DNA of 64,000 nt, taken from Macrostomum lignano. Lineage: Eukaryota. The position numbers were made by a program, and so were the translations under genes. A model generated the notes under the pieces. That model saw only the letters and a program-made list of their open reading frames with translations. It ran no database searches and was not told the origin of the DNA. The DNA lies in assembly GCA_002269645.1 (NCBI GenBank), contig NIVC01001415.1, positions 32,870 through 96,869 on the forward strand. The letters are read 5' to 3'. The stretch's first letter is position 1, and every line of letters starts with the position of its first letter. This document shows positions 1 to 64,000 of the stretch, one piece after another.

Positions 1-1107
1 ATCCTCAGTTGCTGGGCCAGCCTTCCAGATCCTCAGTTGCTGGGCCAGCCTTTCAGATCCTCAGTTGCTGGGCCAGCCTCCCAGAGTGTCAGTTGCCGGG
101 CCAGCCTTCCAGATCCTCAGTTGCTGGGCCAGCCTCCCAGAGCGTCAGTTGCTGGGCCAGCCTCCCAGATCCTCAGTTGCTTTGCCAGCCTCCCAGATCC
201 TCAGTTGCCGGGTCAGCTTCCTAGAGTGTCGTTGCTGGTCCAGCCTCCCAGAGTGTCAGTTGATGGGCCAGCCTCCCAGAGTGTTAGTTGCTGGGCCAGC
301 CTTCCAGATCTTCAGTTGCTGGTCCAGCCTCCCAGAGTGTCAGTTGATGGGCCAGCCTCCCAGAGTGTTAGTTGCTGGGCCAGTCTTCCAGATCCTCAGT
401 TGCTGGGCCAGCCTCCCAGATCCTCAGTTGCTGGGCCAGCCTCCTAGAGTGTCGTTGCTGGTCCAGCCTCCCAGATCCTCAGTTGCTGGGCCAGCCTCCC
501 AGAGTGTCAGTTGATGGGCCAGCCTCCCAGAGTGTTAGTTGCTGGGCCAGCCTTCCAGATCCTCAGTTGCTGGGCCAGCCTCCCAGATCCTCAGTTGCTG
601 GGCCAGCCTCCTAGAGTGTCGTTGCTGGTCCAGCCTCCCAGATCCTCAGTTGCTGGGCCAGCCTCCCAGAGTGTCAGTTGCTGGGCCAGCCTCCCAAAGT
701 GTCAGTTGTCGGGCCAGCCTCCCAAAGTGTCAGTTGTCGGGCCAGCCTCCCAGAGTGTCAGTTGCTGGGCCAGCCTGCCAGAGTGTCCAGCCTCCCAGAG
801 TGTCGTTGCTGGGTCAGCCTCCCAGAGTGTTAGTTGTTGGGCCAGCCTTCCAGATCCTCAGTTGCTGGGCCAGCCTCCCAGAGTGTCAGTTGTCGGGCCA
901 GCCTCCCAGATCCTCAGCTGCTGGGCCAGCCTCCCAGATCCTCAGCTGCTGGGCCAGCCTCCCAGAGTGTCAGTTGCTGGGCCAACCTCCCAAAGTGTCA
1001 GTTCTCGGGCCAGCCTCCCAGATCCTCAGTTGCTGGGCCAGCCTCCCAGATCCTCAGTTGCTGTGCCAGCCTCCCAAAGTGTCAGTTGTCGGGCCAGCCT
1101 CCCAGAT
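1..1107. repeat. 28-bp minisatellite (ATCCTCAGTTGCTGGGCCAGCCTCCCAG) in GBF1 intron
   Basis: Unit recurs at 1, 29, 57 and onward, with AGAGTG variants. The array continues off the window start. Confidence 0.95.
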
Positions 1108-1115
1108 GTTTAAAG

Positions 1116-4100
1116 CCGGCTTGTGTCTCATGCTGTCGTGGCGCAGGATCGCCAGCAAGACTCGTGCTGCATTGAGATCGAGGATCCCGCGCCAAAAGCT
1201 ACGGCAGAGCTGTCCGCAGCTGACCAGAGCGAGGCAGCTGAAGAGGCCGCCGAATTTTCTGCCACTCTGGCGGCGTCTTCGCGTGACCGCACGGTGTCGC
1301 TGACGGAGCCGGCCGGGCAGGATCAGGTGGATGCGGCGGAGGAGTCGATTGTGGCGGCTCCGGAGGCTTCTCCAAGCGTGGATGTTGCCGAGCAACCCGC
1401 TGCTACCATTGTTGAGACCGAGGCCGAGACGGAGGCGGAAGCGGAAGCGGAGGAATCTGGGGTATTGCAGCCTCTCTTAGCAGAGAAATCCGAGCAGCCA
1501 GGCGATCAACCGGCTAAGGATTATGTTAATCCTAAAGGGATCAGATTTACCGCAGGTAATTGGTATCGCTTTTTAATTTGAAGTTTAACATTTTAATGAT
1601 ATTTTAACCCGTTTTTTATCATTACCTGCGTGTCTAATCGGAATACCACAGAATCTGGAATGGAATGGCTGAATGCTGATTCACGATCCCACAATACCGA
1701 TCCCGAATCCTACAATGCTGATCCCGAATCCCACAATGCAGATCCATAATCCCACAATGCAGATCACGAGTCCAACAATGCAAATCCCGAATCTCACAAT
1801 GCAGATCCCGAATTCCACAATGCAGATCCCGAATTCCACAATGCAGATCCCGAGTCCCATAATGCAGATCCCGAATCCCATAGTATCAATCCCGAATCCC
1901 ACAATGCCGATCACGAATCCCACAATTCCTATCCCGAATCCCACAATGCCGATCACAAATCCCACAATGCCGATCACGAATCCCACAATGCTGATCCCGA
2001 ATACACAATTCCTATCCCGAATCCCACAATGCCGATCACGAATCCCACAATGCCGATCACGAATCCCACAATGCTGATCCCGAATACACAATTCCTATCC
2101 CGAATCCCACAATGCCGATCACGAATCCCACAATGCCGATCACGAATCCCACAAAGCCGATCACGAATCCTGAAAATCCTTCGCATAACAGAGTCGTCAG
2201 ACGCGGAAACGGCCGCTCCGCAGTCGGAGGACGTCTCCAACGCCGCCGCAGGTGCTGCTGGCCCCGCCGCCTCCTCGACTTTAGGCGTGGCGAACACCAA
2301 GCGGCAGCTGGGGCCGTACGGGCTGCTGAGCGTGCGCGAGATCTTCAAGCAGCTAATCGCCAACATGAACCCGCACGATCGGAGCAATACGGACGCGAAA
2401 ATGGAGACCTGTTTGAATCTGTTGGCCCAAGCCTTTGAAGTTGCCGCCGATAGCTTAGAGAAATGCGACTGCCTGCTGGAGCTGGTGCGGAGCGATCTGT
2501 GCAAGAATCTGGTGTCTGTGAGTTGCGGGGCTGGGCTAACTGCTTGATTTACGACGTACTATGCTTAGTGTGACAAGTCTGCGGGCTTGTGGGTTCAAGC
2601 CTGAAGACCGGCCACCTACCGGCAAAATCCACGTGGAGTACAAAGGCTGCCGAATTCGCCTGCCCGCAGCTGCTTCACTTCAGCGGCACCTCCGTGTTCG
2701 CCGCCTCCCTCCGGCTCGGCTACCTGATCTTCAGCTCGCTTCGCTGGCACCTGAAGTTCCAGCTGGAGCGGTACCTGACCCGCCTGATGGAGATCGTCAC
2801 CTCGGAGGGCAGCCGGGTGTCGTTTGACCACCGCGAGCTGGCTCTGGAATCGCTGGTACAGCTCTGGCGGGTGCCAGGCTTCGTTGCCGAGGTGTACCTG
2901 AACTACGACTGCGACCTGTACTGCTCCAGCCTGTTCAAGGACATCACCGAGCTGTTGTCCAAGAACGCCTTCAGCACCGGCGGCGGCATATTCAGCACGC
3001 ACTTGTTGTCGCTGGACGCTCTGCTAACCGTCATTGACTGCATCGAAGCCCACTGCAACGCCGCTGCCGCAGTGTCTGCCACCAAAGCCGCCGCATCGCA
3101 GAAGCAGCCTCAGCAGCAACAGCAGCAAAGCCAGCAGCTGTCATTAACACAAGCTTCCCTGACTACTGGCTACCAGGCTGCGTCAGCTCAGGCCGTTGCG
3201 GCCGCCCCAGCCTCCACGATATCGGCGATGTCATCGGCGATGATGTCACCAACATCGGTGGCCTCGGCGGACTCCTGCGACGTCAAGGAGCTGGCGCGCC
3301 GGCGCGAGCGCAAGAAGCTGCTGCAACAAGGCGCCGAATTGTTCAACAGAAATCCGGCTAAGGGGCTGGCGTTTCTTGGCGAACACAAGCTGCTGTACCC
3401 CAACTGTCCGGAGAGCGTGGCCGCCTTCCTGCGGGAGAATCCGAGCCTGGATAAGAAGGTTGGCGATTGACTTTGTGCCCAATCAGTTCCTCATTAGGAG
3501 TCATTATCACTCATTATCATTATGTGCCATCACCTCACCAGTCCCTCAATAGCTACCAGCATCTCCCAAAGCTTTCACTGCGTGCTCCACTCCCTCCCAT
3601 ATTCTCAGTTACTGGGCCAGCCTCCCATATCCTCAGTTACTGGGCCAGCCTCCCATATCCTCAGTTACTGGGCCAGCCTCTCAGATCCTCAGTTACTGGG
3701 CCAGCCTCCCAGATCCTCAGTTACTGGGCCAGCCTCCCAGATCCTCAGTTACTGGGCCAGCCTCCCAGATCCTCAGTTACTGGGCCAGCCTCTCAGATCC
3801 TCAGTTACTGGGCCGGCCTCCCAGATCCTCAGTTACTGGGCCAGCCTCCCAGAGTGTCAGTTGCTGGGCCAGCCTCTCAGATCCTCAGTTGCTGGGCCAG
3901 CCTCCCAGATCCTCAGTTGCTGGGCCAGCCTCCCAGATCCTCAGTTACTGGGCCAGCCTCCCAGAGTGTCAGTTGCTGGGCCAGCCTCCCAGATCCTCAG
4001 TAGCTGATCGCCCCACCCCAGATCCTCAGACTAAGCGCGTCCCCAGCCGCATGAGAACCGTCACCCCAGTGCAGTAACACATACCGGAACCAAAGGCATT

Positions 4101-7100
4101 GCGCAATTCTCTCCCTTCACCACCTGCAGGTACTCGGCGAGTTCATCAGCAAGAAGAAGCTGGCGCCAATTCTGCGCGCCTTCTGCCGCAGCTTCAACTT
4201 CGCCGGCCGACGAGTTGACGAGGCGCTTCGCGATTACCTGGAGACGTTCCGCCTGCCCGGTGAGGCGCCGCTCATCCAGCATGTGCTCGAGCACTTTGCC
4301 GACCACTGGCACAGCGCCAACGGCCACCCCTTTGCCAACGAAGACGCCGCCTACGTGCTGGCATACTCGGTGATCATGCTCAACACTGACCAGCACAATG
4401 CCAATGCGCGCAAGCAGAATCTGCCAATGACGCTCGATAATTTCAAGCGCAATTTGAAGGGCGTCAATGGCGGCAAGGACTTCGATCAGGACATGCTCGA
4501 GGCCATCTACATGACTATTAAGAATGACGAGATCGTCATGCCCAGCGAACAGACGGGCTTGGTTAAGGAGAACTACATGTGGAAGGTAACTGGTCTTGGG
4601 TTAGCTTGTTAGTTTTCAAGGATACCAGTGCTCAAGATTGGACACCCACTCCCCCAGTGCTCAAGATTGGACACCCACTCACCCAGTGCTCAAGATTGGA
4701 CACCACTCTCACTCAGTGCTCAAGATTGGACACCCACTCCCCCAGTGCTCAAGATTGGACACCCACTCACCCAGTGCTCAAGATTGGACACCACTCTCAC
4801 TCAGTGCTCAAGATTGGACACCCACTCCCCCAGTGCTCAAGATTGGACACCCACTCCCCCAGTGCTCAAGATTGGACACCCACTCCCCCAGTGCTCAAGA
4901 TTGGACACCCACTCACCCAGTGCTCAAGATTGGACACCACTCTCACTCAGTGCTCAAGATTGGACACCCACTCCCCAAGTGCTCAAGATTGGACACCCAC
5001 TCCCCCAGTGCTCAAGATTGGACACCCACTCCCCCAGTGCTCAAGATTGGACACCCACTCACCCAGTGCTCAAGATTGGACACCACTCTCACTCAGTGCT
5101 CAAGATTGGACACCACTCTCACTCAGTGCTCAAGATTGGACACCACTCTCACTCAGTGCTCAAGATTGGACACCCACTCTCCCAGTGCTCAAGATTGGAC
5201 ACCCACTCACCCAGTGCTTAAGATTGGACACCCACTCACCCAGTGCTCATGATTGGACACCCACTCTCCCAGTGCTCAAGATTGAGTTTTGCTATCTTAC
5301 TGTCGCTCCCAACCCCCCCCCCCCCCTAGCTCATCCTGCGCCGCGGCTCAACCGAGCAGGCCAGCTTCATTCGCGCACCAGTGGGGCAGTTGGACCTGGA
5401 CCTGTTCAACCTAATCTGGGGGCCCACCGTGGCCGCGCTGTCGCACGTGTTCGATAAGACAGCCGACGAGGCCATAGTGGTGCCCAAGGCGATATCCGGT
5501 TTCAGAAAGTGCGCCATGATCTCCGCTCACTACGGCCTCACCGATGTCTTTGATAACATAATCATTTCGCTGTGCAAGTTCACCGGGCTGCTGAGCTCGG
5601 TTGAGGTAAAATTTACACAGATTTTATCGGCAATGTTTGAGTGCAGTTCGAGCTCATGGCGGTGCAAAAATCTATTTTAGAGCCCCGACAACATAGCGGT
5701 GCAATTTGGCGGCAACATCAAAGCCCAGCTGGCCGCCAAGACTGTCTGCGGCCTGACCCATCGGCACGGCGATATTCTCAGGGAGGGCTGGAAAAACCTG
5801 CTGGACTGCATGCTGCACCTGTACAAGGCTCGGCTGATGCCGGACTCGCTAGTTGAAGTCAAGGACTTCATTCACCCATCTGGAAAGATTCGCCTCATTA
5901 AGGAGGAGACCACCAACACGAATAGGTGAGCTGGCGTAAATGAGTCTGGGTTTATCACTTCTCGAACAAAAAAATTTTGTTTGGCAGTCACCTTATTGTC
6001 TCTCTTGACGCCCATCCTTTCTTGACTGTCCGTCTAAAAATAGAATCTGACATCATCCCCAATGGTCTAAAAATAGAATCTGACATCATCCCCAATGGTC
6101 TAAAAATAGAATCTGACATCATCCCAAATGGTCTAAAAATAGAATCTGACATCATCCCCAATGGTCTAAAAATAGAATCTGACATCATCCCCAATGGTCT
6201 AAAAATAGAATCTGACATCATCCCCACTGGTCTAAAAATAGAATCTGACATTATTTTTAAAACCCTCTCTTCTACACACTGCATTATTAACAGGCAAGAG
6301 ACGGGCGTGTTCTCCAGCCTGTACATGTCGCTGTTCTCAGACACTAGCAGCTCCAGGGCGGCCCTATCCGAGGAGCTGGCCGCCCGTCAGCGCGCCGCCG
6401 AATGCATTCGCGAATGCCAGCTGGAGCAGCTGGTTCAGGACACGAAATTTCTGCGCATGGATTCGTTGAGCGAATTAGTAAAGGATCTGATCTTTGCCGT
6501 GCAGGACAATTACCAGTCCAGGGACCTGCTGTCAGACGGGCACAGCTACGCTGTTCTGGACGAGGACGCCTGCGTGTTCTACTTTGAACTGCTCATGCAG
6601 GTGCTGCTGCAGAATCGGGACCGGCTCGGCCCGCTCTGGTCATCCGTGCGGAGCTACTTCTACAATGTATTGATTGGCAGCACCGAGTCCTCCTTCCTGC
6701 TGGAGCGCTCCATTGTGGGCCTGATCCGGCTGGGGCACCGGCTGCTGCACAGGGAGGACATGTCCGCCCAGGTCTGCATGCTGTGTGTTCTTGTCTGTCT
6801 GCCTGCCTGCCTGCCTGTCTGTCTCAGTGTCTGTCTGCCTGCCTGTCTTAGTGTCTGTCTGCCTGACTGTCTTAGTGTCTGTCTGCCTGTCTGTCTGCCT
6901 GCCTGCCTGTCTCAGTGTCTGTCTGCCTGCCTGTCTTAGTGTCTGCCTGTCTGCCTGTTTTAGTGTCTGTCTGCCTGTCTGTCTGCCTGCCTGCCTGTCT
7001 CAGTGTCTGTCTGCCTGCCTGTCTTAGTGTCTGTCTGCCTGCCTGTCTGCCTGCCTGCCTGCCTGTCTGCCTGCCTGTCTCAGTGTCTGCCTGCCTGCCT

Positions 7101-8582
7101 GTCTTAGTGTCTGTCTGCCTGTCTGTCTGTCTGCCTGCCTGTCTTAGTGTCTGCCCGCCTGCCTGTCTCAGTGTCTGTCTGCCTGCCTGTCTTAGTGTCT
7201 GCCTGCCTGCCTGTCTTAGTGTCTGTCTGCCTGTCTGTCTGCCTGCCTGCCTGTCTCAGTGTCTGTCTGCCTGCCTGTCTTAGTGTCTGTCTGCCTGCCT
7301 GCCTGTCTCAGTGTCTGTCTGCCTGCCTGTCTTAGTGTCTGTCTGCCTGCCTGCCTGTCTCAGTGTCTGTCTGCCTGCCTGTCTTAGTGTCTGCCTGTCT
7401 TAGTGTCTGTCTGCCTGCCTGTCTGCCTGCCTGCCTGTCTCAGTGTCTGCCTGCCTGCCTGTCTTAGTGTCTGTCTGCCTGTCTGTCTGCCTGCCTGCCT
7501 GTCTCAGTGTCTGTCTGCCTGCCTGTCTGCCTGCCTGCCTGTCTCAGTGTCTGCCTGCCTGTCTGTCTTAGTGTCTGTCTGCCTGTCTGTCTGCCTGCCT
7601 GCCTGTCTCAGTGTCTGTCTGCCTGCCTGTCTTAGTGTCTGTCTGCCTGTCTGTCTGTCTGCCTGCCTGTCTTAGTGTCTGTCTGCCTGCCTGTCTTAGT
7701 GTCTGTCTGCCTGCCTGTCTTAGTGTCTGTCTGCCTGCCTGTCTTAGTGTCTGTCTGCCTGCCTGTCTTAGTGTCTGTCTGCCTGTCTGTCTGTCTGCCT
7801 GCCTGTCTGTCTGTCTGCCTGCCTGTCTTAGTGTCTGTCTGCCTGCCTGTCTTAGTGTCTGTCTGCCTGCCTGTCTTAGTGTCTGTCTGCCTGTCTGTCT
7901 GCCTGCCTGCCTGTCTCAGTGTCTGCCTGCCTGCCTGTCTTAGTGTCTGTCTGCCTGTCTGTCTGTCTGCCTGCCTGTCTTAGTGTCTGTCTGCCTGTCT
8001 GTCTGTCTGCCTGCCTGTCTTAGTGTCTGTCTGCCTGCCTGTCTTAGTGTCTGTCTGCCTGTCTGTCTGTCTGCCTGCCTGTCTTAGTGTCTGTCTGCCT
8101 GCCTGTCTTAGTGTCTGTCTGCCTGCCTGTCTTAGTGTCTGCCTGTCTTAGTGTCTGTCTGCCTGTCTGTCTGCCTGCCTGCCTGTCTCAGTGTCTGTCT
8201 GCCTGCCTGTCTTAGTGTCTGTCTGCCTGTCTGTCTGCCTGCCTGCCTGTCTCAGTGTCTGTCTGCCTGCCTATCTTAGTGTCTGTCTGCCCGTCTGTCT
8301 GTCTGCCTGCCTGTCTTAGTGTCTGTCTGCCTGTCTGTCTGCCTGTCTGTCTGCCTGCCTGCCTGTCTCAGTGTCTGCCTGCCTGCCTGTCTTAGTGTCT
8401 GTCTGCCTGCCTGTCTGTCTGCCTGCCTGTCTTAGTGTCTGCCCGCCTGCCTGTCTTAGTGTCTGTCTGCCTGTCTGTCTGCCTGTCTGTCTGCCTGCCT
8501 GCCTGTCTCAGTGTCTGCCTGCCTGCCTGTCTTAGTGTCTGCCTGCCTGCCTGTCTTAGTGTCTGTCTGCCTGTCTGTCTGT

Positions 8583-8663
<81 letters not shown>

Positions 8664-11600
8664 TGTCTGTCTGTCTGTCTGTCTCTCTGTCTCTCTGCCG
8701 GTCTGTCGGTCTGTCTATTCATTCACCTGTTCTTAAGTGTCTACCTGTACTTCGCACCTGTATTTCCTTCCCATCGCAAAAGCCACATAACTAGGCTTGA
8801 CTTCCTGAACTCCCCCCCCCCCAACCGCAGGTGTTCAGCTGCCTGCGCCTGCTGATCCTGGCCAAGCCGTCAATCCTGCACTCGGTCTGCCGGCAGGTTG
8901 TGTACGGCCTGCACGACCTCATCAACACGCACGCCCAGTCGGTGCACAGCGAAGCGGACTGGCGCATTCTGTTCGCTCTGCTGGAGGTCTGTGGCGCTGG
9001 GGCGCTGCCGTCTCTCGTCTACCGGGCTGAGGTCGCCTCCAGCCTGCCAGAGGGCTTCGGGCCAGCGGCTCAGCAGCAGCAGATTGGCGTGGAGGCTGGT
9101 AGGCTGAAATTTTTAGTAGTGTGTTGACTCATTTGGGTGGGTTGCTGAATCATTCTGAGTAGGGTGCTGACTCATTCTAAGTAGGGTGCTGGCTCATTCT
9201 GAGTAGGGTGTTGACTCATTCTGGATTGAGTGCTGACTCACTCTGGGTTGAGTGCTGACTGATTCTATCTAGGGTGCTGACTCATTCTGGGTTGAGTGCT
9301 GACTCATTCTGAGAAGGGTGCTGACTCATTCTGGCTAGGATGCTGACTCATTCTGGCTAGGATGCTGACTCATTCTGAGTAGGGTGCTGACTCATTCTGG
9401 CTAGGATGCTGACTCATTCTGAGTAGGGTGCTGACTCATTCTGGCTAGGATGCTGACTCATTCTGAGTAGGGTGCTGACTCATTCTGGCTAGGATGCTAA
9501 CTCATTCCGGCTAGGGTGCTGACTCATTCTGGGTTGACTGCTGACTCATTCTGAGTAGGGTGCTGACTCATTCTGGCTAGGATGCTGACTCATTCTGAGT
9601 TGAGTGCTGACTCATTCTGAGTAGGGTGCTGACTCATTCTGGCTAGGATGCTGACTCATTCTGGATTGAGTGCTGACTCACTCTGGGTTGAGTGCTGACT
9701 CATTCTGAGAAGGGTGCTGACTCATTCTGGGTTGAGTGCTGACTCATTCTGAGAAGGGTGCTGACTCATTCTGGCTAGGATGCTGACTCATTCTGAGTTG
9801 AATGCTGACTCATTCTGAGTAGGGTGCTGACTCATTCTGGCTAGGATGCTAACTCATTCCGGCTAGGGTGCTGACTCATTCTGGGTTGACTGCTGACTCA
9901 TTCTGAGTAGGGTGCTGACTCATTCTGGCTAGGATGCTGACTCATTCTGAGTTGAGTGCTGACTCATTCTGAGTAGGGTGCTGACTCATTCCGGCTAGGG
10001 TGCTGACTCATTCTGGGTTGAGTGCTGACCCACTCCGATCTCCGCGCTTGTTGCCAGACCTGGCCTCCAGCGACGGCCGAGCATCGCCGGCCTCAACCAA
10101 CGCCGACCGACCAAGCGGCCGCGGCTACACCAGCGACTCCGAGCTGTACGACGCTAACAAGCGAGTCGGCAGCGGCGGCGGCTCCGGCGGCGATCGGGAC
10201 GTCCGCATGGACCCGAGCACGGGCAGCTGGGTGCTGGTGGACCGCGACATGTCCGCCTCAGCCCAGGACGTGTCCGGCCCCGCCTCGTCTGCCGGCTCGT
10301 CAGCTGGAGCCACTGCGGCGGCGGCTGCGGCCACGGTGGCTGCTGGCACGGGCGGGTACGACGGCCAGCGATCGGACAGCAGCCCACTGGTTCACCAGGT
10401 TGGTTTGGTGACTTGGATTGGTTTGGGCTGTGGGGAAATCTGCAATAAGTCAATAGAGTCCTCCTGAAAGGAGAATCCTCCCCTATCCACCCACGTCAGA
10501 ATGCTCCTGTGTCTGCCCCGAGATCCTGCATCCGCTCTCGATAATCCTCTATCAGCCCATGAGAATCCTTCATCCGGCCATAGAATTCTACACCCGCCCC
10601 TAAGAATCCTACATCCGCCCCTAAGAATCCTACATCCGCCCCTAAGAATCCTACATCCGCCCCTAAGAATCCTACATCCGCCCACGAGAATCCTAGACAG
10701 TATGCATCGAAAGTATCGATTCAAACCAGTCTATAAACGATGAGTTTTTCGCCAACTCCGCCATGCAGGTGATGCAGAACTGCCCTCCGGTGAACCAGTA
10801 CAGCATCGCTTTGCAAGAGGACCTTCGGCATCACGACACTAAAGCTCTGGTGCGCGCCTGCGAGACTCTTAGCTTTGTCATCCGGGACTCGGCCCACGTC
10901 ACCCCGGCCAACTTCGAGTCCTGCATCCACGCACTGCGCGTCTTCATCGAGGCCTCGCTGCACGGCGGCCGGAGCCGGCGCCGCAGCTTCCGCTCGCAGC
11001 TTCATCAGCGAATGCAGGTGCAGATAAGGCTGGTCGTAATAAATGTTGAAAATCCTTACAGTAAAATATATATATAGTATTCGTAGGTCCTATTCTGCAG
11101 GATTCCTTAAAGCCATCAGATGTCCCATCTGTCCCCAAGATTAACCCCAGTCGCCCCCAAGATCATCACCATCCGCCTCAAGAATCCGCCCCCAATAATC
11201 CTCCCCCATTCGCCTCGACTCCTCTCTCAACCCTCCAAGATTCCATCCTCATCCGCCCCTAAGAAATCTCCCCCATTCGCCCCAAAGAATCCTCCCTCAT
11301 CCTTCCGATTCCTCTCTCATCCGCCCCCAAGAATCCTCTCATCCGCCCCCAAGAATCCTCTCATCCGCCCCCAAGAATCCTCTTATCCGCCCCCAAGAAT
11401 CCTCTCGTCCGCCCCCAAGAATCCTCTTATCCTCCCGACTCCTCCTCCGCTCCCAAATTGAGCACGAGAATTGCCCGTGAGCGAATTGCCCGTCGAGATT
11501 TGCCCTTCCAGAAAACCCTCCCAAATCCGCCCCTGGAGCCGCCGCTCACCCATTGTCCTCTCCGTCAAAATGCTGCCAGGAGCGGCGCATGGCAGCCGCG

Positions 11601-14600
11601 GCAGCCGCTGCAGCAGCGGAGCGCGATCGTCTCGCTGGCGGCGCTGGCCTCGGCCCTGGCGGCCTGTCGCACTCGGCCTCTCAGCTGCAGCATCACCAGG
11701 CCCTGCAGCAGAAGAAGCAGCGCCAGCATCAGCAGCAGCGCCAGCAGGGCAAGCAGCGGCAGAGAGCGGCAGCTGCAGCAGCGGCAGCCGCAGCCGCGGT
11801 CGACGACTCCTCGGACCTGTCGGACCTGGGCGAAGGCGGCGAAGGCGGGCACAGCGCTGAGGACACTTACCACAGCGTGTCCGTGCAGGTGAGCATCGCC
11901 AGTCACGTGATCTGTTCTATCACTTCTATGAGACCTCATCGGAGAATCCCCCCGCATGCATATTAAAATCAAGTGTTTTCATTTTCACACCATTTTCAGT
12001 TTTTTATTTAAAGTAACCTTTTGTTATAGACCTATTATTTACAATAAATATAAATACAAGTCGTAGCAGTGCCGCACAAATTTTTACCTTTTAGTAACTT
12101 TTGCACTTCATTCCTTGCACTTTTTGTCACCTAAAAAATCGTGATTTCTTTCCGTTACAAGCGTTTGTCCTATAAATTTTGTACATACAATTTTAATTTC
12201 AGGATAAGCTTAAGAACTTAGCATTGGAGGTATGTATTGTTCACTGTAGTAGAGACTGCACGCTCAGCTTTTAGCGTTCAAGCTATGTCTGTTTATTCCA
12301 TCGTCAGCTTTCTTGGCGGTTGGCGGGTCTTTTAAGACTTGTTTGGTTTTGGATTTTTTAATCATTGATCGAAAATGAACGATTGGAGGCAACGCTGGGA
12401 CAACTGGAAGTCACCCGATTGGCCCTGGCTGCTCTGTTACACCTGCAGATTGTGTAAATTGTGAAAATTTATTATCCGATACATATCGGTAGTGAAATTT
12501 CTAGCTGTAACTGGCTGCAGCGAATCTCCATACCCATCACTCTACCCTCCTACTTTACGCTACCCTCCCGCCTTCACGCTACTCTCCCCATTTACACTAC
12601 TCTCTACCCCCTTCAGGCTTCCCTCTCCGCCTTCACACTACCCTATACCCTTCACGCTATCATCTTCCCCTTCACATTAACCTCTCCCCTTCACGCTACC
12701 CTTCCCCTTCACACTACCCTCTCCCCTTCACGCTACCCTCTCCCTTCACACTACCCTCTCCCCTTCACACTACCCTCTCCCCTTCACGCTACCCTCTCCC
12801 CTTCACACTACCCTCTCCCTCCACACTACCCTCTCCCCCCTTCACACTACCTTCTCCTCCCTTCACACTACTATCTCCCCCTTTCACGCTACCCTCCCCC
12901 TTCACGGTATCATCTCTCCCATTCACGCTACCCTCTCTCCCTTCACACTACCCTCTCTCCATTCACACTACGCTCTCCCTCCACACTACCCTCTCCCCCC
13001 TTCACACTACCTTCTCCTCCCTTCACACTACTATCTCCCCCTTTCACGCTACCCTCCCCCTTCACGGTATCATCTCCCCCATTCACGCTACCCTCTCTCC
13101 ATTCACACTACCCTCTCCCTTCACACTACCCTGTCTCCCTTCACACTACCCTCTCTCCCTTTACACTACCCACTCTCCCTTCACACTACCCTCTCCCCTT
13201 CACGCTACCCTTTTCCCCTTCAATATTCTTTAGCGCCTAGTGAGTCAGCAGCTTTTTGATGCGCCGTTCGATATTCACGCGCTAACAAAATAATGAAAAC
13301 TAATAGTTTTCTTGACGGTACTAATGTTTTTATAATTGCTATCGAAGTATTTTCAAACTCAATTAGTTGGTCCCCTGGGTGTGCAGTAGAACTTGACACT
13401 ACCAGACCCTAATGCTACCCTGTCGGTACCCTCTACATCGATGTAGAACACTTCATCAGCCTGTTAGTGTATCCTCAGTTGCAGGGCCACCGCCACCCTC
13501 CCAGATCCTCAGTTGCTGGTCTAGCCTACCAGAGTGTCAGTTGCTGTGCCAGCCTCCCAGAGTGTCAGTTGCTGTGCCAGCCTCCCAGAGTGTCAGTTGC
13601 TGGGCCAGCCTCCCAGAGTGTCAGTTGCCGGGCCAGCCTTCTAGAGTGTCAGTTGCTGTGCCAGCCTCCCAGAGTGTCAGTTGCTGTGCCAGCCTCCCAG
13701 AGTGTCAGTTGCTGTTCCAGCCTCCCAGAGTGTCAGTTGCTGGGCCAGCCTCCCAGAGTGTCAGTTGCCGGGCCAGCCTTCTAGAGTGTCAGTTGCTGTG
13801 CCAGCCTCCCAGAGTGTCAGTTGCTGTGCCAGCCTCCCAGAGTGTCAGTTGCTGTGCCAGCCTCCCAGAGTGTCAGTTGCCGGGCCAGCCTTCTAGAGTG
13901 TCAGTTGCTGTGCCAGCCTCCCAGAGTGTCAGTTGCTGTGCCAGCCTCCCAGAGTGTCAGTTGCCGGGCCAGCCTTCTAGAGTGTCAGTTGCTGTGCCAG
14001 CCTCCCAGAGTGTCAGTTGCTGTTCCAGCCTCCCAGAGTGTCAGTTGCTGGGCCAGCCTCCCAGAGTGTCAGTTGCCGGGCCAGCCTTCTAGAGTGTCAG
14101 TTGCTGTGCCAGCCTCCCAGAGTGTCAGTTGCTGTGCCAGCCTCCCAGAGTGTCAGTTGCTGGGCCAGCCTCCCAGAGTGTCAGTTGCTGTTCCAGCCTC
14201 CCAGTGTCAGCTGCTGGACCAGCCTCCCAGATCCTCAGCTGCTGGGCCACGGCTGCTTTCCCAAATCCCATTGCATTGAGAGTCTCAGAATGCCAATTTT
14301 CAATATCAGTTTTCGTCAATCGCAAATCCCATAACTCTCCCAAATCCCCACTGAACCCCCTCAGCTGCTCGACCTGATGCACACTCTGCACATCCGGGTG
14401 GCAACCATATTCAAAAGCTGGTCGCCGCAGGAGAAATCGTCGGACTGCAGCGTGTCGTGCGCCTACCTGTGGGACACCTGCTGGTGCCCGCTGCTGCAGG
14501 GCATGGCGCGGCTCTGCTGCGACAACCGCAAGCCGGTGCGCATGCAGGCGCTGACCTACCTGCAGCGCTCCCTGCTGTTCCACGATCTTCGCAGCCTGAC

Positions 14601-15666
14601 GCCCGGCCAGTGGGAGATGTGCTTCAACAAAGTGCTGTTCCCGCTGCTGTCCACCCTGCTGGAGGCGCCAGTGAACCCCTCGGATCCAGCAGGGACTGAG
14701 GAGACCCGGGTTCGAGCCTCTACTCTGCTATGCAAAGTTTTCCTCATGCACCTGAGCCCGCTGCTCAACCTGCCCACCTTCACTGCCCTGTGGCTCACCA
14801 TATTGGACTTCATGGAGAAGTACATTCGGGCTGACAAGTCTGAGCTGCTGGTGAGTCTGCCGTGGTCTCTGCTGTGCTCGCTCTAAATTGCCATTATTAC
14901 CATATCTAGCTGCATTCTGATTGGTTGGGACTGATGTGTCATTGTTATCATATCTAGCTACATTCTGATTGGTTGGGACTGATGTGTCATTATTACCATA
15001 TCTAGCTGCATTCTGATTGGTTGGGATTGATGTGTCATTGTTATCATATCTAGCTGCATTCTGATTGGTTGGGACTGATGTGTCATTGTTATCATATCTA
15101 GCTGCATTCTGATTGGTTGGGACTGATGTGTCATTGTTATCATATCTAGCTGCATTCTGATTGGTTGGGACTGATGTGTCATTGTTATCATATCTAGCTG
15201 CATTCTGATTGGTTGGGACTGATGTGTCATTGTTATCATATCTAGCTGCATTCTGATTGGTTGACACTCTTCTTTCGCCCCGGCCAATCAGATCGAGGCC
15301 ATCCCGGAGTCGCTGAAGAACATGCTGCTGGTGATGGACAATGCCTGCATCCTGCGCCAGTCCCGCCTGTGGGACCTCACGTGGCACCGCATCGGCGCCT
15401 TCCTGCCCAGCCTGATGGAGGAGTTGTTCCCCCAGCCCAAGGAGGCTGTGGCCGAAGTTGTCGAGAATCAGCCGACTAAATCGCCGCCTTCTGCGACCGT
15501 AGCTCCGCCTGCGCCAGCTGACTCCCCCGAAGCTGCGGGTCAGCAGCAGCAGCCGGCAGCAGTGCCGAAGCTGGTGCCGCCAGCTGCAGAGCAGCAGGAG
15601 CCTGAGCAGCAATCGCCTCTGCAGCAGCAGCAAAAGTTCTCTGCTGGAGTTGTGCAGCAACTGTGA
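1116..15666 (+). CDS. GBF1: Golgi brefeldin A-resistant ARF-GEF (Sec7 domain), 5'-partial, 13 exons
   Basis: Hand-spliced GT-AG exons: 1116-1555, 2192-2517, 2670-3458, 4130-4585, 5330-5605, 5681-5925, 6294-6771, 8831-9098, 10058-10398, 10769-11017, 11580-11888, 14365-14850, 15292-15666. All phases are compatible (5038 nt = 1 + 1679 codons including TGA). GBF1 signatures: [20 protein letters not shown], Sec7 FRLPGEAP (catalytic Glu) and [59 protein letters not shown]. The N-terminus lies upstream of the window. Confidence 0.96.
1672..2172. repeat. 21-bp minisatellite (ATCCCGAATCCCACAATGCCG) in GBF1 intron
   Basis: 7-aa periodicity (IPNPTMQ) in the spurious ORFs. Confidence 0.9.
3600..4005. 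repeat. 28-bp minisatellite, same family as 1-1107 (GTTACTGGG variant)
   Basis: Direct unit identity with the first array apart from a G>A variant. Confidence 0.92.
4625..5284. repeat. 29/30-bp minisatellite (CCAGTGCTCAAGATTGGACACCCACTCCC)
   Basis: About 22 visible tandem units filling the intron 4586-5329. Confidence 0.92.
6032..6251. repeat. 33-bp minisatellite (TCTAAAAATAGAATCTGACATCATCCCCAATGG)
   Basis: About 6.5 units; 11-aa periodicity ([11 protein letters not shown]). Confidence 0.92.
6790..8690. repeat. Compound (CCTG)/(TCTG) microsatellite with CTTAGT/CTCAGT interruptions
   Basis: About 1.9 kb inside GBF1 intron 6772-8830, with a pure CCTG run at ~8585-8660. Confidence 0.95.
9140..10030. 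repeat. 22-bp minisatellite with invariant core TGCTGACTCATTCTG
   Basis: About 40 units; variable tail GAGTAGGG/GCTAGGA/GGTTGAG. Confidence 0.93.
10575..10695. repeat. 21-bp minisatellite (CCTAAGAATCCTACATCCGCC)
   Basis: About 5 units with degenerate flanks; HPPLRIL periodicity. Confidence 0.85.
11130..11430. repeat. ~22-bp minisatellite (CCAAGAATCCTCTCATCCGCCC), related to the 10575 array
   Basis: Degenerate 5' part; clean units at 11325-11430. Confidence 0.8.
12540..13225. repeat. ~19-bp pyrimidine-rich minisatellite (CCTTCACACTACCCTCTCC)
   Basis: Length-variable tandem units in GBF1 intron 11889-14364. Confidence 0.88.
13475..14245. repeat. 28-bp minisatellite, third array of the 1-1107 family (AGAGTG..GCTGTG variant)
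   Basis: Unit CCAGCCTCCCAGAGTGTCAGTTGCTGTG. Confidence 0.92.
14902..15262. repeat. 48-bp minisatellite (ATATCTAGCTGCATTCTGATTGGTTGGGACTGATGTGTCATTGTTATC)
   Basis: About 7.5 units in the last GBF1 intron. Confidence 0.93.
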
Positions 15667-15829
15667 TTTAGTGAAATCGGGAGGAGGCGCAGCTGACTCC
15701 GCATTGACAATTTGTTTAGATTTTGTCTCCATGTCTGACTGATTGGTTTTTATTCTGTTTGTGCGCACTTGCTTCTCTGTCAAGCTGGTTGGTTTTTAGT
15801 TACTGCTCTCTGTGTTATTAGTAGCATTT

Positions 15830-16060
15830 TTGGTTGCTATGGTAGCAAAATTAGTTGCTCTGTTAGCATTATTGGTTGCTATGGTAGCAAAATTGGTTGC
15901 TATGGTAGCATTATTGGTTGCTATGGTAGCAAAATGGGTTGCTATGGTAGCAAAATTGGTTGCTATGGTAGCATTATTGGTTGCTATGGTAGCAAAATGG
16001 GTTGCTATGGTAGCATTATTGGTTGCTATGGTAGCAAAATTGGTTGCTATGGTAGCATTT
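15830..16060. repeat. 21-bp minisatellite (GGTTGCTATGGTAGCAAAATT) downstream of the GBF1 stop
   Basis: Each unit contains the inverted repeat TTGCTA-TGG-TAGCAA (or a variant of it). Confidence 0.88.
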
Positions 16061-16552
16061 AATGGTCGATGGTAACATCCTTGATTGCTATGGTAGTATC
16101 ACTGCTTAGATGCTACGGTAGCATTCTTAGTTACTATCGTAACATCACTGGCTGGTTCCTGTGGTAGTATCACTAGCTGATTTAATAGTTGCTATAGTTG
16201 CAGTACTAATTGGTCTTTTTGGTAGCAGCACTAAATGCTATAGTGAGAATACTAGTTAATTATTGCTTTCAGTGGGGACCAGCTTTAATTCCAATTTAAT
16301 CGATGATAAAATATTTGATTCCCAGACTCAATGTGCGCTCGTAAAGTCGCTTTGAAACTGCGAAAGTTTTATTCCATTTGTCTGTTTATATCCAGTTTTT
16401 TGAGTCTAGTGATTGAAGAATATTGTCTTTATTAAATCATATTTACTGATTCTGATTTTCGAACTTGACCCCCTCATCCTAAAGCTCTCGACCCTGCTCT
16501 TTCTTCCAGTCAGCTGTGTGGAACCCCCTCTCAGCTGCATTCCCCCTCTGGC

Positions 16553-17735
16553 CTAATCGCTAATATCTGACACTAATATCAGCCTAATCAGTGTCAGCAT
16601 GATCGCTAATATCTGACACTAATATCAGCCTTAATCAGTGTCAGCATGATCGCTAATATCTGACACTAATATCAGCCTAATCAGTGTCAGCATGATCGCT
16701 AATATCTGACACTAATATCAGCCTAATCAGTGTCAGCATGATCGCTAATATCTGACACTAATATCAGCCTTAATCAGTGTCAGCATGATCGCTAATATCT
16801 GACACTAATATCAGCCTAATCAGTGTCAGCATGATCGCTAATATCTGACACTAATATCAGCCTAATCAGTGTCAGCATGATCGCTAATATCTGACACTAA
16901 TATCAGCCTTAATCAGTGTCAGCATGATCGCTAGTATCTGACACTAATATCAGCCTTAATCAGTGTCAGCATGATCGCTAATATCTGACACTAATATCAG
17001 CCTTAATCAGTGTCAGCATGATCGCTAGTATCTGACACTAATATCAGCCTTAATCAGTGTCAGCATGATCGCTAATATCTGACACTGATATCAGCCTAAT
17101 CAGTGTCAGCATGATCGCTAATATCTGACACTAATATCGGCCTTAATCAGTGTCAGCATGATCGCTAATATCTGACACTAATATCAGCCTTAATCAGTGT
17201 CAGCATGATCGCTAATATCTGACACTAATATCAGCCTTAATCAGTGTCAGCATGATCGCTAATATCTGACACTAATATCAGCCTAATCAGTGTCAGCATG
17301 ATCGCTAATATCTGACACTAATATCAGCCTAATCAGTGTCAGCATGATCGCTAATATCTGACACTAATATCGGCCTTAATCAGTGTCAGCATGATCGCTA
17401 GTATCTGACACTAATATCAGCCTTAATCAGTGTCAGCATGATCGCTAGTATCTGACACTAATATCAGCCTTAATCAGTGTCAGCATGATCGCTAGTATCT
17501 GACACTAATATCAGCCTTAATCAGTGTCAGCATGATCGCTAGTATCTGACACTAATATCAGCCTTAATCAGTGTCAGCATGATCGCTAATATCTGACACT
17601 AATATCGGCCTAAATCAGTGTCAGCATGATTGCTAATATCTGACACTAATATCAGCCTAAATCAGTGTCAGCATGATTGCTAATATCTGACACTAATATC
17701 AGCCTAAATCAGTGTCAGCATGATCGCTAATATCA
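16553..17735. repeat. 46/47-bp satellite between GBF1 and CTNS
   Basis: About 25 units TAATATCTGACACTAATATCAGCC(T)TAATCAGTGTCAGCATGATCGC; internal inverted repeat AGTGTCAG/CTGACACT. Confidence 0.95.
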
Positions 17736-18529
17736 CTAGTATCCGTCTCAATTGCTGAGTTAGTGTCAGATAACTACCTAGTGGGTGTCAGAGGACCAAA
17801 AGTTGGTGTCAGATTTGGCTCCATTATATTGAGGGCCATCTGACACGAATTCATTGAAGTAACGCCCTGCTCGGTTCTAAGCATGAATGATCATCCGCCT
17901 TGCCCGTTTTCATTGGTTTCTGGGAATCGCTTACTCAATGCGGAAATGCCGACTTCATGGGCTTCGGCTCTGGCGCAATTCTAAAGTACTATCACTATAT
18001 TATTTATTAATATCGTTAACAAGTTTATATGCTCGATATTCACTACTTATGCGTGCACATTTTTGGTCAGTAGTATATAGCAGCGGGTGTTGTAAACGTG
18101 AATAATTTTATTAATCACCCAGTACTGTAGTTGTCAGGCTGACAGCAGTGTCACACTATGCTTCTGTTTGTGCTGGTTATACCGTCTTCTCAGCCTGATT
18201 CTATCTGTCGATTGTGTTGTCCTCTCGTGTCCAAGCCTCGTTTTTGTGCCCCCCTTCCCCCCTGTTATAATTGTTTTCTTACAGATGACAGACAAATATA
18301 AATTCAGAGGAAATCTTTCTTGCTTTTTGAAGCTGTCCGGATTGGCGTATTGGAGACTGAAACAGCTGTGATTGCTTTTTTGTCTTCATTGCTAATTAAA
18401 TAGTTTAGCCAGCAGATTAACAATACGACACGAGAATCGCTTTATTTTACAATTTTGGACTGCCAAAATAGGTTGAAAAAAGGCCCTATTATTCTACTTA
18501 TCAGTAGTGCAGCATTTTCTATCTTGCAG

Positions 18530-21500
18530 ATGCTGCTGCCGTTGCTCGTGCTCAGCCTGCTTGCCGCACAGACTGCAGCCCAGTCAGACAATGTCACCCG
18601 CATCGGCGCCCAGTTCCTGGACTCTTCCGTCAGCCTGACTGTTGGCAGGTCAGCTCACCTGTCCATCAGTCTCAATCAGTCATTCTCAGCCGGTGACTAC
18701 CTGTACTTCACCTACCAGGCCGACTCTCAGTCACCGGTGCTGCCCTATCAGGAGCGCCAGGTTGTGCTGCCTCTGCCGGCTGTTTACCTGCCCCCCAATG
18801 CCACCGCGGCTGAGCTCAACCTCACCGGCTGGGATGCTGGCCGCCTCAGCATTGGAGTGAACTCCACCAACCCGGACTTCTTCAACAACCACAGCGTCTT
18901 TGTCCGGGTCACCGTGGCTAAGAGTGACGTCATTGACGACTTCAACTTTGTGGTCGGCATTCTGTACGTGGTGCTCTGGTCCATGTCGTTTTACCCGCAG
19001 ACTGTGCTCAACTATAGACGGAAGTGAGTTTTCTCATTTGAGTCCTCTGTGCTGTGAGGTTCCTTGAGTCCTCTGTGCTGTGAGGTTCCTTGAGTCCTCT
19101 GTGCTGTGAGGTTCCTTGAGTCCTCTGTGCTGTGAGGTTCCTTGAGTCCTCTGTGCTGTGAGGTTCCTTGAGTCCTCTGTGCTGTGAGTCCTCTGTGATA
19201 ACTCACACAGGGGCTAAGGCTAGGATTAGGCTAAGATTAGGGTTAGGGTTTTTTATTAGAGGCAGGGGGGTTGTGTGCACTCTGGTGCACTTTAAGCGAC
19301 ATTGGCACACAACCGGCGAGAGGCATTGCTGCCCATTCCGCCGACTCCCCTGAGCAGGCATACAAGCGCGCGGATACATACGCAGGCACACACTCACACA
19401 GGAGTGTACAGCGGCCCTAACTTTATTTTATCGTTAGGCATGTACACTTCACTGCGCCTTGGGGGGTTGGCTCTCAAGGCCGTTAATTGCACGAGCAGAG
19501 CCAAGCCGAGATTCCAATTCAGCCCCAAATTAATGTGACTGCACTTGGAATCGAGCCTGGGTCGCTGGCACATCAGAGCAGCTGCGCTACCGCTGGGCTA
19601 CGCCCCCCCTTAGGGTTAGGGTTAGGGTTGGCAGTCAAATGGCTGGCCGTCAACAGTCACAGACCCCAGTCCAGCTGTGGTGGGGGCTGCAGTCCAGCCA
19701 TGCCGCACCCGCAGGTCGGTGGTTGGCCTCAACTTCGACTTCATCGGGCTGAACCTGCTGGGCTTCTGCGCCTACGCGGCCTTCAACGTGTGCCTGTACT
19801 GGGTGGCGCCGGTGCAGGAGCTGTACTTCAGGCGGCATCCGCGCGGCGTCATCCCCGTGGAAATCGCCGACGTGGTGTTCACTTTGCACGCAGTTGTCAT
19901 CACCTCTGTGCAGGTGAGAAAGTCACTGGTTGCCAGATCAGAGTCTGCAGCCGGGAGAGAATGCTGATGAGCACTACTAAGTAGGTGCGCAATTCAAAAA
20001 CGAAGGTTCTTCAGAAGTAAAAAAATAGAAAACTGATCGAACGTCATTGCTTGTCCAACTGGGGCATTGCTCTAAAAGAAGACAGAGCATTGTTATACAA
20101 TTATTTTGCCTTTAAAACTTGAGGATTTTTGTGAGGTGTACATGCGTATTCTTGGAAGAGCGGATTAAAGGTAAAAGCGGTTCAAATATATCAGTTGCAG
20201 TCTGCAATGCTTGCTCAGACTCTTGTGCCATTGGATCGTCATCAAATTTATCCGATATTTCAATCGCTGTCACCCCCACCGGGATCGCCAGGTGGTTCAG
20301 TGCTGCCTGTACGAGCGCGGCGGGCAGCGGGTGTCCCTGACTGCCCGCCTGCTGCTGGCCGCGATGCTGCTGTTCCTGCTGGCTGCCCTGCTGGTGTCCG
20401 CCTTCTGGCAGGCCGGCTTCGACTGGCTCAACTATCTGTACTGCGTGTCCTATGTGAAGCTGACCGTCACCCTCATCAAGTACTCGCCTCAGGCTTACAT
20501 GAACTACAAGTAAGTGGCTTAGGTGGCTCTGCTCCCGTTTGCCCCGCCTCTGACTACAGTTTGGTGGCTCTGATGCCCTCACATCGCTAACCTTACCGAC
20601 CATAGCTTATCTTGCGCTCATTTCTTCACATAGCCCTCCATCTTTCCATATTCATTTTCTATCTTCCCACACTCCTTTCCACCTTCCCACACTCCTCCCC
20701 ATCTTCCCACATACATCCCTACCTTCCCACACTCCTTCCCATCTTCCCACATACATCCCTACCTTCCCACACTCCTTCCCATCTTCCCACATACATTCCT
20801 ACCTTCCCACACTCCTCCCCATCTTCCCACATACATCCCTACCTTCCCACACTCCTTCCCATCTTCCCACATACATCCCTACCTTCCCACACTCCTTCCC
20901 ATCTTCCCACATACATCCCTACCTTCCCACACTCCTTCCCATCTTCCCACATACATTCCTACCTTCCCACACTCCTTCCCATCTTCCCACATACATCCCT
21001 ACCTTCCCACACTCCTTCCCATCTTCCCACATACATTCCTACCTTCCCACACTCCTTCCCATCTTCCCACATGCATTCCTACCTTCCCACACTCCTTCCC
21101 ATCTTCCCACACTGCACTCATTCTCCCTATCTAGATCTTACCGCATCCCTCGTCTTTTCCCGCTGCTTCTTAATTCACATCCTCCTAGGCATGCCTTCCC
21201 ATCCTTAGACCCAGGCTCCAACCTTTCCTTCCCAACTGAACTCCACACGCTCCCCAGACGGCAGTCGACAGACGGCTGGTCCATCGGGACGATCTTCACC
21301 GACTTCAGCGGCGGCGCGCTCAGCATCCTGCAGATGATGCTGCTGGCCTACAACTACAACGACTGGCCCTCCATCATGGGCGACCCGACCAAGTTCGGCC
21401 TGGGGCTGGTCTCCATCCTGTACGACTGCGTCTTCTTCGTGCAGCACTACGGGCTCTACGGCGAGCCGGCGAGGCGGCGGCGACAGCGACGGCTGCTGCG

Positions 21501-21621
21501 CGTGTCTGCGACGGAGGCTGCCGACTCGCCCGCCGTCAATCAGCCGCCCACTGCCGCCGCAGAGCAGCCCGACGAGGGTCAGCCGGGCGATGCCGATGAT
21601 AACAAACCGCTGCTGGGTTGA
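18530..21621 (+). CDS. CTNS: Cystinosin, lysosomal cystine/H+ symporter (PQ-loop), 4 exons, 424 aa
   Basis: Exons 18530-19023, 19715-19913, 20292-20509, 21258-21621 (1275 nt, in frame). Signal peptide MLLPLLVLSLLAAQ and glycosylated luminal domain. PQ loops WSMSFYPQ and KYSPQAYMNY; SVVGLNFDF; QCCLYERGGQRVS; GDPTKFGLG. Confidence 0.96.
19040..19197. repeat. 26-bp minisatellite (GAGTCCTCTGTGCTGTGAGGTTCCTT) in CTNS intron 1
   Basis: About 6 tandem units. Confidence 0.9.
19249..19609 (-). mobile_element. tRNA-derived SINE (361 bp) flanked by (TTAGGG)2 direct repeats
   Basis: Minus strand begins GGGGGGGCG-TAGCCCAGCGG (A box)...GGCTCGATTCC (B box) and ends CTAATAAAAAA. TTAGGGTTAGGG lies at 19237-19248 and 19610-19621. 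Confidence 0.75.
20660..21112. repeat. 40-bp dimeric repeat of two 20-bp monomers in CTNS intron 3
   Basis: Alternation of CTTCCCACACTCCTTCCCAT and CTTCCCACATACATCCCTAC. Confidence 0.9.
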
Positions 21622-21639
21622 GCAGCGTGGGAATGTCCG

Positions 21640-21729
21640 CTGTCTGTCTGTCTGCTGTCTGTCTGTCTCTGTCTGTCTGTCTGTCTCTTTGTCTGTCTGT
21701 CTGTCTGTCTGTCTTAGTGTCTGTCTTAG

Positions 21730-21782
<53 letters not shown>

Positions 21783-21831
21783 TAGTGTCTGTCTGTCTGT
21801 CTGTCCTTCTGTCTGTCTGTCTGTCTGTCCT

Positions 21832-21868
<37 letters not shown>

Positions 21869-21885
21869 GTCTGTCTGTCTGTCTC

Positions 21886-21924
<39 letters not shown>

Positions 21925-22005
21925 TAGTGTCTGTCTGTCTGTCTTAGTGTCTGTCTGTCTGTCTGTCTTAGTGTCTGTCTTTCTGTCTGTCTGTCTGTCT
22001 GTCCT

Positions 22006-22086
<81 letters not shown>

Positions 22087-22136
22087 GTCTGTCCTGTCTG
22101 TCTGTCTGTCTGTCTGTCATTCTGTCTGTCTGTCCT

Positions 22137-22174
<38 letters not shown>

Positions 22175-22233
22175 CTTCTGCCTGTCTGTCTCTGTCTGTC
22201 TGTCTGTCTCTTTATCTGTCTGTCTGTCTGTCC

Positions 22234-22294
<61 letters not shown>

Positions 22295-22295
22295 C
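21640..22295. repeat. (CTGT)n microsatellite immediately after the CTNS stop
   Basis: Tetranucleotide run with CTTAGT and CCTT interruptions. Confidence 0.95.
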
Positions 22296-22959
22296 CTGCT
22301 TAGAGATAATTTGTGTTCTATTATCCAGCTCTTAGACGCAATAATGTCTCAAATGTACCTGCTTTTTCGTCTGCTGATTTTTTGCGCGCTTATTTATTCA
22401 TGCAAATATGACAGTCGAAAGTCCGCACCAAGTGTGCTTATATACTACTTTACCAAGTAGCCTCTGCTTGTCTGATTTGACTTGCTAGGATAAATCAACA
22501 GGGTTGAAATTTTGCGCAGACAAACCTGCTGCTCTTATGGCCTTTCGACTGTGTGCAGCATCTCAACTGTATGCCAATCTGGTCAGCAATCTCATGCTCA
22601 CTATCTAAATCGAATGCTATTACTGATGCTTATGATAAGTTGTATTGCTATCTGTACTTTTCAATCAATTGATGGATGGACTGTACTGCAGAACTAAAAT
22701 TTATTTTTGAGTCAGTATTTTTTGCGCGTTACTTGCGTTTCTTTTGATTAAAAATTAAGAAACAGAGCACTGTGCAATGTTTTGTAGCCACTTCGCAAAA
22801 TTTTGTCTGTCAGAATTCCTGATATTTTTAAATATATTTATACTACTGTAAGTAGATCTTATTGCTTTCTATTTTAGACTGCAACATCTGAAATCATTGC
22901 TAAATATTATTTGCATAAGATTTCTGTTATTTTGGGGGATTTGAGACCCTAAATTGAAT

Positions 22960-24028
22960 TTGGGATTTGAGATTCCCTCATCCGATTGGGGATTTGGGAT
23001 TCCCTCATCAAATTGGGGTTTTTGGGATTCCCTCATCCAATTGGGGATTTGGGATTCCCTCATCCGATTGGGGATTTGGGATTCCCTCATCCAATTGGGG
23101 ATTTGGGATTCCCTCATCCAATTGGGGTTTTTGGGATTCCTTCATCCAATTGGGAATTTTGGATTCCCTCATCCAATTGGGGATTTGGGATTCCCTCATC
23201 AAATTGGGGATTTGGGATTCCCTCATCAAATTGGGGATTTGGGATTCCCTCATCAAATTGGGGATTTGGGATTCCCTCATCCAATTGGGGATTTGGGATT
23301 CCTTCATCAAATTGGGGATTTGGGATTCCCTCATCAAATTGGGGATTTGGGATTCCCTCATCAAATTGGGGATTTGGGATTCCCTCATCCAATTGGGGAT
23401 TTGGGATTCCCTCATCAAATTGGGGATTTGGGATTCCCTCATCAAATTGGGGATTTGGGATTCCCTCATCCAATTGGGGATTTGGGATTCCCTCATCAAA
23501 TTGGGGATTTGGGATTCCCTCATCCAATTGGGGATTTGGGATTCCCTCATCAAATTGGGGTTTTTGGGATTCCCTCATCCAATTGGGGATTTGGGATTCC
23601 CTCATCCGATTGGGGATTTGGGATTCCTTCATCCAATTGGGGATTTGGGATTCCTTCATCCAATTGGGGATTTGGGATTCCTTCATCCGATTGGGGATTT
23701 GGGATTCCTTCATCCGATTGGGGATTTGGGATTCCTTCATCCAATTGGGGATTTGGGATTCCCTCATCAAATTGGGGATTTGGGATTCCCTCATCAAATT
23801 GGGGATTTGGGATTCCCTCATCAAATTGGGGATTTGGGATTCCCTCATCAAATTGGGGATTTGGGATTCCCTCATCAAATTGGGGATTTGGGATTCCCTC
23901 ATCAAATTGGGGATTTGGGATTCCCTCATCCAATTGGGGATTTGGGATTCCCTCATCAAATTGGGGATTTGGGATTCCCTCATCAAATTGGGGATTTGGG
24001 ATTCCCTCATCAAATTGGGGATTTGGGA
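22960..24028. repeat. 27-bp minisatellite (TGGGGATTTGGGATTCCCTCATCAAAT)
   Basis: About 39 units; explains the ~360-aa spurious ORFs on both strands. Confidence 0.95.
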
Positions 24029-24782
24029 GACCCACCGAATTGAGATAGTCGAGCTCGCGAGACACGCGAGTTAAAGCAAGATCCCGATTTTCTTTTTCCC
24101 TACTATTATCCCACTGGTGCCGAGTGACGCATGCATGCGGAGACATGGGATGTCACTGATTGCCGGTCCACTAGCGGATGTGGCACGCGAGTTGGCCTCA
24201 AGCTTTGTCGACTTGAAGATTTCTGTATGTAGCTCCCTGGAAAGGCACGAGGTAAAATGACTTTCTGGGAAAATAAATGTAAAAGGGTGGTGTTTTAAAA
24301 TTTTGACGTGATTGGGTAATTTTATCAACTTGAAATTTTTCGAACATGGTCAGCGCACCATGTCTCTTGTTAGGCGCCTCTCGGTGGGCGCCCCTGTCTC
24401 TTGATTGGTGCCACTGTATCTTCGTGGGCGCCCCTATTCCTGTCTTTTAGGCCGGTAGATGTCACGTCAAAAAGCTGGCAGAAGTCGAGCTTCTGTCATT
24501 CGTTTTTGGGGGAGCGCAATTTGCTTCGGCCCCCTCTGCGTTGATAGCAGTATTGATGCAAGAATTGATGAGTTCATTCGCGTACTTATCACTCGGTGAT
24601 CTCGGTTATATTTACGCTTTGTAAAGTTCTATCGCTACATGACTCGATTTCTACGCTCGCAGCTGTCTATGGTAAATCCCTCGGGCATCTGCAAAGTCCG
24701 CAAGCAAGTCGGGTCCCACACTGCAGGCTGTTTGCATTATCTGGCACGAATAGACTTTGCACTCGATTAGAACGCGCAGCCG

Positions 24783-27407
24783 ATGTCGGACCTCGAGTTC
24801 CCCAGGTGGGGCCACATCTCGGTCGGCTCCGAGGCCACCGAGTCCGCCGCTGCCTTGAAGCCTGCCGCGGGCGCCGCCGGGCCGCTCGAGCTGAGCTTTC
24901 ACACGTCGGACATGAGCACCCGCGGCAGCAGCACCAGCAGCAGCGGCAGGACTGTGGTTCAGCATCTCGTCACCGTCACCGACTCCGCCAGCTCCGGCGC
25001 CAGTTGCCCTAGCAACAATCTCCATAGCAACGCGGTTCGCCTCCCGGAGCCGGTCACTTCGTCGACGGACGAATCGACGATCGCCTTCCGCCTGCCGGTG
25101 ACGGACCTGCGCGATGTCGACGACTCGACTACGACGTCGACTTCCAATTATCAGGCCGCTGCTTTCGAGCCGCCTGTGCAGCCTTCGAGAGCCGCTCCGG
25201 TGGCGCAAGTCGGTCAGCCGTCGGATCGCACCGCGCCAGCCCTGGCCGTCGCCGGCCCCTGCCGAGTGGTCGCTGCACGGCGGTTGCCGAGTTTCACAAA
25301 AACTGGTCGAGTCGTGAGTTGCAGAAACAGACTTTGGGGGTATTTTCAGGGTGTCGCATGCGCTCTGTCTGCAGTAAGTGAAGCCTAGTGAGTAAACAAC
25401 TGACGCCCCAATACTGGCATCAAACAGAGAAACCGCCCACTCTGCTAAGCCCACTTCCATTTTGTGACTTGATTGACATTCCATTTGGTCTCTAAAAAGT
25501 CTAAAAAGGCCCGCTTTGAAGACAGCAAAACTGCAGGATAGTCTATAAAGCCATGCGGCTTCCAACGCAAACACCTTCAATGCCTTTTTGCAGCCGAAGA
25601 CCTCAGCCAGCAGTCGGCTTCGTCGCCCAGTCACTCGTCGCTGCAGCCGCGCGCCCAGCCCGTGCACTCCGTCCGTTTCGCCTTGGACAACATCGGCAGC
25701 CGCGCCGGCGGCGGCAGCAGCGGCGTCTTCCATCGGCCTCGGGGCGACTGCGGCAGGGCCGAGCTGCGCCGTCTGGCGCCACGATTCCCGATCTGGAGCG
25801 AGGCCGGCGTCACCGACACAAACGTTGCCAACGCGTCGAAAGTTGCAACACCTCCGCCGCCGATGCCGAAAGCGGCCGCGCCCGCAGCCGCCGCTCCAGT
25901 CGCCTCCGCCAAGAAGGTTGACAAAGACAGGTCAACGGGCTCGCAGTCCTGCTGCAGCGACTGCTCGCCGCTTCGCGTCCTCGGCCTGATGGTCTATTAC
26001 CTTACCATATGGGCCGTGAGCGCCGGCTTCACCTGGCTGCTGCTGGAGGCCTCCTTGATGCTCACCAGCCGGGGCAGCTTCCCCTATTACATGTCGCCGC
26101 ACTCGTTCTGCCTCTCCAGCCCCAGCATCGGATTTCCGGGTGGCAACCCGGAGCCCGGCAAGGTCACCGAGTTCGAAAACCTGGCCAGTCTCAGCCAGAC
26201 TCTGCGCCAGAAATTGATAAGCAATTTTTTACAGCCTGAAGCACCGAAGATGAGGCAGTGCGATGCTGGGAGCGAGGAGACTGTGGACTCAGACCTGCTC
26301 ATGCAGCCCTGCAATCTGACGCTGTTTGCTCATGCTGCCATCAGCCAGGTTGAGACCCTGCTCAAGGACAGACCAGCTGTGTTCGTAAAGGTTAGAATCT
26401 TGATTAGACTACGGGAGCTTTCTTCCTATGAGCAGCCGCGGTTCTCTCAATAACAGCCTTTCTCCACTCCTTAAGCAACATCTCTTTACTAAGCAGCCTC
26501 TTCACTCCCTGAGCAGCCTCTTCACTCCCTGAGCAGCCTCTTCACTCCCTGAGCAGCCTCTTCACTCCCTGAGCAGCCTCTTCACTCCCTGAGCAGCCTC
26601 TTCACTCCCTGAGCAGCCTCTTCACTCCCTGAGCAGCCTCTTCACTCCCTGAGCAGCCTCTTCACTCCCTAAGCAGCCTCTTCACTCCCTGAGCAGCCTC
26701 TTCACTCCCTGAGCAGCCTCTTCACTCCCTGAGCAGCCTCTTCACTCCCTGAGCAGCCTCTTCACTCCCTAAGCAGCCTCTTCACTCCCTGAGCAGCCTC
26801 TTCACTCACTGAGCAGCCTCTTCACTCCCTGAGCAGCCTCTTCACTCCCTAAGCAGCCTCTTCACTCCCTGAGCAGCCTCTTCACTCACTGAGCAGCCTC
26901 TTCACTCCCTAAGCAGCCTCTTCACTCACTGAGCAGCCTCTTCACTCCCTAAGCAGCCTCTTCACTCCCTAAGCAGCCTCTTCACTCCCTGAGCAGCCTC
27001 TTCACTCCCTGAGCAGCCTCTTCACTCCCTGAGCAGCCTCTTCACTCCCTGAGCAGCCTCTTTCTCCCCGCTGCAACTGGCAGATCAAGCGCCACCTGGG
27101 CTACCTGCCGGCCACCGGTGCTCACGTGACCATCACCTGCAAGGCCAGCACTTCAGCCGGCAGTGTCTCGCTGCGCTACTACAGCTGGAATGACAGCAAG
27201 TTGGTGGAGTCCGAGTCGTTTGGCAGCGTGCCAACTCTGTACTTCCCCATGCTGAGCCGGTGGCACAACGCGCCCGCCGTGCTGGTGTCGCTGGCCAAGG
27301 CCGACAGCTCCGTGTGGAGCGGCAAGGAGCTGAAGATCAACTGCCAGGCCTCTGACGGCGGGAACTCGAAGCCGCCTGAACGGGAGGTCATCCTGAAGAT
27401 CGGGTAG
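24783..27407 (+). CDS. Divergent Na+/K+-ATPase beta-subunit-like type II membrane protein, ~547 aa
   Basis: Exons 24783-25305 (first exon and its donor less certain), 25594-26390, 27084-27407, in frame. Single TM VLGLMVYYLTIWAVSAGFTWLLL followed by PYY..SPSIGFP (cf. beta-subunit PKY..PGLGFRP), PAVFVKIKRHLGYLP (cf. PCVFLKLNRIIGWxP), ITC, GSVPTLYFPM (cf. GFPxxYYPY), LKINCQA. Confidence 0.72.
26497..27060. repeat. 20-bp minisatellite (GAGCAGCCTCTTCACTCCCT) in beta-subunit-like intron 2
   Basis: About 28 near-identical units. Confidence 0.95.
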
Positions 27408-27689
27408 CTGCCTGCATTCATTTTTTTAAATTGCCTCCAAAAATCCCGGAGACTTGGTGACTGTTACATCATAACGCAAACTTTTCCGTTTCTAAACAGT
27501 AAAGTCAGAAAAAAAGTTTTAAAAAATTCTTTGCTGTGTTTTACTTTTTTGGATGAAGAACTATTTTTTTAACGTCTAGGGTCGAGTTTCTAAGTTACCA
27601 ATTCGAATACATTCTTGGAAGTTCGGAGACGTGCATGCAAACAAATAATGGAATATGAGCATAACAAATGCCTTTTGCTAAACTGGGTC

Positions 27690-27800
27690 TGCTACAGGAC
27701 CAGAGGCCCCAGTCTCACAGCTACAGGACCAGAGGCCCCTGCAGTCTCACAGCTACAGGACCAGAGGCCCCAGTCTCACAGCTACAGGACCAGAGGCCCC
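27690..27800. repeat. ~29-bp tandem duplication overlapping the glycosyltransferase stop codon
   Basis: Four copies of GCTACAGGACCAGAGGCCCC. Confidence 0.85.
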
Positions 27801-29768
27801 AGCCTCATTCGCACTCGCAGCTGCATATTCGGGTCAATGTAGTTCTCGCTCAGCTGCCTGGACAAAGTGTTGTGCTCGCAGATCCACTCGCCGTGCCCCT
27901 TACGGTAGAGCAGCCGTTTCCTGTACAAGGAGGCCATCCGGTAGAAGGTCAGGCCCTGGAAGCAGGTGACCACCTTCACCGGGGCGCTGACCCCGCTGTG
28001 CAGCACCGCCTCGCTCCGCGCCTGATCGGTGTCCAGCCGCAGGTCGCCGCCTTCCTTGACGTGACCGGTAACGTCGGCCGGCGGCAGACGCAGCGTGCAG
28101 GGGTCGTAGATGGTGCGCCGGCCCCAGTGGTAATAGAAGCTGCTGGCGCACAGCGAGTCCAGCCGCGGCCTAGCATGGAAGAAGTACAGGCCCTGCAGGA
28201 TGGAGGCCAGGTCCCAGTCGGCCCAGTGCAGATCCGGGTCCAAGGCCAGCAGCAGCGAGTGGTTGGCAGCCAGGCGGCTGTACGCGAAGGCCAGCAGCTG
28301 GTTGCGGAGCGCCGACATCAGCTGAACGCGCTCGAGTTCCTCCAGGAGGCTTCGCTTCAGCCTGGGGCCGGGTTGGTGCCGTTTGCCAGTAGAGTAGGAT
28401 GCGTTCAGGCGGCAAGGCTCCGGCGAGTTGATGCGCCCGCAGCCGAGGAGGGTGGCGGAGACCCGGCTGGTGCTGGAGGAGCCGAGGTCGCTGGTCAGCT
28501 GATGCAGGCGCTGCCGGGTTTCGTCACTGGAGTCGTTCTCGAGGAAGACCAGGCTGCACCGGGCAAACTTGCCGCACAGGCGGAGCAAGTTCGAGATGGT
28601 TGTGTCCAGGCCTGCGGGATGGCGGAGTTTGCAATGTATTTGCACAACCTCACCATGCCCAAACATTTCTCAATCCTCACAGCAGGTGCTAAACCCTCCT
28701 AAACAGTTGCTCAACCCTCCTAAACGTGTGCTCAACCCTCCTAAACAGTTGCTCAACCCTCCTAAACGTGTGCTCAACCCTCCTAAACGTGTGCTCAACC
28801 CTCCTAAACAGTTGCTCAACCCTCCTAAACAGTTGCTCAACCCTCCTAAAAATTTGCTCAACCCTCCTAAACAGTTGCTCAACCCTCCAAAACAGTTGCT
28901 CAACCCTCCTAAACAGTTGCTCAACCCTCCTAAAAATTTGCTCAACCCTCCTAAACAGTTGCTCAACCCTCCAAAACAGTTGCTCAACCCTCCTAAACAG
29001 TTGCTCAACCCTCCTAAAAATTTGCTCAACCCTCCTAAACAGTTGCTCAACCCTCCAAAACAGTTGCTCAACCCTCCTAAACAGTTGCTCAACCCTCCTA
29101 AACAGTTGCTCAACCCCACTAAACGGGTGCCCAACCCTACTAAACGGGTGCTCAATCCTACTAAACGTGTGCTCAACCCTATTAAACGTGTGCTCAACCC
29201 TATTAAACGTGTGCTCAACCCTATTAACGTGTGCTCAACCCTATTAAACGTGTGCTCAACCCTATTAAACGTGTGCTCAACCCTATTAAACGTGTGCTCA
29301 ACCCTCACAGCAGCCGCCTCCTTCACCTGGCATGGCGTTGCGAGCTGTAGCCACAACCGCCAGCGACTGGGTGCTCAGCCAGCGCTCAGCCTGCGCCACC
29401 CGATACTCTGCAGACTCCTCAGCCGCAGACAGCCGCATCAGCGGTAGTTTGGTGCCCAGCTGGTCCATCCAGTGCAAGGCCGAGTCCATATGCCGCTCGG
29501 CCAGCCTGTAGAAGTGCTCGAAATTGTTGAAGTTCCTGGCCAGCTGCTCGTCCGAGTCGCCGACGCCGTCCCCAGCTGTCAGCGGCAGCGAGCGGACCTT
29601 GGCGCGCAGGAAGTCGGCGGCTTTTTCGTCGGTCACCTCCGTTTCACCGGCGGATGGCAGAAACCTGCCGCCGGCTCCGAAGAGCACCGAAACGCAGAGC
29701 AGCGACAGCAGGCCGGACAGCAGAGGTGCCCGTCGCAGCTTTCGATAAAAGCAGCTTGAGCTGACCAT
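27782..29768 (-). CDS. Type II membrane GT-A glycosyltransferase, CAP59/GT69-like, 2 exons, ~423 aa
   Basis: Exons 29768-29327 and 28611-27782, phase 1, GT-AG; an alternative same-phase donor lies at 29308. N-terminal signal-anchor LLSGLLSLLCVSVLFG. Motifs VVATARN..LDTTISNL, VFLENDSSDETRQRL, LRNQLL, LDPDL (DxD), IYDPCTLR, PVKVVTCFQGLTFYR, CEH, YIDPNM. Confidence 0.8.
28690..29300. repeat. 21-bp minisatellite (CTCAACCCTCCTAAACAGTTG) in glycosyltransferase intron
   Basis: About 29 units grading into the CTCAACCCTATTAAACGTGTG variant. Confidence 0.93.
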
Positions 29769-30693
29769 CTCCGTGTGCGCAACTGGCGATAGTTGGAAAA
29801 TATTCAGGCTGTGGAGCTGAAGGCACAGCAGAAAACCGGAGCACGGAGCTGTGTGAGAATGCGCGGCCCTTGTACGGTTTGCCTCTTCTCAGTTTTCACC
29901 TGCTCCCTGCCCCATTCCAGCCAAATCCCTAACCCAACTCCCCCGCGGTTTCACCTGTACCTGGCGCACCGTCTGGAGCCAGCTCCTCTCAGGAGCTGTA
30001 CAAGCTTAATAAGCAAGTGAGGGAAGAGAAGGAGAGAACCGCTCCTGCAAAGAGAAACTGCAGGAGCGATCCTTATGCCCAGCGCACGGTGTATTTGCAC
30101 TGTACGGCTGGTTGGATGGAATGAAGCAATGGTTGGAAAGAAAATATAGCCACCTGCTCCCTCTCTCAACCCTCTCTCGACCCTCCTGTTGGGGTTAGTA
30201 AAGTTGAGTCGTTTTTTATAGCCGCGGAGAGCCAACAGAGTAACACGCTTCTGAGTGCATTGAACGCCTTAACTGTGCTACTTTTTAGCTACAATCAGAG
30301 GCCTTCGCGACTACATGTGTGACAAGTGACAAATAAATCGTGATCTCTGTTGCTATGAAGTTTGACGAGTCACAAGCATTGACAAGTTAGCTGTAGAATC
30401 ACACCTTGTACTAAACCTTTGCGAACTTTCACCATGTGTAGTAAATCTCATTAGAGAAAATTCTGCGATAAATATATAGTAATTTGAACTCCCGCGCAAA
30501 CTATTTCTAGAACATCCTTTCTTCCGGAATGTTCCGTGGAAAAACTGTAAATATAAAGCACTCTCAATCGCACGGTTGCTGCCTATACCGCCCTCTTGCA
30601 AACTACCTTGTTTTCAATTTTATTAAACCAATGATACTAAAGAACCACCACCTTTAAGCTTCATTTATTTAGTACCGCTACATCGTAGCAAGT

Positions 30694-33600
30694 GACAAGT
30701 GCCTACGCCTGGTAACTGGTCTCTAGTGTCGTTTCAAACGGTTTGTTGCACAAGTCTAGTGATTTTGACAAGTGCCTAGTAACTGGTCTCTAGTGCCGTT
30801 TCAAACGGTTTGTTGCACAAGTCTAGTGATTTTGACAAGTGCCTAGTAACTGGTCTCTAGTGCCGTTTCAAACGGTTTGTTGCACAAGTCTAGTGATTTT
30901 GACAAGTGCTAAGTAACTGGTCTCTAGTGCCGTTTCAAACGGTTTGTTGCACAAGTCTAGTGATTTTGACAAGTGCCTAGTAACTGGTCTCTAGTGCCGT
31001 TTCAAACGGTTTGTTGCACAAGTCTAGTGATTTTGACAAGTGCCTAGTAACTGGTCTCTAGTGCCGTTTCAAACGGTTTGTTGCACAAGTCTAGTGATTT
31101 TGACAAGTGCCTAGTAACTGGTCTCTAGTGCCGTTTCAAACGGTTTGTTGCACAAGTCTAGTGATTTTGACAAGTGCCTAGTAACTGGTCTCTAGTGCCG
31201 TTTCAAACGGTTTGTTGCACAAGTCTAGTGATTTTGACAAGTGCCTAGTAACTGGTCTCTAGTGCCGTTTCAAACGGTTTGTTGCACAAGTCTAGTGATT
31301 TTGACAAGTGCCTAGTAACTGGTCTCTAGTGCCGTTTCAAACGGTTTGTTGCACAAGTCTAGTGATTTTGACAAGTGCCTAGTAACTGGTCTCTAGTGCC
31401 GTTTCAAACGGTTTGTTGCACAAGTCTAGTGATTTTGACAAGTGCTAAGTAACTGGTCTCTAGTGCCGTTTCAAACGGTTTGTTGCACAAGTCTAGTGAT
31501 TTTGACAAGTGCCTAGTAACTGGTCTCTAGTGCCGTTTCAAACGGTTTGTTGCACAAGTCTAGTGATTTTGACAAGTGCCTAGTAACTGGTCTCTAGTGC
31601 CGTTTCAAACGGTTTGTTGCACAAGTCTAGTGATTTTGACAAGTGCCTAGTAACTGGTCTCTAGTGCCGTTTCAAACGGTTTGTTGCACAAGTCTAGTGA
31701 TTTTGACAAGTGCCTAGTAACTGGTCTCTAGTGCCGTTTCAAACGGTTTGTTGCACAAGTCTAGTGATTTTGACAAGTGCCTAGTAACTGGTCTCTAGTG
31801 CCGTTTCAAACGGTTTGTTGCACAAGTCTAGTGATTTTGACAAGTGCCTAGTAACTGGTCTCTAGTGCCGTTTCAAACGGTTTGTTGCACAAGTCTAGTG
31901 ATTTTGACAAGTGCCTAGTAACTGGTCTCTAGTGCCGTTTCAAACGGTTTGTTGCACAAGTCTAGTGATTTTGACAAGTGCCTAGTAACTGGTCTCTAGT
32001 GCCGTTTCAAACGGTTTGTTGCACAAGTCTAGTGATTTTGACAAGTGCTAAGTAACTGGTCTCTAGTGCCGTTTCAAACGGTTTGTTGCACAAGTCTAGT
32101 GATTTTGACAAGTGCTAAGTAACTGGTCTCTAGTGCCGTTTCAAACGGTTTGTTGCACAAGTCTAGTGATTTTGACAAGTGCTAAGTAACTGGTCTCTAG
32201 TGCCGTTTCAAACGGTTTGTTGCACAAGTCTAGTGATTTTGACAAGTGCCTAGTAACTGGTCTCTAGTGCCGTTTCAAACGGTTTGTTGCACAAGTCTAG
32301 TGATTTTGACAAGTGCCTAGTAACTGGTCTCTAGTGCCGTTTCAAACGGTTTGTTGCACAAGTCTAGTGATTTTGACAAGTGCCTAGTAACTGGTCTCTA
32401 GTGCCGTTTCAAACGGTTTGTTGCACAAGTCTAGTGATTTTGACAAGTGCCTAGTAACTGGTCTCTAGTGCCGTTTCAAACGGTTTGTTGCACAAGTCTA
32501 GTGATTTTGACAAGTGCCTAGTAACTGGTCTCTAGTGCCGTTTCAAACGGTTTGTTGCACAAGTCTAGTGATTTTGACAAGTGCCTAGTAACTGGTCTCT
32601 AGTGCCGTTTCAAACGGTTTGTTGCACAAGTCTAGTGATTTTGACAAGTGCTAAGTAACTGGTCTCTAGTGCCGTTTCAAACGGTTTGTTGCACAAGTCT
32701 AGTGATTTTGACAAGTGCCTAGTAACTGGTCTCTAGTGCCGTTTCAAACGGTTTGTTGCACAAGTCTAGTGATTTTGACAAGTGCCTAGTAACTGGTCTC
32801 TAGTGCCGTTTCAAACGGTTTGTTGCACAAGTCTAGTGATTTTGACAAGTGCTAAGTAACTGGTCTCTAGTGCCGTTTCAAACGGTTTGTTGCACAAGTC
32901 TAGTGATTTTGACAAGTGCCTAGTAACTGGTCTCTAGTGCCGTTTCAAACGGTTTGTTGCACAAGTCTAGTGATTTTGACAAGTGCCTAGTAACTGGTCT
33001 CTAGTGCCGTTTCAAACGGTTTGTTGCACAAGTCTAGTGATTTTGACAAGTGCTAAGTAACTGGTCTCTAGTGCCGTTTCAAACGGTTTGTTGCACAAGT
33101 CTAGTGATTTTGACAAGTGCCTAGTAACTGGTCTCTAGTGCCGTTTCAAACGGTTTGTTGCACAAGTCTAGTGATTTTGACAAGTGCCTAGTAACTGGTC
33201 TCTAGTGCCGTTTCAAACGGTTTGTTGCACAAGTCTAGTGATTTTGACAAGTGCCTAGTAACTGGTCTCTAGTGCCGTTTCAAACGGTTTGTTGCACAAG
33301 TCTAGTGATTTTGACAAGTGCCTAGTAACTGGTCTCTAGTGCCGTTTCAAACGGTTTGTTGCACAAGTCTAGTGATTTTGACAAGTGCCTAGTAACTGGT
33401 CTCTAGTGCCGTTTCAAACGGTTTGTTGCACAAGTCTAGTGATTTTGACAAGTGCCTAGTAACTGGTCTCTAGTGCCGTTTCAAACGGTTTGTTGCACAA
33501 GTCTAGTGATTTTGACAAGTGCCTAGTAACTGGTCTCTAGTGCCGTTTCAAACGGTTTGTTGCACAAGTCTAGTGATTTTGACAAGTGCCTAGTAACTGG

Positions 33601-36600
33601 TCTCTAGTGCCGTTTCAAACGGTTTGTTGCACAAGTCTAGTGATTTTGACAAGTGCCTAGTAACTGGTCTCTAGTGCCGTTTCAAACGGTTTGTTGCACA
33701 AGTCTAGTGATTTTGACAAGTGCCTAGTAACTGGTCTCTAGTGCCGTTTCAAACGGTTTGTTGCACAAGTCTAGTGATTTTGACAAGTGCCTAGTAACTG
33801 GTCTCTAGTGCCGTTTCAAACGGTTTGTTGCACAAGTCTAGTGATTTTGACAAGTGCCTAGTAACTGGTCTCTAGTGCCGTTTCAAACGGTTTGTTGCAC
33901 AAGTCTAGTGATTTTGACAAGTGCCTAGTAACTGGTCTCTAGTGCCGTTTCAAACGGTTTGTTGCACAAGTCTAGTGATTTTGACAAGTGCCTAGTAACT
34001 GGTCTCTAGTGCCGTTTCAAACGGTTTGTTGCACAAGTCTAGTGATTTTGACAAGTGCCTAGTAACTGGTCTCTAGTGCCGTTTCAAACGGTTTGTTGCA
34101 CAAGTCTAGTGATTTTGACAAGTGCTAAGTAACTGGTCTCTAGTGCCGTTTCAAACGGTTTGTTGCACAAGTCTAGTGATTTTGACAAGTGCCTAGTAAC
34201 TGGTCTCTAGTGCCGTTTCAAACGGTTTGTTGCACAAGTCTAGTGATTTTGACAAGTGCCTAGTAACTGGTCTCTAGTGCCGTTTCAAACGGTTTGTTGC
34301 ACAAGTCTAGTGATTTTGACAAGTGCCTAGTAACTGGTCTCTAGTGCCGTTTCAAACGGTTTGTTGCACAAGTCTAGTGATTTTGACAAGTGCCTAGTAA
34401 CTGGTCTCTAGTGCCGTTTCAAACGGTTTGTTGCACAAGTCTAGTGATTTTGACAAGTGCCTAGTAACTGGTCTCTAGTGCCGTTTCAAACGGTTTGTTG
34501 CACAAGTCTAGTGATTTTGACAAGTGCCTAGTAACTGGTCTCTAGTGCCGTTTCAAACGGTTTGTTGCACAAGTCTAGTGATTTTGACAAGTGCCTAGTA
34601 ACTGGTCTCTAGTGCCGTTTCAAACGGTTTGTTGCACAAGTCTAGTGATTTTGACAAGTGCCTAGTAACTGGTCTCTAGTGCCGTTTCAAACGGTTTGTT
34701 GCACAAGTCTAGTGATTTTGACAAGTGCCTAGTAACTGGTCTCTAGTGCCGTTTCAAACGGTTTGTTGCACAAGTCTAGTGATTTTGACAAGTGCCTAGT
34801 AACTGGTCTCTAGTGCCGTTTCAAACGGTTTGTTGCACAAGTCTAGTGATTTTGACAAGTGCCTAGTAACTGGTCTCTAGTGCCGTTTCAAACGGTTTGT
34901 TGCACAAGTCTAGTGATTTTGACAAGTGCCTAGTAACTGGTCTCTAGTGCCGTTTCAAACGGTTTGTTGCACAAGTCTAGTGATTTTGACAAGTGCTAAG
35001 TAACTGGTCTCTAGTGCCGTTTCAAACGGTTTGTTGCACAAGTCTAGTGATTTTGACAAGTGCCTAGTAACTGGTCTCTAGTGCCGTTTCAAACGGTTTG
35101 TTGCACAAGTCTAGTGATTTTGACAAGTGCCTAGTAACTGGTCTCTAGTGCCGTTTCAAACGGTTTGTTGCACAAGTCTAGTGATTTTGACAAGTGCCTA
35201 GTAACTGGTCTCTAGTGCCGTTTCAAACGGTTTGTTGCACAAGTCTAGTGATTTTGACAAGTGCCTAGTAACTGGTCTCTAGTGCCGTTTCAAACGGTTT
35301 GTTGCACAAGTCTAGTGATTTTGACAAGTGCCTAGTAACTGGTCTCTAGTGCCGTTTCAAACGGTTTGTTGCACAAGTCTAGTGATTTTGACAAGTGCCT
35401 AGTAACTGGTCTCTAGTGCCGTTTCAAACGGTTTGTTGCACAAGTCTAGTGATTTTGACAAGTGCCTAGTAACTGGTCTCTAGTGCCGTTTCAAACGGTT
35501 TGTTGCACAAGTCTAGTGATTTTGACAAGTGCCTAGTAACTGGTCTCTAGTGCCGTTTCAAACGGTTTGTTGCACAAGTCTAGTGATTTTGACAAGTGCC
35601 TAGTAACTGGTCTCTAGTGCCGTTTCAAACGGTTTGTTGCACAAGTCTAGTGATTTTGACAAGTGCCTAGTAACTGGTCTCTAGTGCCGTTTCAAACGGT
35701 TTGTTGCACAAGTCTAGTGATTTTGACAAGTGCCTAGTAACTGGTCTCTAGTGCCGTTTCAAACGGTTTGTTGCACAAGTCTAGTGATTTTGACAAGTGC
35801 CTAGTAACTGGTCTCTAGTGCCGTTTCAAACGGTTTGTTGCACAAGTCTAGTGATTTTGACAAGTGCCTAGTAACTGGTCTCTAGTGCCGTTTCAAACGG
35901 TTTGTTGCACAAGTCTAGTGATTTTGACAAGTGCCTAGTAACTGGTCTCTAGTGCCGTTTCAAACGGTTTGTTGCACAAGTCTAGTGATTTTGACAAGTG
36001 CCTAGTAACTGGTCTCTAGTGCCGTTTCAAACGGTTTGTTGCACAAGTCTAGTGATTTTGACAAGTGCCTAGTAACTGGTCTCTAGTGCCGTTTCAAACG
36101 GTTTGTTGCACAAGTCTAGTGATTTTGACAAGTGCCTAGTAACTGGTCTCTAGTGCCGTTTCAAACGGTTTGTTGCACAAGTCTAGTGATTTTGACAAGT
36201 GCCTAGTAACTGGTCTCTAGTGCCGTTTCAAACGGTTTGTTGCACAAGTCTAGTGATTTTGACAAGTGCCTAGTAACTGGTCTCTAGTGCCGTTTCAAAC
36301 GGTTTGTTGCACAAGTCTAGTGATTTTGACAAGTGCCTAGTAACTGGTCTCTAGTGCCGTTTCAAACGGTTTGTTGCACAAGTCTAGTGATTTTGACAAG
36401 TGCCTAGTAACTGGTCTCTAGTGCCGTTTCAAACGGTTTGTTGCACAAGTCTAGTGATTTTGACAAGTGCCTAGTAACTGGTCTCTAGTGCCGTTTCAAA
36501 CGGTTTGTTGCACAAGTCTAGTGATTTTGACAAGTGCCTAGTAACTGGTCTCTAGTGCCGTTTCAAACGGTTTGTTGCACAAGTCTAGTGATTTTGACAA

Positions 36601-38790
36601 GTGCCTAGTAACTGGTCTCTAGTGCCGTTTCAAACGGTTTGTTGCACAAGTCTAGTGATTTTGACAAGTGCCTAGTAACTGGTCTCTAGTGCCGTTTCAA
36701 ACGGTTTGTTGCACAAGTCTAGTGATTTTGACAAGTGCCTAGTAACTGGTCTCTAGTGCCGTTTCAAACGGTTTGTTGCACAAGTCTAGTGATTTTGACA
36801 AGTGCCTAGTAACTGGTCTCTAGTGCCGTTTCAAACGGTTTGTTGCACAAGTCTAGTGATTTTGACAAGTGCCTAGTAACTGGTCTCTAGTGCCGTTTCA
36901 AACGGTTTGTTGCACAAGTCTAGTGATTTTGACAAGTGCCTAGTAACTGGTCTCTAGTGCCGTTTCAAACGGTTTGTTGCACAAGTCTAGTGATTTTGAC
37001 AAGTGCCTAGTAACTGGTCTCTAGTGCCGTTTCAAACGGTTTGTTGCACAAGTCTAGTGATTTTGACAAGTGCCTAGTAACTGGTCTCTAGTGCCGTTTC
37101 AAACGGTTTGTTGCACAAGTCTAGTGATTTTGACAAGTGCCTAGTAACTGGTCTCTAGTGCCGTTTCAAACGGTTTGTTGCACAAGTCTAGTGATTTTGA
37201 CAAGTGCCTAGTAACTGGTCTCTAGTGCCGTTTCAAACGGTTTGTTGCACAAGTCTAGTGATTTTGACAAGTGCCTAGTAACTGGTCTCTAGTGCCGTTT
37301 CAAACGGTTTGTTGCACAAGTCTAGTGATTTTGACAAGTGCCTAGTAACTGGTCTCTAGTGCCGTTTCAAACGGTTTGTTGCACAAGTCTAGTGATTTTG
37401 ACAAGTGCCTAGTAACTGGTCTCTAGTGCCGTTTCAAACGGTTTGTTGCACAAGTCTAGTGATTTTGACAAGTGCCTAGTAACTGGTCTCTAGTGCCGTT
37501 TCAAACGGTTTGTTGCACAAGTCTAGTGATTTTGACAAGTGCCTAGTAACTGGTCTCTAGTGCCGTTTCAAACGGTTTGTTGCACAAGTCTAGTGATTTT
37601 GACAAGTGCCTAGTAACTGGTCTCTAGTGCCGTTTCAAACGGTTTGTTGCACAAGTCTAGTGATTTTGACAAGTGCCTAGTAACTGGTCTCTAGTGCCGT
37701 TTCAAACGGTTTGTTGCACAAGTCTAGTGATTTTGACAAGTGCTAAGTAACTGGTCTCTAGTGCCGTTTCAAACGGTTTGTTGCACAAGTCTAGTGATTT
37801 TGACAAGTGCCTAGTAACTGGTCTCTAGTGCCGTTTCAAACGGTTTGTTGCACAAGTCTAGTGATTTTGACAAGTGCCTAGTAACTGGTCTCTAGTGCCG
37901 TTTCAAACGGTTTGTTGCACAAGTCTAGTGATTTTGACAAGTGCCTAGTAACTGGTCTCTAGTGCCGTTTCAAACGGTTTGTTGCACAAGTCTAGTGATT
38001 TTGACAAGTGCCTAGTAACTGGTCTCTAGTGCCGTTTCAAACGGTTTGTTGCACAAGTCTAGTGATTTTGACAAGTGCCTAGTAACTGGTCTCTAGTGCC
38101 GTTTCAAACGGTTTGTTGCACAAGTCTAGTGATTTTGACAAGTGCCTAGTAACTGGTCTCTAGTGCCGTTTCAAACGGTTTGTTGCACAAGTCTAGTGAT
38201 TTTGACAAGTGCCTAGTAACTGGTCTCTAGTGCCGTTTCAAACGGTTTGTTGCACAAGTCTAGTGATTTTGACAAGTGCCTAGTAACTGGTCTCTAGTGC
38301 CGTTTCAAACGGTTTGTTGCACAAGTCTAGTGATTTTGACAAGTGCCTAGTAACTGGTCTCTAGTGCCGTTTCAAACGGTTTGTTGCACAAGTCTAGTGA
38401 TTTTGACAAGTGCCTAGTAACTGGTCTCTAGTGCCGTTTCAAACGGTTTGTTGCACAAGTCTAGTGATTTTGACAAGTGCCTAGTAACTGGTCTCTAGTG
38501 CCGTTTCAAACGGTTTGTTGCACAAGTCTAGTGATTTTGACAAGTGCCTAGTAACTGGTCTCTAGTGCCGTTTCAAACGGTTTGTTGCACAAGTCTAGTG
38601 ATTTTGACAAGTGCCTAGTAACTGGTCTCTAGTGCCGTTTCAAACGGTTTGTTGCACAAGTCTAGTGATTTTGACAAGTGCCTAGTAACTGGTCTCTAGT
38701 GCCGTTTCAAACGGTTTGTTGCACAAGTCTAGTGATTTTGACAAGTGCCTAGTAACTGGTCTCTAGTGCCGTTTCAAACGGTTTGTTGCA
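30694..38790. repeat. 67-bp satellite array, ~121 copies, running into the assembly gap
   Basis: Unit GACAAGTGCCTAGTAACTGGTCTCTAGTGCCGTTTCAAACGGTTTGTTGCACAAGTCTAGTGATTTT; period confirmed by the same register at 30841 and 34861 (60 x 67). Confidence 0.98.
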
Positions 38791-39125
38791 NNNNNNNNNN
38801 NNNNNNNNNNNNNNNNNNNNNNNNNNNNNNNNNNNNNNNNNNNNNNNNNNNNNNNNNNNNNNNNNNNNNNNNNNNNNNNNNNNNNNNNNNNNNNNNNNNN
38901 NNNNNNNNNNNNNNNNNNNNNNNNNNNNNNNNNNNNNNNNNNNNNNNNNNNNNNNNNNNNNNNNNNNNNNNNNNNNNNNNNNNNNNNNNNNNNNNNNNNN
39001 NNNNNNNNNNNNNNNNNNNNNNNNNNNNNNNNNNNNNNNNNNNNNNNNNNNNNNNNNNNNNNNNNNNNNNNNNNNNNNNNNNNNNNNNNNNNNNNNNNNN
39101 NNNNNNNNNNNNNNNNNNNNNNNNN
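38791..39125. other. Assembly gap (335 N)
   Basis: Run of n characters. Confidence 1.
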
Positions 39126-41785
39126 AAATCGTATGTTAATCAGTTAATACCAGGCCTACACAGAAACGTCACTCAAAAAGAATATCGATCAGATTGCGAC
39201 TGCCGCCAATGGTCACTTTCATCTTCTTTGATGGAGCAGCCTGCACACGTAGTGCGCCGTCGGTCTGGACAGGCTCTTGATAAACATCCGCACATTCCTC
39301 CATCATAGCCTCGTTATTGTGATTGGATTTTGGACGAGCTAGCTTAACGATCTTATTGACATTAGTTTCCGAAACTGTATGATTCAGCGCCTGATCCACA
39401 GCCAGAGATGCCCTATACAAACTGCGATCACGTCGCCTCGATAAGTAGCACTTAACAGTTCGCTCACACTTCGCCAGTGATGAGCAAGATCTCCTGGATA
39501 GTCTGGCCACAGGTATCCAGGTGGCACGCTCTAGTTACTCTACAGTTTAAGAAAAGTTGGCAACTGATTTTCTAGAATCAAATGTGTTCACAGAGACACG
39601 AATATGGTGGGCAAAAGTACAGGTCAAACTACCTACCATATGCAGCGGTCGGTATCGCGCTCGCGCGCTAATAACAATAACACTCAAAAATAGTGCAGAA
39701 GAATATATCATTATTTCAAGCTGATCGACTAAAGCGTCAATCGGCGTGCAGACAATCGCGCATTAATGCACGCTAAGTGATATTGGTAAATTTGAATTCT
39801 TCTCCACAGTTGGCTATACCAGTCGGTAATGTGATAGATGCACGACTTGATCTTGCAATAATCTCAAGCCGTGCACTATCTCTTCATTAAATAGATATGA
39901 AAACAGTTGTTTGTTTTGTCTAAAAGCGGTCGCTTTTAAATGAGCAGCGGACAGAATAGAAGGAGTTAGAAAGAAAGATTGACTTTGATTGATGACTTTT
40001 AGTTGATTTAATACAGAAACGCTCGTTTGTATTAAACATTCAAGCGTTGCTTTCGTTCCATTTAGACTGACAACTTGTTTTCAATGGCCTGTCTTGACCA
40101 AATTAAATTTGCAGTTCTGTTTTGAATTTCCGATGTTGTAATTAGCCCCGTATCTCCGGAAAATCGATTTTACATTTAAGAGTAAAGGAGGAGAATTTCG
40201 CAAAATTTTGGGACACTTGTTTGTTGAAAATTCCCAATAAAAGGAAAGCGCAAGCATTGATAAACGTTTTTATTTAAACTTGCCTTTCTGCTGTCAACTG
40301 TTAGACCAGCTATTTTGCTTGAAGCCAATGAACCTATCATTTGAATGTAAACTCGGATTGATGTGACAGCTAAACTAATATCTATTTGCACCTGATGCCT
40401 CTCAGTTACATTGGGCATCTTGTTGGTGCAAGCGAACTGAAACGCTGTACTTTTACAGTTTCTACACCGCTCAGCTTCTCCAATAGTATTCGAATACAAC
40501 AGATATAAATAGTACAAATATGCTTGCATAGTGAAACTCCCAGACAGCACTTGACTGTCCCACAATGGGCACTTCACAGTCGGCACCACCATTATTTCAC
40601 CAAACGAATCATGTGATCTAGTCATCCAACGGAATAATAATGATAATGGTAAGTTCCGTGCGTGCATTAAAAGCATTTCACTAGATAAAATTCCAACACA
40701 CACTTGAATTTCACATCGCCTGAATAAACAATTTGTAAGAAACATCCAACAGTCCCCCCCGCTACTGACAGTTTCTGCAAAAGCACAAGTTTCTGTCCCG
40801 GCCCTTTTTGGAACCGCGCCAAGATCTCCTAAACTGATATACCCGTGCCCCCTAGGACAAATCGTTTAACTTTTATCAAATTTTCAGCCACTCTTATTTT
40901 TACATTCGAAAATTAATTTAAAGTTGCTGACAATTCAGGAAAGTTACTGTGCGCTTTCAGTTCTATCATAAGAAATTTTTATCTTAGTTTAAAAAGCCAT
41001 AACCTTTTAAAGTTTGAATTTTTAATCTGCAAACAGCAGTTCTTCGACCTTCTTACGAGACCAGCTTTTATTGCTGAATCAAATAAACTGTCAGTCATGT
41101 GCAGAGTGCAGATCAGTTTATATTGATTGATATCGAACTGATATTGGGTAGTGACCCAGCACAATCCACCAGTTAATAATTTACAGATGACTCAACTTTA
41201 AGCTAAAGCTAAAACCATTACTTATCAGGAATAACAAAATAATAACTTAATTATTTAGTGAACACTAAGATTTGTTATATTTTACAAGAAAGCTTTTTCT
41301 ACTTTTACAAAGCAACAATATAGATTCGCGAACTGACATGTACTGATAATGATTTTAGATATACATTCAAGCATTGAATTCGTTGTGAGGTGTGCAAGTA
41401 GTTCTTTATTAATTAAAATTTAAACAGCGTATTTCTTTTCCCCAACTAAATATACCGCTCCTTTTTAGTTGGTTTTAGGTTTGGTTGGTTAGTTGGTGTT
41501 GGTCATTTTATTAATAATAAACAACAACCTTCGCCTGAATTTTTGGATAAAAACATCACTAGAATACGAATTCCATTTACAAATTCCTAAATTACAAGCA
41601 GCATTACTTTACTAAATCGTCCGTTAAAACAAGCCACGCAAAATCTTTTGTCTCCTTTCCCTGACGAAAAGTTTTCGGTATAGTCTACCTGAAAGAAAAG
41701 CGCAACAGCTTCGAATGCTCTTGATTGAGCTGAATTAAAAGTTGTTACGAATCATACTGTGCTCAACCTCATACGCGTATAGTGT

Positions 41786-42772
41786 TTAAACATTCGGCAG
41801 GCGTTCATGCTTAGGAGGTACCATTGTTGCGATTCTCTGCCGGGTGCGCACCGACTTACAGTGGGTCAGCAGGTGGTGGTACGGAGGTCCGGCCAGGTCA
41901 GCAGGGAGCAGCTCCTGCGCTCGGCAGACTGGCATTTGTGCAGCTCGCAGACGCTGCCGTAGCGCCAGCTCTCTGTATTGCGCTTTGCAAGCGGCTTTGA
42001 ACTTTTTTAACGAAGCAACTAGATATCGAGCCAGCCAGATGAGCAGCATCAGACTCAGCAGGCTGAGCACAGCAACCAGAGCGTATAGCCCAGTTAGCAA
42101 CTGCGGCGAAACTCGCATTGAAGTCAGCGTCTTCGATGTTAGCGGAGACGCTTGCGATGGCTGCATCTGGTGGTTTGAAGATCCGGCGTACTGCAGGCAG
42201 CAGTTGTCAGTTACGAACAGATCGTATCGGTGCTTCAACAGTTGAGCAACTGGCAAAGGCAGAGCCGATCGGTTGCTGAAGTGAGCAGCATCGGTTGCAT
42301 AAAGATTCACGTGACAGCCTCTGGCCATGGGGCTAAATGCTCGCTGCTTTACACTGTCTCCATTTTGGTAGGTGTACACCTCTAAGAGGAGGCAGAACTC
42401 GCTCAATTGGGGTAGATCGAGTTTGTCCACTGTTGCTAGGGTGACATTCTCGCTTATTGACTCCGTATCGTTCAGCGACAGCAGGTGATAGTATGCTTTG
42501 TTTAAGTTACAGGTAGCGTCGAACAAAAGCTTCACTTGGCCAAGCCTTTCCCTTGATGGCGGCGTTCGGAACAGGACGACCAGCTGGGAGGTGGCCGGCG
42601 AGTACTGCGCCAAGAGCTCCGTCTGCCAGGTGCGCAGATCCTTTTCCTGCTGGCTTGAGTAGACAATCAGAAGGTCATCATGATTCTTCCAGGGGAAGAA
42701 GTCGCAATCCGCCGACACGATTGTCAGAAACAGGATCGGCAGCAACAGCAGCGGCAGCAGACTATAAGCCAT
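41786..42772 (-). CDS. Orphan single-pass type I membrane protein, 328 aa, intronless
   Basis: Longest non-repeat ORF on the right of the gap. ATG plus signal peptide (MAYSLLPLLLLPILFLTIVSA), Cys-containing ectodomain with sequons NDT/NVT/NRS, hydrophobic TM LLTGLYALVAVLSLLSLMLLIWLA, basic stop-transfer segment and ~75-aa tail. No family recognised. Confidence 0.7.
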   Translation of the reverse strand: MAYSLLPLLLLPILFLTIVSADCDFFPWKNHDDLLIVYSSQQEKDLRTWQTELLAQYSPATSQLVVLFRTPPSRERLGQVKLLFDATCNLNKAYYHLLSLNDTESISENVTLATVDKLDLPQLSEFCLLLEVYTYQNGDSVKQRAFSPMARGCHVNLYATDAAHFSNRSALPLPVAQLLKHRYDLFVTDNCCLQYAGSSNHQMQPSQASPLTSKTLTSMRVSPQLLTGLYALVAVLSLLSLMLLIWLARYLVASLKKFKAACKAQYRELALRQRLRAAQMPVCRAQELLPADLAGPPYHHLLTHCKSVRTRQRIATMVPPKHERLPNV

Positions 42773-45700
42773 TAATTAGGGCTTTTTATCAGGATTCTAT
42801 TTGGCGATTTTCATTGCTAAAGCAAACTATTGTCCAAATCTTCTGCAAAATATGTTTTACGTTTTACTCCTATTTCATGTGGCGATATTGAATTTTGACA
42901 GTCTCGAAATGAAAACTAAGGGACTTGCATGGCTATAGCAGCCAGTCAGTTGAATTTGTCTTTTTATCTCTCTCACGCTGGCGACAACTAGCCAGTCAAA
43001 GCCCAGCGCAGGGGTCTCGAGAAACTCTAACCCTACCCAGGGGCGAGACCGCCACTACCTTGCCTGTCTGTGCGCACCGTTTCTCTCTTACCCTCTTTTT
43101 TTCTTTCTTTCTCCTCCACCCTATCTATCCTGCAGTTTGCATTAAAGTGTTGCAAACCCAATGAAACCTTAGAAAAGCTAAATTTTACACAAAAATATTT
43201 ATAGTGAATAATAATAAGAAAAGAAGCGGAGAAAGAGAGACTGGTATAGAGAGGCAAATGAAGACTGTCAGTGACATTCTGATGCTTTTCGAAGAAAATA
43301 CGAGAAATAAAGAAACTGCATGAGGCAGCGGGAGTTAAGTGGAATAGGTAAAGCGATGCAACACCCGAGCATCAAAACGGTGCTGCGGTGTTCCATTGCA
43401 TACAATGCATTGAATTTCTTTGAAAAAAAACTTTTCCATCAATCTTGCGTCGGCACAAAGCAATGCACTATGCCGCTGAATTTGCATTACGTACATCTAT
43501 AGGATAGTGCTGCAACTCATAACTAAGGCTCGTAATCATGTCCCCCACTGCTAGAACATCGATGCCAATGTGTTTCTGTATCAACCAATACTTTAAAAAA
43601 GATTTTTTTAATCATTTCCACTATTTTTGCTCACAATAAATTGGCTCCACAGGTCAACTGGGTTTAAGCTCAACGCTAAAAAGTAAGCCTGTGCGAGTCA
43701 ATTGAATCGTATGAGTCAAACGCGAATGACCTCCAGATGGTACACTATTGTTGCTCATAAATCTAAAAACAGAATTTGCGCTTCGCTTCCGATAGAAGCA
43801 ATCACGCTTTGGGTGCTTGTGGGGCTATATAAAAGACGGCGGAGAGCGTCTATTGACAAAAATTGCAATAAAAGCAGCCCCATATTTGCTCTGCGCAGAG
43901 CTGATACTGCCGACGCGGCCTTTATACTCGTACCTAGATTTTGAGACATTGTAAAATTTCAGCTATTTAGTAAATAGCAGCCGAAGGGCATTTTCTGCGA
44001 TTGTCTGGACTAGACTAGGTGGTCAATTTTCAATGCAGCATGCACTTCAACCCTATTGTGCTAATTCGAATTCGGACTCATGGCGAAAACGAAAACAATT
44101 TTATGTTATTTCATTTACCCGGTTTATCAAAGCCTGCGTATGCAGGCTTAAATACGAATTTGCATATGAAAAACCGATCGGCCCTTAATGATTAGTGAAT
44201 GTGTTTATACAATTCACGTCTATTCTTTTAAAGTTCTTGGTACACTATTTAATTAGCTACGAGTATAGTCTTCTTTCGGAAGTGAGAGAAGAAGACTAGA
44301 AGGAAATAGGCTTGGGCTGAGCAATAAAATTACGGAATAGACTGCTAAGCGGCAGTTACAGCCTGGGGAAAGATTACAACAGAGAGAGCCGAGCATGAGT
44401 CGGGACTCAGAATTCGGAGACCGTACACTATAAACTGTACTCGTCTCAGAAATGCCCTCGTAGGCTGTTAAGAGGGCAGTTCATGCAGACACAGCATGAC
44501 AGCAGCTTGACAGCAGCTTTTTCGCTTAAATCAGTACAAAACGGCTCAAGTCGGCTGGCTTGATAGCCAGCCCTATCAGGTAACTCAGATTCGAGACGGG
44601 TTGTCTCACTGTTTGTCCTCCAAATGAAAAGCTTAAACGAATTCGACAAAAAATACTAAAATGAAAGCAGATAATTGCTGGACGCAAACATGTACTGACG
44701 TACAGTATTACTGTTTCAGTAGTAAATTTAAATGAATATGACTTGATATTTTGCTATATTCACTGACATTCAAGAGTCTTCTTTAGCAGTGCCAGGGTGC
44801 CTCTAAGTTGAACTAAAGATAACAGCGCCTGGCAGTACCAAAAGCCGGCGGCTTATCTGCAAGACTAGGCCAGCTCCCTCCCCACTTGCTTTAGTGAGTA
44901 AATTTACTTAGCTAGCTAGTGCAAATAGCAGTCTACGCTCGTATGAGTACGTGCTCATGGATATGCTCGGCAATTATAGCTGCATATAAGAGAGTACAAG
45001 CTTACAAAGGTTACAAAACAATGTAGCATTGACATCCAGTTTCAAGTGCCATAGAAAATTTCGCAGGATAAAACTGGGTGTAATATTCATTGACAAGCAT
45101 TTCATGTCAAGCATTAAACATCGAACAAAAGGAACAGTTGGGATGAGGGACTACGTAGAACGAGATGGTGGGAGCATCAAGTAATTGTGTTAGACTTGAA
45201 ATTTTAGGATGCTATGCGTCAGAAAGTGTAATTTTTAAAGTTACTCAAACGACAATATCGGCGGTATTTCGCGTGCGGTATGTGTATATTCAAATGGCCA
45301 TGTTATTACAAGCGCGGGCCCATCAGCCAGTCAGATAGCCCAATAGTCAACACAAGCGTCTGCCCAGTCAATATCCAGAGCTCAACGGTCCAGGAGGCGG
45401 GCAACTTCGCAAACGCTCATCCAAATGGCGAGAACATCTTCGTCATGCAAAACTGCATGTTCAACCGATGCAGTCTGTGAGAATCCATATGCAACTGACA
45501 AAATTGACAAGCCAAAATATTTCAAGAGACTTTAGCCTTCTTGAAATTAGACTGTATTTCCTAGTGTTTCTTGTCACCTTTTTGTTACTGTGCATTGTTG
45601 TATTGCAGATGGTGACAGATTCAAATCTATCGTGAAAAAATCAATTATTGTTCATAAGACGCAGCCTGGCGTAATGACAAACTGAACTGGCCATTATTTC

Positions 45701-45779
45701 AGCTTTTTAGCAGGCGTTTGAATCATAGACGATTAGTTAACTATGCATTTATTAACTGACATAAGAGAATAATGTTCGC

Positions 45780-46450
45780 AAATGGTCTACATGGCATTCT
45801 GGAATATATTGACAAGAAAAAAGGATAGGCAAGACATTTTAGTCACCAAACAATGGGTTGTTTTCTGGAATTGAGATTTCAGTTAATGGCCATAGACACG
45901 AGCGCTACACCTTGCTGACCTCTAAAGCCGAAATGGAACACAATGAGAAAAAGCACCTCATACTGGAGCCTCTTCGTATCTGCTATGGTGAAGTATGCGT
46001 GCAGTTTAGACATTTCCTCACTGTTTATTGCCGGAAATCAGACCTCACCGTCAACAACAGACCTCGGTTACTGTCTGCGGCGGCCTTGAAGGTCTTCTCC
46101 AGCTCAACAAAATCCGGATTTCCAATGAGCGGCATGCCTCAATTTTCCAGTAGGAAACGATGCATTTCAGCCTGTTTATGCACACAAGTGTGCTACAATT
46201 GTAGGCAGTGCCATCGGGCTTCTTGACGGTAGAGAGAAACAACGGAGATAGTGACACGTATCTTGGCGGCATAATCTCGAGGTCACTTGACAACCCTCGC
46301 TCAGATAGAAAGGCCTTCACTCTCTCAGAGTAGATCTAGGTCTGCTTCGCGATAGATCGCACAGCGCAATCCTTCACAAATTTCGGAATCTCCTGTACGT
46401 CGCTCTCGCTTAACTCCGGATACTCTGACAATCCCTGTATAAACTGCTAG
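45780..46450 (-). mobile_element. Degenerate Crypton (tyrosine recombinase, DUF3504-like) relic 1
   Basis: Across frameshifts: KQT*IYSERVKAFLSERG..LFLSTVKKPDGTAYNCSTL..MHRFL..NPDF..EEMSKLHAYF..LQYEVLFLIVFHFGFRGQQ. This matches the Crypton pattern LxxFxxxVRKxDGxxY and LQxxVxFxIxxHFGxRGxE. Confidence 0.65.
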
Positions 46451-46479
46451 ACGAAGCTCCGCAGGTGGTACGACACCCG

Positions 46480-46874
46480 GAATTGCAGGCAATCCCGTGC
46501 TGCCGTCCCCTGCCCCTCTCCTGCGTAGAGCCCTCCTCAGGGTCAACCGCAGAGACCTCAGAGCTGTCAGTATGGCCCTCTCCGGGCATGGCTGCTTCTC
46601 TCGCCACCGCTTCCTTCAGGGCCAGGTACCCGAGGAGCGGTGCCCCTTCTGCCGCTCAGGCAGTGAAAACTCCGAGCACTTTATCTGCCACAGCCCGGTT
46701 TTCACCAGGGCCAGGCTCACTCACCTCGGGCCAAACCCGGTTCTCTCCGACCTTTGCAGGCCCGAGAGCATCCCGCTGCTCGCCCGGTACATCAGGGACA
46801 CGGGACGAGCTGACTTCTTCCCCACCGCCGGTGAGGAGTACTGCGCTGCAGGCGAGACCGACGGGTCCCCCTGA
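46480..46874 (+). mobile_element. 5'-truncated non-LTR retrotransposon ORF2 C-terminus (CCHC finger; I/LOA/R1-like)
   Basis: LSGHGCFSRH..RCPFC..SENSEHFICHSPVFTRAR..LG..LLARYIRDTGR is the typical post-RT/RNase H zinc-knuckle tail. Confidence 0.75.
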
Positions 46875-47262
46875 GCGACATCACTTCGATGGAAGTCATT
46901 GGTCGCCAGGGGCTAGCGAAATGGGCGGTCTCCTCCGCCTCCTCGCTGCATCCACCGGACGCCCCCTGCAGCTAAGTCAAGTAAGTCAAGCTCGACGAAG
47001 CTTGCGTCAAGAGTCACGAGTTCGGTAAATTAAAGAGATCGCAATGTCTCCGGAGCGGTTGACCGACTGACCAGTGACGAATTGCAATTCATCAGTCGAC
47101 AAGCATACAATCTCCCCTCCACTATTCCGTCGTACTTGATCAAGGCTCAGTGAAAGTTTAAATCGAAGAAAATACTGAGCTAGCCTTCGTTTTCTTCCTC
47201 TCCTTCTCGACTTATTCTGACTTCGTAGAGTTGTAGTCTATGGCATAGCTTATCACCCAGCA

Positions 47263-47298
47263 AGAGAGAGAGAGAGCGAGAGAGAGAGAGAGAAAGAT

Positions 47299-47381
<83 letters not shown>
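47263..47381. repeat. (GA)n microsatellite
   Basis: Visible dinucleotide run. Confidence 0.95.
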
Positions 47382-47383
<2 letters not shown>

Positions 47384-48149
47384 ATATGAATTCATGGCTT
47401 CGCCACTCGTGAAAACATTGTAAGACCGTGGGTTGGTGTGAGCAAGAAAATAAGCGTGAGGAACTCCTCAGTGGCATGCGTTCTGCCTTTATTACAAATA
47501 ACTGTGGTTGTCAAATCAAATTCAAACACATTACAAAATCAAGAATTTTATCTATATTCTGGCTTGCTTGACCTCAACATCCCTTTTTGTTCTCTGGAGA
47601 TCAGTCTAAGATTTTGTCTATGGTATCTTCCGAGCGACAGTAAAGCTATTCTAAGGTCCCAGTTCAGGATAATGGGTGGAGGCGCGAGGGTTTCTAGGTG
47701 GAGCAACGCCATGGATGGACACTACGCGCACTCGTAATCTAGGTGTTGCTTCCCCTAGCACACTCGCGCCTCCACCCATTGTCAAAAAATCAGTCTTTAG
47801 GATAATGGAAGTGTCTATGGTCAAGCCTGATCCACACCCTTCATTTGAAACCTTTGGATGTGTTGACCTCGTCAATGGTGTTGACCTCGAGAGAACGGTG
47901 GGTTATTTTTAGAACAGAAAGAACAAACCCGAATTAGAAAGCATATATCAATTAATATTAATGGGGAGAATTAGTCTCCATAAGTACGACACAATTGTCA
48001 CAGTACCCATTTCAGTTGGAAATTGTTAAAAAAATACTATTGATCATTATGAAAATACCCCGGCCGTTCATCTGCAGACCGTCAGACACATTCACCGCTT
48101 TTTGCACGATTGAGCTTTGGAGTCCTTGCTCCATCGCTCACGCCTTGCT

Positions 48150-48300
48150 CATTCTAAGTTCTTGGAATTTTTGCAAGGACTGTCCCATTTAATCGCCAGG
48201 TAGCGCCAGACGGTGCTCTCGGACTGTTGACCCACAATAGCCAAGATCTCGCTCATTGAATGCCCTTCCGATTCCCGGTCGCGCACTCTGCTAACTATGG
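48150..48300 (-). mobile_element. Possible Tc1-like transposase HTH fragment
   Basis: EGHSMSEILAIVGQQSESTVWRYL resembles a GxSxxEIAxxVGxSxSTVxR helix-turn-helix; short, so weak. Confidence 0.3.
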
Positions 48301-49175
48301 CACGGAACAGGAAACAAGATCAGGGAAATTCAAATTATTTTCAATCATAAAAACACATCGGGAAAGTGAAATATAATTTCATCCACCCACTAAACTCACC
48401 AGATGCTGTGATCGGTGTATTCTTGCCCTTCTCGGATGTACAGAGTCGCGAGATCCGATGGAGTTTGCTGCTAGTTACGTTGGCTAAGCTTTTGAGACAG
48501 GCAGATTTGCCCTACTTGATCGAAAAATATTTCTCGTACTTCATATCAAGCTATATAGCATACGCTCGTATGTAGTCAATATTTCCTCTCTTCTTTTCTC
48601 TTAACATACTCAACACCCTGCCTGTTTCAATTTTGTGCTGGGCTGTGTGCTGTACTCTTATATTTTATGTGCATAGCTATACACTGAAATTAGAAAATGT
48701 GGATATTCATTTATTTTAATTTTTATTTTCTGCGAGAACTTGTGAGTCGGGCGATTATCAAAAAGTCTAACTTACGAACAACCTTTTATTATCACGAAGT
48801 GGCCCTTCAGTCGTTGGGATAATGGACGGGTAATCGTATTTTCTATGGTTAAACCATAAACACATTCAATTTATTTCTTCACTTAAACTTCGGGATAGAG
48901 GTTTTGAACTCGGGATAACGGATGAATTTTAGAACATAACAGCAAACACCAACAACTAAAGATATGCGCTATGGATAAGTAATAGCGCAGTATCAATATG
49001 GGGAATTTGGCATAGAGCCGAAGACCATTGTCCGAAACGTCTATGGTAAATTACTTCCAGATAATGACACTCAGATAATGACCCGTCATTATGTGTATTT
49101 TTACAACATTTTAACATACGTTTAAAAATATTTGACAAAAAAATGTAATCAAAGCGTCTCTCAGAGTCTCATTTA

Positions 49176-50481
49176 CGAGGGGAAGTCAAAAAGTAATGAT
49201 AATTTTGTTGTAACGCCTAAAATATAGGAGGTATTGAAATGCAACTGGTTTCGTTTAAAAAAGCATCTTTTGTTCTTAATTTGACAGAGTTTTGGTTCTT
49301 CTAGAGTGATTGATTTCTGCATGGTGACGCTCTAATACCCTTCCGCTCTAATACAGTATACCCTTTCAGCAACGGAAAATTAAAAAATCGAAGCTCGCAC
49401 TAAGTTGAAATTTTCTGTAAAACTTGGTTGGAAGCCAGCCGAAATCATTGACGCATAGAAGGTCTATATGGACACTGCTCCACCAGATCCAACCATTTAC
49501 TGCTGGATTTAGGCTTTTAAGGAAGGCTGAGAGGCCATGGAAGACGCCCAGTGGTCGGGAAGGCCCACAACATCGCGCACAGAGGAAAATGTGGCAGCTG
49601 TGCAGCAGGTACTTGAGCAGGATCGGTGCGTGACCATAGACAATATTGCTGACCAAGTGGCCATCTCTCATGGCGATGCTCCCATTGTGATTGACTGTCT
49701 TGGTCTGAGCAAGCTGAGTGCCCGCTGGGTCCCGCGGCTGTTGCGGCCTGAAGACTGGGTTCAGCGCACTGAGTGCGCCATCAACCTGCTGAACTGCTTG
49801 GACGCTGATTCAGAAAACTTTTACCAGCGCTTAGTGACTGAGGATGAAACATGAATATTTCAGTACAATCCCGTGTCCAAGGTCCAATCCAAGGAGTGGC
49901 TGCCACGATGTTCAGCGGGCCCTAAGAAGTTCCGTGCGGAAGGGTCTGCAGCGAAGGTCTTGGCGACCATCTTCTGGGATGTTGAGGGAGTGGTGATGGT
50001 GGACTTCTTGGAAAGCCAGAAGACCATCAATGCAACCTAATATGAGTCGCTTCTGCAAAGGTTCCACTCCGAATTGGCCAAAAAGCGACCCGGAAAGCTG
50101 CACCGTGGAATTCGCTTTCACCACGACAATGCACCAGCCCACACTTCTCGGCTCTGCCGTGAAGCCCTGCGAGATTTCCACTGGGAAATCCTCCGGCATC
50201 CTCCATATAGCCCTGATTTGTCTCCCAAGACTTTTTTGGTTCCCAAGCTGAAGGAAGCAATCAAAGGAGTCCAACATGAGGACAAAGAGGCTGCCAAAAA
50301 GGCTACTGTACAGTGGCTTGCTGCACAGCCTCCTGAGTTCTACGCGAACGGCCTGGAGAGATGGCGACACCGCATGGAGAAGTGTCTGACCCTTGAAGGG
50401 GACTATGTAGAAAAGTAGATTCTAATTTTAAGTTTGACACTCGTGAGAACAAAATTATCATTACTTTTTTACTTTCCCTCG
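49176..50481 (+). mobile_element. Full-length inactive mariner (Tc1/mariner, DD34D type), 1306 bp
   Basis: 34-bp TIRs CGAGGGGAAGTCAAAAAGTAATGATAATTTTGTT with 2 mismatches; TA on both sides (49174-75, 50482-83). Transposase has SGRP, WVPRLL, VTEDET, HHDNAPAH and HPPYSPDL, with several stops and an indel near the third Asp. Confidence 0.95.
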
Positions 50482-50599
50482 TACTAAATCGTTCCCGTGA
50501 AAACTAAACTTAGTTTTTTACTAAACTTAGGTAGTTATCACCGTGGTTTTGTTTCACGGAGAACGTAACGTTTCCGTCGCTAGTAGCCAAAAAAAGATG

Positions 50600-51000
50600 A
50601 TTGTCCTTAGTTCGTTGAGGCAGTAGATCCAGATACCTTCGTACGTTGGCGGTCTCATGGCCTGCTTGTTGTCGCCACGTGATTTCGCCATCACTGGATC
50701 AACCGGTTTGTTCTTTGATGAAAGCTTCGGCAACAAGTAGTTCTTTACCATTAGCATCAATGTGAAGCTGGAGAATTTCGCGTTTCTTCAGATATTTCAA
50801 ATGTCCCTGCCCGCGCTCACCGAGACTGAAGAGAAGATAGAACAGAAATCAATCCTGTTCAGCGTTCGCGGTTCCGCCTTGGAAGTAGGCAGACAGTTTC
50901 AGCATGTCGCCCTCTTCATTCGGCTCGTATTGCTGCTGGACGTCGCCACCTTCTTTGTGAAACTTTCTACGTCGTAACTTGCACGCGAAGCATCCGAAGC
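50600..51000 (-). mobile_element. Degenerate Crypton relic 2
   Basis: KFHKEGGDVQQQYEPNEEGDMLKLSAYF..FLFYLLFSLGERGQGHLKYLKK..DANGKE..SKN matches the Crypton YR central region; stop and frameshift present. Confidence 0.55.
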
Positions 51001-51719
51001 TTTTGCTGAATCAAAATATATTGACAAACAGAGAGATAAGAGAGTTTTCCTTATCTCTCTGTAACCTAGAAAGGATTTTTTTGTTGAAGTTTTTTAATTT
51101 CAAAAGTAAACATAATTACTCACATATGTTGCTCATTTGTTTGTTAAATTCTGATTTGACATGAAATATACAGCTTCTCTCTCTACACACTTACCAGTGT
51201 TCTTCTCTTTAAGTTGGCAGCCCAGACAAGCCTTCGGGTACCAACCGGTAGCCCATTGACAGGCAAGCGCTCAGAATCTCATTCCATTAATCCTGTTTCA
51301 TTTTGTCACTCAGTGAAGGACTAAATTTTCCAAAAAGGATATTCCTGTTTTCTTCATTTTTTTCTAGAAGAAATAGTTTGTCCTCACAAGTATCTTTCAT
51401 TTTAGGCTTAAAGAGATACAGAATGAAAGAAACCAAATAAAATACCACTTAGCTCGTATCATTTAGACACAAATTATTTATAAGCAAAAGCTCACAGTTA
51501 AAAATTCTATGGTTCAAAGCCAAAGTTTATGGCCTTGGAAGAATGATTGTAAGACCTAGGTTGACCCTTGGACTGCGCAACTATAGGGTCCTATTTTTAA
51601 ACTTGACAAGTGGTTGCTAAATTCTCATGAAACTGAGATCGCTGTCACTTATCACTTGTAACTTTTAATTTGTCTGACAAGTGGCTTCTTGAAATCCACC
51701 CAGGAATCCAGAAAATTTG

Positions 51720-52945
51720 GAAAACTTCTTTTCATCTCCTTTCTTTGGAGCTACAACGATCGAGGCGCACCTGGGAGTAGTCGGGGCTCCGTCACTGCAA
51801 ATTTCTTGCTGCCTTTCTAAAGAATCTAGCTCGATCTTGATTTTTTCTTGGAGGGGCAGTGGTAATCAGCGTGAAACTTTCACAGAAAATGGGATCCCAT
51901 CGTCCTTTATCGCAATCTGAAATCTCTCAATATTTATGGGTCGGATTTCTTCGTCGAAGACCATTGGGAACTCTTGGATTAAATCCAGTTCCGTGACTTT
52001 TCTTCGGCACCATTCGTCGAAAGCTGAAATAAAAAGTCATAGGGAACAATACCCAATTTTTCCATATCTGTCAGGTGCAATCAAGTTCTTTAGTACGTGA
52101 ATCCTTGTTGTTGCGCGCTTCCCGTTTAGGGCTATTGTAGCGGGGAAGTTACTGTTTGTTCTGATGAACCGTCCATAGGCTGATTGCGGCACAGTTGTGT
52201 CATGCCTCAATTGTGAAACAGTGACGTGCAGCTCCTGCAACTGTACTCTCGGATTGTGTCGATATTCGGAATAACCCGTATCGGGCATCATTTTCAGCTG
52301 CTCATTGTTTCCTAAAACTGTTATATTTGGGGTTGTAGGTTCCAGAGAAAATAGATCTGAAAGTCTCGGCTCTCTTGCTTGCCGATATTTACGATATGCT
52401 TTATTTTTTCCTCTTTGCCGCACCTGTCTTTAGCCGCTGCCAAATCAATACAGTACGCTCGTAGAAAAAAAGCCATAAAACACAAGCACAAATACAACAT
52501 ATGCTACAATTCCAACGTAATAACCAAGGTAGAGAGTCTCGGCTGTTTTTTAAAGCTATAGCCACTGCGACGATTAGAACGATTCGCAAAATTTACACGA
52601 CCGCATCAAGTCTCTCCGCTGCATAACGTATTCATTCAAACTTTATCCGTCGCTTAGCTGCTTCTCCAGAATCTGTTCCTTTCCAAAATGATGTCAGTCT
52701 GTCCTGGCATGTACTCTCTAATAGCTTCTATGACATGCTGTGGGTCCTTGAATTCTAATTTCAGTCAGTGGCAGGTTCTTATACTCGTACCTTGAGATAT
52801 TCGGAGAATGTTGCAGATGTGAATGCATTTAAAAACATTTGACGCTTCGCAGTGGATGTTGACAGCGCCGAAATATATGCTTCCAGGGTTGCTCTCCAGG
52901 AATTGAAGTCATTAGTAGTGTCTACTGATAGGTCCAGACATGGGA
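51720..52945 (-). mobile_element. Degenerate Ty3/Gypsy gag-protease-RT(N-term) fragment
   Basis: gag: LDLSVDTTNDFNSWRATLEAYI, IREYMPGQTDIILERNRF, SLNEYV..CKFC. Protease: MMPDTG. RT start: QEFPMVFDE..PLPLQEKIKIELDSLE..IVVAPKKG. Multiple stops and frameshifts. Confidence 0.75.
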
Positions 52946-55039
52946 TGTGCAGTATAGGTAGAGTGTAGCGGTTGCTACAACTAAAGATACGAACGAAATT
53001 GCGATCGCGCTAAGTTGATAAAACAAAGCGGTAAAGTTGACGAACGCGCCGAGAAGGCTGCCCTTCATTGACTGCCCGTTCTCAACTCGTGTACACAGCA
53101 TGTAACTTGCCTTAGACATTTAACTTCGTTTCAAATAAGATATGATTACTAATTAAACTTTCGAATTGATTGGCTTATGGATCATAGCGATACGATTGTA
53201 ACCACAGAAATTACACAGAATGCTCAATAAGTCTGTCTATGACTCCGAAATGCATGCGCGTGCACACTACTTTTTCGGTGAATGCGCTGAAGTAGTGCAG
53301 AGGAAACTGATGAAGCATTGTGTTTATTTGACGTCTAACCATCAATAGTTATGGAAACCTGGAAAGAACCGGCTCATATCAAGTATGCTAAGAAAGACAA
53401 AACTAACTCACTATATTGAACTCAAGCGACACAAAATGAACGCACTCTTGCATGTTTATTTTCGATGGTTTGCACCTATATCAAATGGTGTAAAATGTAA
53501 AATTTCAAACTATAAAATGGCCAAATGGGAACGTGATATACTTGTACCAGACAGGAAGACCATTTAGAAACTCGGCAGTGATTAGGGAGCATGAACCAGA
53601 AAGCCTTTAACAGGTGGATGCCGATGGGGGGGGGTATTTCAAATACCCAAAAGTTATCCACGCCATAACTCTTGAACCCGACGATGGATTCGTCTGAAAA
53701 TTCACAGTATGGGCAAAAATTTATCGAGGAATCTGATGAAGCCATCGCCGACTCTCTCCGACGTCGAGATCGTCGAGATATTCAGCGATTCTCAAGGAGG
53801 TCCCCCTGTTTTTGAAGGCAAACCGTCGAATTCAGTGGCTAGGTCTTGACACCAGGCAGAAAGGTGCCCAAAATGATCCCAAACCTCATTTCAGCCATTG
53901 GTGAGGTAACCCAGAACACTTGTAGTGCGCTACAACAATGCCCCGTGGCCACCGTCGACCATCGTCAGGACATTCAACGAGCACATTCTGACATCATTGG
54001 AATTCGAGATCCGAAACAAATTTCGGTCAATATTTATTATGAAATCTTGTCAATGAGCAACCTACGACTCCTTCTTGCATTCAACCTACTTCCTGCACCA
54101 TCCCGACCGTCTGGACGAACGTCGGGACCTTCAACGGATGTGTCCATCGGACTTCTGGCAGTCTAGCATATACTTTGGCTAGAAATTCTTGATCAAGCCT
54201 CACCAATGAGCAACGTGAGACTCCCTGTCGCACTCACTATACTCACTCACTATAAACAGTCTGCAATGATCTACAATAAACAGCATGCAATCGACGCATG
54301 AACCAAAAGTGTACACAGCAAGGCCTCCACTTTTTTCATTCACTGCCATGTCTTGTCCCACCGAAACTCATAAACCTGCCTTTGTGCCTGTCATTAAATG
54401 TGCAAGTTTCACAGTAAAAGAATTGTTTCCACTGTGACAACAATCAAAATTTCAGTCCGAAATTAGACCATAACCGTTATAAGAGCATTTCGAATTTCTA
54501 CTGCAAATTTATGTCGGCAGTTTTAAGCATAAAGCTTTCCAGTAAAACATGATTACTATTATTTCTGCTTTTTATCCGCTACTTTCTCAGCATAATTTCC
54601 ACTGTTATGATCCTCTTTTAATTTCCATATCGATTCTGCATTTCGATTCAGCTAAACCGATTTTTTTCTTGGGAATGTTAATTTGGACAAAACTGGGTAC
54701 ATCTTTTGGTGTAAAAGTCTGAGTGAGTAAGAGAAAGTGACACTAAAAGTTTACAGATTATAACGGTACACTTACGAGCAGTCGGAGCAAAAATAACGGG
54801 TGTCATGCACTTCGCGTGCCGTGTGCGATCTGCAAAGACCTTCGTCACAGACATAGCACCGTCGTGTTGTTGTACTTAGCAGGTTTTCTAGCAGAAAAAG
54901 CAGAAAAACTTAGAAAAACTTAGCAGAAAAACTTAGCAGGTTTTCTTAGCAGGTACTTAGCACCTCTCCAGGCAACTGAACGTCTCCAGATATCACCACT
55001 GCAGAGGTTCTAGCAGTTGCCACGCGTAGTGACTCTGAT

Positions 55040-57358
55040 CAGTAATCAGTTGATTTGCTTTCCTTCGCCTGGACAGAACCGGATAGAATGGTGCTGAAGC
55101 GCTTCTGCTGCATCATTGAAGCGTCAATGTATCGCTCTAGAGCGGAGCAACTGCGCCCGTGATACGTCCAATATCCTCGCGCGGTACACCAGCATCGCGT
55201 AAAACGGTTGCACAGGTTTTGTGCAACGACTAGTTAGTGTAGCGTGTGCTGTCGTTTGGAGCCACCTTCGTCACAAGCGACTTTACAGTTGAGGCCAACG
55301 TGTGCCGTCGAATCGGAATCCTTGTAGACCATTCCGAGCGACCATCAGGCTTCCACCGCCTGTTGCATGACAAGAAAAGAGCCTCGCAACACCCGCTCGG
55401 CCGGTGCGAAACGTAGTCGGTGTAGAGACCGACAATGCACTTAGAATCATCTTCAATGTGGAAGGCTCTGACGATCTTCTGTTCCCGTCGAAGGCGGTCT
55501 AAACCACCCTGGTTGGTCTTCTATCCGCTGTTGTCCCTATAGACTAAACAGACCTCATCATCAATCGCTTCTAGCTGGATCTGTCGATTGTACTCCAGGT
55601 CTCGCAACTCCGAACCACCGCGTAGTGCGAAATGTTTTCCCACACCCCAAACCGCGGAACTCACCAGCTGTCGTGGACTATCACTACCAAGCACACCTTC
55701 AGACCAGAGCTTCTCTTCGATACTAGATGGTACAGGTCCTGCATGACGCAATCCACTACCCTTTCCGTCACGGGTACTCATCTTCATCGAAGCATCCAGC
55801 ACACGTCGGCTCTCATTGAATTCGACGTCCTTCCAGAGGCTCCATAGCTTTCCGCATTCGTTGACTAAGTATAGTATTGCAGCATGCTGAAAAAATCATT
55901 CAATGTAGAAGCGCCATAGCGATCACCATGCTTATTTCGTACCTCTAAGATAAATCACTTAAGAACGTAGTTGCGATCGTGCTTGCTCATCACGGATAGA
56001 TCGGCCAACACCATCAAACTCGGTCCATGTTCTGCCTTACCTTATTGATTCTTCTTCCTTTCGTGCCACGATCGAAAGATTTCTACTGAAGAGTTCGCTT
56101 TATCACACTAGAGAGAGGGAAAGGGAGAGAGAGAGAAAGAGAAGAGAGAGAGAATTTAATCTAGTGTCTAAACGCACGAACTCCCACTTCCAGACCTCAA
56201 GCCTGGGAACAAGTTCAGTGTTCACTTACTGGTGCGGGCTCCTCTTCTTTGTCGGGCAGGTTTTCCGAGCTCGACTCTTCAAATCTTCCTCCTCCGGAGT
56301 AGTCTTCTTGAATTCTAGAATCGGCCGAACATGAGAGCTCAATAACTTAGTCCGTCGACGTTAATATATTCCTCGAGTGCAGAAATCAATATATTCCTCG
56401 AGTGCAGAAATCGATATATTCCTCGAGTGCAGAAATCAATATATTCCTCGAGTGCAGAGATGCGCCCTAATAACAATGTCAACTCTATAACAATAACGAG
56501 GTCCTCCGAAAGGGCATCTTCTTCTAGAAATAAAGAAGGAATCTGAGTCGTGTGCTCCTATCGGTTACTCTAGGGTACCAAAATCAATCAATCAGTAATC
56601 GACTAAGAGTATCGGAATCGGTCCGCAGATCCTATCTAATCCCTTAGGAATAGGGAGGCCTCAAATTCAATAACTCTATAAATCGACTGATCAGTAACGG
56701 CCGGCAATGACAGCTCTCAATAATCGAATAACAAAGACTCAAATAACAAAGACTCTAACAAGGCTTACCAATTGGTGTTTGTCCCTCTCAGAGATATAGC
56801 CTTGCTTGGTAGCTTTGGCTAAGCCCAAGATTTATTAAGGCTGCTCCAAGTCTGAGGTTTCAGCTCGGACTTTTCGCTTGTACGCTCGTATTTATACACG
56901 ATTTCATTCGACCTTGAGCTTCAAACCGGTTTTATTGATAAGAATCAAAGGATGGACTTTGTCTCTTGACCGGTGGGGTTTTACATAGAAAAGGGGTGAA
57001 GCCTGGGTCGCATTTAAATTGACATTTGAAAACCGTTTTTTGGACTATGGAATGATCACTCGCTGTTTACGTGATATTGCATGTATTACTGAAAATAGAG
57101 TATGACGCATGTTAGTTTTTAAATAGTATTCATGTTTTTATCTCACTACTTCTAGTAGGCTATTAGGCTTGGAGATCTCTACACTACCACCCACTTACAC
57201 TTCGTTGTAGCTTCTGGCACTACAGACGCAATCATTTCGTTGAGTCTCTGCTTATCTTCGTTGCAATCGGTTGTGGGAGCCAGTGGCAAGTCACTCAAGA
57301 CTGCTTCGACTTCAGCAAGACTAAGTGATTCAAAACCGACGCTATCAATATCACTCAT
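55040..57358 (-). mobile_element. Degenerate Crypton relic 3 (near-complete tyrosine recombinase), interrupted by solo LTR
   Basis: Reconstructed: MSDID..VPEATTKCKWVV|EIFRSW..FILEVRNKHGDRY..EEKLWSEGVLGSDSPRQL..FALRGGSELRDL..KTNQGGL..YTN*SLHKTCAT..AGV..I..ITG/RS..LERY..QQKRFSTIL. The catalytic R-K-H-R-H-Y positions are identifiable but partly mutated. Confidence 0.85.
56087..57183. mobile_element. Solo LTR (1097 bp), TG...CA, 4-bp TSD CTAC
   Basis: Starts TGAAGAG and ends CTCTACA (6/7 inverted). CTAC at 56083-56086 and 57184-57187. Removing it rejoins the Crypton frame. Internal 25-bp x4 repeat at ~56365-56458. Confidence 0.88.
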
Positions 57359-58299
57359 GTTGAAACTAACGCGAAAGTGTCGCGGATTAAAATTAAAGAG
57401 ATTAAGTAGACAACCACTCAATTTGAAATACCAAACACAATCGTTTTCGGGAACTGCATCAAATCAACATTTGTCTATGGTTATAAATGTACAGTGTTAG
57501 TTTGGCCAAATGGGGGATAAATATATTATTTCCGTTCATTTTAGTCTATGGTCTAAAGCAAATGTATTAGACTCGTTTCTTAGCCGAGGCGAAGCATAAT
57601 TTGCTTCAGACCAAAAGAAATAAATAAACGGAAATAACTTTTATTTTACGCCCGCAAATAGGTAATTATTTTCTTTGTGCCATAAATATTTTTGTCTCAG
57701 CAAGGCTGCAAGAGAAAGAATGGCCACGAAGCCCCCACATTTTAAGCATATACACTTTTGATGAAAACGATCGAAGCTAATTGTCATGCAGCGTGCGCTG
57801 CAGTCTAGAAACAAGTTGCAGCGCAGTATAAGAGATTGAATCAGCTATATTTTGCGGGCATTAAATGCAAGTTTTGACTTTCCTTTCATTCATGCAGGCT
57901 TAAATGTACTGTACATGTAGTCTATATGGTATTAACGCGGGTTAGATCAAGTGCCCGCCGGGCAAAAAGGTCAGGATACAATTGATCATCGGAGAGCACG
58001 AATTTTATCACTTAAGGGAGCTATTACAACATTAGGTCTTATTTTTCAGCGAGCAACATATAACCACGAGTATACATGTATAGGAAACAGGAACAAGAAC
58101 TAAAAATCTGCTCAGCGCTGAGTCCTCAGAATCCGATTAGAACAATTACTGTTTTCTAGATTTTTTGTATTTGCATAAGTAAGTTACTTCTAGTAGTAGG
58201 TTGCTGCCACCACAGCAAAGTTGCAGAAAATAATTATCTCTCGGAATCCAAAAAATTACAGAATTGATTCGCCTGCAATGCACACTGGAAATGGAATAC

Positions 58300-58700
58300 A
58301 TGATGGCCACATAGCATCCATTAACGACGGGTCGTCACGTCACTTATTAAAGTGCAAATCTCAAGGACCATAAATATCTTGCTGAATCTCCGGTGTGGCC
58401 AGCTGTCTCTTAAATGCAGCCTTGAGACTTAAGTGGGCTTTCTCAACGGGGTTTAAGAGTACGGTGGCAGCACCTTCATTAGCCATGCAGTTGCGCACTT
58501 ATGAATTAAGCTTGATTTGCTCCATTTTCCAATGCAATTGATAGCGAGGATCTCTCAAGCTCAGCTGAACGATTCGTGCACTAGTTGCTCAATGCACCCT
58601 ATACAGCTATATACAATGGTCCTTGTTATTGCCTCGTTGATAATCTCCTGACATACGAGTCCCGGATTCGGCGAGATGGCTTGAATATAGTCGAGGTAAA
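58300..58700 (-). mobile_element. Highly degraded IS630/Tc1-like DDE transposase fragment
   Basis: IQAISPNPGLV..; KVLPPYS/LNPVE/LKAAFKRQLATPEIQ across frameshifts (cf. LPPYSPxLNPIE). Confidence 0.45.
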
Positions 58701-59730
58701 ATTGAACACTCGATAATGCAAGTATACCAGTATGTACTTGTTACAAGTCTACCAACCCATTTTCTTCGTCTGCTGCGGCCTTATGGACCCACAAGTCCAG
58801 TATGTTGAAGCCTATTTCATACAGATAAACGCGATGGCAGGCAAGGCGGTCAGATCAACAAACTATCAAAATGAAAAGCATTACCAAAATTTTGCATTAC
58901 AACAAAATAAAAAGTAAACTGTCTTTCATAATTACATTATGCAGTGAATAGCGTATATTTGCTAAAATTATTTTTAAATTATTTTGGTAAGGCATGTAAA
59001 TTCGAAATTATTATTACCTAACTTTCTGTAGAAAGCGAAGAAGATTTAAACTTGTACTTTATCACATAATTTTAAGAATATTAGAATAATATTTAGTATA
59101 TTTAAGATAATACAGTATATATACAGTAATACTGAGGCTTTAAGCTAGAAGATTAGAATTTTTTTAACTGCAGTCATGATTCATCAAAAAATTATTGCTA
59201 GATAGGCCTAGCTTGTTGAATATTTCAATATAGCCTCTGCTGCTTTGTATTCTACTCCTAGTCCTAGTCCTACCTAAGTCTTACTAACTAGGCCTATGGC
59301 TATTGTTGACTTGTAAATATCAAATGAATAAAATGAGAAGAAGCCAATTATATGTTCCAATTTTTTTCTCTTTGAATGTATACTTCCTTATCCTTAGTGC
59401 CCTTATAACAGGCAGCCCATGGCCATAACCCCATAAGAAAACTTGACTAATTAATAAATTTAATTTTGCTAAACAAATGCAAATTTAAAATGTCAAGTCA
59501 AGATAATGTCAAGATAAGGGAAGAGAGAAGTGAGAGGATAATGGAGAAAGTAGAGAGATGAGAGAGCAGAGAGGAGATAAAGGAGAGGAGAGAAAAGGGA
59601 CTTCTTCAAGTTTATGTTGATAAAATAGTTTCAATTTTGATAGGATCATAATTTTGTCTCTAAAGTGGTTTTTGATGGTGCTGATTTCAAATTTGAGCTC
59701 CATTTTTAGGTAGCTTTAACCCAATTATAT

Positions 59731-60543
59731 GTAGCTTAAAGCCAACTACCAGGGCATGGGGAATGCGGGGTTTTAGGGTGGGGAGATTCTTCATGAGGAT
59801 TGGTTTTATCAACATAAACTTGAATAGAGGCATGGAGACCTATTCAAGATTGTGTTGATAAATTCCAATTCTAATAGGGGGGGGGGGGTTGTAGCTTAAA
59901 ACCAACTGCCGGGGCATGGGAAATAGGGGGTTTTAGGGTGGGGAGATTCTTCATGGGGATTGATTTTATCAACATAAACTTGAATAGAGGCATGGAGACC
60001 TATTCAAGATTGTGTTGATAAATTCCAATTCTAATAGGGGGGGGGTTGTAGCTTAAAACCAACTACCAAGGCATGGGGAATAGGCCTAGGCTAGGGGGTT
60101 TTAGGGTAGGGAGATTCTTCATGGGGATTGATTTTATCAACATAAACTTGAATAGAGGCATGGAGACCTATTCAAGATTGTGCTAACAAATTCCAATTCT
60201 AATAGGGGGGGGGTGGTAGCTTAAAACCAACTACCAAGGCATGGGAATAGGCCTAGGGGTTTTAGGGTGGGGAGATTCTTCATGGGGATTGATTTTATCA
60301 ACATAAACTTGAATAGAGGCATGGAGACCTATTCAAGATTGTGCTAACAAATTCCAATTCTAATAGGGGGGGGGGTGGTAGCTTAAAACCAACTACCAAG
60401 GCATGGGGAATAGGCCTAGGGGGTTTTAGGGTGGGGAGATTCTTCATGGGGATTGATTTTATCAACATAAACTTGAATAGAGGCATGGAGACCTATTCAA
60501 GATTGTGCAGACAAATTCCAATTCTAATAGGGGGGAGGGTTGT
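59731..60543. repeat. ~160-bp tandem repeat, 5 copies, G-tract-rich
   Basis: GTAGCTTAAA starts at 59731, 59891, 60048, 60216, 60378. Confidence 0.92.
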
Positions 60544-62569
60544 AACTCCACGACACGAGAAAAGAGAGAATCCACCAAAGAGTCAACATAATTATGTCAG
60601 AAGTTGGTTGAATTCTATAACTTTATCTAAATGAATTTGCTTACCAAAATCAAGTGCTGTTACTTCCTTAATACAATAGAATTAGTAATCTAGCCTTGTA
60701 CAGTAATTGGTTTTGAGGAGCGAAATGCTTTAAAGTTGCGAACATTGCTTTGGCTGGGTGCAGTGAAAGTGGTAGTGCAAAGATCGAGCCAGTCGTGACA
60801 GTTTTTAAAAAAGCGAACAGTGACATGGCACTGTCTATGCATTATAACTAAATAGAAAAACTATTATCAGCCAACGTAAAAGACAATTGCATATTAATTT
60901 GTAGATATGATTATTCATCTTTAATTGGCCTAATGAAGTTCTAGCACATGTGCTATTAGATTAAAAGTCTAGTGGATACATTTTCAAAAATGTATTCGTG
61001 GAAACTTTTTCTCACCAAACGTCATTAAGAGAATAGGGAATCGAGTAAAAATCGTGATTGCATCAACTGTACAAGTAATTTTCTACACTTTTTTTGCATT
61101 TTTATAATTTTGGGTACCCCATAAGTCTCCAATGCAAGTTTCAGAAAAATTGAAAAATCGGAAGTATTTTATCAACATAAACTTGAAGAAGTCAACGAGA
61201 AAAGAGATAAAGATAAGAGAGTAAAGATGAGAGATAAGATGAGAAATGATAGATAAGCAAGGAGATAAGAGCAGAGAGGAGGTAAGAGAGATTAGAGATG
61301 AGAGAGCAAAGAGGAAAGAGGAGACAGACAACAGTCTTAGTCTGGACGATGGCAAGCAGTCAATTTTTGCAAACAGGTAAAACAACATGGTTTTTGCGAG
61401 GTTAATAGAGGATTTGGAGAGGATTTGGACGATGGAATTTGTGAGAAGTTATAGATATATATGTTTATTGCAAAGCACATGGTAATACAAATACAGATAT
61501 GGTTTTAGGAACTGGTACTTTATATATCTAGTTCCTATATCTAATAAAACCATTCAACTGAGAATTATAAGACCATTAGAACTATTACTTTAATATAGGT
61601 AAGTAGGAAAGGCCTAGTATAAATAAATAAATATTACCAGTTAAAGTGAGGAGAAATCTTATATCCTTGGCTTGGAATTTGGGACTCAAGTATCAATTTA
61701 TATATTGTTAATATTACGAGTATTTCCATATTGTGGTTAGTTAGTAAAGGCTAAAGTTAGAAGGAATATTTTCACTTTTAATGTGAGCCCTATTTGAATA
61801 TAGTTTAAAATCCTGTGGACTTGTGACATAGGTTTATAAACATTAGGGCTTATGCTTAGGTGCAATAAATGTTATATATAAATATAACTAATTTTGTAGT
61901 GCAGTGCAATACCAAAATTTAACAACTTTGTATAGCAGATAATCATAGACCATATTGTACAGTTATTCCAAAAGAGAATATAAGAGCCAAGGGGAGCTCT
62001 AAAGTTCCTAGAATTAGGGATTCACTCAAGCAACAAAGACAGAAACATTTGAGAGTACATGCATCTTGAGATTAGAATATAGAAGGGTGGTTAAAATTAA
62101 GATATGTTTTCACTTTCAATATAAAAGGAGCTCTTAAGTCTTTGAAGTCAAGGACTCAAACAATAAATTTATGACATTTGCACATTGTGGTCAGGATAGT
62201 AGAGGCTTATGTTAAGATAAATAAAGCCAATAAGAAAGCCACTAGCATCTGCCATTATCAAAAAGGCTAGATTGCAAAGAAGGCTTCTTGAAAACAAGGG
62301 TCTAGATCATGTATAATATAATAATATCTTGTAGATTTTTTATATTACTGATTCTAGAACTAGAATTCATTCAAGGCTTTTCATATTGTCTATTACATTT
62401 TCAGAATTGGTTCCAATATCTTTGAGAAGTAATATAATTAGAGAGAAACTAGCAATCTTCGCCCTCCAATGGGGGACATCTGGATAGAATCTTTGTTCTT
62501 TACAAGTAACAAATAGCAAAATAAAGCTTTCAAAAAAACAACAGACATTCCTTCTAAAAAGAAAACATC

Positions 62570-62935
62570 CCAAGAGAGCAAGCATCCCCAGACAGCATGC
62601 AAGCATCCCCAGACCGCAAGCACCCCTAGATAGCAAGCATCCCCCGATAGCAAGCATCCCCAGATAGCAAGAATCCCCCAATAGTAAGCATATCCTAGAT
62701 AGCAAGCATTCCCCGATAGCAAGCAACCTCAGATAGCAAGCATCCCTGGAAACAAATAGTCTTTGTAGATAGCTAGCAAACCCCTCTCAGATAGCAAGTA
62801 CCCACCACCCCAAGAGCAAGCATCTCCCAATAGCAAGTTTCAAGTTACCCCAGTAGCAAGCATATTTCCAATAGCAAGCATCCCCTTGATAGCAAGTATC
62901 TATCCTTAAAAAGCAAACATCCACCAGAGAACAAG
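62570..62935. repeat. Degenerate ~18-19-bp repeat (AGCAAGCATCCCCCAGAT)
   Basis: Recurrent TAGCAAGCATCCC core with many substitutions. Confidence 0.8.
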
Positions 62936-62984
62936 TAGCTAGTGCAACAATTTCCATAGCTTTATAATGGCTCCATTTTGTTCG

Positions 62985-63790
62985 ACATGACGCTTCCTTT
63001 TTTCATTTCAAATTGTGTCTCTTTATGTTTGACATGGTGTCTTTTATGTTTGACATGGTGGCTCTTTAATTTTTGACATGGTGGCTCTTTTATTTTTGAC
63101 ATGGTGTCTTTTATATGATTGACATGGTGGCTCCTTTATGTTTGACATGGTGGCTCTTTAATGTTTGACATGGTAACTCTTTTATCTTTGACATGGTAGC
63201 TCTTTATTGTTTGAAATGGGCTCTTTAATGTTTGACATGGCATCTTTTATATGATTGACATGATGGCTCTTTTATGTTTGGCATGGTGGCTCTTTTATGT
63301 TTGATTTAATGGTTCTTTCATATTTGACATGGTAGCTCTTTTATGTTTGACATAGAGTCACATATATGTTTGACATGGTGGTTCTTTTATGTTTGACATG
63401 GTGGCTTTTTAATGTTTGACATGGTGGCTCCTTAATGTTTGACATGGTGGCTCTTTAATGTTCAACATGGTGGCTCTTTAATGTTTGACATGGAGTCACG
63501 TATATGTTTGACATGGAGTCACATATATGTATTATGTTTGAAATGGAGTCATGTATATGTTTGAAATGGAGTCACATATATGTTTGACATGGAGTCACAT
63601 ATATGTTTGACATGGAGTCACATATATGTTTGACATGGAGTCACGTATATGTTTTACATAGTGGCTCTTATATGTTTGACATGGGTTTTATGTTCGACAT
63701 GGTGGCTCTTTTATGTTCGACATGGTAGCTCTTTAATGTTTGACATAGTGTCTCTTTTATGTTTGACATGGTGGCTCTTTTATGTTTAGC
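62985..63790. repeat. Degenerate ~22-bp repeat (TTTGACATGGTGGCTCTTTTATG)
   Basis: Recurrent TTTGACATGG core with a GAGTCACATATATG sub-variant block. Confidence 0.88.
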
Positions 63791-63837
63791 ATTTTGTGTT
63801 TTTAAGGTGTTTTAATAAAAAATATTTTGTACTACTA

Positions 63838-63892
63838 AGATTCAAACCCAGGTCGTTACATTAGCAGTCCAGTCTGTTCGCATCTAGGGTAT
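63838..63892 (-). mobile_element. Degenerate tRNA-derived (Ser-GCT-like) SINE head relic
   Basis: Minus strand TGGACTGCTAAT (tRNA-Ser GCT-like anticodon arm) followed by GGGTTTGAATC (B-box-like); no intact cloverleaf or A box. Confidence 0.35.
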
Positions 63893-64000
63893 CTCTTTTC
63901 AACTGGAGAACATGAATTGTAGCCCTTATAATTCAATACTTACAGCAAGCCAGTTAGAGTAAAAAAGTTATGACATAATCAATTTCTCAAGTCAGCCAGT

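Follow-up and report, generated by a model that had tools for sequence, protein, structure and literature searches.

A viral-type glycosyltransferase family in the flatworm Macrostomum lignano, probably acquired by horizontal transfer

Results

A two-exon gene among host genes

We analyse a 64-kb stretch of the Macrostomum lignano genome (the window), in which a glycosyltransferase gene on the minus strand lies beside Sec7/HUS and PQ-loop exons. The gene runs from an ATG at 29768 to a stop codon at 27784-27782 and consists of two exons, defined from open reading frames and their translation. Exon 1 (29327..29768, minus strand) contains the start codon, the predicted cytoplasmic tail, signal anchor and stem, and the first strand of the catalytic domain (residues 1-147 and the first base of codon 148). 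Exon 2 (27782..28611, minus strand) completes the GT-A catalytic domain and ends with the stop codon. Joined in frame, the 442 and 830 nt of the two exons make 1272 nt, which encode 423 amino acids with no internal stop. The conserved catalytic domain (residues ~135-415, as delimited by the profile matches of relatives and by the AF2 model) spans 27809..29366 on the minus strand, intron included.

Between the exons lies a single intron of 715 nt (28612..29326, minus strand) with spliceosomal-type GT..AG ends; the donor reads CCAG/GTGAAG, with the final exon base at 29327, and the acceptor CCGCAG/G, with the opening exon base at 28611. Sequence comparison supports splicing at 29327/28611: intronless paralogues span the junction without a gap in the alignment, a tblastn search with one of them (P0002) breaks exactly at both exon ends (the exon 1 match stops at 29331), and an M. 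lignano gene model in UniRef with 97% identity (P0001) uses the same junction. The two-exon gene of the original prediction, at 27782-29768 and with its frame intact across a GT..AG intron, is thus found as it had been drawn. A search of the 64-kb window for extra gene copies or pseudogene fragments found none.

Most of the intron (624 of its 715 nt) is occupied by a 21-bp minisatellite of about 30 copies (28683..29306, unstranded, found with TRF), and a direct repeat, GCTGTGAGG, borders this array at either end. A pattern search finds seven matches to this repeat in the window, compared with 0.71 expected, and two of the seven are those that flank the intronic array. Another tandem repeat, of 29 bp and 3.9 copies (27691..27807, unstranded, TRF), covers the final eight codons and continues through the stop codon into the 3' UTR, and the residues beyond 415 at the C-terminus of the window protein have no counterpart in the paralogues. 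Minisatellites inside introns are common across the window, the neighbouring Sec7 gene included.

Paralogues and a private intron

The close relatives of the window gene are M. lignano paralogues, which fall into at least eight groups. The four paralogues that we checked are all single-exon genes on contigs of 46 to 832 kb, where they adjoin tubulin, CHD1, CLCA/VWA and NIF. The GC3 of the glycosyltransferase genes (0.71-0.85) resembles that of host exons, and the gene is physically integrated in the host genome. We reject an endogenous giant-virus insertion block around the gene, since the neighbours of the window gene and of the four paralogues are ordinary animal genes. In the databases, the M. 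lignano members of the family are presently labelled merely 'hypothetical protein' or generic 'GT2'.

None of the four checked paralogues has the intron, and two environmental/SRA copies run continuously across the intron site as well. The intron is private to the window copy, in keeping with the earlier suggestion that the gene had gained it. Two split matches from the JGI metagenomes with the appearance of further intron-bearing copies (L055 and L079) are actually tandem paralogues on AT-rich viral-like contigs. A minisatellite-filled private intron in an otherwise intronless family provides a clean small case of recent intron gain.

Conserved motifs and the predicted fold

A hydrophobic signal anchor lies at residues 14-32 (29673..29729, minus strand), with a Kyte-Doolittle mean of 2.06 over 19 residues. 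The spliced product also contains every motif that had been named beforehand: A-R-N (residues 143-145), E172-N-D-S-S-D177 (codons at 28523..28540, minus strand), D272-P-D274 (DxD; 28232..28240, minus strand), Y-D-P-C-T-L-R (residues 316-322), P-V-K-V-V-T-C-F-Q-G-L-T-F-Y-R (residues 358-372), C392-E-H394 (27872..27880, minus strand) and I-D-P-N-M (residues 406-410). These matches are not due to chance, because most of them sit on invariant or nearly invariant columns of a 67-sequence family alignment. The most conserved motif of the family is E172-N-D-S-S-D177, a type of pattern that also served to find relatives; E172, N173, S175 and D177 are invariant, together with T179 and R180 just downstream. 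D274 and C392 are likewise invariant, and D272, E393 and H394 nearly so. The alignment has 11 invariant and 19 nearly invariant columns in total, and the window protein keeps nearly all of these, every invariant residue among them.

The AF2 model of the window protein (pLDDT 82.6, pTM 0.79) has a helix at residues 7-31 and, for most of residues 110-330 and 350-415, a pLDDT that exceeds 90. When this model is compared with the PDB using Foldseek, all significant matches are GT-A enzymes: the GT domain of COLGALT1 comes first (E=3.5e-7), and behind it rank heparosan and chondroitin synthases, RmlT and a chlorella-virus hyaluronan synthase, with TM-scores against solved structures of only ~0.3-0.45. 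Against BFVD, the best match is a MAG-derived glycosyltransferase of Marseillevirus LCMAC102 (E=3.4e-20, target TM 0.81), and Sylvanvirus and ChoanoV1 come next. By sequence, PDB chains give no usable match to either the single protein or an 11-sequence profile (best profile E 0.07), and an NCBIfam scan of the window protein returns nothing usable. Judged by its modelled structure, the window protein is a GT-A-fold glycosyltransferase.

The model and the anchor suggest a type II topology, in which the catalytic domain would be lumenal. D272-P-D274 we take, from general knowledge of GT-A enzymes, to be the DxD motif for metal and nucleotide sugar. E-N-D-S-x-D is the predicted functional counterpart of the nucleotide-sugar-binding motif of GT2. 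H394 may act as a third metal ligand, by analogy with Mn-dependent GT-A enzymes such as Cgm1 (PMC12493134).

Placement between two Pfam families

The only Pfam match of the window protein is to PF11735 (CAP59_mtransfer), with 27.5 bits and E=3e-6 over residues 147-387, covering profile positions 16-224 of 242. This score is 1.3 bits short of the gathering cut-off of the family (28.8 bits). Among the paralogues, P0006 reaches 17.0 bits and P0007 16.7 bits, and P0002, P0004, P0005 and P0156 give no match to PF11735. What stands of the proposed CAP59/GT69 assignment is therefore the resemblance, carried by the single Pfam match; strict membership does not hold, with the window protein below the cut-off and its paralogues lower still or without a match. 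For PF00535 (Glycos_transf_2), the window protein gives no match even at E<=10, and paralogue P0005 reaches only 13.5 bits for a cut-off of 23.3. Among 35 distant viral-type relatives, 31 match PF11735 (E<=0.01) and 25 match PF00535 (best E=1.6e-15), and some viral-type relatives bear PF11735 as a precomputed annotation. The family lies between CAP59_mtransfer (CAZy GT69) and Glycos_transf_2. The Pfam scan finds no match of the window protein to animal GT families.

Relatives in giant viruses and bacteria

A profile search over 1.84 billion representative sequences finds 814 relatives at E<=1e-3, of which 169 have E<=1e-10. The top matches are all from M. lignano or from short contigs without a name, within the flatworm clade; outside this clade, matches reach E=8.7e-36. 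Among the best 150 of the 814 relatives, the named proteins belong solely to M. lignano or to Marseilleviridae, and Macrostomum is the only animal with the family among these best-scoring matches. The named relatives were collected with a word-indexed search that used a domain-trimmed 11-sequence alignment. Those outside the flatworms are Marseilleviridae proteins annotated 'putative glycosyltransferase', from Noumeavirus, Kurlavirus, Insectomime virus, Tunisvirus, Lausannevirus, Brazilian marseillevirus and Golden marseillevirus. (With the full-length query or the 67-sequence alignment, the word-indexed search returned three to four matches, low-complexity anchors probably crowding the candidates.)

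Beyond the named proteins, relatives are present at 18 loci in IMG/VR, GVMAGs among them. Four relatives without a name have ORFan-dense, NCLDV-like surroundings, and one of these is flanked by more GT genes. A GTDB scan finds relatives at 15 loci in bacterial MAGs, whose carriers are Bacteroidota, Lewinella, Spirochaetia, Prevotella, Lachnospiraceae, Luteolibacter and Sphingomonas. The JGI metagenomes yield 147 matches, all with an identity of at most 32%, and no closer environmental relatives. Profile, structure and named matches agree that the window protein is related to GT-A proteins of giant viruses and bacteria and not to animal Golgi glycosyltransferases, as originally proposed.

The next relatives outside the flatworms have ~25% identity, a length of ~320 aa, the same motif order and an N-terminal anchor. 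An N-terminal hydrophobic segment is found in 137 of 151 full-length non-flatworm relatives, the Marseilleviridae proteins included, which speaks against the proposal that the gene acquired its Golgi-type anchor only once it had been transferred. (The called ORF of P0011, on a 1.3-kb metagenomic contig from ENA sample ERZ23498939, is without one.) The feature that distinguishes the flatworm proteins, which have 383-423 aa, is the stem: the median start of the conserved motif is residue 166, compared with 103 in the relatives, and the stem is ~60 residues longer than in viral-type relatives.

Position of the flatworm clade

We place these sequences in a neighbor-joining (NJ) tree with a simple distance correction and 200 bootstraps, which covers flatworm, virus-labelled, bacterial-MAG and metagenomic sequences. 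The flatworm clade is monophyletic in 200 of the 200 bootstraps and, in this tree without eukaryotic outgroups, is nested among virus-labelled sequences in 157. Its sister is the metagenomic sequence P0011, which carries no taxon label (150/200). The clade sits on a long stem, with ~25% identity to every outside sequence. An HMM built from flatworm sequences only scores the virus-labelled sequences at 137 to 73 bits, except for the IMG/VR sequence L020 at 51 bits, which is sister in the tree to L023, a bacterial-MAG contig; for true bacterial MAG copies the maximum is 76 bits. In the NJ tree the bacterial copies mostly branch at the base, and they are more distant than the viral ones.

Discussion

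The explanation that we consider the probable one is that the locus holds an intact two-exon gene for a type II GT-A enzyme, whose family goes back to a single horizontal transfer of an anchored, intronless viral-type gene and later expanded. Outside Macrostomum, the relatives that can be assigned come mainly from giant viruses (Marseilleviridae isolates and many metagenomic contigs of NCLDV-like character) and sparsely from bacteria, and therefore a horizontal transfer into the flatworm lineage, where the family then multiplied, is probable on sequence grounds. The horizontal acquisition put forward in the original prediction is thus likely, given the nesting among virus-labelled sequences, the host-gene neighbours and the restriction to Macrostomum among the animals found. 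Because most relatives have no taxon name, a protist source or an ancient transfer in the opposite direction is possible.

Vertical descent would make this an ancient opisthokont CAP59/GT69-like family that Macrostomum retained while almost every other animal lost it, and that giant viruses took up independently from their hosts. This could explain why the sole Pfam match is a fungal family, and it fits the long stem of the flatworm clade with only ~25% identity to viral sequences and a codon usage that is entirely host-like; eukaryotic members may also hide among the relatives without a taxon label. We nevertheless find it unlikely, as M. lignano is the sole named animal among both the best profile matches and the named word-search matches, the flatworm clade falls inside the virus-labelled radiation (157/200), and all four checked paralogues are intronless amid multi-exon host genes. 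Slightly less probable still is a bacterial or protist donor, with the viral copies as parallel acquisitions. The 15 bacterial MAG loci favour such a donor, as does the closest outside sequence, P0011, which is without a taxon label. However, the bacterial copies are mostly basal and score at most 76 bits, compared with up to 137 bits for viral ones, and at least two of the 'bacterial' contigs resemble viral sequence that was binned wrongly (L024 is nearly identical to the GVMAG L018, and L023 is sister to the IMG/VR sequence L020). Most bacterial copies also lack the ~320-aa layout of anchor plus domain, with 520 aa in L021 and L022, 618 in L035 and 826 in L033.

That the window copy is dead, an intronless paralogue split by a minisatellite-bearing insertion whose GT..AG ends are fortuitous, is very improbable. 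One might suspect it from an intron that is private to this copy and consists of a 21-bp tandem repeat over 624 of 715 nt, or from the second repeat, which overlaps the stop codon. Yet neither exon contains a stop or a frameshift, the protein retains every residue that is invariant in the family, the join is base-exact relative to the paralogues, the 97%-identical database gene model has the same junction, and minisatellites are common in the introns of the window, also in the neighbouring Sec7 gene. A family that is otherwise microbial or viral raises the question of contamination or mis-assembly, that is, of a microbial or viral contig misjoined to flatworm sequence. We give this almost no credence: the window gene contains a spliceosomal-type intron, its GC3 is host-like, its minisatellites are of the host type, and it sits between host genes in one 64-kb stretch. 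Its paralogues adjoin host genes on separate contigs that reach 832 kb.

If the single transfer of a viral-type gene is taken as the starting point, a sequence of events can be proposed. An intronless viral-type gene in which the membrane anchor was already present would have been acquired once by horizontal transfer. Afterwards its codon usage would have ameliorated toward that of the host, the stem would have grown longer and the gene would have multiplied into at least eight paralogue groups, and the window copy alone would have gained an intron that was later swollen by the minisatellite. In the protein, the N-terminal anchor would leave the ~100-residue stem and the catalytic domain on the lumenal side of the secretory pathway. 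On that side, E-N-D-S-x-D and D-P-D, probably with His394 of C-E-H, would bind a nucleotide sugar via a divalent cation, and the bound sugar would be passed to a glycan or protein acceptor. Any role in a mucus, adhesive or cuticle glycan is speculation. The fuller scenario, in which a giant-virus glycosyltransferase was captured by Macrostomum or the Macrostomorpha, kept active in at least eight paralogue groups and now builds a lineage-specific glycan, is a tentative one to which we give somewhat less than even chances.

Both the GT-A fold and the horizontal transfer of GT-A glycosyltransferases are already well known. To our knowledge, however, functional viral or microbial genes are rarely kept by animals, and hardly any case of a giant-virus donor is documented in bilaterians. 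In the literature on horizontal transfer and glycosyltransferases in Macrostomum, and on CAP59 together with giant viruses, we found no description of this family. Here the family is intact, multiplied and fully host-adapted in a laboratory model flatworm. If its viral origin is true, it would be a rare documented case of giant-virus gene domestication in a bilaterian, it would point to a past infection by Nucleocytoviricota of flatworms or of cells in close contact with the germ line, and it would offer an animal setting in which to probe the function of an uncharacterised viral GT family.

Comparison with known glycosyltransferases

The best solved-structure match, COLGALT1 (GLT25D1, GT25; PDB 9evj/9evk), is a human lumenal Mn-dependent GT-A galactosyltransferase domain that aligns to the window protein over ~295 columns. 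With 14-15% identity, a query TM of ~0.45 and a profile-to-sequence E of 0.25-0.3, this likeness is one of fold only and not of family membership. To GT2 (PF00535) the link is positional and structural: E-N-D-S-x-D of the window protein occupies the place of the GT2 nucleotide-binding motif, and its GT2-like structural matches are heparosan, chondroitin and hyaluronan synthases, TarS and ArnC (Foldseek PDB).

PF11735/GT69 shares with the window protein a type II membrane topology (predicted for the window protein), the GT-A fold and a DxD-type motif, but the score of the window protein (27.5 bits) is below 28.8 and the other paralogues have at most 17 bits or no match. The fungal GT69 enzymes Cmt1, Cap59 and Cap6 are listed as alpha-1,3-mannosyltransferases (PMC12493134), and the activity expected of a GT69 member is retaining alpha-mannosyl transfer from GDP-mannose. 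On the viral side, a study of tokyovirus (PMC12866637) lists five GT-like genes and, purely from homology, labels three as 'mannosyltransferase-like'.

The closest known system is that of the Marseilleviridae/NCLDV glycosyltransferases, for which we compare 335-aa Marseilleviridae proteins (Noumeavirus YP_009345506.1, Lausannevirus YP_004347072.1, Brazilian marseillevirus YP_009238584.1, Tunisvirus and others). We know of no biochemical function for these homologues. They have only 22-29% identity to the flatworm proteins, which differ from them in the ~60-residue longer stem and in an insertion of ~10-15 residues after L-G-C-G. The viral-type proteins are ~300-340 aa long with a short stem. 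The flatworm genes are nuclear and have host codon usage, and the window copy has an intron. What the viral proteins and the window protein have in common is their motif order, the conserved cysteines, the N-terminal anchor and a single GT-A domain.

Gene structure and splicing

The glycosyltransferase (GT) gene lies on the minus strand in two exons. Exon 1 (442 nt, 29768-29327) opens with an ATG at 29768 and ends at a consensus donor, CCAG/GTGAAG, whose last exon base is 29327; exon 2 (830 nt, 28611-27782) begins at 28611 behind the acceptor CCGCAG/G, which is canonical though poor in polypyrimidine, and closes with a TAG stop codon at 27784-27782. Exons of these lengths join in frame, and translating them together gives 423 aa with 0 internal stops. 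All of the motifs named in the original prediction are found in this spliced product, and the observation is confirmed. Three lines of sequence evidence agree on the junction. The alignment to intronless paralogues is gapless there (A-T-A-R-N-A-M-P/G-L-D-T-T in the window protein); the tblastn match of P0002, an M. lignano paralogue, is interrupted where the exons end, at 29331 and 28615; and P0001 (UniRef A0A1I8JDJ2), an M. lignano database protein with 97% identity, continues straight across this junction. Left unspliced, the exon 1 frame would stop 29 nt inside the intron, and exon 2 would have neither the anchor nor the first conserved strand.

Protein family and fold

The only Pfam match of the window protein is CAP59_mtransfer (PF11735; E=3e-6), at 27.5 bits, slightly below the family cut-off of 28.8 bits, so that the resemblance to CAP59 originally proposed stands while membership of GT69 is unproven. 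Searches by sequence against NCBIfam and PDB return no matches. An AlphaFold2 model based on 67 aligned sequences has good confidence (pLDDT 82.6, pTM 0.79; pLDDT >90 across most of residues 110-330 and 350-415), and the PDB entries that Foldseek matches to it are exclusively GT-A glycosyltransferases at modest TM-scores (0.3-0.45): the COLGALT1 GT25 domain (E=3.5e-7), heparosan and chondroitin synthases, RmlT, chlorella-virus hyaluronan synthase, ppGalNAc-T1 and TarS. No solved structure of the same family appears among the PDB matches, by sequence or by Foldseek. Far better than any PDB entry is a predicted viral structure, a Marseillevirus MAG glycosyltransferase (E=3.4e-20, target TM 0.81, 23% identity), followed by proteins of Sylvanvirus and ChoanoV1. 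On these Foldseek results, the modelled fold is GT-A.

Relatives in flatworms, viruses and metagenomes

Searching 1.84 billion representative proteins exhaustively with a profile (E<=1e-3) yields 814 relatives. The best matches are M. lignano proteins throughout, in several clusters (the BOX15_Mlig030790, 003076, 029645, 008975, 021081, 008488 and 033934 groups), with further relatives in Mlig031518, Mlig023516 and Mlig016746, and their identity to the window protein is 37-47%; the Macrostomum clade also takes in two short contigs, P0003 (JGI metagenome) and P0008 (SRA run). A copy of this clade, on a 1193-bp contig (L045, Logan SRR31628434), has 57-58% identity to P0002 and one frame shift, followed by a short tandem repeat; the shift could be an assembly error or mark a decaying paralogue from another sample or species. 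The literature searched holds no description of the family in Macrostomum.

Below a gap in score lie hundreds of proteins of ~320 aa with 20-30% identity and the same conserved positions. Among 35 distant relatives tested, PF11735 is found in 31 and PF00535 in 25, and the GT gene is best placed as a divergent member of an unnamed NCLDV-type (giant-virus) GT-A family between these two. The named distant relatives are each a ‘putative glycosyltransferase’ of Marseilleviridae isolates (Noumeavirus, Kurlavirus, Insectomime virus, Tunisvirus, Lausannevirus, Brazilian and Golden marseillevirus). IMG/VR contains 18 loci, GVMAG bins among them, and JGI metagenomes add 147 more relatives, each at <=32% identity. 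Four relatives lie on contigs of 52-476 kb whose context is NCLDV-like, with dense short ORFan genes alongside kinase, RING, NUDIX, FtsJ and Fapy-glycosylase genes, and one of the four is flanked by other glycosyltransferase genes. Scanning 185,579 bacterial and archaeal species genomes gives 15 loci, all in MAGs. Two of these, L024, nearly identical to the GVMAG locus L018, and L023, sister to the IMG/VR locus L020, probably represent, judging from these similarities, viral contigs mis-binned into GTDB genomes. The microbial or viral type of the family, as first proposed, is borne out by this range of non-flatworm carriers.

Two further features of the viral-type loci deserve mention. On L126 (Logan SRR30597339, 52 kb, NCLDV-like), in the stretch 9065-12392, the family member sits between a Gly_transf_sug (GT32-type) gene and, two genes downstream, a gene with a faint Glyco_transf_25 match, an arrangement that resembles a viral gene cluster for glycan synthesis. 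Two AT-rich (24-28% GC) metagenomic contigs each carry two tandem viral-type copies (L055, 2324-3603; L079, 33-1824), and therefore the family duplicates within viral genomes too.

Phylogeny, probable horizontal transfer and host integration

How did such a gene come to lie in a flatworm? A neighbour-joining tree (179 sequences, 266 trimmed columns, 200 bootstraps) recovers the flatworm clade as monophyletic in 200/200 bootstraps, with P0011, from a 1.3-kb contig of 37% GC, as its sister in 150/200. In 157/200 the flatworm clade groups with part of the virus-labelled sequences, and the bacterial outgroup stays outside. A flatworm-only HMM scores virus-labelled sequences at 137-73 bits, all but one (L020, 51 bits, which falls in the tree with the bacterial-MAG contig L023), and genuine bacterial copies at <=76 bits. 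These sequence comparisons favour a viral-type origin but fall short of proof, given a simple tree method, a long stem branch and a tree in which fungi and protists are missing.

The gene is integrated in the host. In the window, plus-strand exons of a large ARF-GEF (Sec7-like HUS domain and Sec7 start, GBF1/BIG type; 2589-3470 and 5977-6939, the Sec7/HUS-domain exons at 2.6-3.5 kb) lie upstream, on the strand opposite to the GT gene, with minisatellites between these exons. An ORF at 18455-19027 (plus strand) whose end matches a PQ-loop repeat (E=2e-6, ~18.9 kb) probably forms one exon of a gene for a transporter-type protein of lysosome or Golgi. On the minus strand, a 328-aa ATG-initiated ORF (41786-42772) has N-terminal signal-like and C-terminal hydrophobic segments and no Pfam match; from its sequence, it may encode a lineage-specific type I membrane protein. 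Paralogues are found on contigs of 46-832 kb, where their neighbours are tubulin, CHD1, CLCA/VWA and NIF-domain genes. GC3 in five GT coding sequences, at 0.71-0.85, matches that of host exons (0.73-0.79) and is far from the overall GC of the viral loci (0.26-0.52). Horizontal transfer, part of the original prediction, is on tree and integration together probable, if unproven, and a transfer from a giant virus to a bilaterian, with growth of the family in this model flatworm, is plausible.

The proposed gain of the anchor in the animal is refuted: an N-terminal hydrophobic segment is present in 137 of 151 full-length non-flatworm relatives, Marseilleviridae proteins included. The flatworm proteins differ in having ~60 additional stem residues (median start of the conserved E-N-D-S motif at residue 166, against 103 in non-flatworm relatives) and a few inserted residues behind the L-G-C-G motif.

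A private intron and its minisatellite

Intron gain, by comparison, holds up. All four paralogues whose loci were read are single-exon, and the intron site is uninterrupted in two environmental copies (one with a single frame shift); the intron is therefore private to the window copy and its near-twin, which fits an intronless ancestor and recent gain. Most of its 715 nt is a 21-bp minisatellite of ~30 copies (28683-29306), probably expanded within an originally short intron, because similar 20-30-bp arrays fill much of the window's left half. Both borders of the array carry the 9-mer GCTGTGAGG (28675-28683 and 29303-29311), present in the window in 7 copies against 0.71 expected, and it may mark how minisatellite arrays arise; the other five copies lie within a 26-bp tandem array at ~19.1 kb (19038-19188).

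The left half (1-27100) is crowded with minisatellites of 20-48 bp, for example at 5-1107, 3593-4001, 4625-5284, 6792-8712, 9116-10029, 12533-13222, 13492-14249, 16556-17734, 20661-21111, 22957-24028 and 26492-27062. One 28-bp family occurs at three separate sites and has the core CAGTTGCT in common with the 21-bp intron array, which suggests a dispersed family of minisatellite-seeding sequences. A 29-bp repeat (27691-27807) covers the last eight codons and stop of the GT gene, and less than 1 kb upstream of its start codon begins an 8-kb satellite of 67-bp units (30707-38790, ~121 copies, 99% matches) that leads into an assembly gap, a stretch of N at 38791-39125.

Predicted activity

By analogy with GT-A enzymes generally, E172-N-D-S-x-D177 and D272-P-D274 would bind a divalent cation together with the nucleotide sugar, and H394 is a likely third ligand. 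C205, C214, C392 and other conserved cysteines are compatible with a domain that is lumenal and disulfide-bonded. GT69 enzymes are listed as alpha-1,3-mannosyltransferases (PMC12493134), and three GT-like genes of tokyovirus are ‘mannosyltransferase-like’ by homology (PMC12866637); taken together, these suggest, at low confidence, a mannosyltransferase as the likeliest single activity. The role in mucus, adhesive or cuticle that the original prediction put forward is unsupported. Cgm1, a cryptococcal mannosyltransferase, is predicted to combine Asp-x-Asp and His in a way comparable to D272-P-D274 and H394 (PMC12493134).
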